From: a virus
Reading direction: 5' to 3' (one strand)
Virus record (IMG/VR): IMGVR_UViG_3300021957_000015
Coordinates: 1-64,000 of that record
Length of the DNA stretch: 64,000 bases
Shown: one piece after another, positions 1 to 64,000 of the stretch
How the letters are laid out: every line of letters starts with the position of its first letter
How positions within the stretch are numbered: position 1 is the stretch's first letter
The notes under the pieces: generated by a model
The model's input: only the letters and a program-made list of their open reading frames with translations
What the model was told of the DNA's origin: nothing
The model's database searches: none
Translations under genes and position numbers: made by a program

Positions 1-210
1 AATTCTAGTAATGATCTTGCGTATAGGTTGATTTCAGGCTTAGGTCAATATTGTTATACGTATTTAGAGTCAGATGAATTAATTGAAATGCACTTGATAC
101 ATGTCTTAAAGATGTTAACTTACGAAGAAAAACAATATTTAGTTATTGAAGCCGCAAGAGATTGTGCAGGCGCAGATCATTGGTATACTTTTGAAAAAGA
201 TTGGGGTTAA
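1..210 (+). CDS. Hypothetical protein, 5'-truncated by the window edge
   Basis: Frame 1 is open from base 1 to TAA at 208-210; the next ATG is at 212. Confidence 0.6.
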   Translation, partial: NSSNDLAYRLISGLGQYCYTYLESDELIEMHLIHVLKMLTYEEKQYLVIEAARDCAGADHWYTFEKDWG

Positions 211-211
211 G

Positions 212-424
212 ATGACTATTGAAGAACGATATGATCGTATAGATTCTGCACCATATGTTGTGTTTCCAGACGATAAAACAATTCATACGGTTGAAAGCAT
301 AGAAGTATTTGAAAATGTAATTCTTATAGAGACAAATACCGGATGGTTGTTTAATGACTTTGATGTATTTACTGTTGAAGAAATGGTAGACATCGAAAAT
401 AAATTAGAAGATCTACTAAAATAA
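212..424 (+). CDS. Hypothetical protein (70 aa, MTIEERYDRID...)
   Basis: ATG directly after the upstream stop; preferred over the ORF-track start at 146, which overlaps the previous gene. Confidence 0.65.
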   Translation: MTIEERYDRIDSAPYVVFPDDKTIHTVESIEVFENVILIETNTGWLFNDFDVFTVEEMVDIENKLEDLLK

Positions 425-429
425 ACGCT

Positions 430-476
430 CAAATATTTTTTTATGTCGATTATTTGTGGTATATTAGTAGTATAAT
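430..476 (+). promoter_or_regulatory. Putative early (host RNA polymerase) promoter
   Basis: Intergenic TATATTAG at 460-467 is one mismatch from the Bacteroidota -7 consensus TAnnTTTG; TATAAT at 471-476; T-rich upstream. Confidence 0.45.
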
Positions 477-490
477 TAAAAGCAAAAGAA

Positions 491-958
491 ATGAAAAAAG
501 TAATATTTGATTTAGACGGAACTTTGGCTCTCATCGATAAGCGAAGAGCTATTTCTACAAAAGACAATGGTAAAATGGATTGGGATAAATTCTTTGATCC
601 TAAGAACATTGATCTTGATCAACCACATGATGCTGTAATTAAGATGGCTCAAATGTTAAGCGATGCTGGACATATGATTGTTATTTTTAGTGGTAGATCT
701 AAGGCTACTAAAGATGCAACTAACATGTGGTTAAAAAAGTTTGATGTACCATGTGATGTATTGAAGATGAGACCGACTAGCAAAGACTTTCAGTTTATGC
801 CAGATGACGATCTTAAGAAGAAATGGTTTAACGACTTGTTTCCAACACAAAAACACGTTGACGATGTAGTTTGTGTATTTGATGACAGACAGAAAGTAGT
901 TGATATGTGGAGAGATATGGGTTTAACTTGTATGCAAGTTGCACCTGGTAATTTTTAA
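491..958 (+). CDS. HAD-family polynucleotide 3'-phosphatase (stand-alone PseT/PNK C-terminal-like domain)
   Basis: FDLDGTL (DxDGT), SGR, LKMRP, FDDRQKVVDMWR motifs. Confidence 0.85.
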   Translation: MKKVIFDLDGTLALIDKRRAISTKDNGKMDWDKFFDPKNIDLDQPHDAVIKMAQMLSDAGHMIVIFSGRSKATKDATNMWLKKFDVPCDVLKMRPTSKDFQFMPDDDLKKKWFNDLFPTQKHVDDVVCVFDDRQKVVDMWRDMGLTCMQVAPGNF

Positions 959-970
959 AACAAGAGTAAG

Positions 971-1162
971 ATGGAAAAGTCAATACAAACACCGTTGGGT
1001 GTATATACAGACGACGAAGCAGGTATTGAGATGATTGAGTCTTATGCCAACCAAAAAGTAATCGAGCAGTTGGAATTAATACTTTCAATAGAGGAAGAAA
1101 CAGGGATAGTCCCTATCAATGCTTTAAAGCATAGAATCAAAGAACTAAAACAAAAGATATGA
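971..1162 (+). CDS. Hypothetical protein
   Basis: Tightly packed ORF with ATGA overlap to the next gene. Confidence 0.6.
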   Translation: MEKSIQTPLGVYTDDEAGIEMIESYANQKVIEQLELILSIEEETGIVPINALKHRIKELKQKI

Positions 1163-1437
1163 GATTTGAAGATTTAAAATTTAAGAAGCAAGCTCACGGT
1201 GGCGTAGGAGCTACTGTAGAATTTAAAGACGTTACTGTAAGTGTTCAAGCTGGTGCGTTCGTTTACTCTACACCTAGAGAGGATTTACTAGATTCTACAA
1301 TGTACTCATCTTTTGAGGTCGCTGTATTCGATAAAGACGGTAGATTTGTTACAGACTACTTTATGGATAACACTGATGAGGTTTCAGGCTGGACATCAAA
1401 GGAACAAATAGATGAATTGTTAAAAAGATTTTCTTAA
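1159..1437 (+). CDS. Hypothetical phage protein (SVQAG..YSTPR..Y..FEVA type)
   Basis: ORF coupled to both neighbours; motif typical of small phage proteins. Confidence 0.7.
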   Translation: MRFEDLKFKKQAHGGVGATVEFKDVTVSVQAGAFVYSTPREDLLDSTMYSSFEVAVFDKDGRFVTDYFMDNTDEVSGWTSKEQIDELLKRFS

Positions 1438-2027
1438 TGAGTAGGCAATTTACATGGTGGCGTAGATTTCACGGAGTTGTTAAACTACCTAAGAAATATT
1501 TATTTAAAGGTGCTAGTGAACTTCAGCAAAGAATAGAATTCGGCGAATATGAATTTAATCATTTAGGCAGAGAAGTATACTTAGAAGAAATGATTTATGA
1601 GGCTAAGGTAGCAGCTATTAAAAAAGAAAGCCCATGGTTAGAAGGCGAAACTCTAATTGAAGCAGTCGATTATGATAGAAAACAATATAATAAGCGTAAA
1701 GCTATTATGATGAAAAATCACCTAGAGACTGAGCAAAAACTTCTTTGGAAATTAGCTGAAGATTTAGCTAAAGAATTTGACATGTCAAAAGAAAAAGTGT
1801 CAGACATAATGGAAATATTTGATGGTAGCACTAGAGATTTGTATTTTAAATGTAAGAGTATTGCGCTAGGTAAAAAGTTTGATCCAGAAAAAATGCAAAG
1901 ATTCGTCAACGAGCAGCCGCGACATATTTTAAAACCCAAAGAAAGGAAATACATCAAGCTTTGGACAAAACTAATCAAAGAGCATAATTGGAAACGGTAT
2001 TTAAACTGGGAACAATTGAAACAATAG
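1437..2027 (+). CDS. Hypothetical protein
   Basis: 196-aa ORF with TAATG coupling. Confidence 0.75.
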   Translation: MSRQFTWWRRFHGVVKLPKKYLFKGASELQQRIEFGEYEFNHLGREVYLEEMIYEAKVAAIKKESPWLEGETLIEAVDYDRKQYNKRKAIMMKNHLETEQKLLWKLAEDLAKEFDMSKEKVSDIMEIFDGSTRDLYFKCKSIALGKKFDPEKMQRFVNEQPRHILKPKERKYIKLWTKLIKEHNWKRYLNWEQLKQ

Positions 2028-2043
2028 GTCTAATATCAATACA

Positions 2044-2289
2044 ATGAATATGATAGATTACATCACTAATAATTATGGCGTTGCAATAAATTACGTATCT
2101 ATATACATGATATGTGGTGTAGTTTGCAATCTTATATACGACATAATTATTTCTGTTATTGGCGAAGAAGCATACAGGTTTTCTAACATAGAACGATTAG
2201 GCGTAGCTATTGTTTGGCCGCTATATTTTACACTGTTTATTATTAATTTTTTAAAAGCATTATTTGGAAATGACAAAGACAACAAGTAA
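2044..2289 (+). CDS. Small membrane protein (two predicted TM helices)
   Basis: Two hydrophobic stretches; ends VWPLYFTLFII. Confidence 0.65.
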   Translation: MNMIDYITNNYGVAINYVSIYMICGVVCNLIYDIIISVIGEEAYRFSNIERLGVAIVWPLYFTLFIINFLKALFGNDKDNK

Positions 2290-3205
2290 CTACGGATATT
2301 GTTGTATCAATACAACTTTACAAAAATCAGAAAAGGTAACTACTAATCGTAGTATGATCAAGCGCACGTTTGCCGCTAAAGGTATTGAGTATGCTTCAGA
2401 GTTAGCACTGCTTAACGCTAAGGATTTGGTTAAGATTATCAATTGGAACAATCGCAATGGCATCAAGCTGTTCCGTATTAGTTCTGATATGTTTCCATGG
2501 ATGAGCGAGTACAATTTGTCTGATTTACCAGATTATACTAAAATTGCCAATACTCTTAAAGGCGCTGGTAAAATTGCAATGGATAATGGTCAGCGATTGA
2601 CGTTTCATCCAGGACCTTTCGATGTTTTAGCATCTCTTACTCAGCGAGTAGTTGACAAATGTATTATTGATCTTAATAAACATGGCGAAATCATGGATTT
2701 ACTAGGTTTGCCTAGAGATCATTCTGCACCAATCAATATTCATGTCAATACTACACAAGGTGGTAAATCAGAAGCTATGCAAAGGTTTGTCGATAACTTT
2801 CATTTGTTAGATGCATCTGTACGCAAACGTCTTGTTGTAGAAAACGATGACAAAGAAAGTCAATACACTACCGAGGATTTATATGTAGGTGTATACAACA
2901 AAATAGGTGTACCTATTACATTTGACTATCATCACCATTGGTGTCATCCTGGTGAATTATCTCAAGAGGAAGCTCTTAAGCTAGCTTCCACTACATGGCC
3001 TAAGGGTATTCGTCAACTTGTACATTTTTCTTCCTGCCAACAAATACACGAAGACGACACACAAACTAATAAGCGTGCACATGCAGACTACATATACGAA
3101 CATATTGACGATTATGGCTTATCATTAGATATCGAGTTGGAAGCTAAAGCTAAAGAATTAGCATTGCAACAGTATGTGAAACAATTTAAACATCAACTAG
3201 TATAA
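2270..3205 (+). CDS. uvsE: UV DNA damage endonuclease (UvsE/UVDE)
   Basis: YGYCCIN, LFRISSDMFP, RLTFHPGPF, INIH, LVVENDDK, ITFDYHHH, HAD, ELEAKAKELA motifs; ATG at 2270 preferred to TTG at 2264. Confidence 0.93.
   Translation: MTKTTSNYGYCCINTTLQKSEKVTTNRSMIKRTFAAKGIEYASELALLNAKDLVKIINWNNRNGIKLFRISSDMFPWMSEYNLSDLPDYTKIANTLKGAGKIAMDNGQRLTFHPGPFDVLASLTQRVVDKCIIDLNKHGEIMDLLGLPRDHSAPINIHVNTTQGGKSEAMQRFVDNFHLLDASVRKRLVVENDDKESQYTTEDLYVGVYNKIGVPITFDYHHHWCHPGELSQEEALKLASTTWPKGIRQLVHFSSCQQIHEDDTQTNKRAHADYIYEHIDDYGLSLDIELEAKAKELALQQYVKQFKHQLV
3178..3205 (+). promoter_or_regulatory. Putative class-2 ('middle') phage promoter GAAAC-N18-TATAA
   Basis: Same bipartite motif at 9706, 54574, 54799 and on the minus strand at 54510-54537. 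Confidence 0.55.
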
Positions 3206-3224
3206 CCTTTATAAAAATAAACAT

Positions 3225-3428
3225 ATGAAATACTTAAACAAACTTTTTAAGGGATTTGGAAATATTTTAACCTATACATTACATAATCAAATGGGTTTAC
3301 AATCTAATATTTTTTGGATTATAGCATTATTTAAACTTAAAACTCCAGATTTTTGGAACTTTGCAATTCCAGCCATTCTTTTCAGAGGCATACAATTAAT
3401 AATAGACGAACTTAAAAATAAAAAATAA
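3225..3428 (+). CDS. Small hypothetical, possibly membrane protein
   Basis: ORF with A-rich leader and hydrophobic segments. Confidence 0.55.
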   Translation: MKYLNKLFKGFGNILTYTLHNQMGLQSNIFWIIALFKLKTPDFWNFAIPAILFRGIQLIIDELKNKK

Positions 3429-3434
3429 AGACTT

Positions 3435-3680
3435 ATGAATTTAAAGATAGAAGCTTTAAGATTAAAATACGAAGCTCAAAAAATTGAAGCACTTGCAACA
3501 TTAGAAGTTTATATGAAAAATGCTGCAGGAATTGGTGAACATCCACAAGTTATAGAAGAAATGGATAATCTAGTAAAGTCAATTGCAGAGGCAGATGATT
3601 GCTTAAAAACATTAGGTGAAATATTCACTAATACTGACGATGGACCAGCTTTAACTGATTCAGGCTCCATTAATAGTTAA
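3435..3680 (+). CDS. Conserved small T4-like phage protein (GIGEHP motif)
   Basis: Helical hairpin with AGIGEHPQVIEEMD, recalled from aquatic T4-like phages. Confidence 0.75.
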   Translation: MNLKIEALRLKYEAQKIEALATLEVYMKNAAGIGEHPQVIEEMDNLVKSIAEADDCLKTLGEIFTNTDDGPALTDSGSINS

Positions 3681-3711
3681 TTTATTTAGGCATAATATAC
3701 TGAGGGGTCAG

Positions 3712-3740
3712 AGGGGAAGATAATCATCTTCCCCTTTTTT
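3712..3740 (+). terminator. Rho-independent terminator
   Basis: Perfect 10-bp stem AGGGGAAGAT/ATCTTCCCCT, 4-nt loop, then a T-run. Confidence 0.85.
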
Positions 3741-3742
3741 AG

Positions 3743-3750
3743 GATATATA
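3743..3750 (+). promoter_or_regulatory. Putative late promoter GATATATA
   Basis: Lies right after the terminator and 4 nt before ATG 3755; motif recurs before virion genes. Confidence 0.7.
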
Positions 3751-3754
3751 AAGT

Positions 3755-4453
3755 ATGAAACACATTAAGGCTTACGAAAGTTTTATAAATGAAGGCAGAT
3801 CTAAGTATGATGGCTTAGCATCAAAATTGACTAAACTTACGTTTAAGAAATGGGTAAACACATATAAAGGTGGCAAAGCGGTTATCAATTATATGGACCA
3901 GATCGAAGAACGAGGTTTAGAATTTGACTTTGATGCAACTATTCATATAGACAAAAAATTTAAAGGCTTTGAAGTTTTACCTTCAACTGGTGCAGATGGT
4001 AGAGATGAGGACGATGATGGCGATTATCAAACTCCATACATTCTAATAGATTTTGGTATAAATCCTGATTGGATTCCAGGAGAATGGTCTACTGTATATT
4101 TTCATTTAGCAGATGTTATTAGACATGAAATGGAACACATAACACAGGATGGAGTAGACACTGGTAATTATAGAGCTGGTAAACCTATTGAAGATGATAG
4201 CGAAATAAGAAATCTAATTAACTTAGGTCTTCTACCATACTTTCATTATTTAATGTTACCCAAAGAAGTGGATGCCAATTTACAGGGACTTAGATATGAG
4301 GCTAAAAAAAGAAAAGAGCCAATGAGTGATGCAGTTAACAGATACTTAGACACTCAAATAGAAGGTGACGTAATCAGTAAACAAGAAAAAGAAGAAGTGT
4401 TGGATCTTTGGAGAAAACGCGCAGCAAAAATAGGTGGCATACCAAAATTTTAA
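3755..4453 (+). CDS. Putative virion-internal zinc metallopeptidase-like protein
   Basis: Leader MKHIKAYESFINE; HEMEH (HExxH) plus downstream EVDAN third-ligand-like motif. Confidence 0.65.
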   Translation: MKHIKAYESFINEGRSKYDGLASKLTKLTFKKWVNTYKGGKAVINYMDQIEERGLEFDFDATIHIDKKFKGFEVLPSTGADGRDEDDDGDYQTPYILIDFGINPDWIPGEWSTVYFHLADVIRHEMEHITQDGVDTGNYRAGKPIEDDSEIRNLINLGLLPYFHYLMLPKEVDANLQGLRYEAKKRKEPMSDAVNRYLDTQIEGDVISKQEKEEVLDLWRKRAAKIGGIPKF

Positions 4454-4454
4454 T

Positions 4455-5045
4455 ATGAAATACATAAACACATATGATAGTTTTTTGAATGAAGCTGCAG
4501 GTGGAAAAAAGACTGATGTTTTAAAGAAACATTTCGATAGAACAAATATGACGCTTGCAAAATGGATCAAAAAATATCTATTACCTCAGGAAAAACTTGA
4601 TTCTGAGTCTGATGCAGTTAATCTAATTACAAAGGTCAATAGTCGAAAATATTATAGTAAACTACCAACAATGTATTTCTTTGATGCACCGGCTGAAGAT
4701 CATCCATCAGATAAACTAATTGTACACTTTGTATCATCAGAAAAAATTAGACAAAATATTGTTAAACATGGCTTTATTTACGGTGAACCTGATTATCTTA
4801 AACTAGGTATGAATTGGTCTTCAAGACATAAGCCTAAAAGAGGGGTTGGATATAACTACGGCCTTGATTACGATGATATGTTAGAAAAATACGGGAGCTT
4901 AGAAAAGGGTGCAAAACATTGGGGAGCTTATCCTATTACATTTAAGTCCACTGATGCAATTAAAAATTATCACTTCGGTGACGACGTTGAACAAGTATTA
5001 TTTTGGGGACCGTCAGCGTATGATATAAAAGCAATTGAAATATGA
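4455..5045 (+). CDS. Putative virion-internal protein
   Basis: Start reassigned to ATG 4455 (MKYINTYDSFLNE), just after the upstream stop. Confidence 0.7.
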   Translation: MKYINTYDSFLNEAAGGKKTDVLKKHFDRTNMTLAKWIKKYLLPQEKLDSESDAVNLITKVNSRKYYSKLPTMYFFDAPAEDHPSDKLIVHFVSSEKIRQNIVKHGFIYGEPDYLKLGMNWSSRHKPKRGVGYNYGLDYDDMLEKYGSLEKGAKHWGAYPITFKSTDAIKNYHFGDDVEQVLFWGPSAYDIKAIEI

Positions 5046-8000
5046 AATACATAAATGAAAAGGCGCCTAGCGTAAAAAGCAAAGTTAAGGACATCAATAA
5101 AAAGATTGGTAAACTGATTTCTAAAAAAGAAGATGCTATTAGTAAAGCTAAAGAAATGGCCGATTCTGAAGAACCTTCTGGAAAAATGCAATCAAGTTTA
5201 GCAAAGATACAACTTAGGCAATCTGAAGCAGAAGCTGAAAAGTTACTAATGCAAAAGCAAGCAGAAATACTTAAAGCTAAAATAGATACTGCTAAGAAAA
5301 AAGAAAAAACAACAGCCAACATAGAAGAAATGGAAAATAGACCAATTACAGTACTAGAGGGTGTTATGTCTGATATACATCAGATGATCAGCAACCATAA
5401 AAACTTTGATTCTTTTCAAAAAGAATTCTTTAAAGAGTACGGACATAAAAAAGTAATGAAGAAAACACCAGAATTTTTAGAATGGTTAGAAGCTCTTTAT
5501 AACGACAGTCAATTTGCAGTCGCTGAAGCAGATGCAAAACCAGGACCAGATCCATACATGAGAGGTCTAGATGACGATGAGGAAGAGAAGAAAGAAGATA
5601 AAATGAAAAAGCAAGCTGAAATGGACGATGATGATCCAGATGCTTACAAAGAATTACCAGGTGACAAAGAGGCCAAAGACAAAGGTGAAGTAAAAACTTC
5701 TAAACATGTCAAAAAATATCACGAATTATATGGTGATAAAAAGGACGAATCAGTAGTTACTGAAAAACTAGCTAGAGGTTTAAAGCCATTATTAAAGACA
5801 GGTTCAACTATTACTAAAAAGGTTGGTGAAGATGCATTATTAGATTTATCTGATAAGTTTGATAGCATAGATGATGAATATGCTGGTGATATAGCAAGTC
5901 ATTTGGATATGGCTATTGAATTAATGCAGGATGGTGAAGCAGGAGCCGCTACTAAAAAATTAAAGCAATTTAACAAAGCATGTAAGGATGTTCTTAATGG
6001 AAAGGAAGTTGGTTCAGCATTTGAATCTTTTTCTCAAAAAGATTGGGATGTAAAATGGAAGATGCCTAAAGACAATTTATTCAATGCAACTAAAACTACA
6101 AATGCAATTAATAACAGGTACAACGCTATACGATCCTTACTAAAGTCGAAGCCTACAGAATTAAAAGCCTTTGATAGTACTGACGACCATCCAGCATATG
6201 ACATGTCTTATGATGAGTTAATGAAATGGTTTAAAACCCTAAAAGAATCATTAGATGAAGCAGAAAAATACGATACTAAAGGATTTAAAGTAGGAGATAA
6301 AATTAAAACTAATTTCGGTGAATGGGAAGTAATTGAAACTGATTATGCGCCTAGAAAAAGTTTTACAGCGCCTTTTATATTTAAAGGAAAAGATATGAAA
6401 AGAGTAGACATACCTAATCCTCCTAAAACTAATAAGAATGCTGTAGGTTACAAAGTAACAGACGGTGCTAAATACCCAACTATTGGTTTCTTATATCAAT
6501 ATAAAGATATTACTAAACTTGCAACGGTTGGTGTTGATGAGAAGAATGTAATGCAAGATGATCCTGAAAAATTCGTTGAATCCAAAAATCTTAAGCACAT
6601 TAATCCATTAAAATTTACAGTAAACGAAGAAAAGGCCGAAGGAGATAGAGGTAAAATATCCGATGCTAAAATAGAAACAGCACTTAAAACTAAAGCCGAA
6701 GAAACTGGAGTGCCAATTGGTTTAATAAGAATCGTAATGAGAAGAGGTATGGCCGCATGGAAAACCGGACACAGACCTGGCGCAACTGAACAACAGTGGG
6801 GATATGCACGAGTAAACGCATTCTTAACTAAAGGTGACGGCACATGGGGTGGAGCAGATAAAGATGTTGCTAAAGAAGTTAGAGATGGTGGACATGATAA
6901 AGGTCTAAAGGAAAGAATAGAATCAGATATCAGATTAAGTGATAAAGTAGTAGCATTTAAGACTGAGGCTCCAGCAGATGAAGATTCACAATCTCCTAAT
7001 TCTATTACATGTGGTAATTGTGCATGGACTTGGATGAAACAAGACGGTGGTGATGATATGTATACATGTCACAAGTGTGGAACAGAAAATGCACCTTCAC
7101 TAGGTGAATCTGTGTTAAACGAAGAAGATACTTACAATGATTATCCTGCCGCTGCTAAAAAGAATGCAAAAAAAGCACTTGACTGGCGAGACGAACATGG
7201 AAGAGAAGAAGTAGATGCTGGAACTGCAGTTGGATGGACACGTGCAAATCAATTAGCCAAGGGTGAAAAAATCTCAGCTGACACTATAAAGAGAATGGCA
7301 TCGTTTAACAGACATAGAAAGAATTCTTCAATAAAAGCTGAATTAAAAGGAACTCCATGGAAAGACAAAGGGTATGTTTCTTGGTTAATTTGGGGTGGAG
7401 ATGAAGGTGTCGATTGGGCAATGAAAAAATCAAAAGAATTAGATAATATGAAAGAGTCAAAACAAATGAAATATGTCAAGCACCTTTTTGAAGGTAAAAC
7501 ATTATCGTATGCAAAGGTTAGTATGTTAGGTTCTAAGGTCATAAATAAAATTAGTATTGGAACTATATTAGACACTAAAACTGGTCAATATGAAATTACA
7601 GATCATGGTCGACAGTCTAATGCTTTTAAAGAATTTGAAGCTGAACATAATGGCAAAATAGTAAAGGTGAAATTAACTGTAATGTATGGCATTAAACTAG
7701 AAGCGACAGATGATGTACGTAGTGCTAGATTTGATCAAGAACTAGAACTAAATTCTATTATTTTAGAATCAGCAATCACTGAAGGCATATATGCTAAAAA
7801 AAGTAAAATAACACCTGGTGAATATATTCAAACTCAATATGGTTATTTCTATAAAAGAGTTGAAGGTAAAGTAGGAGGACAAGATGCTTATGTTGAAATA
7901 AAGAAAGGTAAAGAAGGAAAGAGAAAGACAAGCATTCATGATACAGTTGATTTTGATATAGTTGATAAATCTATAGCTCTTAGCGAATCCTTAGTTAATG

Positions 8001-8764
8001 AAGGTAAAATAGTAATTACTAAAAATGAATGGCCGTATCTTGAGTTTAAAGACGGTAGTAGAAGACATAAAGTAGAATTCGACTATGAAGATATTATTGA
8101 TGATCATGGAAACGAGGGTCAAGATCAATATTGGGTAGGTAAAGATGATCAAGGTCAAGAATGGGTTATCGATGTTTATGCTGATATGCGAGGAGAAGTT
8201 GAAGAGGTACACTATGATACTCTGGTAAAAGAATCAACTAAAACACTAAAGTATATTAAACCATTAAATGAAAGTTATTGGAGTAGTTATGAATATGAAA
8301 AGTGGGTTAAAGATAATGGTAAACCTAAATATCCAAAATGGATAAAATCTACTTTAAAAGAAATTACAAATGCAGGGTTTATGGATCCAGTTTACAATTC
8401 TGAACATCAATATATGGTTGTATGGTTAAGTTCATTCGATAATAAAAAAAGATCTGAGCTATTAGCTTATGATAAAAAAGGCATTAAAGAGCTTGGTCAA
8501 ACGGGCTATGAAATGTATAAGAGATTCTACAATGATTTAACAGGTTACAATATGTTCTCTATGATGGGCGCTATATATGCTTTGGAAGTTTCTAAACATA
8601 TTGAAGATAGAGTTGCAAATGGTGAGCCGGTAGAGCCAGCATACTATATGATGAAGGAGTACTTTAACAATATGGGCATGGACACTAAAAGAAGTAGGAT
8701 TTTTAATGCAGCATATGAAAAGTTAGAAAAATGGATGAAAGAAAACAGCATTCCAACTTTATAA
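5042..8764 (+). CDS. 1240-aa multi-module putative virion-internal polyprotein
   Basis: Starts MKYINE; repeated ES-x(n)-(V/L/I)-x-E linkers separate unrelated modules, including a CxxC..CxxC zinc ribbon. Confidence 0.75.
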   Translation: MKYINEKAPSVKSKVKDINKKIGKLISKKEDAISKAKEMADSEEPSGKMQSSLAKIQLRQSEAEAEKLLMQKQAEILKAKIDTAKKKEKTTANIEEMENRPITVLEGVMSDIHQMISNHKNFDSFQKEFFKEYGHKKVMKKTPEFLEWLEALYNDSQFAVAEADAKPGPDPYMRGLDDDEEEKKEDKMKKQAEMDDDDPDAYKELPGDKEAKDKGEVKTSKHVKKYHELYGDKKDESVVTEKLARGLKPLLKTGSTITKKVGEDALLDLSDKFDSIDDEYAGDIASHLDMAIELMQDGEAGAATKKLKQFNKACKDVLNGKEVGSAFESFSQKDWDVKWKMPKDNLFNATKTTNAINNRYNAIRSLLKSKPTELKAFDSTDDHPAYDMSYDELMKWFKTLKESLDEAEKYDTKGFKVGDKIKTNFGEWEVIETDYAPRKSFTAPFIFKGKDMKRVDIPNPPKTNKNAVGYKVTDGAKYPTIGFLYQYKDITKLATVGVDEKNVMQDDPEKFVESKNLKHINPLKFTVNEEKAEGDRGKISDAKIETALKTKAEETGVPIGLIRIVMRRGMAAWKTGHRPGATEQQWGYARVNAFLTKGDGTWGGADKDVAKEVRDGGHDKGLKERIESDIRLSDKVVAFKTEAPADEDSQSPNSITCGNCAWTWMKQDGGDDMYTCHKCGTENAPSLGESVLNEEDTYNDYPAAAKKNAKKALDWRDEHGREEVDAGTAVGWTRANQLAKGEKISADTIKRMASFNRHRKNSSIKAELKGTPWKDKGYVSWLIWGGDEGVDWAMKKSKELDNMKESKQMKYVKHLFEGKTLSYAKVSMLGSKVINKISIGTILDTKTGQYEITDHGRQSNAFKEFEAEHNGKIVKVKLTVMYGIKLEATDDVRSARFDQELELNSIILESAITEGIYAKKSKITPGEYIQTQYGYFYKRVEGKVGGQDAYVEIKKGKEGKRKTSIHDTVDFDIVDKSIALSESLVNEGKIVITKNEWPYLEFKDGSRRHKVEFDYEDIIDDHGNEGQDQYWVGKDDQGQEWVIDVYADMRGEVEEVHYDTLVKESTKTLKYIKPLNESYWSSYEYEKWVKDNGKPKYPKWIKSTLKEITNAGFMDPVYNSEHQYMVVWLSSFDNKKRSELLAYDKKGIKELGQTGYEMYKRFYNDLTGYNMFSMMGAIYALEVSKHIEDRVANGEPVEPAYYMMKEYFNNMGMDTKRSRIFNAAYEKLEKWMKENSIPTL

Positions 8765-8773
8765 AGTAAATTT

Positions 8774-8781
8774 GATATATA
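8774..8781 (+). promoter_or_regulatory. Putative late promoter GATATATA
   Basis: Intergenic, upstream of ATG 8808. Confidence 0.65.
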
Positions 8782-8807
8782 ATAAAAGAAAACAATAATA
8801 AAATATT

Positions 8808-9374
8808 ATGGCAAAACAAATATTATCGTTCGAAGAGTACAGTAAGAACATTAAAGCTTCTGATGTAGGAGAACACGAAAACCCTGAAGGGTATCCAGCA
8901 CCTGAAGGTGAAACTGATGACGTTGAAGATTACAATGACGAAGAAATTGAAGAGTCTGAAGACGAAGAACGTGAAGAAGAGGTTTCTGATGCCGAAGATG
9001 CAGATGAAGCTGAAGTAGACGGTGACGTTGAACAGGGAACTGACAAGGATAAAGATGAGGAAGTAATTATAGTATCTGAAATGATTGCTAAAGTTTACAA
9101 AAATGTTGTAGCTGAAGCATGTAGTTACGTATCAGACGATTATGATAATCATACTTTAGAATCTTATATGAAAGAAAATGCAGCATTAGTTGCAGGAATG
9201 GCAGCACAAGCACTAGAAGAAGCATATAAAGAGATTAACGAAGATCAAGAACTTGCTAACGAAACGTATGAAGCTATGATGAACGAAATGAAAGAAGCAT
9301 ATTCTAATAAAATCGATCAATGTAGAGAATCTTTTACTGGAGCGCCAAGAGGCCACGCTGAAGAAGAAGCATAA
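8808..9374 (+). CDS. Highly acidic putative prohead-core/internal protein
   Basis: MAKQILSFEEY leader; long D/E-rich tract; helical C-terminal half. Confidence 0.6.
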   Translation: MAKQILSFEEYSKNIKASDVGEHENPEGYPAPEGETDDVEDYNDEEIEESEDEEREEEVSDAEDADEAEVDGDVEQGTDKDKDEEVIIVSEMIAKVYKNVVAEACSYVSDDYDNHTLESYMKENAALVAGMAAQALEEAYKEINEDQELANETYEAMMNEMKEAYSNKIDQCRESFTGAPRGHAEEEA

Positions 9375-9391
9375 AAATACCGGGAATAATT

Positions 9392-9688
9392 ATGAAATAC
9401 TTACAACTATTTGAACATTTCATTAATGAAAGATTTAACTCTAAAAGAGCAGAGAAAGAACTAAAAGCAATGGGATTTAAAGGTGCTGATGGCAGTGGAG
9501 GTGAAATTTCAGTTGAAACTGCAGAAATGGAAAATCCATTCGGCAATGATGCAGCATTTACATTCTTTTGGAACGGTAAAGACGTATGGGCAGAAGCTGA
9601 AGATGGTTCTTATGCAGAACAAGCCCAAGAAATCGAAACGGTAGAACAGTTCGCAGACTGTCTTGAATTTGGAGAGGGTTGGTCATAA
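9392..9688 (+). CDS. Putative virion-internal protein
   Basis: Leader MKYLQLFEHFINE. Confidence 0.7.
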   Translation: MKYLQLFEHFINERFNSKRAEKELKAMGFKGADGSGGEISVETAEMENPFGNDAAFTFFWNGKDVWAEAEDGSYAEQAQEIETVEQFADCLEFGEGWS

Positions 9689-9705
9689 ACAGACACACAT
9701 TTTAA

Positions 9706-9732
9706 TAAACTTTTTAAGAAGTCCGTGTATAA
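9706..9732 (+). promoter_or_regulatory. Putative class-2 promoter TAAAC-N17-TATAA
   Basis: Upstream of dCMP deaminase; matches the motif at 3178, 54574 and 54799. Confidence 0.5.
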
Positions 9733-9747
9733 TACATGGACTTTTTT
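9719..9747 (+). terminator. Rho-independent terminator overlapping the promoter -10 box
   Basis: 11-bp stem AAGTCCGTGTA/TACATGGACTT (one G-U), then a T-run. Confidence 0.75.
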
Positions 9748-9760
9748 ATTTTAACAAGAT

Positions 9761-10267
9761 ATGCCTAGAATACCAGTAGACTTAATATACATGCAAATGG
9801 CTTACCAAATATCTAAGCTTTCTTATGCTAAGCGTAAGCGAGTGGGTTGTATTATTGTAAAAGATACACAGATTATATCTACCGGATATAATGGAACACC
9901 TTACAAATTTGATAATGACTGTGAAGAAGATCAAATCAGATACGTCGATAACCCTGATCATCTAGAAATTTTAATAGAAAAAGGATATGACTGTGAAGAT
10001 GGATGTTGTTCTAAAGAAGTAACTAAACGAGAAGTCTTACATGCAGAATCAAACGCATTGGCAAAAATTAGTCGTTCTACTCTTTCATCTGAAGGTGCAG
10101 ACATGTACGTAACAATGTCGCCTTGCTTTGACTGCGCAAAATTAATTATTCAATCAGGTATTGCAAGGGTATTTTATTCAGAAAGTTATAGAGATATGGC
10201 AGGAGTAGAATTACTAGAAAAAGCAGGTATCGCCGTAAAAGAAGTTATATGCTGGAACGATCTATAG
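9761..10267 (+). CDS. dCMP deaminase
   Basis: VGCIIVKD..IISTGYNG, LHAESNA and SPCFDC zinc motifs. Confidence 0.93.
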   Translation: MPRIPVDLIYMQMAYQISKLSYAKRKRVGCIIVKDTQIISTGYNGTPYKFDNDCEEDQIRYVDNPDHLEILIEKGYDCEDGCCSKEVTKREVLHAESNALAKISRSTLSSEGADMYVTMSPCFDCAKLIIQSGIARVFYSESYRDMAGVELLEKAGIAVKEVICWNDL

Positions 10268-11979
10268 ATCAAATCATAGACAGCGCCTTAGAGGCCAACA
10301 CATTTGGAATAGGTTTTGAATTTAGAAAAAACCAAAGAGAAATCATAACTAAAATATGTGAAGCCTATAAAAAAGATCCAGATTCTACTGTTGTAATAGA
10401 CGCACCTACTGGAAGTGGAAAATCACTTATAGCAATGTGGTCTTCGTATGTCATGAAAGAAATGGGTAAACGAGGTTACTTAGTAACTAGTGATTTGACA
10501 TTGCAAGATCAGTACGAATCAGATTTCATGAGACTTAAATTAAATTGGCCATCTATTAGAGGTGTAGACAATTATGAATGTAGCGTGAATGGTTTACCAT
10601 TCTCATTAGGAGATTGTAAACTAAAAGGAATGGGATATGAAGCTGCTAAAGAATTATCTTGTTATAGTTCTTGTGAATATTTACAAAACAGATCTAGAGC
10701 GATTGATCAACCGATAGCTTTGTTAAATTACGCTTTTTGGTTAATTCAAAGAAATTACGTTGATGCTAAAATGAGGCTAGACGATAGGCCTGTTCCATTT
10801 GAAAAAAGAGATTTTGTGTTTTTCGATGAAGCACATAAAATAGATGAGATTGTTCAAGGGCATTTTAGCCCTAGAGTTGATCCTTCATTAGTAGATAAAA
10901 TACTAGAAGCTACTAGATTTTCAAATAAGCAAGGTTTTGGTAGTAGCGCGTATACTCGAGGTAAACTAACAAGCCTTGTTAATGATTTAATGAAAGGAGA
11001 TAAATCTACCGTATTTGAAGCATTACAAGAATTCGATGCTATTCTTAAAGTATATGGTAAAATCAGAAATGAAGGTAATAAAGCTGCTAAACTTAGGTAC
11101 AAAAGTCAAACTCTTCCAAGAGATTGGCAAAAAGCTTTCGGTATTTTTGATAGATTAAAGGACACTCATTGTAAAATTAACGATTATGTTGCTCTTATAA
11201 AATCAGTAGGTGTAGATAAAATGGTACTTGATCAAAGAGAAGAAGAGTCTACATTTAAATGTGTTGAAGAGGCACTTATGATAAACAAATACTTGCACGA
11301 GAAATCAGGATTTAAAGTATTTATGAGTGCAACTATTGGAGATCCAAGATCTTTTGTAAAAATAATGGGAATTAAGAATGCGCAGTTTATTAGATTAGAC
11401 AATGTATTTAATTATGAAAAATCTCCTGTTGTTTTTATAAACAGACACAAACTAACATATAGAGAGAAGATCAAGAGTTTGCCACATGTGGTTGCTATCT
11501 TAGATCAGATTATAGATAAACACAAGGGTCAGCGCGGTATCATCCACACTGGATCATATGAGTTTACTAACTATATTAAACAAAACACTAAGCATCCTTT
11601 TAGAATTATGGACTATGAAAATTCTAAAGAGAAAGCTGGCATGATTGACTTATTTAAGAAAAAAGAAAATGGTGTATTAATGGGACCATCTTTATTAGAA
11701 GGCTTAGATCTTAAGGATGATACAAGTAGATTTCAAATATTTTTTAAAGTGCCATATCCTAATTTAAATGAACCGTTAATCAAAGCTAAGTTAAATAAAT
11801 CAAATGAGTGGTATGATTGGAAAACGGGCATTAGCGTAATGCAAGGCGTTGGAAGGTCAGTGAGAAGCGAGAATGATTGGGCTATCACATATATCCTGGA
11901 TGCTAGCTTTAAAAACCTGATAAATAAGAAGGGATTCTTCCCTCCATCCTTTTTAGAAAGGCTTAAAACTATAAAATAA
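10249..11979 (+). CDS. DinG/XPD-family SF2 helicase
   Basis: Q motif FRKNQ, Walker A APTGSGKS, DEAH, SAT, EGLD, KVPYPN, QGVGRSVRS; four Cys in the Fe-S region. Confidence 0.88.
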   Translation: MLERSIDQIIDSALEANTFGIGFEFRKNQREIITKICEAYKKDPDSTVVIDAPTGSGKSLIAMWSSYVMKEMGKRGYLVTSDLTLQDQYESDFMRLKLNWPSIRGVDNYECSVNGLPFSLGDCKLKGMGYEAAKELSCYSSCEYLQNRSRAIDQPIALLNYAFWLIQRNYVDAKMRLDDRPVPFEKRDFVFFDEAHKIDEIVQGHFSPRVDPSLVDKILEATRFSNKQGFGSSAYTRGKLTSLVNDLMKGDKSTVFEALQEFDAILKVYGKIRNEGNKAAKLRYKSQTLPRDWQKAFGIFDRLKDTHCKINDYVALIKSVGVDKMVLDQREEESTFKCVEEALMINKYLHEKSGFKVFMSATIGDPRSFVKIMGIKNAQFIRLDNVFNYEKSPVVFINRHKLTYREKIKSLPHVVAILDQIIDKHKGQRGIIHTGSYEFTNYIKQNTKHPFRIMDYENSKEKAGMIDLFKKKENGVLMGPSLLEGLDLKDDTSRFQIFFKVPYPNLNEPLIKAKLNKSNEWYDWKTGISVMQGVGRSVRSENDWAITYILDASFKNLINKKGFFPPSFLERLKTIK

Positions 11980-12560
11980 TGGCATACACATCAATAATCA
12001 TTGACAACTTTTATGAAAACCCAGATGAGGTTAGAGAATTTGCACTTTCACAAGAATACAACGTTAGTGGTAATTTTCCTGGGAATAGAACAACACCATT
12101 CTTAAATGAAAGTACTAAAGAACATATAGCTAGTCATATTTCTCCACTTCATGGTAAAATAACTTGGGTTACTGAAGAATATACAGGTGCATTTCAATAT
12201 ACTACACAAGATGACAGAAGTTGGATTCATGCTGATGAACATAACAAATGGGCTGGAGTTTTATACTTAACTCCTAACGCACCATTAAGTGGAGGTACTG
12301 GTATTTTTAAACATAAAGCATCTGGTCTATATAAGATACCAAGAAATATAGATGAAAGCGTGAATTTAGATATAACTAATACACTATATAAGGACTCAAG
12401 AGACATGACTAAATGGGAGTTAGTTGACTTTATAGGAAACAAGTATAATAGACTGGTGATTTATCAAGGTGATCTATTTCACTCTTCACTAGATTATTTC
12501 GGAACAGATATTAATAACGGGAGATTGTTTCAGACATTCTTTTTTGACACAGAAAAATAA
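11979..12560 (+). CDS. 2OG-Fe(II) oxygenase-like protein (DUF6445-like)
   Basis: IIDNFY..P..VR, FPG.RT, HAD (HxD), YLTP..GGT, NRLVIY, distal H and R. Confidence 0.8.
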   Translation: MAYTSIIIDNFYENPDEVREFALSQEYNVSGNFPGNRTTPFLNESTKEHIASHISPLHGKITWVTEEYTGAFQYTTQDDRSWIHADEHNKWAGVLYLTPNAPLSGGTGIFKHKASGLYKIPRNIDESVNLDITNTLYKDSRDMTKWELVDFIGNKYNRLVIYQGDLFHSSLDYFGTDINNGRLFQTFFFDTEK

Positions 12561-12564
12561 AATT

Positions 12565-12786
12565 ATGGGATTTAATAAAATGTATTTACCAGAAGTTGAA
12601 GAACTAAAGCAATTCTTAATAGAACATGGAAATCAAGGATTTATAGAAAGATGGTGTGTACCTTTTCTAAAAAGAGATGCTATTATAGGGCCAGAAAAGT
12701 CTATTGACTTTATTAAACAATTTATAAAACAAGAGTATAATGATAGTAGAACTGTTAAAACAAACTTACCAGATTCTGCGAAATAA
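12565..12786 (+). CDS. Hypothetical protein (MGFNK...)
   Basis: ATG 12565 just after the upstream stop, preferred to TTG 12544. Confidence 0.65.
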   Translation: MGFNKMYLPEVEELKQFLIEHGNQGFIERWCVPFLKRDAIIGPEKSIDFIKQFIKQEYNDSRTVKTNLPDSAK

Positions 12787-12814
12787 GCATAATACGCTTA
12801 AAATTAAAGAAGAT

Positions 12815-13417
12815 ATGAGTATAAAGGAACAAGAGACAACTAAGGTTAAAGAACCTCAAATTTATGTTTGGGGTAAAACAGAAAAAGCAGGTACAATAGT
12901 TGTACATAATGTTGAAAAATCAGACGCTAAATATATGGCATTTACTGACGGATCTAAATGTGCAACTCATTTGGTAGATGAAATGTTGATTTTGGCTAGA
13001 AATCAAGATGATGCAAACAATCTTGCATTGTCTTTTAATCCAGCTGCCAAAGTTATAAATGACTCTAATGAAGACATTGATCATCAGGCTGCACCTGATA
13101 AAGCTGCCGATGTAAAGGTCTCTAAATTTCAAGAACCAATAGAAACAGAAATTAATGTCATGATGGAGATGCTCAGAAAAATGAGTGCTAAAAACCATGC
13201 TAGTATGCCAGTAAAAGTTAACATTCCTTCAAAAGAAGTTTACGATCTATTTAAAGATCAGATGGATATTACTAAAAAAGACCTTAATTCACAAATAGGG
13301 CTGCTAGTAGAAAGTCAGATAGATAATCTAAGAGAGCAATTAAAAGAACAAATAGAATCATTTATTAAAAATTATTATAATGGAACAACAACAAAATCAA
13401 GCAACGCCAAATCGTAG
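12815..13417 (+). CDS. Hypothetical protein
   Basis: Likely start MSIKEQ with an A-rich leader; ORF-track start 12740 overlaps the previous gene. Confidence 0.65.
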   Translation: MSIKEQETTKVKEPQIYVWGKTEKAGTIVVHNVEKSDAKYMAFTDGSKCATHLVDEMLILARNQDDANNLALSFNPAAKVINDSNEDIDHQAAPDKAADVKVSKFQEPIETEINVMMEMLRKMSAKNHASMPVKVNIPSKEVYDLFKDQMDITKKDLNSQIGLLVESQIDNLREQLKEQIESFIKNYYNGTTTKSSNAKS

Positions 13418-13772
13418 ACAAAGAAGAGCTTACTTAAAGCAACAAGGTATTATTAAGGAGCTTGCTAAGATGCCATATTTTGGTGAAGTTAGATCTAAAG
13501 TTAGATCTGAAAATATTGCATATGGTAAAAAGTTGCATGCTGAAAACACTAGACGCATTGAAGAGCTAAATGCTACTAGATTAGAAGCAACATTAGATGC
13601 AGCTAAATTAACTTGGAATGAACAAGGATACAATGCTGCTGAAATAGAAATGTTAGAAGAAGCATGGGCTTTAGGTGCTATTAAGAATAAAGAAACTTAT
13701 CGAGAAGATAAGAAACTAAGGAAAGAATTGTTGGCTAAAGTTAAAGAATCTAGGGCTAACAGAACAAAATAA
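13380..13772 (+). CDS. Hypothetical basic helical protein (NRRQRR)
   Basis: 130-aa ORF. Confidence 0.7.
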   Translation: MEQQQNQATPNRRQRRAYLKQQGIIKELAKMPYFGEVRSKVRSENIAYGKKLHAENTRRIEELNATRLEATLDAAKLTWNEQGYNAAEIEMLEEAWALGAIKNKETYREDKKLRKELLAKVKESRANRTK

Positions 13773-13780
13773 TCTACCGA

Positions 13781-14101
13781 ATGATTACAATTAGTATAGA
13801 ACCTGCAGACAATGGTGTCATTAAATTTGTATTTGATGATAATGTAAATGGAGGAGGAGAAGAGTATACTTCTAGGACTGTATATGAATTTGAAGGACCT
13901 AAGACAAGATCAAATCAAATTAAATTTCTTAAGGAATTAGTTATGGATTTAGGTTTGTCTACTGGAACACAATTAGATGCTAATGAACTAGTTATAAAAT
14001 CTCAATGGGGTAGTAAATATAAACCTACTGAAAAAGAATTAAAACTGAAGATTTCGGAGCTTGAGCTATCGCTTAAGTATTACAAATCACAAATACAATA
14101 A
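13781..14101 (+). CDS. Hypothetical protein
   Basis: 106-aa ORF coupled to the next gene. Confidence 0.7.
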   Translation: MITISIEPADNGVIKFVFDDNVNGGGEEYTSRTVYEFEGPKTRSNQIKFLKELVMDLGLSTGTQLDANELVIKSQWGSKYKPTEKELKLKISELELSLKYYKSQIQ

Positions 14102-14505
14102 TGACTTTAAGAATAGACGGCGTCTGGTGCAGAACTAAAACAGAATTTGAAAAATTAGCGAAATCTAGAGATTATGATCTCGCAGTATCTTATTTTGATA
14201 TCTATAATCGTTTGATTAAGAGTGATCCATATGGATCTGAACCGTCGTCTATTATTGTAGCGCTTTACATCAGGAAGATGTTAAAAAAACTAATCACAGA
14301 TTCTAGTGAGGTTGAAGAAATTTCAATAGCATATATGTTTAAAGAACTAGACACTAAAAGTGTTTTAGGCTTTAAAGACTTTATACATGATCTTGTTCAA
14401 GACAGAGACATTAACTTAGACTTAACTATTATCAACCGATGTGATTACCCAAAAAGAGGTGTATTAAGCAAGTTTGATAATGTTAAGTTTATAGATAATG
14501 ATTAA
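14101..14505 (+). CDS. Hypothetical protein
   Basis: 134-aa ORF with TAATG coupling. Confidence 0.7.
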   Translation: MTLRIDGVWCRTKTEFEKLAKSRDYDLAVSYFDIYNRLIKSDPYGSEPSSIIVALYIRKMLKKLITDSSEVEEISIAYMFKELDTKSVLGFKDFIHDLVQDRDINLDLTIINRCDYPKRGVLSKFDNVKFIDND

Positions 14506-15097
14506 ACATAAATTATTTTCTAAAGGAGAACAAATTCAAGCGTTGATCTCTACTACTCAAAACCCTAACATACTTATTCCTGTTAGGGCAACTATATATG
14601 ATGTTAAATTTGATGACACCAATCCAAAATATCAAATTAGAATTAAAAAGTTCTACGATAATGCATACTTTCTAAAAAAGAACATTTTTGGTGGAAGATT
14701 TATTAAAAACTTTGAAGGAAAGGACACAAAATTAAATGTCAAAAGAGCTGGTTACAGTACTGTTAAAGAAATAGAAGATAATTTATTTAATGGTGATAAA
14801 TGGAAGAACTATCTAATAGTGGTAGACTCCGTGTTCTGTACCAAGACTCGCAGTGAACAGATTGAACTATTCAATAATATACAAACGTTTCAAATACAAA
14901 TGTGCATAAAGGAGCTCTATGAGCTTACTAATAGAGCCACATATAGCAACGGACAATTCTTTTATAATTCGCAAGGTGAATTTGTTGCATCCCTTAAAAA
15001 ATTCTTAGGTAATCGGTTACCATCTGATCCAAATTGGAGTGCTGATCTCTTATATCGTCCAGAATCTTCTGAAATGGACGATGTAGAATGGGTTTGA
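14498..15097 (+). CDS. Hypothetical protein
   Basis: 199-aa ORF. Confidence 0.75.
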   Translation: MIKHKLFSKGEQIQALISTTQNPNILIPVRATIYDVKFDDTNPKYQIRIKKFYDNAYFLKKNIFGGRFIKNFEGKDTKLNVKRAGYSTVKEIEDNLFNGDKWKNYLIVVDSVFCTKTRSEQIELFNNIQTFQIQMCIKELYELTNRATYSNGQFFYNSQGEFVASLKKFLGNRLPSDPNWSADLLYRPESSEMDDVEWV

Positions 15098-15149
15098 TAT
15101 ATACTTTAGAGAAAATTATATTAATGTAATATATTTTTCTAGATATATA
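15096..15149 (+). promoter_or_regulatory. Two GATATATA late-promoter motifs (15096, 15142) flanking an AT-rich inverted repeat at the start of the structural module
   Basis: Both 8-mers visible; imperfect hairpin 15107-15141 between them. Confidence 0.65.
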
Positions 15150-15168
15150 AAATAAACCATTACAAATA

Positions 15169-16995
15169 ATGCCAGAACTTGTTTTTACTTATATTAGCGG
15201 ACCGTCTGCATCGGGAAAATATTCCTTAGAAAATCCCCTTGGTGTTCAGTTTGAAACTTTCGTGTCGGATATTGATGAAAGCGGAGAGGCAACATTGAAT
15301 GGATATCCAATAAGAGGGTTTCCTGTTGATGAAGAAGATGCCGCAACAGTGGATTCTCAAGGTAATACTACTATAGAATCGTCTGCGCAAGATACTCCAC
15401 CTAATGCAACTAGTTTATATGGTGTAAACGAGGTAGATTCTAGAAATTATACTGTTGGTAAAACTGTCAGCGGTACTGGTGGTGATAAAATAGAAGATTC
15501 TGGAACATCTGTTTCGGCAGGTTTAGGTCTTAATTCTAAAATGAATGCATGGTCTTTACATAAATATAAAAATAGATCTGATTCTTCTAAAGATGATATG
15601 TCAAGTGGAAAAGACTCTTATAATAAAGCAGTATTCCACCATGGGTTAGCTGACGCATATAATCCAACTGCCAGTAATATTGTAAACGAATCTAGAGAGC
15701 ACAACTCAATTGCTTACACTTATAGTTTTAGTGATTTTCTACAAGCAGAACATTACGGTAAAATATCTAATGATTATTTAATTACACTAAGAAGATTTCC
15801 ATATCCTGTTCAGGATGATCTTAAGAATATGATGATTCCTGGAAAAGACGGAAAGCCAGTTGATGGTTCTATGCCAGATTTAGCGAGAGCTATTACTTGG
15901 ATGTCTCCTAAATTAGGTAATGAAATGAAATCTATTCTTAAATTTGGAACTAAATTTAATTGGAAAGAGATAGAATCTGAAATTCAAAAAATTACAGCAA
16001 GTGCTGGTAAAAAAGGTAAAGTAGGTGCTATGATTGACGGAAGCCCGTTATTAAGTGCTGTAAACGCAGGTGTAAATAATGTAAGTCCAGAACAAGCTAT
16101 CAGGACAAAAGACAAAGGAGCAGGTTGGGATCCAACTAGTGAAACATATCCTAATAAAGTATTTGGACCATTAAATGTAATTAAAAAGGTTTTAACAAAA
16201 CAACAGGGATTGGAATTTGATCAATCGTTTGAATTAAATTTTTATTATGATTTAAAAGCTTTACCAGATACAAGTCCAAAGGTAGCATTTATGGATACGT
16301 TATCTAATATATTAGCATTAACATATAACAATGCTCCTTTCTGGGGTGGTGCTACAAGAGGATTAGGTAGTGGTAGTATTGGTAAACCATTTGGTGATAT
16401 TGCTAAACTTAAGAGTGGTGATTATAAAGGTTTTTTAGGATCAGTTGCTAAACAAGTAAAAGGAGCGGCTGGTTTTGCATTAGGCGATTTAGGTAATGCG
16501 GTAAAAGGTGTTGCTAATGGTAAAGGTATAAATGCACTCGGTGATTCTAAAATTTTAGATAACATTGTCGGTGGTGGATTAATGAAAATGATGAATAGCC
16601 CACAGGGTGCATCAACTGTTGCAGCGTTCTTAACAGGTGATCCAACTGGACAATGGCACGTAACTATAGGTAATCCTATGAATCCAATGATTGTATGTGG
16701 AAACTTAGCAATGATAGAAAGCAAAATAGAATTTGATGGACCATTAGGTTACGAAGGGTTTCCTAGTAAATTAAAATTAACCGTACAAATGAAGCCCGGT
16801 AGACCAAGAGACAAAGGTGAAATTGAATCTATGTTTAATGCAGGTAGAGGTAGATCATATTTACAACCAGATGTTGAAGGTTCAATAGACGTTAGTGCAA
16901 TGTTCGATGTAAGTGCATATGGTAACAAAGATAACACAGCTTCTCACGTTACTAAGGCATTCCTTAAAAGAGTTTCTGACCTTAACGCCGGATAA
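15169..16995 (+). CDS. Putative baseplate tail-tube initiator (gp48-like tube fold)
   Basis: First gene of the baseplate cluster; FELNFYYDL...WHVTIGNPMNP...GFPSKLKLTVQMK pattern; family assignment is inferred. Confidence 0.45.
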   Translation: MPELVFTYISGPSASGKYSLENPLGVQFETFVSDIDESGEATLNGYPIRGFPVDEEDAATVDSQGNTTIESSAQDTPPNATSLYGVNEVDSRNYTVGKTVSGTGGDKIEDSGTSVSAGLGLNSKMNAWSLHKYKNRSDSSKDDMSSGKDSYNKAVFHHGLADAYNPTASNIVNESREHNSIAYTYSFSDFLQAEHYGKISNDYLITLRRFPYPVQDDLKNMMIPGKDGKPVDGSMPDLARAITWMSPKLGNEMKSILKFGTKFNWKEIESEIQKITASAGKKGKVGAMIDGSPLLSAVNAGVNNVSPEQAIRTKDKGAGWDPTSETYPNKVFGPLNVIKKVLTKQQGLEFDQSFELNFYYDLKALPDTSPKVAFMDTLSNILALTYNNAPFWGGATRGLGSGSIGKPFGDIAKLKSGDYKGFLGSVAKQVKGAAGFALGDLGNAVKGVANGKGINALGDSKILDNIVGGGLMKMMNSPQGASTVAAFLTGDPTGQWHVTIGNPMNPMIVCGNLAMIESKIEFDGPLGYEGFPSKLKLTVQMKPGRPRDKGEIESMFNAGRGRSYLQPDVEGSIDVSAMFDVSAYGNKDNTASHVTKAFLKRVSDLNAG

Positions 16996-17009
16996 AATTA
17001 TAATATACT

Positions 17010-17834
17010 ATGGATTTTAAAAGCATAATAAACAAAACAGTAGACACGGTCAAATTAATAATGACTCAACCTACAATGATCTTTAGAAATAAGGATAATG
17101 CTGAAATTATAGCAGAACATGTAGTAACTAAAGATGATAAAGTTAGGCCAGATTTAATAGCTTTAAAATATTATGGAGATCATACTAAAACAGATATGAT
17201 CTTAAAATATAATAGGATATCTGATCCATTTAGTATAAATCCAGGTGAAATCATACTAGTGCCTTCTCCTGATACTGCATATTATAGATTAGAAAGACCA
17301 GCATCGGTTGAAGATAATATAGTCAAAAGACAGTTTGTAGATACTAAAAGATTAAGTCAGAAAGATCAAAAAAGAATAGATGCACTTAAAAAGAAATATA
17401 ATAAAGAAACTCTTTTGCCACCTAATGTTATTCCAGTAGGTAAAAAGAATTATGAGTTTAATGGAAATCAAGTTAGAATGGGCGCACAAGTTCAAACAGA
17501 TCCTGTTACCGAGTCTATTACTGCTGAAGTTATTGCATCTCAGAATGCAGAAAAGAGCCAAAGAGATATTGTACTAGAACAACAAGGTTCTGATTTTGAA
17601 GGTACTAGTGCTGGTGATAGTAATGGTGATAGTAATAGTAATAACGAAACAACTGATACTACTGCTGAAAATCAATTTAACAATGCATCAGGACAAGGCG
17701 GATCAGATGGATCAAATAATAGTAAATCAGATTCTGCAGATTCAACCGGGGACAATAACAATGGAGGAGACGCTCCTGCTGGAAAAGATAGTACAGATAC
17801 TGGTGGAAGTGAAGATTCACCGTGTGCCAAATAA
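17010..17834 (+). CDS. Baseplate wedge LysM-like protein (gp53/tail X-like) with a low-complexity tail
   Basis: RPDLIALKYYG...ILKYN.ISDPFSI.PG.I.LVP; S/D/N/G-rich C-terminus. Confidence 0.7.
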   Translation: MDFKSIINKTVDTVKLIMTQPTMIFRNKDNAEIIAEHVVTKDDKVRPDLIALKYYGDHTKTDMILKYNRISDPFSINPGEIILVPSPDTAYYRLERPASVEDNIVKRQFVDTKRLSQKDQKRIDALKKKYNKETLLPPNVIPVGKKNYEFNGNQVRMGAQVQTDPVTESITAEVIASQNAEKSQRDIVLEQQGSDFEGTSAGDSNGDSNSNNETTDTTAENQFNNASGQGGSDGSNNSKSDSADSTGDNNNGGDAPAGKDSTDTGGSEDSPCAK

Positions 17835-17853
17835 TTTGACTAATAAATAATAG

Positions 17854-19350
17854 ATGGATTTAGAACATAATATTTTAGCAGTAGTAGAACCAGCTTTAAT
17901 GCCAACAGAAATAGAAATGTATGCTGCTGGCGAAGAAGAAGGTGGTGATAAACAAACTAAGAACACTGGTAATATTGAGCCATTTATAATGGTAAATAAA
18001 TACGTTTTTGGTAGAGACAATATACAAAGCGTAGAATTAGATTTATCTGGAATTGTGCCTAAGTGCGAAATTTCAGTTATTGATAATAAACAAGCGTTTG
18101 ACGTTGATCACTATCCTAGAGACGGTGATTCTTTCGTTATTTTATTCAATTCTAAGAATCAAGAAACCTTTAAATCTATTCATATGGATTTCGATATTAC
18201 TGAAATAACAAATGAACGAGAAGTTGATGGTGAACCAGCTACAATTAACATGAGTGGCATTGCTAAAGTACCTAAACTGTTTGCAGAAAATTGTCAAACA
18301 CTAGACTCAGCTGGATCATTAGATCATTTAGAAATGGTAGCAAGAGAACTTAAATTAGGTTTAGCAACTAACATAGATGCTACTGATGATAGCCAATCTA
18401 GAATACAAGCATATGAAACTTATTTAGACTTTATAAAATCTATAGCTAAAGATTCATATATCGATGAAGATTCATTTACTAAATTTTATATAGATCAATA
18501 TTATTACTTAAACTATGTTGAAGTTAATAAGATTTTTAACTCATCTAACCCTGACATAAACGATTTACAAGTAGCGTTAGCATCTGCTGCGGTTTCTTAT
18601 GGAGAAAATGGAGACGATGAAGGAAGAGATGCTGATGATCTTGAGATGCCATTAATGCTTACTAACAACAGGGAAATACAGGGATTAAACAACTACGCAG
18701 ATAAAGTAGAACTTATTAACAATTCAAGTAAAATTAGTTTAAAGGCTGGTAATAAAAGAAATGTGATGATCTATGATAATAATAGTGATTCTGATAGGTT
18801 GCAACAATTTGACATAGAGCCATTAAGTTCTACTAATCTTAGAGATATTGAAGAGCCATTAAAGGGTAAAAGAACAGAAGAACGTTATCAAGAAAATGTT
18901 AAGTTTAAGTATATGGGTAGACAAAACGCTGGAGATGATGGTTTAGGTAATACACATAAGAATGCGATCTACTCTAAATTATTTCAAAAGCAAAATGAAA
19001 TGGAAACACAGAAAATGAAAGTAAAGGTTACTTTAAGTAGTTTTAACCCTGCGCTTTATAAGTTTCAAAAGATTCCATTGCTTATGTACCATTATGATGC
19101 TGTTAAAATTAAGGCGGCAGAAGAGGCTCAAGCTAAACAAGATGAGGCTGGTTTTACTGATCAGTCTATAATACCAGATACGGGTGAAAGAGAAGAAGAA
19201 TCAAATTCACAAGTAGTAGATAGATTTTTAACAGGATTCTATATTATAGAAAATATAAATATAAATTATGACTTAGACTCTGGCCTTAGTCAAGAGGTTA
19301 CACTTATTAGGAGAGAATGGCCTACTAAAGTAGCAGATTTAAAGGAATAG
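17854..19350 (+). CDS. Putative baseplate hub (gp27-like)
   Basis: Position between LysM and spike genes; C-terminal LTGFYIIENI...QEVTLIRREW. Confidence 0.55.
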   Translation: MDLEHNILAVVEPALMPTEIEMYAAGEEEGGDKQTKNTGNIEPFIMVNKYVFGRDNIQSVELDLSGIVPKCEISVIDNKQAFDVDHYPRDGDSFVILFNSKNQETFKSIHMDFDITEITNEREVDGEPATINMSGIAKVPKLFAENCQTLDSAGSLDHLEMVARELKLGLATNIDATDDSQSRIQAYETYLDFIKSIAKDSYIDEDSFTKFYIDQYYYLNYVEVNKIFNSSNPDINDLQVALASAAVSYGENGDDEGRDADDLEMPLMLTNNREIQGLNNYADKVELINNSSKISLKAGNKRNVMIYDNNSDSDRLQQFDIEPLSSTNLRDIEEPLKGKRTEERYQENVKFKYMGRQNAGDDGLGNTHKNAIYSKLFQKQNEMETQKMKVKVTLSSFNPALYKFQKIPLLMYHYDAVKIKAAEEAQAKQDEAGFTDQSIIPDTGEREEESNSQVVDRFLTGFYIIENININYDLDSGLSQEVTLIRREWPTKVADLKE

Positions 19351-19368
19351 AAATCGAATATATAGAAT

Positions 19369-20736
19369 ATGCAGCAAGGATTATTTAAACATAGTAATGA
19401 GTTCAAGAAAGGCACTAAGCTTAGAACTATAAATGAAGACCCAACATATTTAAGTTTTATACTTATGTTCGAAAAATCTTCAAAGGAATCTCCTTTGTTT
19501 AACGGAACTGCAGAAAAATATTTATTAGAAACAGTTGGCGGAGATTACGGTAAAAAATTAGCAGCTAACTTAAAATCATTTGGTGATTTATTATTTAAAA
19601 TTAATACAGAATTACCATGGTTTTGGCAAACTATAACCGGCTTAGAGATTTCTCAACAATATAAGGATTTAGCAGAACCATATTGGGGCGCAGAGGATCC
19701 TAAACTAGAAATAGAATGTTTGGAAGAAACTGTTGATTTAACAGTTATCTCTTTAATGGACTTATATAAAAGTGCAGTATATGATTTTAATAGATGGATA
19801 GAAATAATACCCCACAATATTAGGTATTTTAGAATGCAAATAATAGTCACTGAAATTAGACAATTTCAACAGGACACGCATGCTAAAGATTTAAATGGAT
19901 CATATAAACCAGGAGGACCTGTTCATAAAGATGCAAAAGAACCTAAACCTATTCATGAAACTCTTAATTTAGTAGCTAAACCATTTATTCAATTACAATT
20001 TGATTTTTGTACATTCGATATAGATTCTATAGCTACAATGTATGCAGATTTAGGTAAAAATCCTGAAGCTAGAAAACCTAAATTGGCAATAAAATGGCAA
20101 GCAGTTGCTCAAACAGGTGGAAATCACGCATATAAATCAGACGCTAAAGAAGGATTAGGTGTTGTTGGAAATCCAAATCCATATGATTTTGGTCCATTTG
20201 ATCCATTACAGTCCGTAAAAGACGCAGCTAATGATAAGTTAAAATCCATTAAAGATGGTGTAATGGGTAAAATAGATAATTTTAAAGGCGCATTTTCACA
20301 AGAGCCAAACGGATTAGCTAACGTGTATGGTAGTAGTAGAACTGGTTTAAGCGGACCATTAGCGTCGCTTGCGGATCAAGCTATAGATAACGTAATGGCT
20401 AGTCTTTTATTAGGAAATGTACACGGTGTTGGTGGTTTAGGAAGTATAAAAGATGCCATAACTGCTGGAAGTGTAAATGCTATTGCTAATTTAGCAGGAC
20501 AATTATTTACAAATAATGATAATAGTCCAAAAGGAGACTTATCACCAGGTAACATATATCCAACAGATAACTTTGCATTAGATTCATCACCAGATGGTAA
20601 TATTTCTCCTAAGAAAGTATATGATAATACACCAGATGACCGAGATGATCCAATTAACGACAATGTATATGGTGGTCGAAACACAGGCGTAGATTCATCA
20701 CCAGATGGTAACTTAAACGATAACGTACATGAATGA
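19369..20736 (+). CDS. Putative baseplate/tube-junction protein (gp54-like) with a repetitive tail
   Basis: Cluster position; GAATATATA upstream; repeated NVY/H and DSSPDGN in the C-terminus. Confidence 0.4.
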   Translation: MQQGLFKHSNEFKKGTKLRTINEDPTYLSFILMFEKSSKESPLFNGTAEKYLLETVGGDYGKKLAANLKSFGDLLFKINTELPWFWQTITGLEISQQYKDLAEPYWGAEDPKLEIECLEETVDLTVISLMDLYKSAVYDFNRWIEIIPHNIRYFRMQIIVTEIRQFQQDTHAKDLNGSYKPGGPVHKDAKEPKPIHETLNLVAKPFIQLQFDFCTFDIDSIATMYADLGKNPEARKPKLAIKWQAVAQTGGNHAYKSDAKEGLGVVGNPNPYDFGPFDPLQSVKDAANDKLKSIKDGVMGKIDNFKGAFSQEPNGLANVYGSSRTGLSGPLASLADQAIDNVMASLLLGNVHGVGGLGSIKDAITAGSVNAIANLAGQLFTNNDNSPKGDLSPGNIYPTDNFALDSSPDGNISPKKVYDNTPDDRDDPINDNVYGGRNTGVDSSPDGNLNDNVHE

Positions 20737-21445
20737 TAAAGAACTATTTAAAGACAACATTAGAGAAACTCACTGGCTTGGTGAGGTAGTTGTTAATGAA
20801 GATCCATTAATACAAGGAAGATGTAGAGTAAAGGTTTATGGTAAATTCGATACACTAACGGACGACGCTATTCCATGGGCAACTCCTATGAATAGAGATC
20901 AAGTCGGTGCACATTCAGTCCCAAGAGTTGGTGATATAGTTGCAGTTAGATTTGATAATGGAAATATTTACCACCCAGAATATTGGTTTCAGATTGATCA
21001 AAACCCAGATTTAAAGACAGATATATTGGAAGCATCTGATGCACCACATGACGTGATTAGTTTAGTATATGATGCAGAAAGAAATGTTAGAATATATCAT
21101 TCCCCAGAAGATGGCTTAGTTATTACTAGAGGTAGTGGTGCTAAAGAAAGACCAATGATACAAATAGACGAAGAAGGATTCATTAAGATAAGCACAGATG
21201 CGAAGATGTTCTTAGACTGTGGTGATATATTCGTTTCAAATGAAGGTGAACCTGGAGCAGATGAGACAGAGCCCGCAGTAAGAGGTCAATCTTTACAAGA
21301 TTGGTTGCAGATGTGGTTAGATGATTATAATGCACATATTCACCCAACAGGTGTTGGACCATCAGGTCCGCCGATGCCACCTACACCAGCAACTGTAGGT
21401 AAATTATCTAGTACTCATATTAACTATCAACAAAAAGGTAAATAA
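20729..21445 (+). CDS. Baseplate central spike (gp5/gpV-like OB fold with HxH apex, no lysozyme domain)
   Basis: GEVVVNEDPLIQGRCRVKVYG, IPWA, VPRVGDIVAVRFDNGNIYHP; C-terminal AHIHPTG. Confidence 0.85.
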   Translation: MNDKELFKDNIRETHWLGEVVVNEDPLIQGRCRVKVYGKFDTLTDDAIPWATPMNRDQVGAHSVPRVGDIVAVRFDNGNIYHPEYWFQIDQNPDLKTDILEASDAPHDVISLVYDAERNVRIYHSPEDGLVITRGSGAKERPMIQIDEEGFIKISTDAKMFLDCGDIFVSNEGEPGADETEPAVRGQSLQDWLQMWLDDYNAHIHPTGVGPSGPPMPPTPATVGKLSSTHINYQQKGK

Positions 21446-21447
21446 TT

Positions 21448-23337
21448 ATGCCCGTAATTTGGCCATCATTTATCAGCGCAGCAGCTAATACAATTTCAAG
21501 CCACCAATTCACAAAACCAGGTGGAGCTGGATTGTCATATGATATGCCCGAGTTTTCTACTGAAGTAGGAAATCCAGCAAACGCTGCATTTATTACAGGT
21601 CCAGGACCATATGTAAATGCTGTTAATCCAGCGCCTTTAAGTGGTAGATTTGATTTTGGTAAAGCCATTGCTCAAGATTATTTAGATGCCGTTAAAGGTG
21701 CGGCTATGACACCGGTTGGTGCAACACATACAAATAATGGAGGTGCTGAACAACTATTATTAAATGGATATGGCTTAGTATTTGAAAGAATATTAAAAGA
21801 AGGCGATATACCATTAATGGACCAAAAGGATGAGGATGGAAATATAACTGAAGTTGGTAAAGAGTCTCACCCTGATTATGCCGATCTTTGCCCCGAACCT
21901 ATTGTACCTCCAGATCCAGTGGAAGAAGAGAAGAAAATTCAAAAAAAATTTAGTAAGTTTATTGAAGAATCTAAAGAAGATCCATTCTATGATCTATATA
22001 AGTTTAGGTTTTTTCAATTTCATTGTTTAGACGGAAAAGAATCTGCAAGTGATATTATTGATTTATTTGCAAATAGGCTTTTGCAACAATTTGATAAAAT
22101 AGGCAGCTTAAGTGGACAATTCAATTATATTAGATGGGCTACCAGTTTAGGTAAGGCAAATTACGAAGACTTTGTTCCAAATAATTATTATTATGCTAGC
22201 AACCAATGGAAACAAAGATTCCCATATGTAAATGTAGAAACTCAAGTAAGAGACGATATAAAAAATGCAGGCTATAGTAATTGGAAGCAAATAGTAGATG
22301 GAGTTTCTAGAGTATTTAAAGAAGCAATAGACGTTGCATTTCCAGTGTACGAGGTTACAATTGCCGCATATGGAAATAAAGATGAGTATGTTTACAATGA
22401 AAATGACTTATTTAAAAGACTATCACTGGGTAGAAAGGCAGAAACTCCAATGCCGTCTCCAGATTTAAGCGAAGATGTACTTTGTCCATTAGATGAATAT
22501 AAATGTCAAATATCTTTTAATAGAGAAAGAGATTTGCCTGAATATGAAAGCAAAAGACCTAGAATATTAACCGACAGTGTAGTAGCATTCTTTTCATATG
22601 ATAGCAGTGCTATAAAATCTATAAATCAATATTCTAATGTGGGTAATTCAAATTTAGAAGAAGGCGAAGCGCCTAACATTGTATTAAACGACAATAATAG
22701 GATTTTATGGTGGGACAAAGATACTCAATATGTACAAAATCAATATGTTGATTTAGAATATGAAAAACATTGGGCTAAAATACCCGCGGCAGTAAGCAGT
22801 ATTAGTCCAAATTCTACCGATGCTAAAGCAGCATTAACTCAATTTTTATCTATTGATCCAAAACAAGGTGGTACTGTTTTTAAATTTCAATATGATCAAG
22901 CCAAGAAGTCAAAAGAAGCTGCAGAAGAATGTGATGAACTAGAAGAAGGTGCAGAAATTGCATATACTTGGCCAGGTGGAGATCCATACGAAGAAATGGC
23001 AGCAATTACTATTGCATACTGGTATGCGTGTATTGTAAAACCATTTACACCAACAACAGCTATGCCTCCCGCACTAATACCTCCACCACTTACTGGTATT
23101 TATGTACCTATTTATTATGGTGGAAAAACTAGATTAGCTAATAATTTAAGAAGAGCTTGGAACTCTGGTAAATCATTCACTGTTCCACCAACAAAACCAC
23201 CAGCGACCGTAGTCGCTACTGCATTAGCTGCGACTTATGCTATGCATCTATTAGAATTTAAATTACTTTATTTGGGTGGAATTCCGACACCTGCAGGACC
23301 TGTTCCAATGGTGGGTTTTGTACCTGTCGTGTTCTAA
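21448..23337 (+). CDS. Spike-associated structural protein of unknown function
   Basis: Directly follows the spike gene; Pro-rich termini. Confidence 0.55.
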   Translation: MPVIWPSFISAAANTISSHQFTKPGGAGLSYDMPEFSTEVGNPANAAFITGPGPYVNAVNPAPLSGRFDFGKAIAQDYLDAVKGAAMTPVGATHTNNGGAEQLLLNGYGLVFERILKEGDIPLMDQKDEDGNITEVGKESHPDYADLCPEPIVPPDPVEEEKKIQKKFSKFIEESKEDPFYDLYKFRFFQFHCLDGKESASDIIDLFANRLLQQFDKIGSLSGQFNYIRWATSLGKANYEDFVPNNYYYASNQWKQRFPYVNVETQVRDDIKNAGYSNWKQIVDGVSRVFKEAIDVAFPVYEVTIAAYGNKDEYVYNENDLFKRLSLGRKAETPMPSPDLSEDVLCPLDEYKCQISFNRERDLPEYESKRPRILTDSVVAFFSYDSSAIKSINQYSNVGNSNLEEGEAPNIVLNDNNRILWWDKDTQYVQNQYVDLEYEKHWAKIPAAVSSISPNSTDAKAALTQFLSIDPKQGGTVFKFQYDQAKKSKEAAEECDELEEGAEIAYTWPGGDPYEEMAAITIAYWYACIVKPFTPTTAMPPALIPPPLTGIYVPIYYGGKTRLANNLRRAWNSGKSFTVPPTKPPATVVATALAATYAMHLLEFKLLYLGGIPTPAGPVPMVGFVPVVF

Positions 23338-23347
23338 AAAATAGAAG

Positions 23348-23355
23348 GATATATA
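23348..23355 (+). promoter_or_regulatory. Putative late promoter GATATATA
   Basis: Intergenic, upstream of the S1 gene. Confidence 0.65.
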
Positions 23356-23382
23356 ATATGTTACACTCTTAATATAAAAAAA

Positions 23383-24681
23383 ATGACAAACAAATCAAAA
23401 AGAGCTAGAATCGGCGAAACTACGGTCACTCTAGACGAAAAAGCAGTAAAACCAAATACTGAAACAGTAGTAGAATCAACAACTAAGAAAGAAGAAGTAG
23501 AAGATGCCAATGATCAGTGGTATAATGCAGAAGGAGAATTCATGTGGGATGAATATGAAGCTACTTGTGTAACTAGACTTAGAAAACCAAATCCACATAT
23601 TAAAACCAGAAACGGTGACAAGGTTTATTCCAGAGAATTATATGCTCAAGAGCTATATGATAAAATGGAAGTATATGAATCTAATGTCAACATGCTACCT
23701 GAATTAATTGAAGGCGGAATATATGACGGTACAGTATTTGCTGTGACTTCAGATTTTATCACGGTCGACGTGGGTTATAGAGAATCTGTTTATATTAAGT
23801 TTGAAAAAGAGCCTGAACATGTTCAAGCCCTTAGACCAGGTGAAGCTACCTCAGTATTGATCACAACCTATAGACCAGGATCACATGTTATTGGAAGCAT
23901 CAGTGGAGGCGTCAAGCAAAAAACATTTATGGATCTACGAGACGGTGTTGAAAAAGGCGACACTGCTTGGGTAGGTAAAGTTGTAAATATGATAGAAAAT
24001 GGAGGTTACATAGTTAACGTTCAAGGAATAGATTGCTTTATGCCTGGATCATTAGCTGGAATTAATAAACTGCATGACTTTAGTTCTATTATAGGAACTG
24101 AAATGTATGTTGTTCCTGTTAGTTTCTCACCAGACAGAGGCACATTAGTGGTTTCACATAGAAAGTATTTACAAGCATTAATTCCTACTGCAATAGAAGA
24201 ATTAAAAGAGAGTATAGAAGTCGAACAAAAGGGACATGTAACAGGTACTGCTAAATATGGTGTATTTGTTGAATTTAATAAATGTCTTACAGGTATGATT
24301 CATAATAATGATTTAGACGAAGATACGTTAGTTAAGTTCAAATCTAGAGAGATTAAACCGGGCGATGAGATTACATTTAAAGTAAAAGACATCGTTAGTG
24401 AAAAGAAAATTACGTTAACACAGAAAGCTAATGTAGAAGTAAATCCATGGAGTGATATTACAACTAGATATCAAATACCTTCTAATGTTAAGGCTACTGT
24501 CAAAACAAAAAAGGACTACGGTTTATTTATTACTATAGAAAATGGAGTAACCGGATTGTTACATATCAGTGAAATAGGGGAAGAAACAATGTCTGTATTT
24601 AAGCCAGGTGATGAGATCACTGTGCAAATTACTAGAATAGATGTAGACTCAATGAAAGTATTTCTTAAACTACCACAATAA
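23383..24681 (+). CDS. rpsA: Ribosomal protein S1 homologue (about four S1 domains plus a ~110-aa N-terminal extension)
   Basis: ITVDVGYRES; GGYIVNVQGIDCFMPGS...LVVSHRK; YGVFVEF..LTGMIH; DYGLFITIENGVTGLLHISEI...FKPGDEITVQI. Confidence 0.85.
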   Translation: MTNKSKRARIGETTVTLDEKAVKPNTETVVESTTKKEEVEDANDQWYNAEGEFMWDEYEATCVTRLRKPNPHIKTRNGDKVYSRELYAQELYDKMEVYESNVNMLPELIEGGIYDGTVFAVTSDFITVDVGYRESVYIKFEKEPEHVQALRPGEATSVLITTYRPGSHVIGSISGGVKQKTFMDLRDGVEKGDTAWVGKVVNMIENGGYIVNVQGIDCFMPGSLAGINKLHDFSSIIGTEMYVVPVSFSPDRGTLVVSHRKYLQALIPTAIEELKESIEVEQKGHVTGTAKYGVFVEFNKCLTGMIHNNDLDEDTLVKFKSREIKPGDEITFKVKDIVSEKKITLTQKANVEVNPWSDITTRYQIPSNVKATVKTKKDYGLFITIENGVTGLLHISEIGEETMSVFKPGDEITVQITRIDVDSMKVFLKLPQ

Positions 24682-24689
24682 GTTCAAAG

Positions 24690-24727
24690 AGAGTGTGATA
24701 TATAATCAAACGGTAATATCATACTCT
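24690..24727 (+). promoter_or_regulatory. Late promoter GATATATA (24697-24704) embedded in a 12-bp hairpin ending 2 nt before the start codon
   Basis: AGAGTGTGATAT (24690-24701) pairs with ATATCATACTCT (24716-24727). Confidence 0.65.
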
Positions 24728-24729
24728 AG

Positions 24730-26040
24730 ATGCAAAAACTTAATTTAAAATCTACAAAGGAACAAATCTTGAACTCCGCGCAAATAGGCGTGGAGTTCGA
24801 GTTCTATTCCAATATGGGGCTTGAAGAAACTCAAAAGTCATTAGCCAACTTATTAGACCGAAAGATTCGATTAGAAGACAAGGCACACTCTGACTTTGTA
24901 CCAGATGATAAAATCTTTAAAATGGAACCTGACATGTCAGGTGGTAAAGGCCTTATAGAATTAGTAACTGGTCCTATTCCATATAGAAACGCTAGAGTAA
25001 TTATTATAAAAATGCTCAACTGGATCAAAGAAAACGGATATACTAATGATCGAGCAAGTATTCATTTAAATATGTCATTTCAAACTGATTATTTAGAAGA
25101 TCCAATCATGGTTTCTAAAATGAATGTTCTTAAATTCATTTTAGAATTCGATGAAGAGCAGGTTTATCATTTCTTTCCTAATAGAGAAAATTCAACTTAT
25201 GCTAAAAGTATTAAGTGGGTAATGCCTGCTAGGGAATCATATTGGTATGATGAAGATCACATTGCACCTATGAATTTTGTGTTTGCTAATTCTAAGTATT
25301 ATGGTATAAATTTTGAAAAAGCAGAGAAAAACTATTTAGAGTTTAGGTATATCGGTGGTGAAAACTATCACCTTAAGAAAGAAGAAATATTATACTTATG
25401 TGAAAGGTTTATTATGCAGATGTGGAAATCTTGTAATAATCCTAGATTTACTCAACAAAATAGAATAGAACTTAAGAAAATAATCAATAAAAACATACCA
25501 TTAGTTGATATATTGAAAGATCACACTAAATTAAATGAACATTTTCCTAAAATTCATGTGCTAGTTGATTTACAAGATAATGATCAGGTAATAAAAGTTC
25601 AATGGGCTAGAATTAAAGATAAAGTAATTGATCTAATATCTAATGGTTCTATGGAAAGGGGAATTATTAACTATGATTCAGATTATGGTACTATGCAAAT
25701 TAAAGATGGTGTATTTAAAACGATATACTTATTAGATGGGTATGAATTCATAGATTGCGAACTAAGAGGTAACGTAGAAAATTCACAAATGTACAATTGT
25801 TCAGTTGAAGGATCTATGATCAAAAGGTGTAATCTATATAGTAGTACAGAAGTTAAAGATAGTAAAATAGAATCATGCTATGTTAACGGTAGTGCAACTG
25901 CAACTAATTGTTTTGTGTTTGGACGTGACGGCGTATTTAAAGGAAGACTAATTGGTGGTATATACAGAGAGGGCTTTTTAGGAAAAGATGCAAGAATAAG
26001 TGACGAAACAGAAGTAGTAGTCAGTAAAAAAATAAATTAA
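24730..26040 (+). CDS. Putative amidoligase (COOH-NH2 ligase) with a C-terminal beta-helix-like region
   Basis: IGVEFEF, ELVTGP, SIHLNMS, KYYGIN, YLEFR motifs; short C/S/N-rich repeats at the C-terminus. Confidence 0.78.
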   Translation: MQKLNLKSTKEQILNSAQIGVEFEFYSNMGLEETQKSLANLLDRKIRLEDKAHSDFVPDDKIFKMEPDMSGGKGLIELVTGPIPYRNARVIIIKMLNWIKENGYTNDRASIHLNMSFQTDYLEDPIMVSKMNVLKFILEFDEEQVYHFFPNRENSTYAKSIKWVMPARESYWYDEDHIAPMNFVFANSKYYGINFEKAEKNYLEFRYIGGENYHLKKEEILYLCERFIMQMWKSCNNPRFTQQNRIELKKIINKNIPLVDILKDHTKLNEHFPKIHVLVDLQDNDQVIKVQWARIKDKVIDLISNGSMERGIINYDSDYGTMQIKDGVFKTIYLLDGYEFIDCELRGNVENSQMYNCSVEGSMIKRCNLYSSTEVKDSKIESCYVNGSATATNCFVFGRDGVFKGRLIGGIYREGFLGKDARISDETEVVVSKKIN

Positions 26041-26043
26041 ACG

Positions 26044-26901
26044 ATGAGTAAAATTACAAGTGGAACTAATCTTGATTTAACTACACCTAGAGATTTTGGT
26101 GATAATTGTCTAAACGATTTCTTAACTGAAATAGCAGATGAAATCACAGGTGCATGTATGTTGCCTGTAAATCTACCACAAAAGGAAGTTATTAACATAA
26201 TTAATAGGGCTAAAAAATGGATGTACAAAAAGTATGAGGATTCTGTAAGAGAAAACTACTATCACGTTCCGTTTGAAGTATTTAATTCAGATTACTTTAG
26301 AGAAAACAGAGCACTTAATTTACCAGCACCTGCAGCTTCTGGAACACCAGGCGCCGGAGGTGGCGGAGTATTTTCAGTATATGGTGTATATGATTTAACA
26401 TCTGGGTGGAATTCAGTTGGATCTGGAATGGATCTTAGATTCCAGCCTGGTGCAGATTTTGCATTAGAAAGAATGTTATTTAGAAACATGTATAATGGAT
26501 CAGGTCCTGCAGAAGCAGCTGAAGAATTACAATATTATGTGTTAAATGCATCTTTAGCGGATATGTCTAGACAAATTTTAGAAAATCCTATTTCTTATCA
26601 ATATCAAAGAAACACTGGTGAATTAAAAATTATGGGTGATACGCCTAAGGGTGATGTTATATTAGAGTTGTTTGAGACTATACCAGACTGCGCCCTGTTT
26701 GATGACGAAATATTCTTCAGATATGTTAGCGCTAAAATAAAGCAATCATTAGGTGCTAAGTTAGGTATCTTTAAATTCGCTTTACCTGGTAATGTTGAAT
26801 TTGACTATAGCGCCATAAAAGATATGGGCGATAGTGAATTAGAATCAATAGAAGAAGAAATCAAAGGAGATGAAGGTGTAGACTTCATGTTCCATAGTTA
26901 A
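26044..26901 (+). CDS. Neck protein (T4 gp13-like)
   Basis: C-terminal YVSAKIKQSLG..L..F...LPGNVEFD....GDSELESIEEEI resembles gp13. Confidence 0.75.
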   Translation: MSKITSGTNLDLTTPRDFGDNCLNDFLTEIADEITGACMLPVNLPQKEVINIINRAKKWMYKKYEDSVRENYYHVPFEVFNSDYFRENRALNLPAPAASGTPGAGGGGVFSVYGVYDLTSGWNSVGSGMDLRFQPGADFALERMLFRNMYNGSGPAEAAEELQYYVLNASLADMSRQILENPISYQYQRNTGELKIMGDTPKGDVILELFETIPDCALFDDEIFFRYVSAKIKQSLGAKLGIFKFALPGNVEFDYSAIKDMGDSELESIEEEIKGDEGVDFMFHS

Positions 26902-26922
26902 AAAATTGAGATACATATATAA

Positions 26923-27279
26923 ATGGATTTTTATATAAAGACAAAAGGAGACCCAAACTGGAATAGAACGCAAGTTCAAACCAATGGAGAAATAGAACAG
27001 CTCGTTCAACAAATAGAGACTATTCTATTTACTGGTAAAGCTGATGTTTTAGGGGCTCCTGGTTTTGGATGCGATCTAGAGCAGTACATATATGCTTTAG
27101 GGTATAATGAAGGTCAACTAAAGGACGCGTTAGATACACAGATTAAATATTATTGTCCTTTAGCACAAAAATACAATGTTGCCACAAAGGTAAAATTCTT
27201 TAAAGGTAACGTTAGAGATATTGCATATATTGATATTACAATAGACGGTAAATATCTCGTACAATTAAACATTAGATAA
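26923..27279 (+). CDS. Baseplate wedge/sheath initiator (gp25-like)
   Basis: QIETILFT.K.DVLG.PGFGCDLEQY. Confidence 0.82.
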   Translation: MDFYIKTKGDPNWNRTQVQTNGEIEQLVQQIETILFTGKADVLGAPGFGCDLEQYIYALGYNEGQLKDALDTQIKYYCPLAQKYNVATKVKFFKGNVRDIAYIDITIDGKYLVQLNIR

Positions 27280-27280
27280 A

Positions 27281-29113
27281 ATGGCAGAGTTAAAATTTAT
27301 AAGTACATTAAGAGCAACTGCACAGCAGATCAAAGACGACGCTAGAGTTTATATTTCTAGAGTTTATGGACGTGCTGGTACATTGTTTACCGATGCATCA
27401 CCATTTGCTCAAATCATATCTGTAATAACTGAGATTCAAGAATTAATATTATTTTATCTTGAAGACGCACTAGTTGAGCAAAACATATATACAGCTCAAC
27501 ACGCAGAATCTATTTACGGTATGAGTAGGCTTACAGGCCATGACTCTACTAGAGGTTTTGCAGCTACAGGTGAAATTGAATTTAGATGGAAACCTGGTGT
27601 TGATTTTGATAAAATTTCAGGAGCTGGAATTACAATAGACAATAGAGCTGAATTAAAATTCGACCTTAATGGGTTAACATATACATTGTTGACTAGTAAA
27701 GACAGATTTAGATTAGAAAAAAGTAATAATACTGTAATTAGTACCGCAATTATTCAAGGTAAATTTGAATCACAAACTTTTACAGGGGATGGCGAACCTT
27801 TACAATCATTTAATGTACAAACTAAGGGACTTTCAGACCACAGTAAAATAAACATTAGTGTAAACGGTGAGGTTTGGACAAAACAAGAATCTTTATATGA
27901 TTTACACAGAGATGAAAAGGCATATTTAGTTAAAACTGGAATTTCAGGAGGATTAGATGTATATTTTGGAAACACAGCTTTTGGTATGGCGCCACCGCTT
28001 GGTTCTAAAATTGAAGTAGAATATGTTACACATGAAGGTGTCAAAGGAAACATAGATGATTCAAATGATTTAACGTTAAAATGGAAAGCAACCGGTGTAG
28101 ATTCTTTAGGAGAAGAGCATGATCTAAATAATTTCTTAGATATAACGGTTACATCTTCCCCTAAAATGGGAACAGATAGAGAATCTACTCAGTTTACAAA
28201 GATTATGACTCCTCTTGCTAGTAAGTCATTTGTACTGGCAACTCCAGATAACTATGAATACTTCTTATCTAGATACAGTATATTTTCTTATTTAGATGCA
28301 TACAACACAACAGATGATCAATATTTAGATGATGATAATGTGATTTATATTTTTGCAATTCCAGATGTTAGAAGGAAGTTAGCTAAAAACCAGGATTATT
28401 TTTCTATTCCACAAGAAGAAATGTTCTTTGATGATAATGAATATGAAAAAATGTCTAAGGTACTGCAAGATAGCGGTCAACAAATGGTAACTACTGAAGT
28501 TGTTTTTGTTAAGCCTAAGATTAGAAAATATAGTATGGATGTTAATGTTAGATTTTTCGAAGGTTTTACAAAAGAAGAATTAGGCAATGAGATTAGATCT
28601 AAGATAGATGAATATTTATTGAATGTAACTAGAAGAGATAAATTACCAAAATCAGATATAATTTACATATTAGAAGAAATTGAAGGTATTGATGCTGTTA
28701 ATGTTAGGTTTATTTCTGAAACAGAAGAAACAGCAAGAAGATTAGGTTACTTTGAATCTAAAACAATTTCTGTTGTACCGCAAGATCCTGTAACTTTAGA
28801 AAACGTTGGAAACGGAAAACAAAAATATGTGTTCTTTAAAAGAATAGAAGAAGTCTCAACTGTAACAGTAGACGAAGCAACGGTTATACCTGAAACGGTG
28901 GTTGGCTTAGATAGATGGGGTGATATTATTATGGAAAAAGAAGAAGTTGCAGTATTTAGAGGCGGATGGCAAGATAGAGACGGTGATGAGATTACTGATG
29001 ATGTTTTAATTAACGCAGAAGCAGCACTAAGTATTAATTTTGAAGGTGATCCGGTTCCTAGAACAATATATACTAGATTACAAGCTGGTGATAGAAAGGC
29101 ATTAAAGATATAA
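27281..29113 (+). CDS. Baseplate wedge subunit (gp6/baseplate J-like)
   Basis: EQNIYTAQ..SIYGMSRLTGH, VYFGN..FG.APP.GS.IEVEY.T.EG..GN, VLATPDNYE; follows gp25. Confidence 0.85.
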   Translation: MAELKFISTLRATAQQIKDDARVYISRVYGRAGTLFTDASPFAQIISVITEIQELILFYLEDALVEQNIYTAQHAESIYGMSRLTGHDSTRGFAATGEIEFRWKPGVDFDKISGAGITIDNRAELKFDLNGLTYTLLTSKDRFRLEKSNNTVISTAIIQGKFESQTFTGDGEPLQSFNVQTKGLSDHSKINISVNGEVWTKQESLYDLHRDEKAYLVKTGISGGLDVYFGNTAFGMAPPLGSKIEVEYVTHEGVKGNIDDSNDLTLKWKATGVDSLGEEHDLNNFLDITVTSSPKMGTDRESTQFTKIMTPLASKSFVLATPDNYEYFLSRYSIFSYLDAYNTTDDQYLDDDNVIYIFAIPDVRRKLAKNQDYFSIPQEEMFFDDNEYEKMSKVLQDSGQQMVTTEVVFVKPKIRKYSMDVNVRFFEGFTKEELGNEIRSKIDEYLLNVTRRDKLPKSDIIYILEEIEGIDAVNVRFISETEETARRLGYFESKTISVVPQDPVTLENVGNGKQKYVFFKRIEEVSTVTVDEATVIPETVVGLDRWGDIIMEKEEVAVFRGGWQDRDGDEITDDVLINAEAALSINFEGDPVPRTIYTRLQAGDRKALKI

Positions 29114-29123
29114 ACAGTAAGAC

Positions 29124-29396
29124 ATGAATTTATTTAAAGACTTATTAAAATATAATAAACCTAGAGTATACGATATTGCTAAAACAAGGCATGATAATAG
29201 ACTTAATACAGGTAATCAGTATATGGATGAAAGTTTTATATCTAAGATGCTTTCAAAACACATAATTAGAAATACTATCCTAAGAGAATTCTTATATTTT
29301 ATAGATGATAGCTTATTTGTATTACTTAAAGGCGTTAGAACCTTTAAAGGATATAAAAATTACACAGTTAAAAAAGGTGATAAACATATTAGATAA
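29124..29396 (+). CDS. Small baseplate-associated protein
   Basis: 90-aa ORF coupled to the next gene. Confidence 0.6.
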   Translation: MNLFKDLLKYNKPRVYDIAKTRHDNRLNTGNQYMDESFISKMLSKHIIRNTILREFLYFIDDSLFVLLKGVRTFKGYKNYTVKKGDKHIR

Positions 29397-32149
29397 TGTA
29401 TAATAATTTAAGATTTTTTAATGGTTTAGATAACGATTTGAATTTAGTTAAAAATTCAAATGGCGTGTGGTCTGGTAATTTATATTTAGATGAGGTTTCT
29501 GTTCAATTATATGAAACTGTAAATTTATTTATTTTAGAAGAATGTAAATATTTAGGTGATTTAGTTGCAAATACCCCAGTTGCCGAAAACCCTAACGATA
29601 GTAAATTTATAGCTAAATGGAAAAAAGATACCGTTGTTAATTCAAAGGACATAATAATATATGGAACTAAATTAGAAAATGGTAAAATTATTGTTGATGA
29701 AAAAGATTCTTTAGAATTTGATATTGAATCTAATTCTAATATTACCGGTACTGATGCAAACGGAATTAAAGAACTTTCAACACCTAATCAAGTTGCATTA
29801 CAAATAAATATTGCACTTAGCTCTAAAACTGGAGGACCACACACAAGATATTTATGTATATTTGAATCTATCAATGGCGTAGAAACAAAAATTGCAGAAA
29901 TAACAGTATACGGTGAAGTAGTTGAAGAAGACGAAAGGCTTAGTATTTTGCTTTCTAATTTTGGAGCTACATTAGATGTTGGGGATTTTATGCTATTTAA
30001 AACACATGACATTAGTGAAATGTCTCCAGATTTTAAACTGCTTAATAAGAAACGTAAAGAGTTGCTCCTAGAGTTACATAATATCAAGCCATTCGTAGGA
30101 ACTTATAAAGCTATATTGAATGCTATAGATTTCTTTGGCTATGACAGAATTACTCTAAAGGAATACTGGCTTAACGTTGACAAATCTGCAGAAAGTTTCG
30201 GTAAAATGTATGCTGTGCCAGTGCCTAACGCATCTAAGCGTGGGGAAATGATTCGTAAGAGATTAAAATTTAAAGTGCCTAGTAGCACTATTAAAAAAAC
30301 TAGTAGATTTAGTTTAGTTTATAGAATTAATGAAACTAATGGAACGTTTGATCAATGGGATATCCCAAATGTAGATGAAGTTTTTGATTTTACACCAGAA
30401 GAAGTTTTAATTAAATTATATGGTCTTAAAAATAGACTACAAAAAGATTTCTTGCCATTAAATGCAAAAATCATTGATATAACAGGAGAAGGAGACTACT
30501 TTGCACAAAAAAATCTAAATGTTTGGAATATACAAAACAATGTAGGATTCTTTACAGAAGGACACAACATAAAATTTGAAGTACATCCTAAGAATAGACC
30601 TATTTTTATTGAAGATACTTCAGTAGTACTTAAAAGTCATTTAGATCAAAATGATGATAGTTCTAACTATAACACGTTATTAAACTTAACTTTTGGAAAT
30701 GAAGATTCTATAAATGAATCTGAAAGGGAAGATTTAAGGCAAGCATACAGTAAATTCTACGAAACATATTATGACAATTCTTTAGAATCTTATAACCAAA
30801 ATATTCCTATAGGTGCGCCCATAACATTAGACGGTACATTGACATTTGATGACATTTGGAATGAAGCTAATTTTACTTGGGATGATGCAGTTGACGCTAA
30901 CTCAAATCTTAAAGTAACATGGGAAAACTGGTGGAAAAGATGGGTATATGAAATAGAATGGATAATAACTAATAAAGAACATGGATATGATCAAACCTTT
31001 AGAGGACCAATTGATAACTTCCTAGTATTTCCTATAACGTTACCGTATGTTGGTCAATATTCTATAGAAATGAGAACTTACGATTTATTTGGACATAGGT
31101 CTCATTTTAGAATGGATAATTTAGTTGATATTAGATTAAAAGATTTAGAATTATATGGTATCTATAAGTGGAAAGAATTATGTGATTGGAATTCTAAGGA
31201 ATTAGATTGGTCAAAATCAGGTGGGTATTGGGATTTTCCTCAAGACAATACTACTAAAATAGAAGATGACATAGCTACTTTGTATTTAACTTTAGATAGA
31301 TCTAATTATGTACACAGGGAAGATGATCAAGGCGTTAGATTCTCAACAGTGCAAAGATTTGTCGATGTGTATTCTGAAATAGGTTTTAGTGAAAATGCTG
31401 GACCGTATCAATGGGACGAATCTACATTTAGATATAAAGATGCTGAACATCTATGGTGGAATGCCATGAGAGTTGGCTCTGATTTAACATCGTCTTTTAA
31501 AATTAACGATATTGAAAACGGAGATATTTTAAAAATAATTCATAAAGATCGTATTACTAATCAAGAGTTTATAGGTACACATGAAATAACATCTCCAACG
31601 CCAACTAGTACTTCTGATATATTTGCATGGAATGCTATAGCTGAAGAATTAAATAATAGTACAGATCCTATTATAAATAAATTTAATTTTAATCCAGTAC
31701 TAGAAGATGTTGATGGCATTGATCCATTAGCAAGTGATATCTTTAGATTTATTATAGCAACGGGCGAAGAATATTCATATACTTATGATTTTTCTGATGT
31801 TAGAATAATTAGTGCAAATTTAGGAAGCACGTCCAGCATTAGTGGTGAAAATCACGTAGTACATTATAATCCAACATGGGACGATACTAAAATATTTAAA
31901 GACTACGCTGAAGTAGAAAGATCTACTCACGTAACTATATCAACTGACATTTCTAGGTTCCCTGGAGCAAAGAATGCTAAATGGACTATTAAGAATATAA
32001 GTAATCCAGAAATCACTGATATATACTATAATAATATGTGGTTGACTTACATATTCAAGCAACCTGGATACTACTCCATTGAGCTTGAAGCGGAAGACAC
32101 ATATGGAAACAAAAACGTTGTAAAACGCAATATGCTAAAAGTAAAATAA
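29396..32149 (+). CDS. Putative baseplate wedge protein (gp7-like) with a C-terminal PKD-like domain
   Basis: GTYKAILNAIDFFGY..I.LKEYW; YIFKQPGYYSIELEAEDTYGN. Confidence 0.6.
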   Translation: MYNNLRFFNGLDNDLNLVKNSNGVWSGNLYLDEVSVQLYETVNLFILEECKYLGDLVANTPVAENPNDSKFIAKWKKDTVVNSKDIIIYGTKLENGKIIVDEKDSLEFDIESNSNITGTDANGIKELSTPNQVALQINIALSSKTGGPHTRYLCIFESINGVETKIAEITVYGEVVEEDERLSILLSNFGATLDVGDFMLFKTHDISEMSPDFKLLNKKRKELLLELHNIKPFVGTYKAILNAIDFFGYDRITLKEYWLNVDKSAESFGKMYAVPVPNASKRGEMIRKRLKFKVPSSTIKKTSRFSLVYRINETNGTFDQWDIPNVDEVFDFTPEEVLIKLYGLKNRLQKDFLPLNAKIIDITGEGDYFAQKNLNVWNIQNNVGFFTEGHNIKFEVHPKNRPIFIEDTSVVLKSHLDQNDDSSNYNTLLNLTFGNEDSINESEREDLRQAYSKFYETYYDNSLESYNQNIPIGAPITLDGTLTFDDIWNEANFTWDDAVDANSNLKVTWENWWKRWVYEIEWIITNKEHGYDQTFRGPIDNFLVFPITLPYVGQYSIEMRTYDLFGHRSHFRMDNLVDIRLKDLELYGIYKWKELCDWNSKELDWSKSGGYWDFPQDNTTKIEDDIATLYLTLDRSNYVHREDDQGVRFSTVQRFVDVYSEIGFSENAGPYQWDESTFRYKDAEHLWWNAMRVGSDLTSSFKINDIENGDILKIIHKDRITNQEFIGTHEITSPTPTSTSDIFAWNAIAEELNNSTDPIINKFNFNPVLEDVDGIDPLASDIFRFIIATGEEYSYTYDFSDVRIISANLGSTSSISGENHVVHYNPTWDDTKIFKDYAEVERSTHVTISTDISRFPGAKNAKWTIKNISNPEITDIYYNNMWLTYIFKQPGYYSIELEAEDTYGNKNVVKRNMLKVK

Positions 32150-32158
32150 ATAAATAAA

Positions 32159-32719
32159 ATGGCAAACATTACAGAAATCTTAGGAACTGACTCGGTGTCA
32201 TCATCGAGACCAACTATTAATAATAACTTTGAGTTATTAAACGATGAATTAGCTAGTGTAACTGCTCTTTTAAATCCGACAACATCGGTTTTAGAAGGAG
32301 TAAGTAATATTAGTACTTCAGCTATTACAGTTTTGCAAAACAACTTAACATTATTCCAAGTTAATTCAAATGGTGGAACAGTAGGAACAGACTTTACATT
32401 CAATAACGCAATTACAATCGCTGATAAAGTGATTAAGAGCGGTGTTGTTGGTACGGCTGCAACTGCAACAACTGTCTCTGCACCAACGACAATTGAAAAA
32501 TCAACATATTTTGTAGATGCTGATTTTACATTGCCAGTGGCAGCAGACGGACATGAGTTTACTATCATTGCAACTGCAGGCGTTACGCTTTTGAAAGCAG
32601 CTGGTGTTGAATTTGGTGCAACTTCAATTGCATTAGATGGACTTAACTCAACAATTACTTTAAGATGTTTTAGCAATACGTGGTACGTAATTAGTGCACA
32701 TAATGCAACTATAGTTTAA
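32159..32719 (+). CDS. Small tail/baseplate fibre-like protein
   Basis: DSVSSSRPTINNNFELL attachment-like N-terminus; TLPVAADG...WYVIS C-terminus. Confidence 0.6.
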   Translation: MANITEILGTDSVSSSRPTINNNFELLNDELASVTALLNPTTSVLEGVSNISTSAITVLQNNLTLFQVNSNGGTVGTDFTFNNAITIADKVIKSGVVGTAATATTVSAPTTIEKSTYFVDADFTLPVAADGHEFTIIATAGVTLLKAAGVEFGATSIALDGLNSTITLRCFSNTWYVISAHNATIV

Positions 32720-32740
32720 TAAACAAAATTAATAAAATAA

Positions 32741-34678
32741 ATGGCGACTCCTTTAGTTAGAATACCTCAGCCGCAAGGCGGCACAATGTATGCATTCGCA
32801 TCGGCTGCGAGAGACATAACTAGGGCCTTTAATAATCCTGATCTAAAATTTGAATTTAGCAAGTACGCATTACTTGACTTACCAGATTTTACACAATCAG
32901 TAAACGGTTCTAATGTTATTGACTATGAACTTGGCTTAAAACAAGCATCAGGTCAATCTTATGTTGCATCGATGCCAAATGTCGATTTCGCACAAACTTT
33001 TCAAAATTATGCGCTTAACTTAGAAGAGCTTCTTTTAAGAGATGATGACTATGATCCGATTATTTTACAATCAGATGCAGAAAAAGTATTCTTTAAATGG
33101 ATGTCTAAATTAGGTGCAGTAGATTTTAGACCGACTGATTCTAATGAAAGTGTTAATGGATTATATGCAGAAAACGATAACGCTATATTAGGTGGAGCAA
33201 ATTACGAAAAGCTAGTAAAATATTTAGGTAGCATCGACGCAGAGAATGATGTAACATATTCTGATAATACATATCATGAAGTTTATGTTAACGTTCCGAC
33301 ATCGGTTGGTTATACACCACTAGTATTATTTAGACCTACTAATTATAACACAACAGCTACTAAAATGTATGCCGATGATTATATTAAAGGAAGAGCAGGT
33401 CAAACACATCCAGATCCTAATATTAATATTGATTCTGTAGTTGATGCGTATACTCCTAGTAGTGGACCGTATTATGATATACAAACTAATGCAACCAATT
33501 CGGTTCAAATAGAGTTTGAAGCAAGTAGCTATGCTGCTATAAAACAAGATCCAGATACTCAGTCTATATTAGATTATTCTAAAAAAGGACAAGATTTTAG
33601 ATTTAATGCAATATTAATTTATTACGATCTTTACAGTGAATCTGTACCTGCCAATAGAGCTACTAACTTATATGGTATTTTAATATTAGATGATATTAAA
33701 GATGCATTCGGGCCAGGCACAAAGATACATGAGCAAATTAAATATAAACCGAATGAAGTTACCGGACTTAATGGTAATGCATATTCGTTAAAGCTAAACT
33801 TAAAATTTAATTCTTCCTTAGATAACGTAGGCGTTGAAACTTCTATTAATGATTTTACAACATTTTCTATGGATTTATTCATGGATACTACAACTGCATT
33901 AGAAAATGCAACACAATTACTTTTAGAAGCTAATACAAGATATTCTAGCATTGTAACTAGATTAAACGATATTGAATCATTAGTACTTAATTCTAATGAT
34001 AGTGATGATCTTATTTCTAGAATCTCTGCGGTAGAATCTGATTTTGAAGATGCTTCAATACAATTACAGGATTCTAGATCTTTATTAGATCTTATTACTA
34101 AAGCACATGATAAAATCAATAGATTAATAGACGGAACTGTGCCAGTAGAATTACAATATAACACAGATGTTATATTTAACGGTAAAGGCACTGAAGTCGA
34201 TAAAACTATAAAAGATAAAATTAAAGTTAACAATACAGTTTATGGATATTCTTTAGGAGAAGCTTGGTTGTACAACATTGCAGCCGAAGCATTAGCTTCT
34301 AAATTAACTACGAATGCACCTTTTGATGCAGGCGTCGATGGACAAGGTGCTGATAGGTTTGCAATATGGACAAAGCTAGAGGATTATACTAATAGACTAA
34401 GTTTAAAAAACTTATTATCATCGGATCCTAATTCTGATCTGAATATATACATTGACGACAGTTCTTCTTCATGGAAGGTTGGACAAACACTTAAAATAGC
34501 GTTTGACACAATCGACATGCAAGGCAATAATATTAAAATTTATTCTGACAAGTCACGTAGATTTAATAAATTAATTGCAGAAATAGAAGTTAGTCAACTT
34601 TTAACAAATAAACCACATATTGAGATAGTATGTGTAGATCCTACAACCTATCTCTTTGAAGCAGATATTTTAAGATAA
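32741..34678 (+). CDS. Structural protein of unknown function with a central coiled coil
   Basis: 645-aa ORF in the tail module. Confidence 0.6.
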   Translation: MATPLVRIPQPQGGTMYAFASAARDITRAFNNPDLKFEFSKYALLDLPDFTQSVNGSNVIDYELGLKQASGQSYVASMPNVDFAQTFQNYALNLEELLLRDDDYDPIILQSDAEKVFFKWMSKLGAVDFRPTDSNESVNGLYAENDNAILGGANYEKLVKYLGSIDAENDVTYSDNTYHEVYVNVPTSVGYTPLVLFRPTNYNTTATKMYADDYIKGRAGQTHPDPNINIDSVVDAYTPSSGPYYDIQTNATNSVQIEFEASSYAAIKQDPDTQSILDYSKKGQDFRFNAILIYYDLYSESVPANRATNLYGILILDDIKDAFGPGTKIHEQIKYKPNEVTGLNGNAYSLKLNLKFNSSLDNVGVETSINDFTTFSMDLFMDTTTALENATQLLLEANTRYSSIVTRLNDIESLVLNSNDSDDLISRISAVESDFEDASIQLQDSRSLLDLITKAHDKINRLIDGTVPVELQYNTDVIFNGKGTEVDKTIKDKIKVNNTVYGYSLGEAWLYNIAAEALASKLTTNAPFDAGVDGQGADRFAIWTKLEDYTNRLSLKNLLSSDPNSDLNIYIDDSSSSWKVGQTLKIAFDTIDMQGNNIKIYSDKSRRFNKLIAEIEVSQLLTNKPHIEIVCVDPTTYLFEADILR

Positions 34679-34679
34679 T

Positions 34680-37600
34680 ATGAATACTAACAACTCACTT
34701 TCTAACACGCTCAAGAAGCTTCTTGAAATCAATGCTAATTCTTTAAAGATTTATGAAAGAATTAACGAAGCAATTACTACTGAAACAAAAGATGTTCCAT
34801 TAGAAATATTAACTGCCGAAGGTACTACTAAGACAGTTTATGTACCTGCATTTGGTTATATGAAACGTGAGTTAGAAAGACTAGATACAAATCTAAAGGC
34901 GCTTTCGGGATTAGGTAAAGGTAATACCAAAATTAAATTACCTGATGGAAGCTATCAAAGCATTATTACTTCTGCATTAAAAACGCCTGCTAATGATATT
35001 ACAAGTGTAATTAGACCAGAACGTTTTTCTACTAAAAGTAATTATTTCTTTGAAGATTTTTTAAACCCTCTTTTAACTACTACGATTGATGTATCAGGAC
35101 AAGTTACTGAAGAAACAGAAAGGGTTTTAATTAAAAGAATTATTTTTGATTCTACTAACGAAACTACAGTAGAATATTTTAAAAGTAATTATAACAAATC
35201 TGAAAATTTAGATTATTTTACTGTAATTAGAGATGTTGTAAATAACAATTTAGCATACATAGTAGACGAAGAAGTTAGAGATTTACCTTTTAGAAATAGT
35301 CAATATGGCGGTAAATTTGATATAACTTCAATTGACACTCTTAAGAAAGATGTAATAGTAGAAGGTGTTACTAAGAAGAAATCAGTTAAGTTAATCACTG
35401 TCGATAAATTGACATATAACGATAACGGTAAAGATTTAAATGATACTGAGTTACTTAAAACAGGTGATGAATTAATGCTTAATTCTGGTAATAAAAATAC
35501 TAGATATAAGATTGTAAAAATAGATGGTTCTACAAGACAATTAGAGTTAGAACTTATAGAAGGTTACGAAGCTTTAAAAATAGGAACTGATGTACTTTCT
35601 ATATACAAGTATACAAACACTGGCTTAAATGTTCAAGTTAACTGTGGATTTAATGAAAGAATTTTAGTATTTATTAAAGCTATTGACCCAGATTCTAATA
35701 TGTTGGCCGAAAAATGGTCACCCGGTATTGGTTTATATACAAACGAATTAACATTTTTACAAGAAGATGGAACATTTATTAGATTAGACGATTACTATAA
35801 AGAAAACGTTGCTGATTTTGGTCAATACATAAAAGCTCTTAAAGAAGATGCTATTCCACCAGCAACGGTGGGAGTTACACCAGACGCACCAACTCTGGAC
35901 AATAGAAACTTTAAGGTTGTTCAAATTAACAGACACCTGACTAAGAATGACGCATCTGATAAGATTAAGAAGTTCTCTGCAGATAAAACATCTGTCGAAG
36001 AAAATATCAAGAAACTTGACGATACTATTGCTAAGAAAAGAACTGAAATTTCTACTAAGAAATATGAATCTGAAGTACAAAGAGATAAAGATAAAAGTGA
36101 ACTTAATTCTTTAATAGAAGAAAGAGCAAGTGAAACTAAACTTTATAATAGTTTAGTAAACCAGATTCAATCATTAGCATCTAGTACTAACGTAACTAAC
36201 ATTACACCTAAGTTTAGAGTAAGAGGTTTTTGGGCTGTTCCTGCTCCTAAGAAAGTTGCAGACACGGTTCCTCAAAAAGTAGTTCAATTCTCAATTCAAT
36301 ATAGATACTTATCCACTAATGGTAAATCAAGTGAAGTTTCACAATTACCATTTACTGACGGTACTAGAGAGAAGACCGCTGTGTTTTCAAATTGGAACGA
36401 GATTAAAACTAAACCTAGATCTAGAGGTAGAATAAAGCCTGTGCTTGCAACAGGACAAAAGCTTAGACCAATGAAGTTTGAGTGGAAAGAATCTCTAGTA
36501 GAAGATGCTCAAGAAATTAACTTTAACCAATTGGACATTGCTATTAATCAAAACGAATTAGTAGAAATAAGAGTAAGATCTATATCTGAAGCTGGATATC
36601 CTGCAAATCCGATATACTCTGACTGGTCGGAACCAATAACTATTGATTTCCCAGAAGCAGAAATTGATACAACCGATTTAGATGCATTAGTCGAGAAAAA
36701 CTTAGCTGAAGTTGCGGCTGTTAAAATATCTAGTGAGTTAACATCTAAGGGTGTTTTTACACACGTTGATGAAAGTTTTATAGCAAATGAAAAATTCTAT
36801 GCACATAATGCAGCGTCTATTGCTTCGGGCTTCTTGTCAGCAGAACAGAAACCTATTTCAGTATTTGATAAATTAATAGCTTTAGAATCTCAAATAGCTG
36901 CACTTAAAGAAGGTATAGAAGCTGAAGTCGGTGAATTAGTGGTTACATTAAGAGCAGAAGATGGTACAGTAACAGTTATTCAAAATAACACAGTTAACCA
37001 AGTGTTTGCTGGATATTATGTTGATGAGGTTGCTGAGCTTTCTGTTAAAAAAGGACACATAGTTACTAAAACATTTAAACTTTTATTAGAAAATACCAAA
37101 GCTACACAATTAGAATTAGTTTCTAGATTAACTGGTGATAGAAATAAACCAGTATACAGATCTTCTACTGCGGGTTCTATTGAAGATACTAATGGATTTG
37201 GAGTTGGATCTAATGATCAAGAAAATACAGCAATTGATGCTAAAGTTTCATCAGACTCATATTACACATCTGAAGGTAAATATGATTTAGCGCCTATTCA
37301 ATATCAAAACATATCTGCATCTGCAATTGGATCATATGATTTATTATTGTCTGCGCCATATCAATCTGCACAGAGAAGAGGTCAATTTATTTATTCAAGA
37401 TATATGGATGTTGCAAATCAAAATCCACATTACATTACAGATTCTTTGATTAGTGGAGCTTCTCCTAGTTTAACTAACTATGAGTATACGTTGAGTTATT
37501 CTTCGTTTATGCCGCCAGATTCTTCAAACCTTCAATTAATAACTCCAAACGGAAATGCATTATCTAATGATTTTATTTGGACAGGAACATTTGGTAGACA

Positions 37601-38486
37601 CGCAGGCGTTCAAAACATTAATGGTGAATTTGAAGCTGAAATGATAGATGTTTGTTCTATAGGAACAATAGGTGCTGCAGCTTACAACACTGGTATTTTT
37701 ATGCACAAAGACCATCCTGAATTAGAAAACTTGTATAGTAATTGGATGACAGATGAAGATGGAAATCAGATTGCATATTCAGATACTTCGCAAAAAGATT
37801 CATTACAAGCTCTTGTAAATCAAGCTACAAACACTATGCCTATTACGGCAACATTTGTATCTGGTAAATCATTTAGATCAGTTGGTGCATTTGGCTCTAG
37901 TTTAATTAATGTAAACAACATTAAAGCTAAACAACAGCTTGCATATCAAGACACTGAAAATAATAGTAGTACTATTATTCCGCTTAATAGATCTTTAAAA
38001 ATGTCATTTGATTCTAATGATCAATTCTTATTAGGTGGTAGATCATGTGGTTCATTCTTATTTATGTCTCCTATAAATTTATCATCACTTTCTGTTGATG
38101 GAGAAACTAAACAATCTAGAAGAGCCATTAAAGGTAGAGATAAATCAGGTCTAGATAATTCTAATGCACTGTCAGTTGATGTCGTATTCCAATATAGAAT
38201 GACTGATTACTTTGGTAATGACCCAGAATCTGACAGAGGTAGAATTGGAGGACAAGCAAAATTAACTTTCCCTAATTTAACATACACTAAGAAAATGGGA
38301 TTTGATATATTTGATAAATTTGATAATCAATTTATGTTTGACTTAGAAATATTTGCTAAGTACTCAGCTAAAGGTAAAAACTTAAATTCTATTAGAGCTG
38401 CACAATTAGTTAGAAATGTGCCGAGTTCTATTTCTCCAGTGAAAGATAGAAGAATGTTTAGCTTTAAGGGTTATTCCATAAGATAA
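34680..38486 (+). CDS. Large structural protein with coiled coils and an FN3-like segment
   Basis: 1268 aa; EIRVRSISEAGYPANPIYSDWSEP. Confidence 0.6.
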   Translation: MNTNNSLSNTLKKLLEINANSLKIYERINEAITTETKDVPLEILTAEGTTKTVYVPAFGYMKRELERLDTNLKALSGLGKGNTKIKLPDGSYQSIITSALKTPANDITSVIRPERFSTKSNYFFEDFLNPLLTTTIDVSGQVTEETERVLIKRIIFDSTNETTVEYFKSNYNKSENLDYFTVIRDVVNNNLAYIVDEEVRDLPFRNSQYGGKFDITSIDTLKKDVIVEGVTKKKSVKLITVDKLTYNDNGKDLNDTELLKTGDELMLNSGNKNTRYKIVKIDGSTRQLELELIEGYEALKIGTDVLSIYKYTNTGLNVQVNCGFNERILVFIKAIDPDSNMLAEKWSPGIGLYTNELTFLQEDGTFIRLDDYYKENVADFGQYIKALKEDAIPPATVGVTPDAPTLDNRNFKVVQINRHLTKNDASDKIKKFSADKTSVEENIKKLDDTIAKKRTEISTKKYESEVQRDKDKSELNSLIEERASETKLYNSLVNQIQSLASSTNVTNITPKFRVRGFWAVPAPKKVADTVPQKVVQFSIQYRYLSTNGKSSEVSQLPFTDGTREKTAVFSNWNEIKTKPRSRGRIKPVLATGQKLRPMKFEWKESLVEDAQEINFNQLDIAINQNELVEIRVRSISEAGYPANPIYSDWSEPITIDFPEAEIDTTDLDALVEKNLAEVAAVKISSELTSKGVFTHVDESFIANEKFYAHNAASIASGFLSAEQKPISVFDKLIALESQIAALKEGIEAEVGELVVTLRAEDGTVTVIQNNTVNQVFAGYYVDEVAELSVKKGHIVTKTFKLLLENTKATQLELVSRLTGDRNKPVYRSSTAGSIEDTNGFGVGSNDQENTAIDAKVSSDSYYTSEGKYDLAPIQYQNISASAIGSYDLLLSAPYQSAQRRGQFIYSRYMDVANQNPHYITDSLISGASPSLTNYEYTLSYSSFMPPDSSNLQLITPNGNALSNDFIWTGTFGRHAGVQNINGEFEAEMIDVCSIGTIGAAAYNTGIFMHKDHPELENLYSNWMTDEDGNQIAYSDTSQKDSLQALVNQATNTMPITATFVSGKSFRSVGAFGSSLINVNNIKAKQQLAYQDTENNSSTIIPLNRSLKMSFDSNDQFLLGGRSCGSFLFMSPINLSSLSVDGETKQSRRAIKGRDKSGLDNSNALSVDVVFQYRMTDYFGNDPESDRGRIGGQAKLTFPNLTYTKKMGFDIFDKFDNQFMFDLEIFAKYSAKGKNLNSIRAAQLVRNVPSSISPVKDRRMFSFKGYSIR

Positions 38487-38513
38487 TATGGAAAAGCTAC
38501 TCATATTGTGTTA

Positions 38514-38521
38514 GATATATA
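38514..38521 (+). promoter_or_regulatory. Putative late promoter GATATATA
   Basis: Intergenic, before the 2689-aa gene. Confidence 0.65.
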
Positions 38522-38570
38522 ATAGAGAAAGTAGTTAGTACTCTATTAATAAAACAATTAGCACGGTAGA

Positions 38571-41500
38571 ATGGCAAAACAATTAATCATATTTGACACT
38601 AGCACATCACACTTAGATTCTTCTAATGTATGTTCTTACGATAGAAGTGGTACACAGTTAACTTTATACTGTAACGATCTTGATGATATTTTAACAGATG
38701 ACAATGTTCAATTATTTACGACATCTGCAGGTGCCGATACTGAAGATGATACGCTTGAGTGGACATTTAGCGGAGACGCTGGTGGTAATTGGTTTTATGT
38801 TCAAAGCATAGAAGGTACGAGTAGACATGGCGCTATTAAAATTCTACCAACGGGCGTAACAGCATCGGGCACAGATGGTAAATTTAGTGCATGTCCACCA
38901 ATATACTCTATTGAATTTCAGGATGACAACGGAAACGCGATCACTAACGCAAATGAAGGTGATACCGTTAAAATATATGTTGATGCATTCTCTGATACCA
39001 GTTTAAATGGTAACACAGTGTCTTTACAGATTGATGGTACTTACAATGGAGCTACTATAGATGACATATCTATAAGTTCATTAACTGACATTGTACTTAG
39101 TGTCGGATCTAGTGTAGGAGCAGATTCTAGACAATTTACAGGTGAGTTAGGATTTGACATCGTATCGGATGCAGACCCAACTGAAGAATTGGTAATTATT
39201 GCTACGCCGGAACAAGTAGGCAGTTCAGCTCAAACAATTACTTTAAATTTATTAGCTGCTCCAACGCCAACACCGACTGCAACTCCGACCGCAACACCAA
39301 CACCAACACCAACTCCTTTACCTGATTTTACATGTGCATTAGCTGCAGTAAACGTAGATGATTTAAATGGACTTGCAGTTGGTACGACTATAGACAGCAA
39401 TGATATACAAATTAGTAACGGTGGTACATTTAACAGTATTACGCCATTAGTTATAGGATCAAATACGCAAACATATGATGTAGTGGTTAATGTGCCATCT
39501 GGTTATAACAACAATGGTACTATTACATGTCAGGTAACAATTGCCGGAGATTCTGCCCCAACAGCTAACGATAACACAATATCGGCTACACAAGGCATAT
39601 CGACAGTGATTGATTTATTTAACTTAGTTATTGATGATAACACAAGCGATAGTAATTTAACATGGAGTATTTCTGAAAGTTCTACATTTAATGGGACGCT
39701 CAGTACGTTTAACCAAGCTACTGGCGCAATAATATATACTGCACCTCAAATATCATTTGGATCACCTGCTATACAGGATACATTTACATACACAGTAGAA
39801 GATAGCATAGGACAAACCGCAACTGGTACTATTACTATTAATGTAAGTGCCGCGAGTAATACTGCACCTACATTTAATAACACACCGTATAACATATCAG
39901 TTGAATTAAACTCAACTGAACCGATAGTTTTTCCGTTTAGCGCGACTGATCAAGAAAATCAAAATATTACATATAGTATTTCTGCGCCTACATTTGGTAC
40001 AGCAACAATAGATTTTAGCACAAATACTTTTTCATATTTGACTGCAGCCGGTAACACAGCACCTGATTCTTTTGTAATAACTGCAACAGACTCTGAAGGC
40101 GCTAGTTCTTCAGAAACTGTTAATGTAACTATTTCAGCTGGTACATATTATGCATTTAATAAAACAGGGTTTTTTGCTAGTGAAGATGAAGCATGTTTAA
40201 CTGAGACAATTAATATAGGATATGCTAGAGTTACTCAGTCTACAAAAATAAGTGATATTGCAGTAGGTGATGAAATCTATTTAGATGAAACAGGTAATCT
40301 GTTTATATCTAATAATGTTTCTAAGTATTTTAAAATTACTCAACTTACAGGAAATGGTAATTTATTAGAACAAGTAATATCTGTAAATTCGTCTGGTATT
40401 GTTGAATCTGTATCATCATGTTCTGTACAATCTGACAAATTTAAAGAGACACTTGTTAGATATTCTGGTTCTGAAACAAGTATTTGTAATAATTTTGGAG
40501 GTGAAAAAGTAAAAGTTGCGTATGGTGTTAACGATAGTTCTGATCCTGCTAAGGATTTACAAACCTTAGTTGCCGATAATACGATATTATTTGTTAGTAG
40601 TTATTGGGCTAACCAGTACTCAAACGGATTTAATGAAGATTTAGAAGGGCAGATACCAGCTGGTTTATATCAAGCAGAGTTTGAAACTTCTACTTATTAT
40701 AAAAGAGGAACTGAAAACAATTGGGTATCTAACCCTGGAGGTTGGTCATGTCCACCTGAAATAGTATATTCTACATATGAATTAAGTAACATATATTATG
40801 CAGATAATATTGATGAACTATGTAACGGTAAAACAACAACAACAAGTCTTTGGTATAGTTTACCCGAAGGCGAAGCTACTAAAGATTTCGACACTATAGT
40901 AAATCTTAATATTCCTGTTTACACTTCCCAACTTACAGCTTCTGAAAATACAATAGAAGGTTTAGCTCAAAGCGGAGTGTATTCTAATAACCTTGATGGT
41001 AGCGGATATGTATGGAATAATGAGGGTGACGGATTTGATTTTAGTTGGTTTGGCTTTAATAGTCAAAATCAATTTATAAAATCAAATGGATCTACTCAAA
41101 TTTTTACACAAAATTGTAACATTATAAAGGCACCTAATATTAATCTTACTAATTTACCAGGAGAAATAGAGGGTGATAGAGGTATAAACGATACCAATGT
41201 GTATTACGCATTCTATGGATGTGAAGCATACGAGGATCAAGATAATAGATTAGGCACTGAGTCATATTATTGGAAATTATATGTAGTAGACGCGGGCGTT
41301 GATGTAGTATTGGATGAAAATGTAACAGTACAAGTAGGCCAAAGCTATCTTAACGATTTTATAAATACATGGCGAGATTCATCAACAGCAGACTATTCAA
41401 CAGATATTGTTTTTCAACCAAATGGATTTAAGTGTGTCTCTTATGTAAATACAATATATGCAGAGGATATAAACAATGCAGCTAATAAGCTTAGTGATCA

Positions 41501-44500
41501 TGGCTACGGAGCAATTAATGATATTAAAATAGTTACTACAAATCCTGTAAATTTAGGATTTGGTAGTGAAAACACAGTAAACATTTATTCTACATGTTTT
41601 GATTGTAGGAATGAATTAAATATAAAAGATAGTTATACCTTTCCAGTAGTTAATGATGCTGCGCTAGATGCATTAGGTCCTAATTTTGATTTAGAAACAA
41701 ATTATAAATTAGATAATGTTTCTAAGCCATTGTTAAGAACCAACCCTAAACTTACAACCAATGTAAAATTAGTTGTAAATTCTGAAGATAAATTATACTT
41801 GGAAAGCATAAGTGCTACAAAAGAATTAGCTGCAATAGAATACAAGAAATTCCCAATAAACAAGGATGGAAAATATTCATACGATGTTGCTAATTTCTAT
41901 AATGTAAATATGACTCCTAATGATCTTATGTTTACTACAAAAAGAGACTATTCAGATATTACTGTTTTAGATTCTTATGAGAAGCAACTAGAAGAGACAT
42001 ACCAGTATGGGACTAATTACAATGCATCAAAATTACATAGTGAAGACTTTAGGATTTTTGCACCTATTTGGTTAGATACAAATATTCCTAAAAACTTTGT
42101 AATTTACAGAGTAAATGATCCAGTAGGATCTCTAAATCTAGGAAACAATGCTGCTGATAATTTTAACAGAATAAAAAGTATATTAAAGAATTCTGAAATA
42201 ATAGAAACGTTTGATTTAACAAGAGATTCTAATATAGGTAACTATTTAAGGAATCATATTCAAGACGAAACATTCCCATCATCTCCGTTAACTATTAATT
42301 TTGAAAAATCTGCAAAATCTAGTTTTAATGGAATAGATCTTATTAAAGGTGGGTTTACACGTAAAGCAGAGTATTTGTATAAGAGTTATTCATTAACAGA
42401 TAAACCATTGATAGAAGCTAACGATTTTATTACAGATTCGTTTAAAAGAAATGAAATTGCTTCCGCAAATTTAATCAACTTAGAATTTTTATTTAACGAT
42501 GACTCGGCTACTGAATATAGCATTAATAGGTATTTCGGTATATATGTTGATGATATAGAATCGGGATATGGTAGAGTTGTTTCGGTAGATGGTAAGGTAT
42601 ACACATTTAAGGAATTAAATTCTACAGTAGATGCTAATGTACCTGAAACTGCTATACCATCATACAATCAAATTAGTAATATGCCGATGTTAGGATATGT
42701 TTCGGCTGGTAATAAATTCTTTAATATTTCTAGTAACACATATTACGATGCTAATCAATGGAAGGTTGCAGTAGAGGACGGTAGTAATAAAATTCAAGAA
42801 CATTTAGGTATTCAAAGCACTAATAGATCAGTTGATCTAGTGTCTAATGATGATCATGGTTATGACTTTATTAAGTTGAGTATAATTGATACTCCGTATA
42901 CTAATGATTCATTAGGAATTACTTATATTAAGGAGGAAGCTAATAGGTTTACATTCATTAAACATGTAGCAAACCAGACTATTAGGTTTGAAATAGATGA
43001 TCCTTCTGACTTTCAGAATACTTTAACGTTTTCTGTAAATAGTCAAAGTACAATAACTGACACAATAGCCGCTATTAAAACACGCGTTGAAACTGAAACA
43101 GATGAGGACTTACCTTTATTTAAAGAAATATATGATATTACATTTGACGATAAGTCAATATTCTTAACTGAAAAGAGAGCTAACTTAGGAGACTTTAATT
43201 TAAGAATTACATCACAAGGTGATTGTATTATTAGAAATGATTCTATTCAAACTAATGTAGGTTTAGAAAAGCACACTTATTATGCTGAGTCCCAGTTAGA
43301 AGCTAAATCATTTAAAGGTTTAAGATATTCTAATCTAGGTACATCTACTGATATTGCAGTTGCTTTATCTTCTTGTATAAACGCAAACGAAACAGAGTTT
43401 ACTTCTATTAACGTAGGAGCTAACGTGTATATTATTAGTAATGTATCTGGTTATCAGTTAATGCAATCTTGTGTTTTATTAGGTAAGACCAATGTAAACG
43501 ATTTTGTTTTATTAGAAAATCTAGATAGCTTAAATAAGCTTAATCTAAGACAGAATTTTCAATTCCTAAGCGGTCAAGCTATTTTACAAAAATTTAATGC
43601 ATATTATTTATCAGGTGGAAATGCGCCAGAAAAATCAGTTTTTGTAAATAACGAAACCGTAAGTGAAATAAACATTAATGATTATATAGAAACCAGATAT
43701 AAAGGTGTATACAATAAAGTTATAGACATAGTTGAAGATATTAGAACGTCTGATAACATATATTCGAAGGTTATTTTAGAAGACAAAAACGATTTAAGTT
43801 CAGGCGATACTAAAATATTTTACGAAAATGAAATTAGATTAGGTTTATTTTCTGCATATAATATCTACGATATGAATTTTGATTTCTATGATACTGATAA
43901 CTCTGAATTAAAAGAATTGGCATACGAAACTCAAGAAGAGATAGAGTATGAACCATATATAAATGCTATTAACAATATTGATGAGGCAACCGGTATAGAA
44001 ACGACCATATTAAGTGCTAGAGATATCTTTAGTGAAGATTTCGAACTAAACCCAATAAATTATTTTTCTAATTTATCTAAAATATTAACAGAGGAATCTG
44101 TTGATGAAGAAGAAGACGAACAATTAACTTCAGAGTATGACAGACTTAAAGAGAACAATTTAAAAAAATATGCAACTAATTCTAGAATAGTACCTAATAT
44201 TAATAAGTGGGTACTTAAGGATACTGTAACAGTTAGGGAACAGCCATATTATTTAAATGTTAACGAAGCATTTGGTAGAACTAATTTCTCCCCGGATTTA
44301 ACAGTATCTGAAAGAAGTCGAGAGTCTATGACACATGAGTGGTTTTATTTAGAGAAGCCACCAAAATATTTAAAATATAATCAACTTAATGACACATTTA
44401 GTTATGTTAATTTTATAGAAGGTTTTGATTTAAGCGCTAATTTATTTAAAAGCACTACTAACAATTATTTTGATAAATTCATGATCAGTGATGGTTTTGA

Positions 44501-46640
44501 AAAAACATTGACTAGTGAAGATTTAGTATCTATATATAGCGACATAAATGAAAACGACACAGAACTTAATTCATTAGAAGGTGAAATAACTTCATTTATT
44601 AAAACTAACATTCTTAAAAAATATACACTAATCGAAGGTGGAAATAATGTATCTTTTGCTAGTACTATATTTAAAGGGATTAAGGTTGATTTTAAAAATA
44701 GAAAAGAATTTGTAAATAGTACTGCTAGTGAATTTGTAAATAGTAGTGAATTTAACGGTTACAAATTTAGTATTTTACTTAAAGTAAATGATAATGTTGA
44801 AACTAATAGTATAGAGTATGAAGTAATTCAAAACAAAGAATTCAAGTTTGTTATTATGTATATTACTTTAAACTTAGGTGATTATTGGATTGATGGAAAC
44901 ATGAATAGAAAATTATTGTATGAATTAAATCATAAAATAGTTTTTGATTCTAATCAAAATGATTTTACATACGCAGATACTAAGTTTAACGGAGCATTAC
45001 AATTTAATAGTACATCTGTAAACTGGGCAGAAGAAGGACCATATACTATTCCGGGTATTCCACATCTTAACGGAAGTTTACCTAAATTTGATTCTCAGAT
45101 AACTTTAGGTGATGATGGATTATATGGTGATATTTACATAGACTTATTTCCAAATGACGATACTAATTCTATTTATAAAGTTAGTGTAGCGGGTGTTGAA
45201 TCTGATAATTCTATAAAAATCACAGGAAAACCTGTTAATGACAATGGAGATATACTCAACATTGAATTTTTACCTAATTCTATTCAAAAGAACGCTTCAT
45301 ATTCATATGTTGGTGGAGGTGCAAACGCACATAGAGTTATATTAGAAAATTTAACAGCTAAATCAGTTGCTGATCTAGTTAATTTAAATAATAATGATGT
45401 TACATATACTACTATAGAAAGTGACGGAACAATTTTAAATAATCAATTTGTAATAAACTTCAGCGATGGTACTGAAATAATAACCAGATCTGACCTGAAT
45501 ATAGAAGAAGACACCGATAAACCCAAGAGTTTTAAATTATTTAAGGGTAATATTGGATATAATCTAATAAAAGAACAAGAGTATTACCCATTCTTAATAA
45601 GACAAAACGGTAAATATACAGTAGATATGAAACCTGTTGTGACATTTACTGATGCGTATTCTCATTTTAAAGTTAATAGATTACATTTAACATCTAACGA
45701 TAACGAATTATTATTTGAACAATCATTGTATAAACATTCGTTAACAGATATAACTGAATTTAACAGAGCAGCTGCTTACTATAAGAAATATAATAAATGT
45801 GGAATAGTATTTAACTTAGGTTATATTAGTGATACTGGTAATCACGATTCAAATTGGGGATTAATAAAAAATCATTTCTATCATAAAGTAAATGAAATAA
45901 ATCCAGGAGGTGTAACTAAACTTTCTGCAACAAGTGATAAATTACCACTTTATCCTTTAATTGGAGAAATAGCAATAGATAAAAAAGACGTAAACGTATT
46001 TAGATCTTCATGGGATTCTGATTATTATACAAGGTCTCTTGCCGGTGGAAATTCGACAAACGTACCCGGAACTTTAGACACACATGAAGAAAGATCATAT
46101 ATGTCCTCTACTGTAATGAAACCTAAGTATTCCTATAATCTTTTAGATTTTAATACATCTTATGTTTCTTCGGAAGAAGAGTTAGATGACATATTAAGAA
46201 ACGGTGATAATTCAAGTGATACCGTATTATTTGAAAATAAAAATTACATTATTATAGACTTTTACATAAGTGATACACTAATTACTAAACTTGCAAAAGA
46301 AGGTGTATTAGATAGCATATCTAAATATGTTTTACCCGCTAATTCAGCTGGAAATAAAGAAACATTAAATGACGATGCACTTATGTATGCTGAGAATAAT
46401 TTAATAAAAACATATATACTTGATTCAGTTCAATTATACACAAAACAATTTAAGGGCAAAGGATCTAAGATTATTAATGCAGTTACTGTAGATCAATTAG
46501 ATGCAGATGGATTTACTCCAGATAATAATAATTTTGCATATAGAAATCACATTCAAAAGCCAATGAATTTTAGGTTGATATATAATAAAAGATTAGGCTA
46601 CTCTTATGATATAAAACCTATGATAAAAATAAAGTCATAA
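38571..46640 (+). CDS. 2689-aa virion protein with N-terminal Ig/cadherin-like domains and a PT linker
   Basis: APTANDN...DTFTYTVED..G.TATGTITINV, NTAPTF...SATDQE, DSFVITATDSEG; PT repeat at about 39261-39317. Confidence 0.7.
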   Translation: MAKQLIIFDTSTSHLDSSNVCSYDRSGTQLTLYCNDLDDILTDDNVQLFTTSAGADTEDDTLEWTFSGDAGGNWFYVQSIEGTSRHGAIKILPTGVTASGTDGKFSACPPIYSIEFQDDNGNAITNANEGDTVKIYVDAFSDTSLNGNTVSLQIDGTYNGATIDDISISSLTDIVLSVGSSVGADSRQFTGELGFDIVSDADPTEELVIIATPEQVGSSAQTITLNLLAAPTPTPTATPTATPTPTPTPLPDFTCALAAVNVDDLNGLAVGTTIDSNDIQISNGGTFNSITPLVIGSNTQTYDVVVNVPSGYNNNGTITCQVTIAGDSAPTANDNTISATQGISTVIDLFNLVIDDNTSDSNLTWSISESSTFNGTLSTFNQATGAIIYTAPQISFGSPAIQDTFTYTVEDSIGQTATGTITINVSAASNTAPTFNNTPYNISVELNSTEPIVFPFSATDQENQNITYSISAPTFGTATIDFSTNTFSYLTAAGNTAPDSFVITATDSEGASSSETVNVTISAGTYYAFNKTGFFASEDEACLTETINIGYARVTQSTKISDIAVGDEIYLDETGNLFISNNVSKYFKITQLTGNGNLLEQVISVNSSGIVESVSSCSVQSDKFKETLVRYSGSETSICNNFGGEKVKVAYGVNDSSDPAKDLQTLVADNTILFVSSYWANQYSNGFNEDLEGQIPAGLYQAEFETSTYYKRGTENNWVSNPGGWSCPPEIVYSTYELSNIYYADNIDELCNGKTTTTSLWYSLPEGEATKDFDTIVNLNIPVYTSQLTASENTIEGLAQSGVYSNNLDGSGYVWNNEGDGFDFSWFGFNSQNQFIKSNGSTQIFTQNCNIIKAPNINLTNLPGEIEGDRGINDTNVYYAFYGCEAYEDQDNRLGTESYYWKLYVVDAGVDVVLDENVTVQVGQSYLNDFINTWRDSSTADYSTDIVFQPNGFKCVSYVNTIYAEDINNAANKLSDHGYGAINDIKIVTTNPVNLGFGSENTVNIYSTCFDCRNELNIKDSYTFPVVNDAALDALGPNFDLETNYKLDNVSKPLLRTNPKLTTNVKLVVNSEDKLYLESISATKELAAIEYKKFPINKDGKYSYDVANFYNVNMTPNDLMFTTKRDYSDITVLDSYEKQLEETYQYGTNYNASKLHSEDFRIFAPIWLDTNIPKNFVIYRVNDPVGSLNLGNNAADNFNRIKSILKNSEIIETFDLTRDSNIGNYLRNHIQDETFPSSPLTINFEKSAKSSFNGIDLIKGGFTRKAEYLYKSYSLTDKPLIEANDFITDSFKRNEIASANLINLEFLFNDDSATEYSINRYFGIYVDDIESGYGRVVSVDGKVYTFKELNSTVDANVPETAIPSYNQISNMPMLGYVSAGNKFFNISSNTYYDANQWKVAVEDGSNKIQEHLGIQSTNRSVDLVSNDDHGYDFIKLSIIDTPYTNDSLGITYIKEEANRFTFIKHVANQTIRFEIDDPSDFQNTLTFSVNSQSTITDTIAAIKTRVETETDEDLPLFKEIYDITFDDKSIFLTEKRANLGDFNLRITSQGDCIIRNDSIQTNVGLEKHTYYAESQLEAKSFKGLRYSNLGTSTDIAVALSSCINANETEFTSINVGANVYIISNVSGYQLMQSCVLLGKTNVNDFVLLENLDSLNKLNLRQNFQFLSGQAILQKFNAYYLSGGNAPEKSVFVNNETVSEININDYIETRYKGVYNKVIDIVEDIRTSDNIYSKVILEDKNDLSSGDTKIFYENEIRLGLFSAYNIYDMNFDFYDTDNSELKELAYETQEEIEYEPYINAINNIDEATGIETTILSARDIFSEDFELNPINYFSNLSKILTEESVDEEEDEQLTSEYDRLKENNLKKYATNSRIVPNINKWVLKDTVTVREQPYYLNVNEAFGRTNFSPDLTVSERSRESMTHEWFYLEKPPKYLKYNQLNDTFSYVNFIEGFDLSANLFKSTTNNYFDKFMISDGFEKTLTSEDLVSIYSDINENDTELNSLEGEITSFIKTNILKKYTLIEGGNNVSFASTIFKGIKVDFKNRKEFVNSTASEFVNSSEFNGYKFSILLKVNDNVETNSIEYEVIQNKEFKFVIMYITLNLGDYWIDGNMNRKLLYELNHKIVFDSNQNDFTYADTKFNGALQFNSTSVNWAEEGPYTIPGIPHLNGSLPKFDSQITLGDDGLYGDIYIDLFPNDDTNSIYKVSVAGVESDNSIKITGKPVNDNGDILNIEFLPNSIQKNASYSYVGGGANAHRVILENLTAKSVADLVNLNNNDVTYTTIESDGTILNNQFVINFSDGTEIITRSDLNIEEDTDKPKSFKLFKGNIGYNLIKEQEYYPFLIRQNGKYTVDMKPVVTFTDAYSHFKVNRLHLTSNDNELLFEQSLYKHSLTDITEFNRAAAYYKKYNKCGIVFNLGYISDTGNHDSNWGLIKNHFYHKVNEINPGGVTKLSATSDKLPLYPLIGEIAIDKKDVNVFRSSWDSDYYTRSLAGGNSTNVPGTLDTHEERSYMSSTVMKPKYSYNLLDFNTSYVSSEEELDDILRNGDNSSDTVLFENKNYIIIDFYISDTLITKLAKEGVLDSISKYVLPANSAGNKETLNDDALMYAENNLIKTYILDSVQLYTKQFKGKGSKIINAVTVDQLDADGFTPDNNNFAYRNHIQKPMNFRLIYNKRLGYSYDIKPMIKIKS
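46577..46584 (+). promoter_or_regulatory. Putative late promoter GATATATA within the 3' end of the upstream gene
   Basis: About 60 nt upstream of ATG 46642. Confidence 0.55.
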
Positions 46641-46641
46641 A

Positions 46642-48033
46642 ATGGCAATCAATATTAGAGAAATACTACACCCGAGTGATTCTGATTCTATTAAGTTTGA
46701 GAAAATCAACTACAACTTTGATCAGATTCTTGCTAACGGGGGAGGACCAAGAGGCCAAAAAGGCCAAAAAGGACAATTAGGAAATTCAGGTTTAACTGGA
46801 GAAAAAGGAATCAAGGGCGATCAGGGTATTCAGGGTCTTAAAGGAGAGATTGGTACTACTAATACACCTTGGTTTAGTATTGATCCTAGTGGCAACACTG
46901 ACTTTAAAATTTTAAAACCAAAAAGATTAGGTTTACAATATACACCCGTCATATATTTAGGTGATGATTTATTTGACGAAAGTACGTCTTCGTTTGGTAT
47001 TGATAGTGGACTTAATGCTAAGTTAAATATTAAAAAAGATTCTAACGCATTTGATAACTATGTTACATTAATAGATGATGTTAGTGATCAAAAAATAGTA
47101 TTAACTAGTACATATAATTCAGCCTCTCAAATAACTAGATTTGCAATACAAAACGCATTTGGTGCAACAAATATTAAATTTGCGATAAGCGTAGATGATG
47201 TAGAAATAGCGGCACAAAATGAAATTGCTATAGTAGGTACAAATGGAGTGAAATTACAATCAGGTGGTACTAGTGATATTAAATTAGAAACTTTAGGTAC
47301 TGGTAAATTAGATGTTGATGCAAACTCAGAATTTAAAGGATATGTTAGACTTAATAACTCAACAGATCCTATATCACCAGTAGCAGGTATGATAAGATAT
47401 AATTCTTCTAATAATAAATTTGAAGGTTATTTTTCTTCTAATGAATGGAAAGAACTATGTACTGAATGTGGAAGTGCGGTACCTAATAGTATTATTATAA
47501 ACGGCGGGGATATAAATGCAAATCAAGATGGTTCACCGGTAAATAATAATAGTGTTGTCATAAGCGGCGGGGATATAAATGCAAATCAAGATGGTTCGCC
47601 GTATGGTGAAAATACGCCTACACCAACACCTACTCCAACACCAACGCTTGAAGAGACAGGAACAATTGTTATCAAAGAGAATGGTACTGGTAATATAGTT
47701 ACAGAGTATTCCTTAGATGATTTTGCTGGAGGTCCAGGTTCAGACTCTGTATCGCTTACGTATAATCATAGCGGTGGAAGTGTAAACGAAGACTTACCAA
47801 TAGTCTTAGCTAAGGATAATGATATTAGTGTCTCATTTGTTCACGGTACATGGACAGGTGGAATAACATACGGTGGAATGACAATTCAAAGCATATCACC
47901 AGGTGCAGAATTTCCGGTCGGCAAAAACTTAGATGATTTAATAATACAAAATCCTCATGATATTAATGCAACAGTTACATTAACAGGAAGCTTGGTAGAA
48001 GGTTATTCCGGTGGAAAAGGTGAGAATGGTTAA
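46642..48033 (+). CDS. Collagen-repeat tail fibre-like protein
   Basis: KINYNFDQI then about 13 Gly-X-Y triplets; GMIRYNS...FEGY motif; PT linker. Confidence 0.75.
   Translation: MAINIREILHPSDSDSIKFEKINYNFDQILANGGGPRGQKGQKGQLGNSGLTGEKGIKGDQGIQGLKGEIGTTNTPWFSIDPSGNTDFKILKPKRLGLQYTPVIYLGDDLFDESTSSFGIDSGLNAKLNIKKDSNAFDNYVTLIDDVSDQKIVLTSTYNSASQITRFAIQNAFGATNIKFAISVDDVEIAAQNEIAIVGTNGVKLQSGGTSDIKLETLGTGKLDVDANSEFKGYVRLNNSTDPISPVAGMIRYNSSNNKFEGYFSSNEWKELCTECGSAVPNSIIINGGDINANQDGSPVNNNSVVISGGDINANQDGSPYGENTPTPTPTPTPTLEETGTIVIKENGTGNIVTEYSLDDFAGGPGSDSVSLTYNHSGGSVNEDLPIVLAKDNDISVSFVHGTWTGGITYGGMTIQSISPGAEFPVGKNLDDLIIQNPHDINATVTLTGSLVEGYSGGKGENG
47502..47597 (+). repeat. Direct repeat, 33-nt identical core with a 63-nt period
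   Basis: CGGCGGGGATATAAATGCAAATCAAGATGGTTC at 47502 and 47565 (GGDINANQDGSP twice). Confidence 0.9.
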
Positions 48034-48066
48034 AATAAAATAAATAAGAAATAAAAATAACATAAA

Positions 48067-48945
48067 ATGGCAGATTTACAGTTAAATAATAAATACACTA
48101 GAACTATAACAGTAGTTCCAAGCGGTAGTAGCTATACTTGGGAAGGAGTTGAAGAAACTCCATGGATTTCAATTTCACAAGTAGGTAGTTCTGATGAATG
48201 GGAAATTACAGTAGAAGAAAACAATACTAATGCATCTAGGGCCCAAATATTAACGGTGCGACATGGTGATGGTTCAACAACTGCTCAAATTACTGTAAAT
48301 CAGGCAGGTAGTGATGGGGTTAATGTAACACCAACTCCTACTCCTACTACAGCTACGACAATTTCATTTGGAGCACACAATATGATTGGATGTGATACAC
48401 CAACCACCGATACATATACTTATGTAGATAATGGTGCATTCGAAGTTGGTGATTCGGTTAACGGAATTGGAGACGGTCAGTATATTCGTGTAGTTACAGC
48501 TGCAACAGGTAGTGCAACTGCTAATATAGGTCAAAAGTTTGCTATTCAAGACGAAGAAATTATGTCTATTGGAAGTTGTGAGAATACTATTTCCTTTGGT
48601 GCTACTGGTCAGACGGCATGTGATACACCAACCACAGGCACATATACTTATGTAGATAATGGTCCATTTGAAGTTGGTGATACGATTAGTGGAATTGCAG
48701 ACGGTCAGTATATTCGTGTAGTTACAACCGCAACAGGTAGTGCAACTGCTAATATAGGTCAAAAGTTTGCCATTCAAGACGGAGAAATTATGTCTATTGG
48801 AAGTTGCGATGACCAACCAACGCCGACCCCAACACCGACGCAGACGATTATGCAAAGCCCATCAAGTTCTAAATTTGTAGGCATGCCAACACCGACACCA
48901 TCCCCAACACCTAGTATGTCAGTATCAGAACAAATCATTAGATAA
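48067..48945 (+). CDS. BACON-like domain protein with two tandem Cys-bounded repeats and PT linkers
   Basis: PWISIS...ITVEENNTNASRAQILTV....ITVNQAG; 76-aa unit twice. Confidence 0.75.
   Translation: MADLQLNNKYTRTITVVPSGSSYTWEGVEETPWISISQVGSSDEWEITVEENNTNASRAQILTVRHGDGSTTAQITVNQAGSDGVNVTPTPTPTTATTISFGAHNMIGCDTPTTDTYTYVDNGAFEVGDSVNGIGDGQYIRVVTAATGSATANIGQKFAIQDEEIMSIGSCENTISFGATGQTACDTPTTGTYTYVDNGPFEVGDTISGIADGQYIRVVTTATGSATANIGQKFAIQDGEIMSIGSCDDQPTPTPTPTQTIMQSPSSSKFVGMPTPTPSPTPSMSVSEQIIR
48358..48807 (+). repeat. Tandem duplication with a 228-nt period
   Basis: TISFGA...CDTPTT.TYTYVDNG.FEVGD...DGQYIRVVT.ATGSATANIGQKFAIQD.EIMSIGSC at 48358 and 48586. Confidence 0.93.
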
Positions 48946-48961
48946 GAAAGACTAAATTTAT

Positions 48962-49765
48962 ATGGAAATAATTAAGAAAATATTTGGCAATAAGAACACC
49001 CTAACATTTGTACTGGGTGCTCTTTTTGTGTTGTTATTTTTAAGACAATGTAACCAAGTGGCCTCTTTGAAACAAGATGTTAAATATGCGCAAGAAGACG
49101 CTAGTATTTCTTTAAATAATTTGTTAGCTTCCCAAGATTCTGTTACGGTTTTAAAAAATACTAACGGTGATCAATTGGCACAAATAAGATCTTACAAAGT
49201 TGATTTATCAATTAAAGATAATAAACTTATTAAGATGACTAATAAGTATAAAAAAGCGCTAGACTTAAATGATGATTTATCAGATGTTAATTCCTTGATA
49301 TCTGCTGAATTAGAAATTAAAGATAGTTTACTAGCAAACGCAAGCGTAACTCAAATAGATTCAACTACTGCTGAAGTTAAGTATGAATCATTTAAAGATT
49401 ATGGAAGTGGTAACAGTAGATCTCTATTTGGAACTTCTACATTAAAATATGATTTCGGTCAATTTAGAGTTTTAGATAGTAAATTTGAATTAAAACAAAC
49501 ATTGAGTTTGTTTGCTGCGATAGAAAACGTAGACGGTGCAGATAAATTAAAATTAAGTACTAGTTATCCTGGCATAGAAATTAAAGACATTGAAAACATA
49601 AACTTAATCAACACTCGTTTAAATAGAAAACTTGAAAAAAAATCAGGGTGGTCTATTGGAATTGGAGTTGGTTATGGAATAAACTTAAATAATAATCAAA
49701 TAATTAGTACTGGTCCTTCTATTGGTTTAGGAGTGTATTGGTCACCTAAATTTTTGAGATTCTAA
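48962..49765 (+). CDS. Membrane-anchored coiled-coil protein with a C-terminal beta-hairpin (candidate spanin-like lysis protein)
   Basis: N-terminal TM helix, coiled coil, WSIGIGVGYG...SIGLGVYW...F end. Confidence 0.5.
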   Translation: MEIIKKIFGNKNTLTFVLGALFVLLFLRQCNQVASLKQDVKYAQEDASISLNNLLASQDSVTVLKNTNGDQLAQIRSYKVDLSIKDNKLIKMTNKYKKALDLNDDLSDVNSLISAELEIKDSLLANASVTQIDSTTAEVKYESFKDYGSGNSRSLFGTSTLKYDFGQFRVLDSKFELKQTLSLFAAIENVDGADKLKLSTSYPGIEIKDIENINLINTRLNRKLEKKSGWSIGIGVGYGINLNNNQIISTGPSIGLGVYWSPKFLRF

Positions 49766-49771
49766 AACAAT

Positions 49772-51838
49772 ATGGCAAAATCATCAAGATATTTCAGGAT
49801 AGACGAAGACGTTTTATTAGAATTCATATATCACGATCAAAGCAATCCAGACTCTACTAAAATTGAAGTAGACGATAACGGTAGTGAAGTAAAATTCTTA
49901 GATACTGTAAAAAATGTTACAGGAGCTAGTAGACATTTAATAAATGAATTGGGTAGTGATGTTGTAAATTTTGACGTTACTACAAATGGCGGATACGTGT
50001 CTATAGAAAACTTTGCTGCTAGAACATTATTATTACAAAACGGTAAAACATATAAATTTGACTTATCTTTATTAGATAATCCAGAATTATTCTTTATCAC
50101 TGGAAGCGCAGGAATATATTCGTATTCTGATGCTACTAAAATAGGAGTTTTCTCACCTAATCAAAACGGTACAATAGAGTATACATATCCTAATTTTATA
50201 GGAGGTAAAATAATAGTAGATACGAGAGCTAATCCTTTATTTTCTACACCAGATGAAGTTACCGGAAATGATATTAATCAAATTATAGGTAGATACCATG
50301 GTATAAAAGTACCTAATGATGAATCAAGATATGCATTGTTAGGATACGATTCTACAGGTTATTATGAAATGTTTAATTACATAAATAATAACGCAGGTTG
50401 GACTGGAGGTAATGAAGCTGATTTAATTAATTATCAAGTAGAAGCAACACAAAATATAAATTATATTCAATATGATTCTGTTAGACTTCACTTAAAAAGT
50501 GGATATAGCTTTTCTGCAAGAAATTACGAAGGTTTCTTATTTGAAATTACAACTGACAGAGATAATGGTATTAAAAATTATTTAACTCAATTAGTTTATC
50601 TTAATACTAGTAATTATGAATATGCTAATCCTAGACCATTCGTATTAGGAGAAACGCTTTGGAGTAAGTTTATTGAAATTAAAGTACCATCAATAATTGG
50701 TCAAAACGCTGAGTTTACTGATAGATTCTATGGAGATGGAACAGTAGGTTCAAGTAATTTAGATCCTGCTAGTAATTACGGAGTAAGTTTTAAACTTATA
50801 GATAAACTAGAAGTAGGAAATGGATTTGATTATTTTTATACAGCTGAAGAAAATAAATTTACCGTTTCCAGAGAAGATGAATATCAAGATTTTACCGTTG
50901 TAATTGAAGATGCAGAAGACGGTGATTACTTTAAAATATATGGAGAAAGAGATAATTCAATAGGCGCATTTGAAGCATATGTTTTAAATAGAATCAGTAC
51001 ATCATCAGATGATATAGTTGTTATATTTGATGTCGATGTATTTGAACAAATTGGAACATCGTATGTAAAGACTAATGAATTGACGTTTACACAATATGAA
51101 GATTTTAATGATCCTATACTGTTTAGACCTATTATTAAAAATGCTGCAACTGCTGTAAACTTTTCTATAGAAGTTACAATGAGAATTTATAATCAAACTG
51201 ATAATACTCAAATTGTAAAGAAAGCTAGTATGATTCTTAATCAAGCCGGCAAATATGGAAAGAAACTTTCTGCTCTTAAGATCAACAGTCCTAATGTAAT
51301 GACAGAGGTCTACAATATATTACCTAATTTATCAGGTAATAAAATAATCAAAAGTTTAATTACTGATAATTTACCTAGATCTGTAAAAGTTGTGCCTGCA
51401 TTTATTGAAAGGCACAATATAATTACAACATCTGCTAAAGTTAAATTAGAGGGCGAAGGTGAAAATCAAATGATCAAAGATGTTGAAGAAATTGAAACTT
51501 CTGAATTTATGAAAGAAGGCGACATTAGAATTAGCATCCCTCCATTTGCATGTTACTTTAAATTTGTTATTTCTAAAAAATTAGGAGATGACATTCAATT
51601 TATTTCTTTTGAAAACGCTGAAAGATTGGTACTATCTTTTGGTGATGGAACTAATAAATTAACGTTTAACCACATATCTAATAAAGATATAGACATGGGC
51701 GAAGGAGAAGTATTATTTAAAATAAATGAAGCTAATGCTAAAGCAATTAGAAATATGAATAATAATATGTTCTATATAAGCGTAGATAATGGCACTGAAC
51801 AGACATATATAACATCAGGTAAATTTATATTAGTATAA
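49772..51838 (+). CDS. Structural protein of unknown function
   Basis: 688-aa beta-rich ORF in the tail module. Confidence 0.6.
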   Translation: MAKSSRYFRIDEDVLLEFIYHDQSNPDSTKIEVDDNGSEVKFLDTVKNVTGASRHLINELGSDVVNFDVTTNGGYVSIENFAARTLLLQNGKTYKFDLSLLDNPELFFITGSAGIYSYSDATKIGVFSPNQNGTIEYTYPNFIGGKIIVDTRANPLFSTPDEVTGNDINQIIGRYHGIKVPNDESRYALLGYDSTGYYEMFNYINNNAGWTGGNEADLINYQVEATQNINYIQYDSVRLHLKSGYSFSARNYEGFLFEITTDRDNGIKNYLTQLVYLNTSNYEYANPRPFVLGETLWSKFIEIKVPSIIGQNAEFTDRFYGDGTVGSSNLDPASNYGVSFKLIDKLEVGNGFDYFYTAEENKFTVSREDEYQDFTVVIEDAEDGDYFKIYGERDNSIGAFEAYVLNRISTSSDDIVVIFDVDVFEQIGTSYVKTNELTFTQYEDFNDPILFRPIIKNAATAVNFSIEVTMRIYNQTDNTQIVKKASMILNQAGKYGKKLSALKINSPNVMTEVYNILPNLSGNKIIKSLITDNLPRSVKVVPAFIERHNIITTSAKVKLEGEGENQMIKDVEEIETSEFMKEGDIRISIPPFACYFKFVISKKLGDDIQFISFENAERLVLSFGDGTNKLTFNHISNKDIDMGEGEVLFKINEANAKAIRNMNNNMFYISVDNGTEQTYITSGKFILV

Positions 51839-51839
51839 C

Positions 51840-52391
51840 ATGATTTTAAATAGTAGAAATAATACATTTGATTTTAAATTTCCTAGAAATTTTATACCCA
51901 AAGAGGTAGCAGAAAAATATAAAAAATATTTAACAAAAGTACCTGGCTCAGTTTTAGCAGAGCCTATAGATTTTGTTAACTATTCTATACAAGGAGTTAA
52001 TATTCCTGGAGTTTCATTTGATCCTATATCACAAGCTGATAATGATGGATCTATAAGATATCAAAGAGGTGCTGTTCCTATTCAAAATACAATAGAAAGA
52101 CAATTTACGGTAACTATGCAATTGTTAGATGGTTTTATAAATTATTGGATAATGATGGACACATTATTATATTATTACGCAAGATCAACTACTGAACCAT
52201 ATACTGAACCTTTAACTTTAAGAATATTAGATTCTGAGGGAGCTTCAGTTGCATATATGCAATTTGCTAAACCTATTATGAATTCTATTAATGAATTAAA
52301 TTTAAATTTCTCAGATAATATTTCTGAATTTAGTACATTTGAAATAAACTTCTATTACAATCAATTAAAACTAAGATTAGAAGTAGAATAA
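51840..52391 (+). CDS. Tail completion/tube-fold protein (T4 gp3-like)
   Basis: SIQGVNIPGVSF; LRILD; F..P...INELNLNF....FSTFEINFYY. Confidence 0.6.
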   Translation: MILNSRNNTFDFKFPRNFIPKEVAEKYKKYLTKVPGSVLAEPIDFVNYSIQGVNIPGVSFDPISQADNDGSIRYQRGAVPIQNTIERQFTVTMQLLDGFINYWIMMDTLLYYYARSTTEPYTEPLTLRILDSEGASVAYMQFAKPIMNSINELNLNFSDNISEFSTFEINFYYNQLKLRLEVE

Positions 52392-52403
52392 TATATATAC
52401 AAT

Positions 52404-52955
52404 ATGAAACATTTACTTACATTAGAAAGTTATTATTCTTATAAGGATTTTGAAAAAGGAAGATGGGGAACACCTTCTGAAATTGAAGAAGACCTTAGAA
52501 TGACTATTGTAAATTTACTTACATATGCTGGTATTTCAGATAATTTAGATGATGTTGAATACAAAGACGAATCTAATGATAAAGGAATAAAGTGGGAAAT
52601 AACTATCAAGCATTCTGAGGGTACAGATATATTACATGCTTACAAAAGAACTAATTGGAGAGGACAATATGAATTATACTTAAATAAGAAGAAGTCAACT
52701 GCATATGATATTCAACAGACATTCTTAAAAAAGTTTGTATCGCCATTAGATCAATATTTAGCTTCAATGAAGTCGTTTGATAAACACTATCAATATGCAG
52801 ATGATAATAGATCCTACAAAAGTGGGTCGGCACATGCTGAAAGATTAAGAGAAATGTATAAAACATTACAATCTTCGGACAAAAAGAAAGCATATAAAGA
52901 ATTTAATAAAAAACATGGAACTGATTTACCATTTAAGGATTTTTCAGGATCATAA
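52404..52955 (+). CDS. Putative virion-internal protein
   Basis: Leader MKHLLTLESY; AATATATATA upstream. Confidence 0.6.
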   Translation: MKHLLTLESYYSYKDFEKGRWGTPSEIEEDLRMTIVNLLTYAGISDNLDDVEYKDESNDKGIKWEITIKHSEGTDILHAYKRTNWRGQYELYLNKKKSTAYDIQQTFLKKFVSPLDQYLASMKSFDKHYQYADDNRSYKSGSAHAERLREMYKTLQSSDKKKAYKEFNKKHGTDLPFKDFSGS

Positions 52956-52973
52956 TAAATAATAGATAACATC

Positions 52974-53432
52974 ATGGCAAAACAAAAAATTTACACAGTA
53001 TGGGGATCTAACCCAGAAAAAGGTGATCGTTTCGATAAAGCAGAAGAGTGGATGGCTGCTGTATTTGAATCTGAAGAAGAAGCTAACGCTTTTAAGGATG
53101 CTGAAAGTAAAAATTACAAGTTCATAGAACAAAGTATTCATGCAGATGTTTCTTCAGGTTTTCGTGTAGCTAGTGGTTTTCACAGCGCTAGAATTTTCTG
53201 CGAGAGTATGTCTGAGAATAAAGCTAAAAAACAATTATTAAATTTAAACACTAGATGTTCAGCTTACTTTAAGAAGCCTATAAGTGGTGGAAGCTATGTT
53301 AAATTTAATAAAGATGGATTTGTTGAGGGCAAAGGATATAAATTTTACTCTAATGAAGATAATGCAATCCAAGAATCTAAAAAAGTATTAAGCCACTTAC
53401 TGTTATTTGAACAATTTATTAATAAACACTAA
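52974..53432 (+). CDS. Hypothetical protein with a targeting-like motif at its C-terminus
   Basis: Ends QESKKVLSHLLLFEQFINKH. Confidence 0.65.
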   Translation: MAKQKIYTVWGSNPEKGDRFDKAEEWMAAVFESEEEANAFKDAESKNYKFIEQSIHADVSSGFRVASGFHSARIFCESMSENKAKKQLLNLNTRCSAYFKKPISGGSYVKFNKDGFVEGKGYKFYSNEDNAIQESKKVLSHLLLFEQFINKH

Positions 53433-53446
53433 GTTTAATAATCAAA

Positions 53447-53454
53447 GATATATA
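53447..53454 (+). promoter_or_regulatory. Putative late promoter GATATATA
   Basis: 4 nt before ATG 53459, the same spacing as at 3743. Confidence 0.7.
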
Positions 53455-53458
53455 CAAT

Positions 53459-53827
53459 ATGAAAACATTTAATAAATACTTAGTAGAGGAAAAGATTACT
53501 GAAAACGACATGGAAGTTCTTAAAGAAAACTTACAGTCTGAGTGGACTCCTGAATTAGAATCTAAAATAGATGCAGCAATAGAGGAATTTTGTAAAACTT
53601 ACCAAAACGAAGATGGTACATATGACTTAGACAAGTTAAATGAAGAAATAACTAACGAAGGTCTTCTAGGTTCTATTATAGGTGGTTTAACTGGATTTGC
53701 TCTAGGAAAATCAGTTGGTAAATTATTAGCTAGAGTATTAGGTATTCAAAAGGGTATATTATTTGATTTATTAACCTCAAGACTTGTAGGTGCTGCATTA
53801 GGTGCTAGTCTTGGTAAAAGATTCTAA
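53459..53827 (+). CDS. Virion-internal-like protein: acidic pro-region plus a cationic glycine-zipper C-terminus
   Basis: MKTFNKYLVE leader; NE|GLLGSIIGGLTGFALG...VGAALGASLGKRF. Confidence 0.7.
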   Translation: MKTFNKYLVEEKITENDMEVLKENLQSEWTPELESKIDAAIEEFCKTYQNEDGTYDLDKLNEEITNEGLLGSIIGGLTGFALGKSVGKLLARVLGIQKGILFDLLTSRLVGAALGASLGKRF

Positions 53828-54481
53828 ATGAATTACGTTTCAGTAGATTTTTCTTTAAATTCTCCAGGTATTTGTATTTTTAATACAGAATCCAACACAC
53901 ATCATTATATAAGTTACGTTAAACCAGGTTTAGGTACTAAGAAAGAACAAAAGCTTCAAGAAGACATTAGTCTACTAAGCGATGTTACTTTAGTATATCA
54001 GCAAGACTGGAAAACCACATTTGGTGATTACTCTAAAAATGAGCTAGCTAAGGTTAGAAGATATATGGCTACTGCTGACCAAATTATTAATATTATTTTA
54101 GGAATTACTAAAACTAAGAATGATTATATTATCGCATTCGAAGGAACTTCTTATGGTTCTAAAATGGGAACTAATAATATAATTGACATGGCTGCGGGTG
54201 CCGCTATTCTTAAAGAACAAATGATTTCTCAGCTTCACGTTAAAGACATATTGACTGTTGCTCCTACTACAATTAAAAAGTTTGCTGGCAAGGGTAACAT
54301 GAACAAGCTTCAGTTGTTTGAGGCATATCAGCAAAATGTGAACGATGACCCAATCTTAGCTCGAAGCCCCTTACATTCTATGATCAAAGATCTTGAAATT
54401 GGGAAAAAGATCCCGAAGCCGTTGGACGACCTAGTAGATGCGTATTTCTTGGTTACATACGTTTCAAACCCCTCCACCTAA
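53828..54481 (+). CDS. RuvC-like Holliday junction resolvase/nuclease
   Basis: VSVDFSLNSPGICI, AFEGTSYGS, PTTIKKFAG.GN.NK, DDLVDAY. Confidence 0.82.
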   Translation: MNYVSVDFSLNSPGICIFNTESNTHHYISYVKPGLGTKKEQKLQEDISLLSDVTLVYQQDWKTTFGDYSKNELAKVRRYMATADQIINIILGITKTKNDYIIAFEGTSYGSKMGTNNIIDMAAGAAILKEQMISQLHVKDILTVAPTTIKKFAGKGNMNKLQLFEAYQQNVNDDPILARSPLHSMIKDLEIGKKIPKPLDDLVDAYFLVTYVSNPST

Positions 54482-54509
54482 TCTTTCCTCCAGACTTAGA
54501 TAACATTTG

Positions 54510-54537
54510 TTATATGCTAGTTGCGAGAAACTGTTTC
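54510..54537 (-). promoter_or_regulatory. Antisense class-2 promoter GAAAC-N18-TATAA
   Basis: Reverse complement reads TGAAACAGTTTCTCGCAACTAGCATATAA. Confidence 0.5.
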
Positions 54538-54573
54538 ATTTTTTTATTATTTATTTTTAATAAGTCTTTCCAT

Positions 54574-54600
54574 GAAACAATTAGGAACTAAGATATATAA
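54574..54600 (+). promoter_or_regulatory. Overlapping class-2 (GAAAC-N17-TATAA) and late (GATATATA) promoters
   Basis: GAAACAATTAGGAACTAAGATATATAA. Confidence 0.65.
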
Positions 54601-54629
54601 TAAGTATAATAATTAAAGTATTAATTTAT

Positions 54630-54800
54630 ATGTTGATTACTATTGAATACCTTCGTCTAATTAAGATCCTCGAAAAAATGGTGATAGCGAACCAGCTTAC
54701 TGAAAAGGAAGCGTCAGAGTTACTTCACAAGTCAGGACTGATTAAGTTAGAGGAAAATAGATGGAAGGAACCTTCAGGAGCAATCTTAACAGTTAGTTGA
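54630..54800 (+). CDS. 56-aa hypothetical protein missing from the ORF track (MLITIEYLRL...)
   Basis: ATG 54630 to TGA 54800; has its own promoter and fills the gap before SSB. Confidence 0.65.
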   Translation: MLITIEYLRLIKILEKMVIANQLTEKEASELLHKSGLIKLEENRWKEPSGAILTVS

Positions 54801-54825
54801 AACTATTTATTATTATGCATTATAA
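54799..54825 (+). promoter_or_regulatory. Class-2 promoter GAAAC-N17-TATAA for the SSB/primase operon
   Basis: GAAACTATTTATTATTATGCATTATAA. Confidence 0.6.
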
Positions 54826-54886
54826 GGTAACGAAAGAACATTAAAGTAATTTCAAGTATTAAACAATTAAACAATTTAAAGGTATT

Positions 54887-55807
54887 ATGAGCGAATCATT
54901 TGACATTTTTAACTTGGGCGTAGAAGACGTAGAAACGCATCAGCCCGAAAGAACAACAGTAAACGAAGTTTACAAACCAACAGCCGATGACGGCAAAGAC
55001 GGAACTTATAAAGCGCTAATCCGCTTCGTTCCAAATCCAGAGAATCCAAGAAATTCTCTAATTCAAAAATACGTACACTGGTTAACTAATTCTAGTGGTG
55101 ACGGTAAATTGGTAGATTCACCATCTTCAATAGGTGAAAAATGCCCAATCGCAGATGTATTCTGGAAACTGAGAAAATCAGATTCAGCAGTAGATCGCAA
55201 GTCATCAGAGAAATTAAAGAGACGTCAGCAGTATTATTCTTTAATTAAGATTGTAAAAGATCCACAAAACCCAGAATTAGAAGGTACTTATAAAGTATTT
55301 AAATTCGGTTACAAGATTAAAGAAAAAATCGATGCTGAATTGAAACCAGATTTCGGTGAACCAACACAGGTGTTTGACTTATTCGAAGGTAAGAACTTTG
55401 AGTTGATCATTACTCGCCAAGGTGAATATAATAATTATGATAAGTCTAAATTCTCAGCTAGTACTTCTGCAATTTTAATGGGCGATACTCCAGCAGAAAG
55501 AAATAAAGAGACAATGACTGCAATCAAAACTGAGTTAGAAAACGCACCATCTCTTGTAAACTATGATTACAAAGCATGGGACGAAGATACTAGATCTTTT
55601 GTAAATGATGTATTAAGAATGTACTTAAATCCTGGAGATTCTATCTCAGCGATGACAAGTAGTTCAACATCTACACCAAAGAAAGCCACTACAAGTGCAA
55701 CAACGGTAGTTGAAGCAGAGGCTCCTGTAAAGACAGAATCAAAAGAAACTGCAGCAGTTAGTACAGATGACGATCTTGATTCTTTCTTGAATGACCTCGA
55801 CATCTAA
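54887..55807 (+). CDS. gp32: Single-stranded DNA-binding protein (T4 gp32-like)
   Basis: ALIRFVP, GEKCPI, KIVKDPQNPELEG..KVFKFG.KIKEKI, FDLFEGKNF, NYDKSKF, acidic tail DDDLDSFLNDL. Confidence 0.93.
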   Translation: MSESFDIFNLGVEDVETHQPERTTVNEVYKPTADDGKDGTYKALIRFVPNPENPRNSLIQKYVHWLTNSSGDGKLVDSPSSIGEKCPIADVFWKLRKSDSAVDRKSSEKLKRRQQYYSLIKIVKDPQNPELEGTYKVFKFGYKIKEKIDAELKPDFGEPTQVFDLFEGKNFELIITRQGEYNNYDKSKFSASTSAILMGDTPAERNKETMTAIKTELENAPSLVNYDYKAWDEDTRSFVNDVLRMYLNPGDSISAMTSSSTSTPKKATTSATTVVEAEAPVKTESKETAAVSTDDDLDSFLNDLDI

Positions 55808-56873
55808 TAATAACATAGAACTAACACAAGAGCTAAAGGAAAGAATAGAGTATGCACTTATACAAGTAACTACTCAGCAACATTCTAATCCAAATAAGCA
55901 ATCACTAAAGAGCATGCATGGGCGAATAACCCTTGCATGCCCTTATTGTGGTGATTCCCATAAAGATGATACCGCAAAACGTGGTAACGTATTTTGGGAC
56001 ACCTTGCAATATCATTGTTATAACTGCGGTCACCACACAAATCTTCATACATTTTTAAAGGATCATGATATTAGACTTGGTAAAGCTGGTGATTCATTTG
56101 CAGTAATAGATTACATTCAACAAAACAAATTACAAGTACGCTCAGATAATGTTCTTAAGCCTACTCTATTTGAAGATATACAAAAACATGCAATAGACAT
56201 TGATTTGTTTAAATCTAAATTTAAGGCAAAGTCTATTGAACCTGGAGAATGGATATGGTTTCAACTTAAAGACAGATTACTACATAAAAAACTAGATGAG
56301 TTCCTATATTCTGCCAAAGAACATAGATTATGGATTCTAAATTTAAGTACAGATAATAAAATTATAGGTGCACAAACTAGAAGAATGAAAGGATATGGTC
56401 AAAGATACCTTTCATATGATTTACCTAAGCTTTATGAGGAAATGGGCCAACCATTACAAATTGAAGAAGCAGAATCAAATCAATTGGCAAAGATTTCTAC
56501 ACTATTTGGAATCATGAGAGTTTCTTTTCAAAGGCCAGTAACTTTATTTGAAGGACCGCTCGATGCTAAATTTATGACAAACTCGTTGGCATTGGCAACT
56601 GCTGGAAGATCTACTGAAGAATTCGATGAAATAGAAACCGTTAGATATATGTTTGACAATGATGATACAGGTAAAAAGAAAATGATAGAGAAGCTTAAGA
56701 AGGGCAGACCTGTATTTATGTGGTCAAAATTTCTAAAAGATAATAATTTAGATACATATAATATCAAAGATCTTAATGATTTGATGATTAAATGTTTTGA
56801 ATTAAAGTCAGATGCTTTTAAAAAAATCAATAACTATTTTACATCAAGTCAATTAGATTTATGGTACATTTAG
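55791..56873 (+). CDS. gp61: DNA primase (T4 gp61-like)
   Basis: CPYCGDS...YHCYNCG zinc finger; TOPRIM FEGPLDA, FDND..G, KDLND. Confidence 0.9.
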   Translation: MTSTSNNNIELTQELKERIEYALIQVTTQQHSNPNKQSLKSMHGRITLACPYCGDSHKDDTAKRGNVFWDTLQYHCYNCGHHTNLHTFLKDHDIRLGKAGDSFAVIDYIQQNKLQVRSDNVLKPTLFEDIQKHAIDIDLFKSKFKAKSIEPGEWIWFQLKDRLLHKKLDEFLYSAKEHRLWILNLSTDNKIIGAQTRRMKGYGQRYLSYDLPKLYEEMGQPLQIEEAESNQLAKISTLFGIMRVSFQRPVTLFEGPLDAKFMTNSLALATAGRSTEEFDEIETVRYMFDNDDTGKKKMIEKLKKGRPVFMWSKFLKDNNLDTYNIKDLNDLMIKCFELKSDAFKKINNYFTSSQLDLWYI

Positions 56874-57088
56874 AAGAACTAACATTTATGGTTGAAGAAA
56901 ACCTAGACGATTTTTATAATGACAAAGACCGATTTAAAGGTCATAGACTACTGATAGACTTTGATTCAGTAGAAATTCCTGATGAACCAGAAACACCAGA
57001 TATGGAGTTTAGTAAGCCTAAATTTAAGAAAAGACAAACAACATCTGTTCACATAAAACCAGATCCTAACAAAAAATCATTATTTTAA
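56861..57088 (+). CDS. Hypothetical protein
   Basis: Fills the gap between primase and UvsY; start may be the later Met. Confidence 0.55.
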   Translation: MVHLEELTFMVEENLDDFYNDKDRFKGHRLLIDFDSVEIPDEPETPDMEFSKPKFKKRQTTSVHIKPDPNKKSLF

Positions 57089-57511
57089 ATGAGTAAAGAA
57101 AAGATATTAGCACTCGACGAAAAGTTGAGTTCACAGAGGGCTGGATGGTCAAAAAATATTAAAGACTTAGCAGGTTCTTTAAGAAATATAAATGCAATGG
57201 AAGAAACCATATCAGGAGTATTATCCTCTAGACAAACTATGGTAGAACAAATAGCATACCTAAATACTAAGGTTAAAGAACAAAAGAATAACATAAATTC
57301 CAGGTGGAGAGAGGCATATATTAGATATTTTGAATATGACTATAAACTTGGAGAAAAACAAAAAGAGCGTTTTATTGAAAACGATCTAGTACAAGAACAT
57401 ACAAAATTATCTCTTTTAGAAAATCAATTAGATTTCATGAAAGAATCGGTAAAAACCCTAGATAACATGGGATTTGCCATTAGAAACAGGTTAGCACTTA
57501 AAGACCTGTAA
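57089..57511 (+). CDS. uvsY: Recombination mediator (UvsY-like)
   Basis: 140-aa helical protein directly before uvsW; ends TLDNMGFAIRNRL. Confidence 0.7.
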   Translation: MSKEKILALDEKLSSQRAGWSKNIKDLAGSLRNINAMEETISGVLSSRQTMVEQIAYLNTKVKEQKNNINSRWREAYIRYFEYDYKLGEKQKERFIENDLVQEHTKLSLLENQLDFMKESVKTLDNMGFAIRNRLALKDL

Positions 57512-57536
57512 CTAAAAATAAAAAGTCCCATTAAAT

Positions 57537-59045
57537 GTGGAACTTAGTTTAACAGAAAATAGACAGTTGCTTCGTATTGATGATGCAACTGAAATGGAGC
57601 TTGAACAACTTAATATCTCTCTTAACAAGAGAATTGAATCGTGGAGATTTAATCCATTAGTTAAGAAAGGATTGTGGGACGGTTACATATCATATATAAA
57701 AGATGACAAGTGGATTCCATCTGGGCTATGGAGAGAAGTCATGTCAATATGCAAAGAATACGGATATGAACTTAAATTAAATGGTATAACTGTCCTGTTT
57801 GACACTAAAATAAACCAGGAAGAGTTTACAGAGTGGGCTTTAAAGTTCTTTGAGAAATCAGAAATAACGCCCCGTGATTATCAAATAGAAGCAGCATTTA
57901 ACATTCTTAAATTTAGAAAATGTTTATCAGAGCTTGCAACCTCTGCAGGTAAAACATTGATATCATTTTTAACTGTAGCATATCAATTAGAGAAAAAGAA
58001 ATCAGAAAGAATTCTTTTTATTGTACCTAATGTTTCTCTTGTAGTACAAGCTAGTGAAGATTTCTTAGATTATAACTATAGAAACTCAGTAGATATAAAA
58101 GTACAACAAATTTATTCCGGTCAAAAAATAAGACCCGGTAGAAATGTAGTAATTGGAACATATCAATCTCTTGTTAAAAAGAATAAAGAATATTTTGAAC
58201 AATTTGATGCAGTAATAATTGACGAAACACATAAAGCTAAATCTACTTCAATTAAGACTATATTACAAAAGTGTGTAAACGCTAAATATAGATATGGTTT
58301 ATCAGGTACAATTCCAAAAGAAGGCACAATAGATAGACTTACATTAATGGCATACACTGGCCCTTTGATCACTGAGGTTTCTGCAAATTTCCTACAAAAT
58401 GAAGGACACATTGCAAAATGTAAAGTTAAAGTTATTAAAATGGATTATGCTCCTCAATCTACAAAGGACGCATTTAGAGAAATGTCACAAAACAGATATG
58501 AAAGTAAAGATGTATTCAAATTTGAACAAAACTACATTATTAATTCGGAAGGGCGTCTTAATTTTATTTCAAACATTATATCCAGAGTACGCGGTAATAG
58601 TCTTGTTCTTTTCCACAGGATTGAACATGGTAAAAAACTTTATGCAAAACTTAGGCAAGAAAGTGATAAAACAATATATTATGTTGACGGTAATACCGAT
58701 AAGGATATCAGAGAAGAATATAAAAAGAAAATGGAGGCAAACGCGAATGTAGTAATTGTTGCTTCATATGGTACGTTCTCTACTGGTATATCAATTAAAA
58801 GAATTCATAATATATTCTTCACAGAGTCCTTTAAATCTGAAGTAGTTATTAGGCAATCTATTGGGCGTGGGTTAAGGCAACACAGCTCTAAAGAAAGCGT
58901 AAACATTATAGATTTTGTTGATGATTTGTCTTCACCTGATTGGGATAATTATCTTATAAGACACGCTAAAGCTAGACAAGCCATATATAAAGAACAGAAG
59001 TTTGCATACGAAATAAAAAATGTGTCATTTGAAGGAGATATATAA
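57537..59045 (+). CDS. uvsW: SF2 DNA helicase UvsW
   Basis: WDG, PRDYQ, LATSAGKT, DETH, GLSGT, ASYGTFSTGISI, QSIGRGLR; GTG start. Confidence 0.93.
   Translation: MELSLTENRQLLRIDDATEMELEQLNISLNKRIESWRFNPLVKKGLWDGYISYIKDDKWIPSGLWREVMSICKEYGYELKLNGITVLFDTKINQEEFTEWALKFFEKSEITPRDYQIEAAFNILKFRKCLSELATSAGKTLISFLTVAYQLEKKKSERILFIVPNVSLVVQASEDFLDYNYRNSVDIKVQQIYSGQKIRPGRNVVIGTYQSLVKKNKEYFEQFDAVIIDETHKAKSTSIKTILQKCVNAKYRYGLSGTIPKEGTIDRLTLMAYTGPLITEVSANFLQNEGHIAKCKVKVIKMDYAPQSTKDAFREMSQNRYESKDVFKFEQNYIINSEGRLNFISNIISRVRGNSLVLFHRIEHGKKLYAKLRQESDKTIYYVDGNTDKDIREEYKKKMEANANVVIVASYGTFSTGISIKRIHNIFFTESFKSEVVIRQSIGRGLRQHSSKESVNIIDFVDDLSSPDWDNYLIRHAKARQAIYKEQKFAYEIKNVSFEGDI
59037..59044 (+). promoter_or_regulatory. 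Putative late promoter GATATATA
   Basis: At the uvsW stop, upstream of ATG 59080. Confidence 0.65.
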
Positions 59046-59079
59046 TAAAATAATCATAACGAAATAAATATAAATTGTA

Positions 59080-60909
59080 ATGGATAAATTAAAAAACTTC
59101 GAGCAATTTGCTAAGGTAAAAACCGAACGTGATGCCGCTCAATTAAAAGAAGAGCAAGATTCTAAAAGATCAGCAGAAGCTAATACCTTCAAATCTCTTT
59201 TATCAGAATTCAATGTCACTTCTATTAAAGAATTATCAGAAGATCAAAAATCTGAATTTTTTACTAAACTAAGAGGTGTTGAGGTTTCTGAATCCTTTTT
59301 AATTATAGAAGGAACTAGAGGACAGTTTGGTAAAATAGACAAAAAAGGTAACATAGAATCAGTGTATACACATTACGACTCATATCCTGATAACATGCTA
59401 CCACTTATCAAGAAAACATATTTAAAAGGTGGTTCACCTCTAAATATGGTTCTTAAAAATGGAGATAATTCAGGTTTAGAAGCTGATCCAAGAGGAATGA
59501 ACTACTACGGAGACTCCGATAATATGAAAGGTAACGTTAAAAACATTGACAGATACATTTCAACAGCAGGCGATAAAGGTGGTGCAGAATTCATTTACCT
59601 TTTTGATGAAAAATCAGGAAAGTGGTTAATGGCAGACATATATGCAGGTGATAAAGATTTAAAACCAGCATTTGAATCTGTAGAAATTAATGAAGCTATT
59701 AAAGTAGAAGGTAAGAGAGATGCTAAGAAAGTAGTAACTCAGTATAATCAAATTTTGTTTTCTAAATTAAATGCAATCGGTGCATCTAACGATAAGAAGA
59801 CTTTATTGGGTGCAATTAAAAAATTATTCTTAGATTCAATGGAAGATGCTAATTTCCATAGAGAAAGAGAAAAGTGTGCAGGCGCTATCAAAGGTAATAT
59901 AGGATCTATTCCAGTAATAGTTGATGGTTTAGGCAAAATGTCAGTAAACATTGGATCAACAAGAATTAAAGATGCGTTAGAAAAAGAATATTCTAGAATT
60001 TCAAATGCAGCTGGATGGTCAGGTCAAGGTATTGCAGAAGGAACTGCATTATTCTTAGAGCAGTGTGGCTTTGCTAAAATGGGACAAGATTTACTAGATA
60101 GGTTTAACTCTTTCTTTGAAGGTGAAGTAAAAGACAACTTTGAATTTAGAATGTTTGAAACTATTAAATATGCAGAAAGTGTATTAGAAGCTACTGTAGT
60201 TATGGATGCAACAGATCCTGGATCTAAAGTATTAAAAAAATTACTTAAGAAACACAAAGTTACAATGGAGATCATCGATAACGAAGGTCCAACAGGTTTC
60301 CCAGAAGTTGAATTAACGGGTTCAAGAGAAGATCTACAATCAGTGTTAGGCTCTGACGATGGTTGGGGTGATCCTGAATTAGGGGAATACATTGAAGAAT
60401 CTAACGAAACCTTTAAGATTAAAGTTAAAGCTTTAAATGAAGCTAAATTTGTAAAAGATTTTAATAAAGATGTTTTAGGTGCTGAAACTAAAGAAGATAT
60501 AAAATCTTATTATCCATCAGCTAAATTCTTTATTGGTAAATTGACACACTTCTTTGGAGAACTAGAACCTAACCTATTCTTTAAAGCTTACTATGCTAGA
60601 TACTACAAAGAAGATACGGGCAAGAAAATTAAAGGTGACTTTAAAATTACTTCAATCTACTCTGAAAAGGGTAGTAATTATGTTCACTTACACAATGAAT
60701 CTGCTAAAACAGTAGAAGCTCCAAAAGTAAACGAAGCAGAAGTTACTTCAGACGAAGAATTTAAAGAGTATGCATTTTCAGTATTAAAGAAAGCATTCGG
60801 AGATGAATTTGACGAAGATAAGGCAGGTGAAGTTGTAGACGGATTAATTTCTAAAAACTCAGGAGATTACGGTGCTATGGTTGGTGCCTTAAAATCATCA
60901 CTAGGGTAA
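59080..60909 (+). CDS. 609-aa multi-module putative virion-internal polyprotein
   Basis: MDKLKNFEQF leader; five ES...(I/L/V)-x-E linkers. Confidence 0.72.
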   Translation: MDKLKNFEQFAKVKTERDAAQLKEEQDSKRSAEANTFKSLLSEFNVTSIKELSEDQKSEFFTKLRGVEVSESFLIIEGTRGQFGKIDKKGNIESVYTHYDSYPDNMLPLIKKTYLKGGSPLNMVLKNGDNSGLEADPRGMNYYGDSDNMKGNVKNIDRYISTAGDKGGAEFIYLFDEKSGKWLMADIYAGDKDLKPAFESVEINEAIKVEGKRDAKKVVTQYNQILFSKLNAIGASNDKKTLLGAIKKLFLDSMEDANFHREREKCAGAIKGNIGSIPVIVDGLGKMSVNIGSTRIKDALEKEYSRISNAAGWSGQGIAEGTALFLEQCGFAKMGQDLLDRFNSFFEGEVKDNFEFRMFETIKYAESVLEATVVMDATDPGSKVLKKLLKKHKVTMEIIDNEGPTGFPEVELTGSREDLQSVLGSDDGWGDPELGEYIEESNETFKIKVKALNEAKFVKDFNKDVLGAETKEDIKSYYPSAKFFIGKLTHFFGELEPNLFFKAYYARYYKEDTGKKIKGDFKITSIYSEKGSNYVHLHNESAKTVEAPKVNEAEVTSDEEFKEYAFSVLKKAFGDEFDEDKAGEVVDGLISKNSGDYGAMVGALKSSLG

Positions 60910-60920
60910 AAACAATATAT

Positions 60921-60951
60921 AAACTAGAGAGCATAACACTCTCTAGTTTTT
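60921..60951 (+). terminator. Terminator-like hairpin
   Basis: Perfect 11-bp stem AAACTAGAGAG/CTCTCTAGTTT, 7-nt loop, T-rich 3' side. Confidence 0.7.
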
Positions 60952-60964
60952 ACTTTCAACTACT

Positions 60965-62236
60965 ATGAAAATATATACAGACTTTAGTACATTTATAACT
61001 GAAAGGGTTCATTTACAAGAATCTAATTTAATATTAGAAGGTGGAGCAGCCGGCCACATGTCACACCCGTTTGATAACAAGTCATTGACATTCGGCGATT
61101 TTAAAAAGCTTATAGAATCTGGATTAAGTGGAGAACTTAATTTTGAAGAAGATCCTACTGAAAAAACAGATGGCCAAAATTTATTTGCAACTGTTAAAGA
61201 TGGAGAAACAATGTTTGCCAGAAATAAGGGTCAAATGAAAAATCCAATAGACCTAAACGGTATTATTAAGATGTTTACTGGTCACGCTTCTAAATTAGTA
61301 GAAGAAACATATATTTTTGCAGCAAAAGATTTAGCTGACGCTTTACCAAAACTTAAGGATCAATCAATGTTTGCAAACGGATTAAATTTCGTTAACATGG
61401 AATTGATCTACTCTAAAAATCCCAACGTGATATATTATGATAGAGATGTTATTCAATTTCACAATATAACAGAAACAGACGGAGAAGGTAATCAAACAGG
61501 AACTCAAAATTTAGCAACAGAATTAGTAGGTGCTTTAAAAGAATTAAAGAAAGATGTTCAAAACACATTTACTATAATTCCACCACAAGTATTAAAGATT
61601 GCTAAAGACGTTGACTTTGAAGCAAACAAGTCAAAATTCATTAAACAAGTAGAAGCATTAAAGAATCGTTATAAATTAACAGATGCTGACGAAGTTTCCA
61701 GATATCATGAAATGTGGTGGAGAGAAACGATAGACACAAATTTCCCTGATCTAGAACAAAACCATAAAGAAGGTTTATTATTAAGATGGGCATATGGCGA
61801 TAAGAAAACTTTAAACTTAAGATCATTAGACAAAGCTATCGGTAAAGACAAAGCTGCACTAATTAAGAAGTTTGATAAAGAAGATGTTAAAAAGAAGTAT
61901 AAAGAAAACATTAGACCATTTGAAGATCTATTCTTAGAATTAGGATCAGTAATCTTGAAAAACGCAAGTAACTTTGTAGCTGCATCGCCAGATAAAGAAA
62001 TGCAAAGACTACATAATCAAATTAGAACTGAAGCTGCTAAGATTAAAAAATCAGGTGGAATTGATCAGATTAAAAAAGTTGAAGCTGAACTTGCTAGACT
62101 AGAAAGAATCGGTGGAATAGAGTCTATTATACCAACTGAAGGTTTAGTTTTTAAATATAAGGGACATACTTATAAACTAACTGGAACTTTTGCTGCAATT
62201 AATCAATTAATGGGAATTATTAAATACGGTAGATAA
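60965..62236 (+). CDS. ATP-dependent ligase-fold (RNA-ligase-like) nucleotidyltransferase with a targeting-like leader
   Basis: TEKTDGQN (KxDG, motif I), NMELI (III), EGLVFK (IV), YKLTG (V); leader MKIYTDFSTFITE...LILE|GGAAGHMSHPFD. Confidence 0.7.
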   Translation: MKIYTDFSTFITERVHLQESNLILEGGAAGHMSHPFDNKSLTFGDFKKLIESGLSGELNFEEDPTEKTDGQNLFATVKDGETMFARNKGQMKNPIDLNGIIKMFTGHASKLVEETYIFAAKDLADALPKLKDQSMFANGLNFVNMELIYSKNPNVIYYDRDVIQFHNITETDGEGNQTGTQNLATELVGALKELKKDVQNTFTIIPPQVLKIAKDVDFEANKSKFIKQVEALKNRYKLTDADEVSRYHEMWWRETIDTNFPDLEQNHKEGLLLRWAYGDKKTLNLRSLDKAIGKDKAALIKKFDKEDVKKKYKENIRPFEDLFLELGSVILKNASNFVAASPDKEMQRLHNQIRTEAAKIKKSGGIDQIKKVEAELARLERIGGIESIIPTEGLVFKYKGHTYKLTGTFAAINQLMGIIKYGR

Positions 62237-62238
62237 CA

Positions 62239-64000
62239 ATGGCATTACAGAACTTAAAAACATATTTTGAATCAACTAATATCAATGACTTTAAAAAGTT
62301 ACTAGATAATATTTGCGTCGTAACCGAAAAGGTACAAGCTTCAAGTTTTCATGTTAGAAGAGATGAGATTGACGTTTTTGAATTTTTTAAAAGCGGTTCA
62401 AAAACACCTATTAATAAAGTAGACAGAACGTTAGTAAAATATTATGAAAACGGAATTAAACACTTTAACACAATATCAGATGTTATTCTAAATGAAATGC
62501 CAAAGGATTGGAAATTCGGGTTTGATTACATGTTAGAAACCAAAACTGTAGATATAGAATATGACAATGTTCCTAAAAACAATCTTATATTAACACATAT
62601 ACAGGTTTTAAATCCTTCAGATCCCTCTAAAGTAAAAAAAGTAATTAGAGATCCTAGAATTTTAGAAAAATGGGCTGGTTTATTAGATGTACAGCCAATA
62701 TCTGTACTTTTTCAAGGTCAATTGGCATCTAATCAGAAAGATGACTTAATATCATTATTATCACTGGGCACTGAAGAATTTAAAAAGAAATTTAAAAACC
62801 AATCTTTTACAAGAACTATTTATCACATATTCGATAACGGTAGAAATAAGTCAGCATTAAACTTGGATTTAGATAAAGACATTGATGCGCTAGTTATTAA
62901 TTTTTATGAAGATAGGACACCTAAAAGTTTTAAGCTAGAAAGATTCGATAGAGAATCTGCACCAAATAGAAAATCATCAGACATGTATCAAATATCGATA
63001 CTAGATTTAGTTGAATTCTTAACTTCATTTGATTTATCAGATATAAAATTAAAAGAAGAAAAGGCGGATTTAAGATATGTAGAACTAATTTCATCTATAT
63101 TTAATGCGTATGTTGAAAAGCATGCTACAAAATATGTAGGCGCTGATTTTGATTCAGCTGATTTTGCAGAAGGAGAATCATTTGAACTTAATACAGCATT
63201 TATGTCAAATGAAAAAACAATATCACTTGTACAAAATAAAGTACTAGCTGAATTGTTCAAAATAGCATTAGGATCTTTTAGAAAAAAGAGAACTAAAGAA
63301 ACAGATATCATTAACGCAGATTTATTATCTCAAATTAATGAAATAGTTGAAGAAATAGATACTATTGTAATGGGTAAAACAAATGAAAAAGATGTAATGG
63401 ATTTTAAAAAATATCTAATTAATCAAAAACTAAATGGAGATGTAAGTCCAATAATGGAAGGATTAACTGTAAATTATCCAGATCAAGGTAAAAAGCCAGT
63501 CAATATGTTTGTCGGTAGATTTCAACCGTTCACATTAGGACATGCTAAAGTAATAGACACTATCAGCAAACAAAATGGACACCCTGTTGTTGTAATATTG
63601 ATTAAATCAAAGACTAAGAAAAAAGAAGATGCGTTTAAAAGACCATACGACGAGGAAACTCAATTAGCAATGCTTAATAAATTAAAGTCTAAATACCCAA
63701 TAGAAAAAGTATACATTTTAGATAGAGCTGCAATAGATTACATGTTTAACGCAATGCGAGCAGATGGTTACGAACCAGTGCTTTGGGGAACAGGAACAGA
63801 TAGACTTAAAACATATTCGTATCAAGTTGATAAACCAGAATATAGAGAATCTTTAAATTGTAGAGAAGATTTCGGTTTATTTGAAATCCCTAGATCTGGT
63901 AAAAACATTTCAGCAACACAGGTTAGAAATGCAATGTTAGACGGTGATGAAAAAACATTTAAAAAATTAACACCTAGACCAATTCATGGTATGTATACTG
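62239..64000 (+). CDS. Fusion protein, 3'-truncated: degenerate ligase-like N-terminus plus an HxGH-type (NMNAT/cytidylyltransferase-like) nucleotidyltransferase
   Basis: Not in the ORF track because it has no stop in the window. MALQNLKTYFES...VTEKVQASSF...; from about 63500 MFVGRFQPFTLGHAKV...GTGTDR...ISATQVRNAM. Confidence 0.8.
   Translation, partial: MALQNLKTYFESTNINDFKKLLDNICVVTEKVQASSFHVRRDEIDVFEFFKSGSKTPINKVDRTLVKYYENGIKHFNTISDVILNEMPKDWKFGFDYMLETKTVDIEYDNVPKNNLILTHIQVLNPSDPSKVKKVIRDPRILEKWAGLLDVQPISVLFQGQLASNQKDDLISLLSLGTEEFKKKFKNQSFTRTIYHIFDNGRNKSALNLDLDKDIDALVINFYEDRTPKSFKLERFDRESAPNRKSSDMYQISILDLVEFLTSFDLSDIKLKEEKADLRYVELISSIFNAYVEKHATKYVGADFDSADFAEGESFELNTAFMSNEKTISLVQNKVLAELFKIALGSFRKKRTKETDIINADLLSQINEIVEEIDTIVMGKTNEKDVMDFKKYLINQKLNGDVSPIMEGLTVNYPDQGKKPVNMFVGRFQPFTLGHAKVIDTISKQNGHPVVVILIKSKTKKKEDAFKRPYDEETQLAMLNKLKSKYPIEKVYILDRAAIDYMFNAMRADGYEPVLWGTGTDRLKTYSYQVDKPEYRESLNCREDFGLFEIPRSGKNISATQVRNAMLDGDEKTFKKLTPRPIHGMYT

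Follow-up and report, generated by a model that had tools for sequence, protein, structure and literature searches.

A single open reading frame on the + strand of a marine jumbo T4-like myovirus phage (positions 5042–8764 of the window, the whole 64,000-nucleotide stretch analysed here) encodes a candidate polyprotein of 1240 aa, which is probably targeted to the capsid and cut at [LIV]-x-E sites into internal proteins of 6.7–19.5 kDa. Many small proteins would very probably reach the capsid together by means of this one gene. That its blocks behave as evolutionary cassettes is strongly supported by comparison with relatives. Cleavage, packaging and ejection of the modules we infer from sequence, and calling the modules 'effectors' is a guess.

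Junctions and modules of the polyprotein

The original prediction placed nine near-identical junctions between unrelated blocks. All nine end exactly at the nucleotides given in that prediction, which are the last ones of modules A to I (Table 1), and eight of the eleven ES dipeptides in the protein mark the start of a junction. The short linker, ES-x(0-2)-[LIVMFA]-x-E (also written ES-x-x-[NT]-E), was observed five times versus 0.52 expected, a count reached in none of 5000 shuffles, so the recurrence is not random; the motif is rare in the other 56 open reading frames of the window, one of its few occurrences being an N-terminal leader. The linkers vary in synonymous codons (TCA/TCT/TCC; GTA/GTG/TTA/GCA) but preserve the peptide pattern, indicating that selection acts on the peptide. 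The first junction (TVLE/G; here and below a slash marks the predicted cut) has no ES prefix, and one linker is degraded, GSAFES/FSQKDW at aa 322–333, where relatives have GSAFESVVAE/. The blocks themselves are unrelated, as had been claimed: an all-against-all comparison gave no significant pair (best E 0.013).

Across 240 family members we counted 916 junctions, the commonest being ESVLNE (125), ESVVNE (94), ESVNE (85) and ESVTE (63), and 726 of them continue with E, A or G past the predicted cut. An N-terminal M...[FILVMY]-x-E within 20 aa is present in 203 of the 240, typically as M[KR][YFH]IK[PS]LNE/. In a test anchored on the core of module F, with the motif not used, [LIVMFA]-x-E ended 0–4 aa upstream of that core in 134 of 141 distinct internal contexts, compared with about 13% estimated by chance from composition.

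Table 1 Features of the polyprotein gene and its surroundings in the window
Feature	Position (nt)	Residues (aa)	Strand	Remarks
Late-promoter-like GATATATA motif	3743..3750		+	Ahead of three-gene operon 3755–8764
First operon gene, 232 aa	3755..4453		+	Leader MKHIKAYESFINE/; HExxH motif; candidate packaged zincin
Second operon gene, 196 aa	4455..5045		+	Leader MKYINTYDSFLNE/; stop overlaps polyprotein start (ATGA)
N-terminal leader MKYINE/	5042..5059		+	I-N-E fits I-x-E; only six residues, shorter than T4 CTS
Module A	5060..5359	7–106	+	Lys-rich long helices; end TVLE/G; BLAST borders 1–106 in relatives
Module B (B1 + B2)	5360..5764		+	Linker 5747–5764
B1		107–162	+	Ends FAVAE/
B2		163–241	+	Acidic; ends ESVVTE/
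Module C (C1 + C2)	5765..6259	C1 242–327; C2 328–406	+	Degraded linker between
Module C end ESLDE/A	6245–6259		+	Linker; contig loose end at 6247
Module D	6260..6628	407–529	+	Beta-rich core ~407–500; leader-like tail DDPEKFVESKNLKHINPLKFTVNE/
Module E (E1 + E2)	6629..7123		+	Ends ESVLNE/E; linker 7106–7123
E1, DUF5824		about 530–627	+	Pfam match
E2, Cys4 zinc ribbon		about 648–694	+	Stand-alone leader + zinc ribbon + F genes exist
Module F	7124..7492	695–817	+	Compact Trp-rich helical domain
Fossil gene start ESKQ-MKYVKHLFE/	7454–7492		+	After F domain; linker containing Met
Module G	7493..7783	818–914	+	Small beta domain; ends ESAITE/G, linker 7766–7783
Module H	7784..8002	915–987	+	Small beta domain; ends ESLVNE/G, linker 7985–8002
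Module I	8003..8272	988–1077	+	Acidic beta domain; BLAST borders in relatives
Fossil leader ESTKTLKYIKPLNE/ of module I	8231–8272		+	Linker before J
Module J + stop codon	8273..8764	1078–1240	+	Aromatic-rich helical
Second GATATATA motif, then two genes	8774..9688		+	Both genes adjoin the polyprotein gene in relatives
Acidic 188-aa protein	8808–9374		+	After second GATATATA
98-aa protein	9392–9688		+	Leader MKYLQLFEHFINE/; after acidic 188-aa protein gene

Ten blocks are seen, as predicted, but three of them (B, C and E) split on comparison with relatives, which brings the count to about 13 evolutionary modules. With the nine junctions and the sub-junctions the protein holds multiple internal L/I-x-E sites. 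Module pI ranges from 4.6 to 9.5, the latter in module A, and is not uniformly basic. Some relatives start with a leader and B2 (MKIFNTFQQFLNE/ANAKPGPDPYM), and in HTVC008M gp130 B2 directly precedes DUF5824; C1 or C2 is found alone, bounded by GSAFESVVAE/ or ESVNE/; and D ends in TVGVDESVVNE/, the PEKF.ES..LKYIKPLNE/ element being separate there, just before J.

Pfam DUF5824 (PF19141) matches aa 551–607, in E1 only (E 1.3e-14, 54.9 bits versus a cutoff of 25), and the zinc ribbon noticed earlier is there (CGNC...CHKC, about aa 651–675). Whole-protein Pfam and PHROG scans returned only DUF5824, phrog_3041 (C-terminal part) and phrog_2859, with no similarity to T4 internal proteins. At E up to 1, the Pfam hits were DUF5824 and, below threshold, a HypA-like zinc ribbon, with no domain of the polyvalent repertoire; PDB sequences gave no match to the polyprotein, and module J had no Pfam, PHROG or Atlas lead.

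Structure prediction had been proposed as a check for compact domains bounded by disordered linkers. It was weakly informative on this point: in the full-length model (mean pLDDT 48) stretches with pLDDT ≥50 contain no junction, but the junctions at 241, 406 and 817 fall in predicted helices, so disorder at the linkers is not clearly borne out. Module F was modelled as a compact domain (AlphaFold model from an 80-sequence alignment, pLDDT 94.8). The helices of module A (11–87) have pLDDT 55–79 and the beta strands of module I (988–1060) 52–71, and B2 is predicted to be disordered.

Module shuffling and stand-alone genes

Among relatives, module order and number differ, with alignments that abut exactly at the linkers, and F, G, H and I occur as single genes; these are the two outcomes that the original prediction had proposed to look for. 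An invariant order, named beforehand as evidence against it, is not what we see, given more than 40 different architectures, although A-B is N-terminal wherever both co-occur and J invariably takes the C-terminal place. H and G change places in P0002, P0003 and P0026, and the pairs P0006/P0008 (99% identical) and P0012/P0013 (96–98% identical) show, at a linker, clean cassette differences of 92 aa and 144 aa. One contig of a different metagenome (X5) joins position 5758 to 6623, skipping 864 nt that correspond exactly to C and D and placing B next to E. Many contig loose ends are located at linkers as well: contig joints and loose ends fall in the B linker, and further loose ends at 7778 in the G linker and at 7989 and 8003 around the H linker.

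The stand-alone F, G, H and I genes carry a leader like the T4 capsid targeting sequence (CTS), with a last residue that coincides with that of the linker, for example MKHIKLFEDFINE/AEETYNDYP and, in the H gene P0458, MKHIKLFEQFVNE/G. Leaders are likewise joined to G in P0460, P0442, P0414 and P0445 and to I in P0374; module F has more than 250 stand-alone homologues of 67–216 aa, many of them with leaders. Conversely, the long linkers hold whole fossil leaders, Met included, and internally the long linker ESKQ-MKYIKPLNE reproduces the leader M[KR][YFH]IKPLNE found at the N-terminus in the family. Module F is also embedded in head-assembly fusion genes of unrelated phages, a halovirus and Roseobacter phages, its carriers including the HGTV-1 'prohead protease' gene and the 'major capsid protein' gene of Roseobacter phage CRP-701.

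These patterns bear on whether the protein is cut at all. It could instead remain a long multidomain protein of the 'polyvalent' type in virion or cell, its linkers being recombination joints or structural spacers. Cassette insertions, deletions and joints do fall inside the linkers, which thus serve as exchange points, and large uncut multidomain virion proteins are known, such as the N4 virion RNA polymerase (cited in PMC5512222). We nevertheless regard this as improbable, because [LIV]-x-E and a small or acidic next residue are kept through synonymous codon variation, which indicates selection on the peptide and not DNA homology. Moreover, the same motif ends the N-terminal leader of stand-alone genes, where no joint is needed, and it equals the specificity of T4 gp21, a protease type that all five larger relatives encode.

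Candidate proteases and genomic setting

In T4, gp21 cleaves after L/I-x-E (PMC9026906). A T4 gp21-type S77 prohead protease (Pfam PF03420) scored above the curated cutoff in each of the five larger relatives; the window's own 79-kb record, which is about 29% complete, contained no match for the protease gene. G002 is a complete relative: its protease has a PHROG head maturation protease match (6e-49) and begins with MANLLIE, and its genes run in the order terminase, portal, array, protease, then three leader-tagged arrays, a scaffold-like gene and the major capsid protein. All four arrays have the same linkers, module G lies within an array adjoining the protease gene, and the capsid protein has a T4-like site, QLLDE/A, near residue 62. 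Unlike the G002 arrays, the polyprotein gene in the window is not located in a head morphogenesis cluster; it is flanked by endonuclease and dCMP deaminase/helicase genes, with nucleotide-metabolism genes on one side and the baseplate cluster downstream.

The operon begins behind a terminator-like hairpin just upstream of its GATATATA motif, and all 12 copies of this motif in the window are on the + strand, most of them just upstream of structural genes. The leaders of the neighbouring proteins (MKHIKAYESFINE/, MKYINTYDSFLNE/ and MKYLQLFEHFINE/) resemble the T4 CTS MKTYQEFIAE (PMC8442874); in T4, internal-protein propeptides of 10–19 aa direct proteins to the core (PMC9026906). The 196-aa second gene has a counterpart in only one of the related loci (L002), whereas the HExxH gene lies directly upstream of the polyprotein gene in seven, at 55–98% identity, with H124, E125 and H128 invariant.

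This conserved position, the invariant H-E-x-x-H and a leader of its own make the HExxH protein a second candidate for the cutter, packaged with the array and acting in the head or after injection, and release by embedded metallopeptidases has been proposed by Iyer et al. 2017 (PMC5512222). Such a role is very unlikely, since G002 lacks an HExxH homologue despite its four arrays with these linkers, and only two of the five larger relatives have one, compared with the S77 protease in all five. The HExxH protein had no Pfam, PHROG or PDB match and fits no peptidase family or structure, whereas the linker motif is the known S77 specificity. We know of no zincin specific for the linker motif.

Cutting by the prohead protease does not by itself make the products cargo. 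The array could be core or scaffold-like assembly material, comparable to T4 gp22, gp67 and gp68, with fragments expelled before DNA packaging: T4 core proteins are cut at L/I-x-E into multiple fragments that mostly leave the head (PMC9026906), module A is long, Lys-rich and helical, B2 is acidic and disordered, and the G002 arrays lie between protease and scaffold genes. We give this little credence, however, because most modules are conserved folded domains (module F, the zinc ribbon, DUF5824 and several beta domains) that are freely exchanged and also occur as single leader-tagged genes. Their content is hypervariable between near-identical phages, a pattern usual for conflict-related cargo but not for essential parts of the assembly machinery.

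Proposed route and comparison with known systems

For the favoured reading, a polyprotein cut into packaged internal proteins, we suggest late expression from the three-gene operon and entry into the prohead core through the T4-CTS-like N-terminal leader, perhaps also through internal fossil leaders. A gp21-type (peptidase S77) protease could then cut after the Glu of each [LIV]-x-E (consensus E-S-V-[VL]-[NT]-E, followed by E, A or G), so that about 10–13 small proteins would be freed inside the head and, by analogy with T4 IPI–III and Alt, would exit with the DNA at the next infection. Arrays may have grown by fusion of whole leader-tagged genes, the downstream leader becoming a linker, and the conserved linkers double as points of cassette insertion, deletion and reordering. 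More tentatively, and with some doubt, one short peptide might serve as address tag, protease site and recombination joint together, a single product loading an equimolar, strain-specific set of cargo. If so, the dozen small injected proteins would form a rapidly evolving arsenal for taking over the host or countering its defences, and whole leader-tagged genes could be fused, swapped and deleted in frame.

The arrangement is a new variation on the T4 internal-protein system, and no description of a cassette polyprotein of this kind was found in the literature searched. As with T4 IPI, IPII, IPIII and Alt, a short leader on the MK..(Y/F)..F(I/L).E pattern stands at the N-terminus and finishes with L/I-x-E; further common points are a cognate protease type in relatives, similar product sizes (6.7–19.5 kDa here and about 8–20 kDa in T4), a hypervariable protein set in an otherwise conserved genome frame, and a place for the arrays beside head genes in the complete relative. 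In T4, however, every such protein has a gene and a leader to itself, whereas here up to about 13 unrelated modules share one frame, with the leader or just its six final residues serving again as an internal linker. The modules also lack sequence homology to T4 internal proteins and are not uniformly basic as those are.

Polyvalent proteins, which combine 2–15 unrelated domains in mosaic architectures (Iyer, Burroughs, Anand, de Souza, Aravind 2017, PMC5512222), share with the present family the many unrelated domains per polypeptide, the mosaicism, the predicted delivery with DNA and the analogy to polyproteins; about 13 modules in more than 40 architectures place the family within that description. 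Their MuF, ART, methylase, ParB and zincin peptidase domains were not detected here, where Pfam found only DUF5824. Release by an embedded peptidase was proposed for them, whereas Pfam found no peptidase domain in the 5042–8764 frame, which has a regular prohead-protease-type linker instead.

The inner-body and ejection proteins of phiKZ, 201phi2-1 and SPN3US, also jumbo myoviruses, include many head-internal proteins that are cut after Glu and then ejected; diverged gp21-like proteases cut them at S/A/G-x-E or A-x-E (PMC5694885, PMC10052503). There the cuts mostly remove propeptides of separate gene products, and those two papers report nothing like a regular series of swappable cassettes with a recurring linker in these phages.

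Cargo fused to MuF, portal, protease or capsid proteins (Iyer et al. 2022, PMC9503650) follows the same logic, entering the head by riding on an assembly protein, and module F occurs in such fusions; here the module would travel behind a short leader and along with other cargo modules in a chain, instead of on a structural head protein. Positive-strand RNA virus polyproteins are similar in having one translation product, a viral protease, repeated short motifs and functional units. They differ in realm, protease family and purpose, the units here being accessory hypervariable cargo and not replication machinery.

Linkers and shuffled cassettes

The original prediction described ORF 5042–8764 (+ strand) as encoding a 1,240-aa protein whose unrelated blocks are joined at nine recurrent junctions. 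All nine junctions end at the predicted nucleotides within the ORF, and comparison of the blocks with one another revealed no similarity between them. Eight of the 11 ES dipeptides in the protein open a junction. The short linker form, ES-x(0-2)-[LIVMFA]-x-E, occurred five times against 0.52 expected, a count reached in 0 of 5,000 shuffles, and was rare among the 56 other ORFs of the window. Across 240 family members, 916 junctions yielded the consensus E-S-V-[VL]-[NT]-E, with E, A or G as the next residue. When the core of module F was used as a motif-independent anchor, [LIVMFA]-x-E ended 0–4 residues upstream in 134 of 141 distinct internal contexts, compared with a chance level of about 13% estimated from composition.

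A search of 5.8 billion proteins recovered hundreds of relatives of 300–1,534 aa, mostly from marine metagenomes, where arrays of 3 to more than 12 modules per member are abundant. When the whole query was aligned by BLAST, alignment ends showed just a 3-fold or so enrichment at junctions, because alignments continue through similar linkers; the query was therefore cut at its nine junctions and each block compared separately with the relatives. The per-block alignments spanned whole blocks and abutted one another in differing orders and combinations (for example, A-B-x-E-F-D-C-H-G-I-x-J, A-B-E-F-I-x-H-J and x-F-D-C-B-x-G-H-x-E), bearing out the shuffling expected of a cassette array. More than 40 architectures were present within a sample of relatives, so that module order is not invariant, yet A-B is N-terminal where both are present and J is always last. 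Module F is nearly universal, and B, C and E each comprise two modules as judged from relatives, the C1/C2 linker being degraded in the window gene. Together, these patterns indicate that the blocks between linkers are evolutionary cassettes, and that the array system is real and widespread.

Recent exchange of single cassettes was evident among close relatives. The protein pairs P0006/P0008 and P0012/P0013 (96–99% identical) differ by one clean linker-bounded cassette of 92 and 144 aa, respectively. Contigs from four public runs were also compared with the locus. A contig of another study joins position 5758 to 6623, skipping 864 nt that are exactly modules C and D and placing B beside E, the arrangement of most relatives. 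Several contigs depart from the window at 5747/5764, 6247, 7471, 7778, 7989 and 8003, every point lying within a linker. The window's own arrangement was present piecewise, with 0–2 differences, in an independent 2025 seawater study; contigs of metatranscriptome run X17 covered parts of the gene at 88–99% identity, which was not counted as expression because DNA carry-over is possible. The genes on either side, for the endonuclease, the HExxH protein, the acidic protein and dCMP deaminase, keep 55–98% identity, and the gene between them is mosaic. That the linkers act only as recombination joints, with no cleavage, is nevertheless unlikely: linker codons differ at synonymous sites, which argues that the linker peptide itself, and not mere DNA homology, is under selection.

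Leaders and stand-alone genes

Homologues of the modules also occurred outside arrays, as anticipated for independent cassettes. Over 250 stand-alone proteins of 67–216 aa carry module F, and G, H and I occurred as genes tagged with a leader, a short N-terminal peptide resembling the T4 CTS. Many stand-alone F genes sit on contigs of 20–250 kb, and many of their products start MK[HY]IKLFE.F[IV]NE with the F core directly after; other forms carry leader, zinc ribbon and F, or leader, another module, ESVVLE and F. Searching 1.84 billion representatives with a G-H-I query returned 126 clusters, most matching one module at varied positions, and single-module leader genes included P0458 (H), P0460 and P0442 (G) and P0374 (I).

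The family N-terminus, M[KR][YFH]IKPLNE, recurs unchanged, Met included, in the long linkers inside the arrays, ESKQ-MKYIKPLNE, and stand-alone F genes end just ahead of this point. These two observations indicate that the long linkers are fossil gene starts, whose Met codons, such as that at 7466, may have remained usable as translation starts. The short linker, ESV.NE, has its counterpart in the tail of a leader (ESFINE, DSFLNE). We suggest that the array arose by fusion of leader-tagged genes, which would account for the presence of its linkers. In the window, leaders are carried by both upstream operon genes and one downstream gene. Leader-like starts elsewhere (see table) suggest that tagged cargo may spread beyond one locus, and the 188-aa and 98-aa proteins look like further head-internal proteins.

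Features of the window and of related loci (↓, proposed cut)
Feature	Sequence	Coordinates	Remarks
232-aa HExxH protein	Window	3755–4453	Leader-tagged; invariant HExxH and KEVDANLQGLR; conserved in 7 related loci, immediately ahead of the mosaic gene
Acidic 188-aa protein	Window	8808–9374	Own GATATATA motif ahead; only C-terminal half kept in distant relatives
98-aa protein	Window	9392–9688	Leader MKYLQLFEHFINE↓; after the acidic 188-aa gene
Gene start, leader-like N-terminus	Window	52404	MKHLLTLESYY...
Gene start, leader-like N-terminus	Window	53459	MKTFNKYLVE↓
Gene start, leader-like N-terminus	Window	60965	MKIYTDFSTFITE↓
GATATATA sites, examples	Window	3743, 8774, 15142, 23348, 38514, 53447, 59037	Coding strand
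S77 protease–tail fusion	Loci L030 and L031 (relatives G001 and G003)	1429–3342 in each	gp21-gp22-like; scaffold-like with repeated Y.E..AE; directly after portal gene
'Cytidyltransferase' gp130, multi-module	L033 (Pelagibacter phage HTVC008M)	4441–6231	Nucleotidyltransferase, middle region, B2-like acidic segment, DUF5824
Module F domain (PHROG 2859) inside 888-aa 'prohead protease' gene	L034 (halovirus HGTV-1 gene 11)	2136–4802	
Module F at N-terminus of 874-aa 'major capsid protein' fusion	L035 (Roseobacter phage CRP-701 gene 38)	3450–6074	
Module F, stand-alone	L036 (Salicola phage SCTP-2 gp459)	2423–2812	440-kb phage

Proteases and proposed processing

The capsid-targeting leader of T4 and its processing by gp21 are textbook knowledge, and to our knowledge this logic is known solely for single small genes of coliphages. 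A PF03420 (S77, gp21-type) prohead protease was present in 5/5 larger relatives; the fragmentary record from which the window comes (79 kb, about 29% complete) yielded none. Two relatives have the protease fused to an extended acidic coiled coil in which [VL]-A-E motifs recur. The 276-kb genome of relative G002 is complete, and its head genes run terminase, portal, a 290-aa ORF, a 515-aa array with five linkers and the protease, followed by three arrays, an acidic scaffold-like protein and the major capsid protein. The three arrays begin MIKLTDLLQE, MIKLTQLMNE and MEEMLINE, and one contains module G. The capsid protein of this phage has QLLDE↓A near residue 62, which parallels the T4 gp23 site FLTE↓A. 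Its protease starts MANLLIE, paralleling the LIE-9 noted for T4 gp21 (PMC9026906). T4 gp21 cleaves after L/I-x-E, and T4 internal proteins have propeptides of 10–19 residues that target the prohead core (PMC9026906); the T4 CTS is MKTYQEFIAE, in which positions 8 and 10 determine processing (PMC8442874; PMC9026906). The T4 leader is no longer processed when position 10 is Asp.

We consider it fairly likely that the product of the mosaic gene is a capsid-targeted polyprotein, which the S77 prohead protease would cut at every linker into products of 6.7–19.5 kDa. By analogy with the T4 internal proteins and Alt, the products would be retained in the head and then ejected; that they are instead cut and discarded as assembly material seems improbable. 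The conserved HExxH protein encoded upstream is very unlikely to be the cutting enzyme, because G002 has arrays without an HExxH homologue, while the S77 protease is present in all five larger relatives. The HExxH protein, which had no match in Pfam, PHROG or PDB, is a candidate packaged metallopeptidase.

The arrays would work like the T4 CTS/internal protein/gp21 system, but they are not homologous to the T4 internal proteins and, unlike those, string many cassettes together within a single frame. The T4 logic appears to have been scaled up into hypervariable polyprotein arrays; we found no description of a prohead-protease-processed polyprotein of T4-like or jumbo phages in the open-access literature. 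The arrays also resemble polyvalent proteins (Iyer et al. 2017), which have a domain repertoire and embedded peptidases, whereas the arrays lack both and have a regular linker instead. HTVC008M gp130, which has modules B2 and E1 in common with the window gene, starts MKTLKELL and has a few [LIV]-x-E sites but no ES..NE linkers.

Should the arrays prove to be cut and injected, they would hold a large and still unexplored stock of small phage proteins that are delivered as infection begins, and the module proteins would be candidate anti-defence or takeover factors. Leader plus ES-V-V-N/T-E linkers would then provide a simple sequence rule for virion cargo of uncultured phages, and the protease site, doubling as a recombination joint, a mechanism of in-frame cassette exchange.

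Module folds and genome setting

Pfam and PHROGs matches to the modules were limited to DUF5824, phrog_3041 and phrog_2859, and a PDB sequence search found nothing. Module F, modelled from 80 sequences, formed a compact five-helix domain (pLDDT 94.8) with no fold match in PDB (Foldseek best E 2.8; VIA-align wide best Z 4.5). An Atlas search with F returned only unnamed viral clusters (score 0.88) and a weak hint of DUF6321; module J had no match there. In the fusions of HGTV-1 and CRP-701, F would land inside a procapsid, and F is a widespread head-associated domain without a fold match.

For the full-length fold, shuffled modules and fragments were wrongly placed in alignments A2 and A3, and the cleaned but shallow A4 was used. 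F alone was confident and A, B1, C1, E1 and I were moderate. The expectation of compact domains bounded by disordered linkers gained weak support from this model, which was poor overall (mean pLDDT 48): no junction fell inside a confidently folded domain. All nine junctions lay in stretches of pLDDT <50, but 63% of residues did likewise, and three junctions were drawn as helix.

The window is the first 64 kb of the record (32% G+C, all genes on the + strand); it encodes T4-type baseplate, hub and neck proteins, a helicase and a dCMP deaminase, and contains no tRNA genes. The window phage is only distant kin of cultured phages. Its baseplate wedge protein shares 27–28% identity with the counterparts in Tenacibaculum jumbo phages, among which pT24 and PTm1 are its closest cultured kin by baseplate protein, and 41% with the counterpart in an uncultured huge phage. 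The tail/fibre region contains a 2,689-aa ORF at 38571–46640, directly preceded by a 1,268-aa ORF. Last, the window has 12 copies of the motif GATATATA, all of them on the coding strand; most lie a short way ahead of structural genes, and one precedes the operon holding the mosaic gene. The motif probably serves this phage group as its late promoter, the T4 late promoter being TATAAATA.

Follow-up and report, generated by a model that had tools for sequence, protein, structure and literature searches.

A candidate capsid-loaded cargo polyprotein of six modules in a T4-related giant phage

Introduction

An open frame in which a short Glu-ending pattern recurs between small modules raises the question of whether its product acts as one large protein or as a chain of small proteins that are separated by proteolysis. 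The frame was analyzed within a window of 64,000 nt (positions 1 to 64,000 of IMG/VR record IMGVR_UViG_3300021957_000015), itself part of a 79-kb contig. The source of the gene is an uncultured giant marine phage.

59080..60909, + strand: candidate cargo polyprotein of six modules; single open frame, 609 aa, 67.9 kDa, pI 5.2

A sequence-only reading of the window had divided the frame into about six modules, and had claimed that a cut at the first linker would recreate the native N-terminus of a stand-alone phage family, in independent support of a polyprotein. According to the analysis described here, the product is probably a capsid-loaded cargo polyprotein of a T4-related giant phage, which would be cut by the prohead protease into small proteins.

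Results

Six modules and five joints

The modules, and the joints between them (P4-P1'; the arrow marks the predicted cut), were located as follows.

59080..59310, + strand: module 1, aa 1-77; helical N-terminal module, helices 7-43 and 54-66 (AlphaFold2 secondary structure)
59311..59694, + strand: module 2, aa 78-205; PHROG 1987 member, fold at aa 78-197, last 8 residues linker
59695..60189, + strand: module 3, aa 206-370; mostly helical
60190..60441, + strand: module 4, aa 371-454; small acidic alpha/beta module, pI 4.6, weak match to PHROG 5922
60442..60735, + strand: module 5, aa 455-552; alpha/beta module, pI 9.0
60736..60906, + strand: module 6, aa 553-609; acidic three-helix module, pI 4.2

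59299..59313, + strand: joint 1, LIIE↓G; predicted cut after aa 77 (nt 59310), pLDDT <50 at aa 68-76
59683..59697, + strand: joint 2, EINE↓A; predicted cut after aa 205 (nt 59694), pLDDT <50 at aa 200-205
60178..60192, + strand: joint 3, SVLE↓A; predicted cut after aa 370 (nt 60189), pLDDT <50 at aa 348-374
60430..60444, + strand: joint 4, ALNE↓A; predicted cut after aa 454 (nt 60441), pLDDT <50 at aa 452-461
60724..60738, + strand: joint 5, KVNE↓A; predicted cut after aa 552 (nt 60735), pLDDT <50 at aa 529-550

All five linkers were found where the sequence-only reading had placed them (~59310, ~59694, ~60189, ~60441 and ~60735), and its estimate of about six modules agreed with both the low-pLDDT spacers of AlphaFold2 and the borders of BLAST matches. 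The whole-protein model (pLDDT 71, pTM 0.32) consisted of folded blocks separated by long segments below 50 pLDDT, and every predicted cut (5/5) fell within, or at most 2 residues from, a disordered spacer between folded blocks; as modelled, the protein is a beads-on-a-string chain with disordered joints. BLAST match borders against relatives clustered at the same joint positions, and the domain borders given by these matches, by the module limits of relatives and by AlphaFold2 coincided with the linkers. None of the modules after the joints starts with Met, and therefore only proteolysis could separate them.

Most modules were acidic, and none of them matched a Pfam family at cut-off or an annotated PHROG. 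The whole-protein model had no match in the PDB, and no peptidase or recognized conflict domain (MPTase, ART, ParB-like, MuF etc.) was detected in the 609-aa protein by these searches, which very distant relatives would escape. Module 3 lacked any Pfam or PHROG match, and searches for its stand-alone forms returned polyprotein fragments only; it was preceded by x-x-E↓A/S in 12 of 13 relatives among the matches listed. Module 1 was N-terminal in all relatives except for one ORF call (14 of the 15 distinct matches listed start within residues 1-5), from which we infer a candidate head-targeting propeptide.

Relatives gained, lost and duplicated modules exactly from joint to joint, and module orders and combinations varied highly among them. 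Two orthologous loci (L002 and L006) carried an extra module of ~60 aa at joint 2, flanked by two copies of ESVVNE, while in a 571-aa orthologue (L011) module 5 was absent exactly from joint 4 to joint 5. Module 4 was common to the 609-aa ORF and a neighbouring 607-aa ORF. No other piece was as conserved or as widely reused as module 6, which occurred as a tandem duplicate in 209-aa relatives and was always preceded by V/I/L-[TN]-E↓A/G (~30 relatives). In the relatives compared, each of modules 2 to 6 followed the same type of site regardless of its upstream neighbour.

Conservation of the joint pattern

The joints of the 609-aa ORF shared the general form hydrophobic-x-Glu↓Ala/Gly (n = 5; IIE↓G, INE↓A, VLE↓A, LNE↓A and VNE↓A), and Glu-Ser was present 4-15 residues upstream of four of them; before joint 5 (aa 552) the regular expression took EA at 546, with ES present at 540. 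As putative cleavage sites, the five joints match the published rule of gp21, the T4 head protease, which cuts at L/I-X-E↓ (PMC9026906). By itself, L/I-x-E is short and frequent by chance. An extended motif, E[SA]-x(0-4)-[ILVM]-x-E-[AGSKE], was scored against expectations from shuffles, and was observed 4 times in the 609-aa ORF versus 0.34 expected (~10-fold). Elsewhere in the contig, comparable enrichment was limited to two long ORFs (5042-8764, 5 vs. 0.58; 64121-65944, 3 vs. 0.27), and the tail, baseplate and replication proteins of the contig never carried more than one copy.

These figures bear on the idea that the pattern is due to chance or to an assembly artefact, with unrelated small genes fused by sequencing errors and the motif recurring in a Glu-rich, AT-rich genome. 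The core motif does comprise only three residues, and at 32% GC the genome makes frequent use of Glu, Ile, Leu and Asn. However, the same uninterrupted ORF or its full-length relatives occurred in 42 independent IMG/VR metagenome loci, the motif was enriched in three ORFs only, and all five sites coincided with predicted inter-domain spacers; by these observations the idea is already effectively refuted, and we regard it as extremely improbable.

A less remote, yet still unlikely, explanation is that the chain is never cut and works as a multidomain ("polyvalent"-style) protein, its joints being flexible connectors kept for recombination and module shuffling or for structure. Multidomain phage proteins delivered whole are known, such as the N4 virion RNA polymerase (PMC5512222); moreover, an 18-base word coding for ESVVTE is identical in the two other polyprotein genes of the contig, modules are exchanged exactly at the joints, and the cleavage of these is a prediction. 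In the 609-aa gene, however, no DNA word of at least 14 bases was common to the five joints, yet the protein pattern was kept, and therefore the constraint acts at the protein level; on the same grounds, a pure DNA-repeat origin of the joints was rejected for this gene. Furthermore, a connector or recombination site would leave unexplained the invariant Glu at P1, the I/L/V at P3 and the free P2, as well as the presence of the same site at the end of short leaders in single-module proteins and the finding of extended forms only in genomes with an S77 protease (both described below).

Module 2 and the start of PHROG 1987

The small phage family that the earlier reading had described as M(G/S/A)TR...YxHxDGYP proved to be PHROG 1987 (E 2.7e-8, with aa 78-188 aligned on profile positions 2-118 of 128). 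The translation bore out that the module after the first joint opens with GTRGQFG, followed later by YTHYDSYP and AEFIYLFD. The invariant residues of the family (T2, D23, G51 and Y96) and the near-invariant ones (Y19, H21, Y66 and W105) were all present, so that module 2 carries the family pattern of Thr at mature position 2, Tyr-x-His-x-Asp and a later Glu/Tyr-x-Tyr. When residues 78-205 were searched alone (phmmer, 186 cluster representatives at E <=0.001), matches began at the aligned TR: stand-alone members, of 104-150 aa, aligned from their own residue 2-3, i.e. M-[S/A/G]-T-R, and an M-[S/A/G]-T start was found in 37 stand-alone representatives and in 81 of 81 IMG/VR loci with the stand-alone form. 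Homologues extended upstream of GTR only with [ILVM]-x-E directly in front of [G/A/S]-T, as was the case in 109 of 109 N-extended representatives with any upstream content (P1 Glu, 109/109; P3 I/L/V/M, 109/109).

In stand-alone members, the domain lies at the very N-terminus, which in module 2 would be the case only if joint 1 were cut. The predicted cut coincides, to the residue, with the native start of this widespread family; the claimed match of N-termini thus held in its register, whereas the cleavage itself stays a prediction. The invariant Thr would be the second residue of the mature chain, with strand 1 running from residue 4, and because of the match to the residue the N-terminal Thr-Arg of PHROG 1987 is likely to be a functional site. 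This comparison of native N-termini can be repeated only in a weaker form, with module 4 (leader ending LNE↓A), because the module 3 matches are polyprotein fragments.

Among 95 extended members with a mean pairwise identity of 46%, only 8 of 122 columns were at least 98% identical, and P1 Glu, outside the fold, was one of them; P3 was only I/L/V, while P2 comprised 11 residue types and P5-P8 between 12 and 16. In the domain tree, extended forms made up one side of a single branch, so a single change suffices, and a repeated independent origin of the N-extension was rejected. The pattern would thus reflect a single acquisition of the joint followed by strong purifying selection, rather than many independent events. 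Hence the conservation of the site in all 109 extended forms does favour a polyprotein, yet it is less independent as evidence than the earlier reading had it, since these forms are a single clade.

The AlphaFold2 model of module 2 had a pLDDT of 94.1 (last block, 68), and its predicted fold matched BFVD models of uncharacterized proteins from Campylobacter phage PC5, Cronobacter phage GAP32 and others. No Pfam family, PDB sequence relative or Foldseek match in the PDB was found for this module, and its matches in the ESM Atlas were unnamed viral clusters only. Folds similar to Brix and to the class-II tRNA-synthetase anticodon-binding domain were rejected as too weak (best VIA-align Z 4.1).

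Protease, leaders and head genes in relatives

Within the 79-kb contig, which is ~29% complete (CheckV), no Peptidase_S77, portal, capsid or any other head gene was found. The protease for the 609-aa protein is therefore assigned by analogy with relatives. Peptidase_S77 (above the Pfam cut-off) and a gp23-like capsid protein were present in 4 of 4 larger contigs with orthologues (module identity <=97%), and likewise in 4 of 4 contigs with a leader-type single module. Taken together, Peptidase_S77 was thus found in 8 of 8 related genomes with extended forms versus none of the 5 complete genomes with the stand-alone form, from all of which the gp23-like capsid protein was also absent. In a T4-like relative (L074), the gene of a 379-aa protein ending in a module 2 homologue immediately followed the protease gene and preceded those for scaffold and capsid, and the capsid protein of a close relative carried three copies of the site within its first 26 residues.

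Single-module relatives had short leaders ending in the site, e.g. MIKLTELLKEDVINE↓G and, in front of module 4, MKNLKLLGYFE↓A (L028) and MTETKQTLNE↓A (P0162). These leaders resemble, by sequence comparison, the T4 capsid-targeting sequence MKTYQEFIAE↓ (PMC8442874). Close likenesses to this tag were also seen in the contig itself, where a neighbouring ORF at 64121 starts with MKKFEEFIGE↓G and another at 53459 with MKTFNKYLVE; the 609-aa ORF starts with MDKLKNFEQF and is only loosely similar.

Genomic setting of the gene

The gene sits within a replication block, between a helicase gene on one side and an RNA-ligase-like gene on the other, rather than in a cluster of head genes. Signals were found on both flanks.

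59037..59044, + strand: promoter-like motif GATATATA, 43 nt before the ATG; overlaps the stop codon of the upstream helicase gene
60921..60949, + strand: terminator-like hairpin followed by a T run, directly 3' of the stop codon

All 13 copies of GATATATA in the 79-kb contig were on the + strand, and 11 of them lay 12-73 nt 5' of an ORF start. Of 33 related loci checked, 31 retained the motif at 26-48 nt 5' of the gene, and in some of them it falls in a spacer instead of the helicase gene. It stands ahead of baseplate, fibre and other cargo-like genes; as the SSB block and an RNR gene have it upstream as well, it is no proof of late expression.

This setting would suit a true polyprotein that is cut at its joints in the cytoplasm, by the same protease outside the head or by another Glu-specific protease, with products that act in the producing infection and are not injected. 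The neighbouring helicase, RNA-ligase-like and NMNAT-like genes, a promoter motif common to non-structural genes and the acidic modules, unlike T4 internal proteins, all point in that direction. T4 internal proteins are themselves encoded away from the head genes, which detracts from the argument from location. In addition, the leaders resemble the T4 capsid-targeting sequence, a module is encoded within the head gene cluster of the T4-like relative L074, and the action of T4-family prohead proteases is known only from inside the assembled prohead (PMC9026906). We therefore consider cytoplasmic processing improbable.

Neither tblastn of the whole protein nor megablast of 10 kb gave a match in 50,697 GenBank phage records, and thus no close relative is available in culture. 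More remote relatives included Sphingomonas phage PAU, Tenacibaculum phages PTm1, PTm5 and pT24, Chryseobacterium MA9V phages and Lak megaphages.

Discussion

A probable capsid-loaded cargo polyprotein

Under the cargo polyprotein explanation, six small, independently folding modules would be made as one chain, which would probably be taken into the prohead via the constant N-terminal module. There, a T4-type prohead serine protease (gp21 family, Peptidase_S77) would cut each [I/L/V]-x-E↓[A/G] joint behind its Glu, and the freed proteins of 6-18 kDa would remain inside the capsid and pass into the host along with the DNA, in the manner of Alt and the T4 internal proteins. In T4, Glu-to-Asp changes at P1 block processing. 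Cutting at joint 1 would free a module 2 starting with G-T-R, the same N-terminus that stand-alone homologues would have after removal of the initiator Met. The joints are also the sites of module insertion, deletion, duplication and swapping among relatives. Cutting, packaging, injection and any module function are what we infer from these patterns. Weighing against this explanation are the location in the replication block, the occurrence of GATATATA before SSB and RNR genes, the loose likeness of the N-terminus to the T4 tag, the acidic modules, the absence of protease, portal and capsid genes from the ~29% complete contig, the single evolutionary event behind the extended forms, and the shortness of L/I-x-E.

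On a broader and more tentative scale, T4-related phages, including giant marine ones, might possess a general plug-in payload system, in which any small protein placed behind an [I/L/V]-x-E↓ joint becomes injected cargo, polyproteins are reshuffled at the joints and the head protease frees the set; PHROG 1987 would need its exact free N-terminus (x-Thr-Arg), hence a cut placed to the residue.

If the joints are cut, tailed phages would load their capsids with many small proteins by a polyprotein strategy, of which no description was found in the literature consulted on T4, phiKZ/SPN3US or polyvalent proteins. This would provide many candidates for first-minute effectors, with anti-defence or takeover roles, in marine giant phages, together with a simple sequence rule for locating them in metagenomes, and would account for the rapid reshuffling of payloads. 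For the engineering of T4 capsid delivery, natural multi-module substrates would show the cargo capacity of a single tag.

Comparison with known systems

With respect to PHROG 1987 itself, module 2 matches from profile position 2 and keeps the invariant Thr, Tyr, His, Asp and later Tyr, while the family motif DGYP reads DSYP; it differs from the stand-alone forms, which start at the initiator Met, in lying inside a chain of 609 residues, downstream of a joint that ends in Glu.

A close parallel in processing is offered by IPI, IPII, IPIII and Alt of T4, which carry a short leader ending in hydrophobic-x-Glu that is cut by the Peptidase_S77 prohead protease (PMC9026906; PMC8442874). In T4, too, the cargo is unrelated to head structure, highly variable among relatives and thought to be delivered with the DNA, and ORFs neighbouring the 609-aa gene carry 10-residue leaders that nearly match MKTYQEFIAE. 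However, T4 internal proteins are single modules with one cut, whereas five predicted sites would yield six different proteins here; the 10-residue tag of T4 contrasts with a conserved 77-residue helical N-terminal module; and T4 internal proteins are basic, while the predicted products are mostly acidic.

Similarities were also found with the ejection and inner-body proteins of the giant phages phiKZ, 201phi2-1 and SPN3US, processed by gp175/gp245 (PMC10052503, PMC5694885), in which many head proteins are cleaved behind the Glu of short motifs, several cuts occur in some substrates, and cargo is ejected into the host. In those phages, which belong to a different lineage, the motif is A/S/G-x-E instead of the I/L/V-x-E of the 609-aa protein, long N-terminal propeptides are broken down by multiple cuts so that a single mature protein remains, and no case is described of one chain giving several unrelated folded products.

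Finally, polyvalent proteins (Iyer et al. 2017, PMC5512222) combine many unrelated small domains per phage polypeptide in mosaic architectures and are predicted to be delivered with the DNA, and the 609-aa protein, with its six modules, lies within their range of 2-15 unrelated domains in mosaic arrangement. Polyvalent proteins, however, are defined by known conflict domains, and their release is credited to embedded peptidase domains (zincin-like MPTase and others) (PMC5512222), whereas release of the modules described here would take place in trans, by the head protease acting at uniform joints.

Gene setting and upstream motifs

The window belongs to a 79,169-base IMG/VR virus record with a GC content of 32%; as its completeness is only 29% (CheckV), the phage is probably a giant one, with a full genome of roughly 270 kb. 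Cultured phages distantly related to it are Sphingomonas phage PAU, Tenacibaculum phages PTm1, PTm5 and pT24, the Chryseobacterium MA9V phages and the Lak megaphages. The 79-kb contig carries a replication block and genes for tail and baseplate, while no head genes, including the gp21-type prohead protease (Peptidase_S77), were found in this 29% of the genome.

59080-60909, + strand: 609-aa ORF in the replication block, flanked by genes for a helicase and an RNA-ligase-like protein
60921-60949: terminator-like hairpin, 3' of the 609-aa ORF
Window 3743, 8774, 15096, 15142, 23348, 24697, 32018, 38514, 46577, 53447, 54592 and 59037, and contig 75718, + strand: copies of GATATATA
Window ~440-490, contig ~67500-67545 and ~67960-68003: second element, TTTTTTATGTC..TTATTTGTGGTATATTAG

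All 13 contig copies of the motif GATATATA lay on the + strand, and the motif was kept upstream of orthologues of the 609-aa gene. Eleven copies stood 12-73 nt before the start of an ORF (baseplate, fibre and cargo-like genes, the SSB block and RNR), and the motif probably serves as a phage promoter element. It also precedes SSB and RNR genes, so it need not mark late expression. The second element, found before three ORFs (491, 67546 and 68004), looks like a different promoter class, possibly early.

Joints and modules of the 609-aa protein

The sequence-only reading had divided the protein into about six modules by five linkers, all of which were found where it had placed them, with predicted cuts (↓) after aa 77, 205, 370, 454 and 552. 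All five joints read [I/L/V]-x-E↓[A/G]. A longer version, E[SA]-x(0-4)-[ILVM]-x-E-[AGSKE], was present in 4 copies against 0.34 expected; comparable enrichment was detected in just two further long ORFs of the contig, and its structural and replication proteins carried at most one copy each. The whole-protein AlphaFold2 model, built with 29 relatives, had a pTM of 0.32, indicating domains without a fixed mutual arrangement. Long segments with pLDDT <50 (68-76, 200-205, 348-374, 452-461 and 529-550) fell one per predicted cut, and the borders of BLAST matches to relatives piled up at the same five places. The count of about six modules is correct, and no mismatch between domain borders and linkers was seen. 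None of the modules begins with Met, and they could therefore be separated by proteolysis only. The five joints share no DNA word of at least 14 bases, indicating that selection acts there on the peptide. Four of the six predicted products are acidic (pI 4.2-5.2), and the N-terminus of the ORF itself bears only a loose likeness to the T4 tag.

Module 2 and its stand-alone relatives

Module 2 (aa 78-205) had been likened in the sequence-only reading to a small phage family starting M(G/S/A)TR, and the motif given there was accurate: aa 78-188 matched PHROG 1987 (E 2.7e-8), with the alignment beginning at position 2 of the profile. When the translation of 59311-59694 was searched alone, 186 matches were obtained among 1.84 billion representatives. 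The distant ones (104-150 residues) open with M-[S/A/G]-T-R, carry YCHWDGYP-like motifs after it and aligned from residue 2-3; the closer ones are long proteins in which the module sits at any position from residue 76 to 636, and these always aligned from its first or second residue. An HMM of the family placed the N-terminal module edge in 146 members, of which 37 have the initiator Met right at that edge and 109 are extended. In every extended member (109/109), [ILVM]-x-E immediately precedes [G/A/S]-T, with Glu at P1 (109/109), I (68), L (30), V (10) or M (1) at P3, and P2 free; no homologue among the 146 reaches upstream of GTR without this joint. In a separate scan of IMG/VR, ATG stood at the aligned Met in 81/81 stand-alone loci, and a plausible upstream extension was seen at 0/81.

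Modelled alone with 43 homologues, module 2 reached a pLDDT of 94.1, with strand 1 beginning at residue 4 and low confidence in the last eight residues, which form the next joint. Thr2, Asp23, Gly51 and Tyr96 are invariant in the family, and Tyr19 and His21 nearly so. Strands 1 and 2 are paired in a hairpin, so Thr2 and Arg3 should adjoin the His-x-Asp after strand 2, judging from secondary structure. The BFVD fold matches were all uncharacterised viral proteins (Campylobacter phage PC5, Cronobacter phage GAP32, Roseobacter phage RDJL Phi 2 and Yersinia phage fHe-Yen9-04), and no PDB match was found by sequence or fold search.

A cut after Glu77 would leave module 2 beginning G-T-R. In the stand-alone proteins the initiator Met is followed by S, A or G, which permits its removal, so the mature start would be x-Thr-Arg by both routes, as had been proposed. 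The same Met-removal rule has been given for SPN3US (PMC10052503). The coincidence of the predicted cut with the native start of the family is real and exact, yet its value as independent support for a polyprotein is limited, because a single change of state on the tree explains the extended and stand-alone forms. A T4-related clade may have inherited the leader or joint from an ancestor that gained it once, and have kept it since; the evidence is one of conservation under divergence and shuffling, not of repeated invention.

Evidence for the proposed cleavage by a prohead protease

The published cutting rule of gp21, the prohead protease of T4, is L/I-X-E↓ (PMC9026906), and the joints fit it. 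Column conservation was computed on 95 extended members (mean pairwise identity 46%), and just 8 of 122 columns were at least 98% identical. The P1 Glu is among these; it sits outside the fold, and stand-alone members lack it. Three residue types are allowed at P3, eleven at P2 and twelve to sixteen at P5-P8; this pattern of fixed P1, restricted P3 and variable P2 and P5-P8 reads as the footprint of a protease site rather than a spacer.

In relatives, every module of the 609-aa protein stands behind the same site, regardless of the upstream sequence. The differences among relatives are clean and run from joint to joint: two related loci (L002 and L006) carry an additional 60-residue module between two ESVVNE copies, another (L011) lacks module 5, and 209-residue relatives have module 6 in tandem copies. 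Single-module relatives have short leaders ending in the joint site and similar to the T4 capsid-targeting sequence, MKTYQEFIAE↓ (PMC8442874); two neighbouring ORFs begin MKKFEEFIGE and MKTFNKYLVE.

Peptidase_S77 and a gp23-like capsid gene were present in 4/4 larger contigs with orthologues and in 4/4 contigs with a leader-type single module, and were found in 0/5 complete genomes with the stand-alone form, although this co-occurrence (8/8 vs 0/5) spans few independent lineages. At locus L074, the gene of a 379-residue protein with module 2 at its end immediately follows the protease gene, ahead of those for scaffold and capsid, surrounded by many small ORFs with similar leaders. The capsid protein of a close relative has three joint-site copies in its first 26 residues.

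A polyprotein with predicted cuts at the joints is, with moderate confidence, the best-supported reading of the 609-aa gene. Counting against it are the absence of the protease from the partial contig, the position within the replication block, the loose T4-tag likeness, the mostly acidic predicted products and the presence of GATATATA before SSB and RNR genes as well.

Two arrangements of head genes were observed in relatives.

L074:6656-13116 (G007, a marine phage of T4-like type): some ten small ORFs, their leaders of the form MK(L/I)xxxL..E, packed among portal, protease, scaffold and capsid genes, an expanded internal-protein locus within the head cluster
L045:1429-3342 and L048:2-1141 (G001, a close relative): a single 831-aa frame that joins the Peptidase_S77 domain to a scaffold-like region, very long, acidic and rich in repeats, whereas gp21 and gp22 are separate genes in T4

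Other ORFs on the contig

5042-8764: long ORF (1240 aa) rich in the same joints
Contig 64121-65944: long ORF (607 aa) rich in the same joints
Window 3755, 4455, 9392 and 53459, and contig 65977: small ORFs with MK(H/Y)(I/L)xx(Y/F)(E/D)xF(I/L)NE-type leaders
60965-62236: RNA-ligase-like protein with a KxDG motif and an N-terminal leader ending ESNLILE↓GG
62239-63999: ORF leaving the window, with a degenerate ligase-like N-terminal part and an HxGH nucleotidyltransferase (NMNAT-like) C-terminal part

The start of the 607-aa ORF, MKKFEEFIGE, nearly matches the capsid-targeting sequence of T4, and this ORF has module 4/5 sequence in common with the 609-aa ORF (aa 383-501, E 1e-9). One 18-base word encoding ESVVTE recurs unchanged, with a single copy in the 1240-aa ORF and two in the 607-aa ORF. 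By their leaders, the small ORFs are candidates for single-module head cargo. The RNA-ligase-like nucleotidyltransferase may also be head cargo, given the end of its leader; tblastn relatives were found in Microcystis phage Mel-JY01 and Lak phages, and in 2/3 cases the alignments start at about residue 20-28, a pattern that would fit a removable leader without proving one.

Comparison with known systems

In a literature search, no description was found of cargo polyproteins cut in trans by a prohead protease. The mosaic, many-domain design of the 609-aa protein resembles that of polyvalent proteins; the known conflict domains and embedded peptidases by which that class is defined were not detected in it. 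Several Glu sites are likewise cut in head proteins of the giant phages phiKZ, 201phi2-1 and SPN3US, but in their case it is long propeptides that the cuts degrade. The proposed mechanism follows the T4 internal proteins and Alt, which undergo one cut per protein, whereas here five cuts in one chain would release six unrelated proteins, mostly acidic where the T4 internal proteins are basic.
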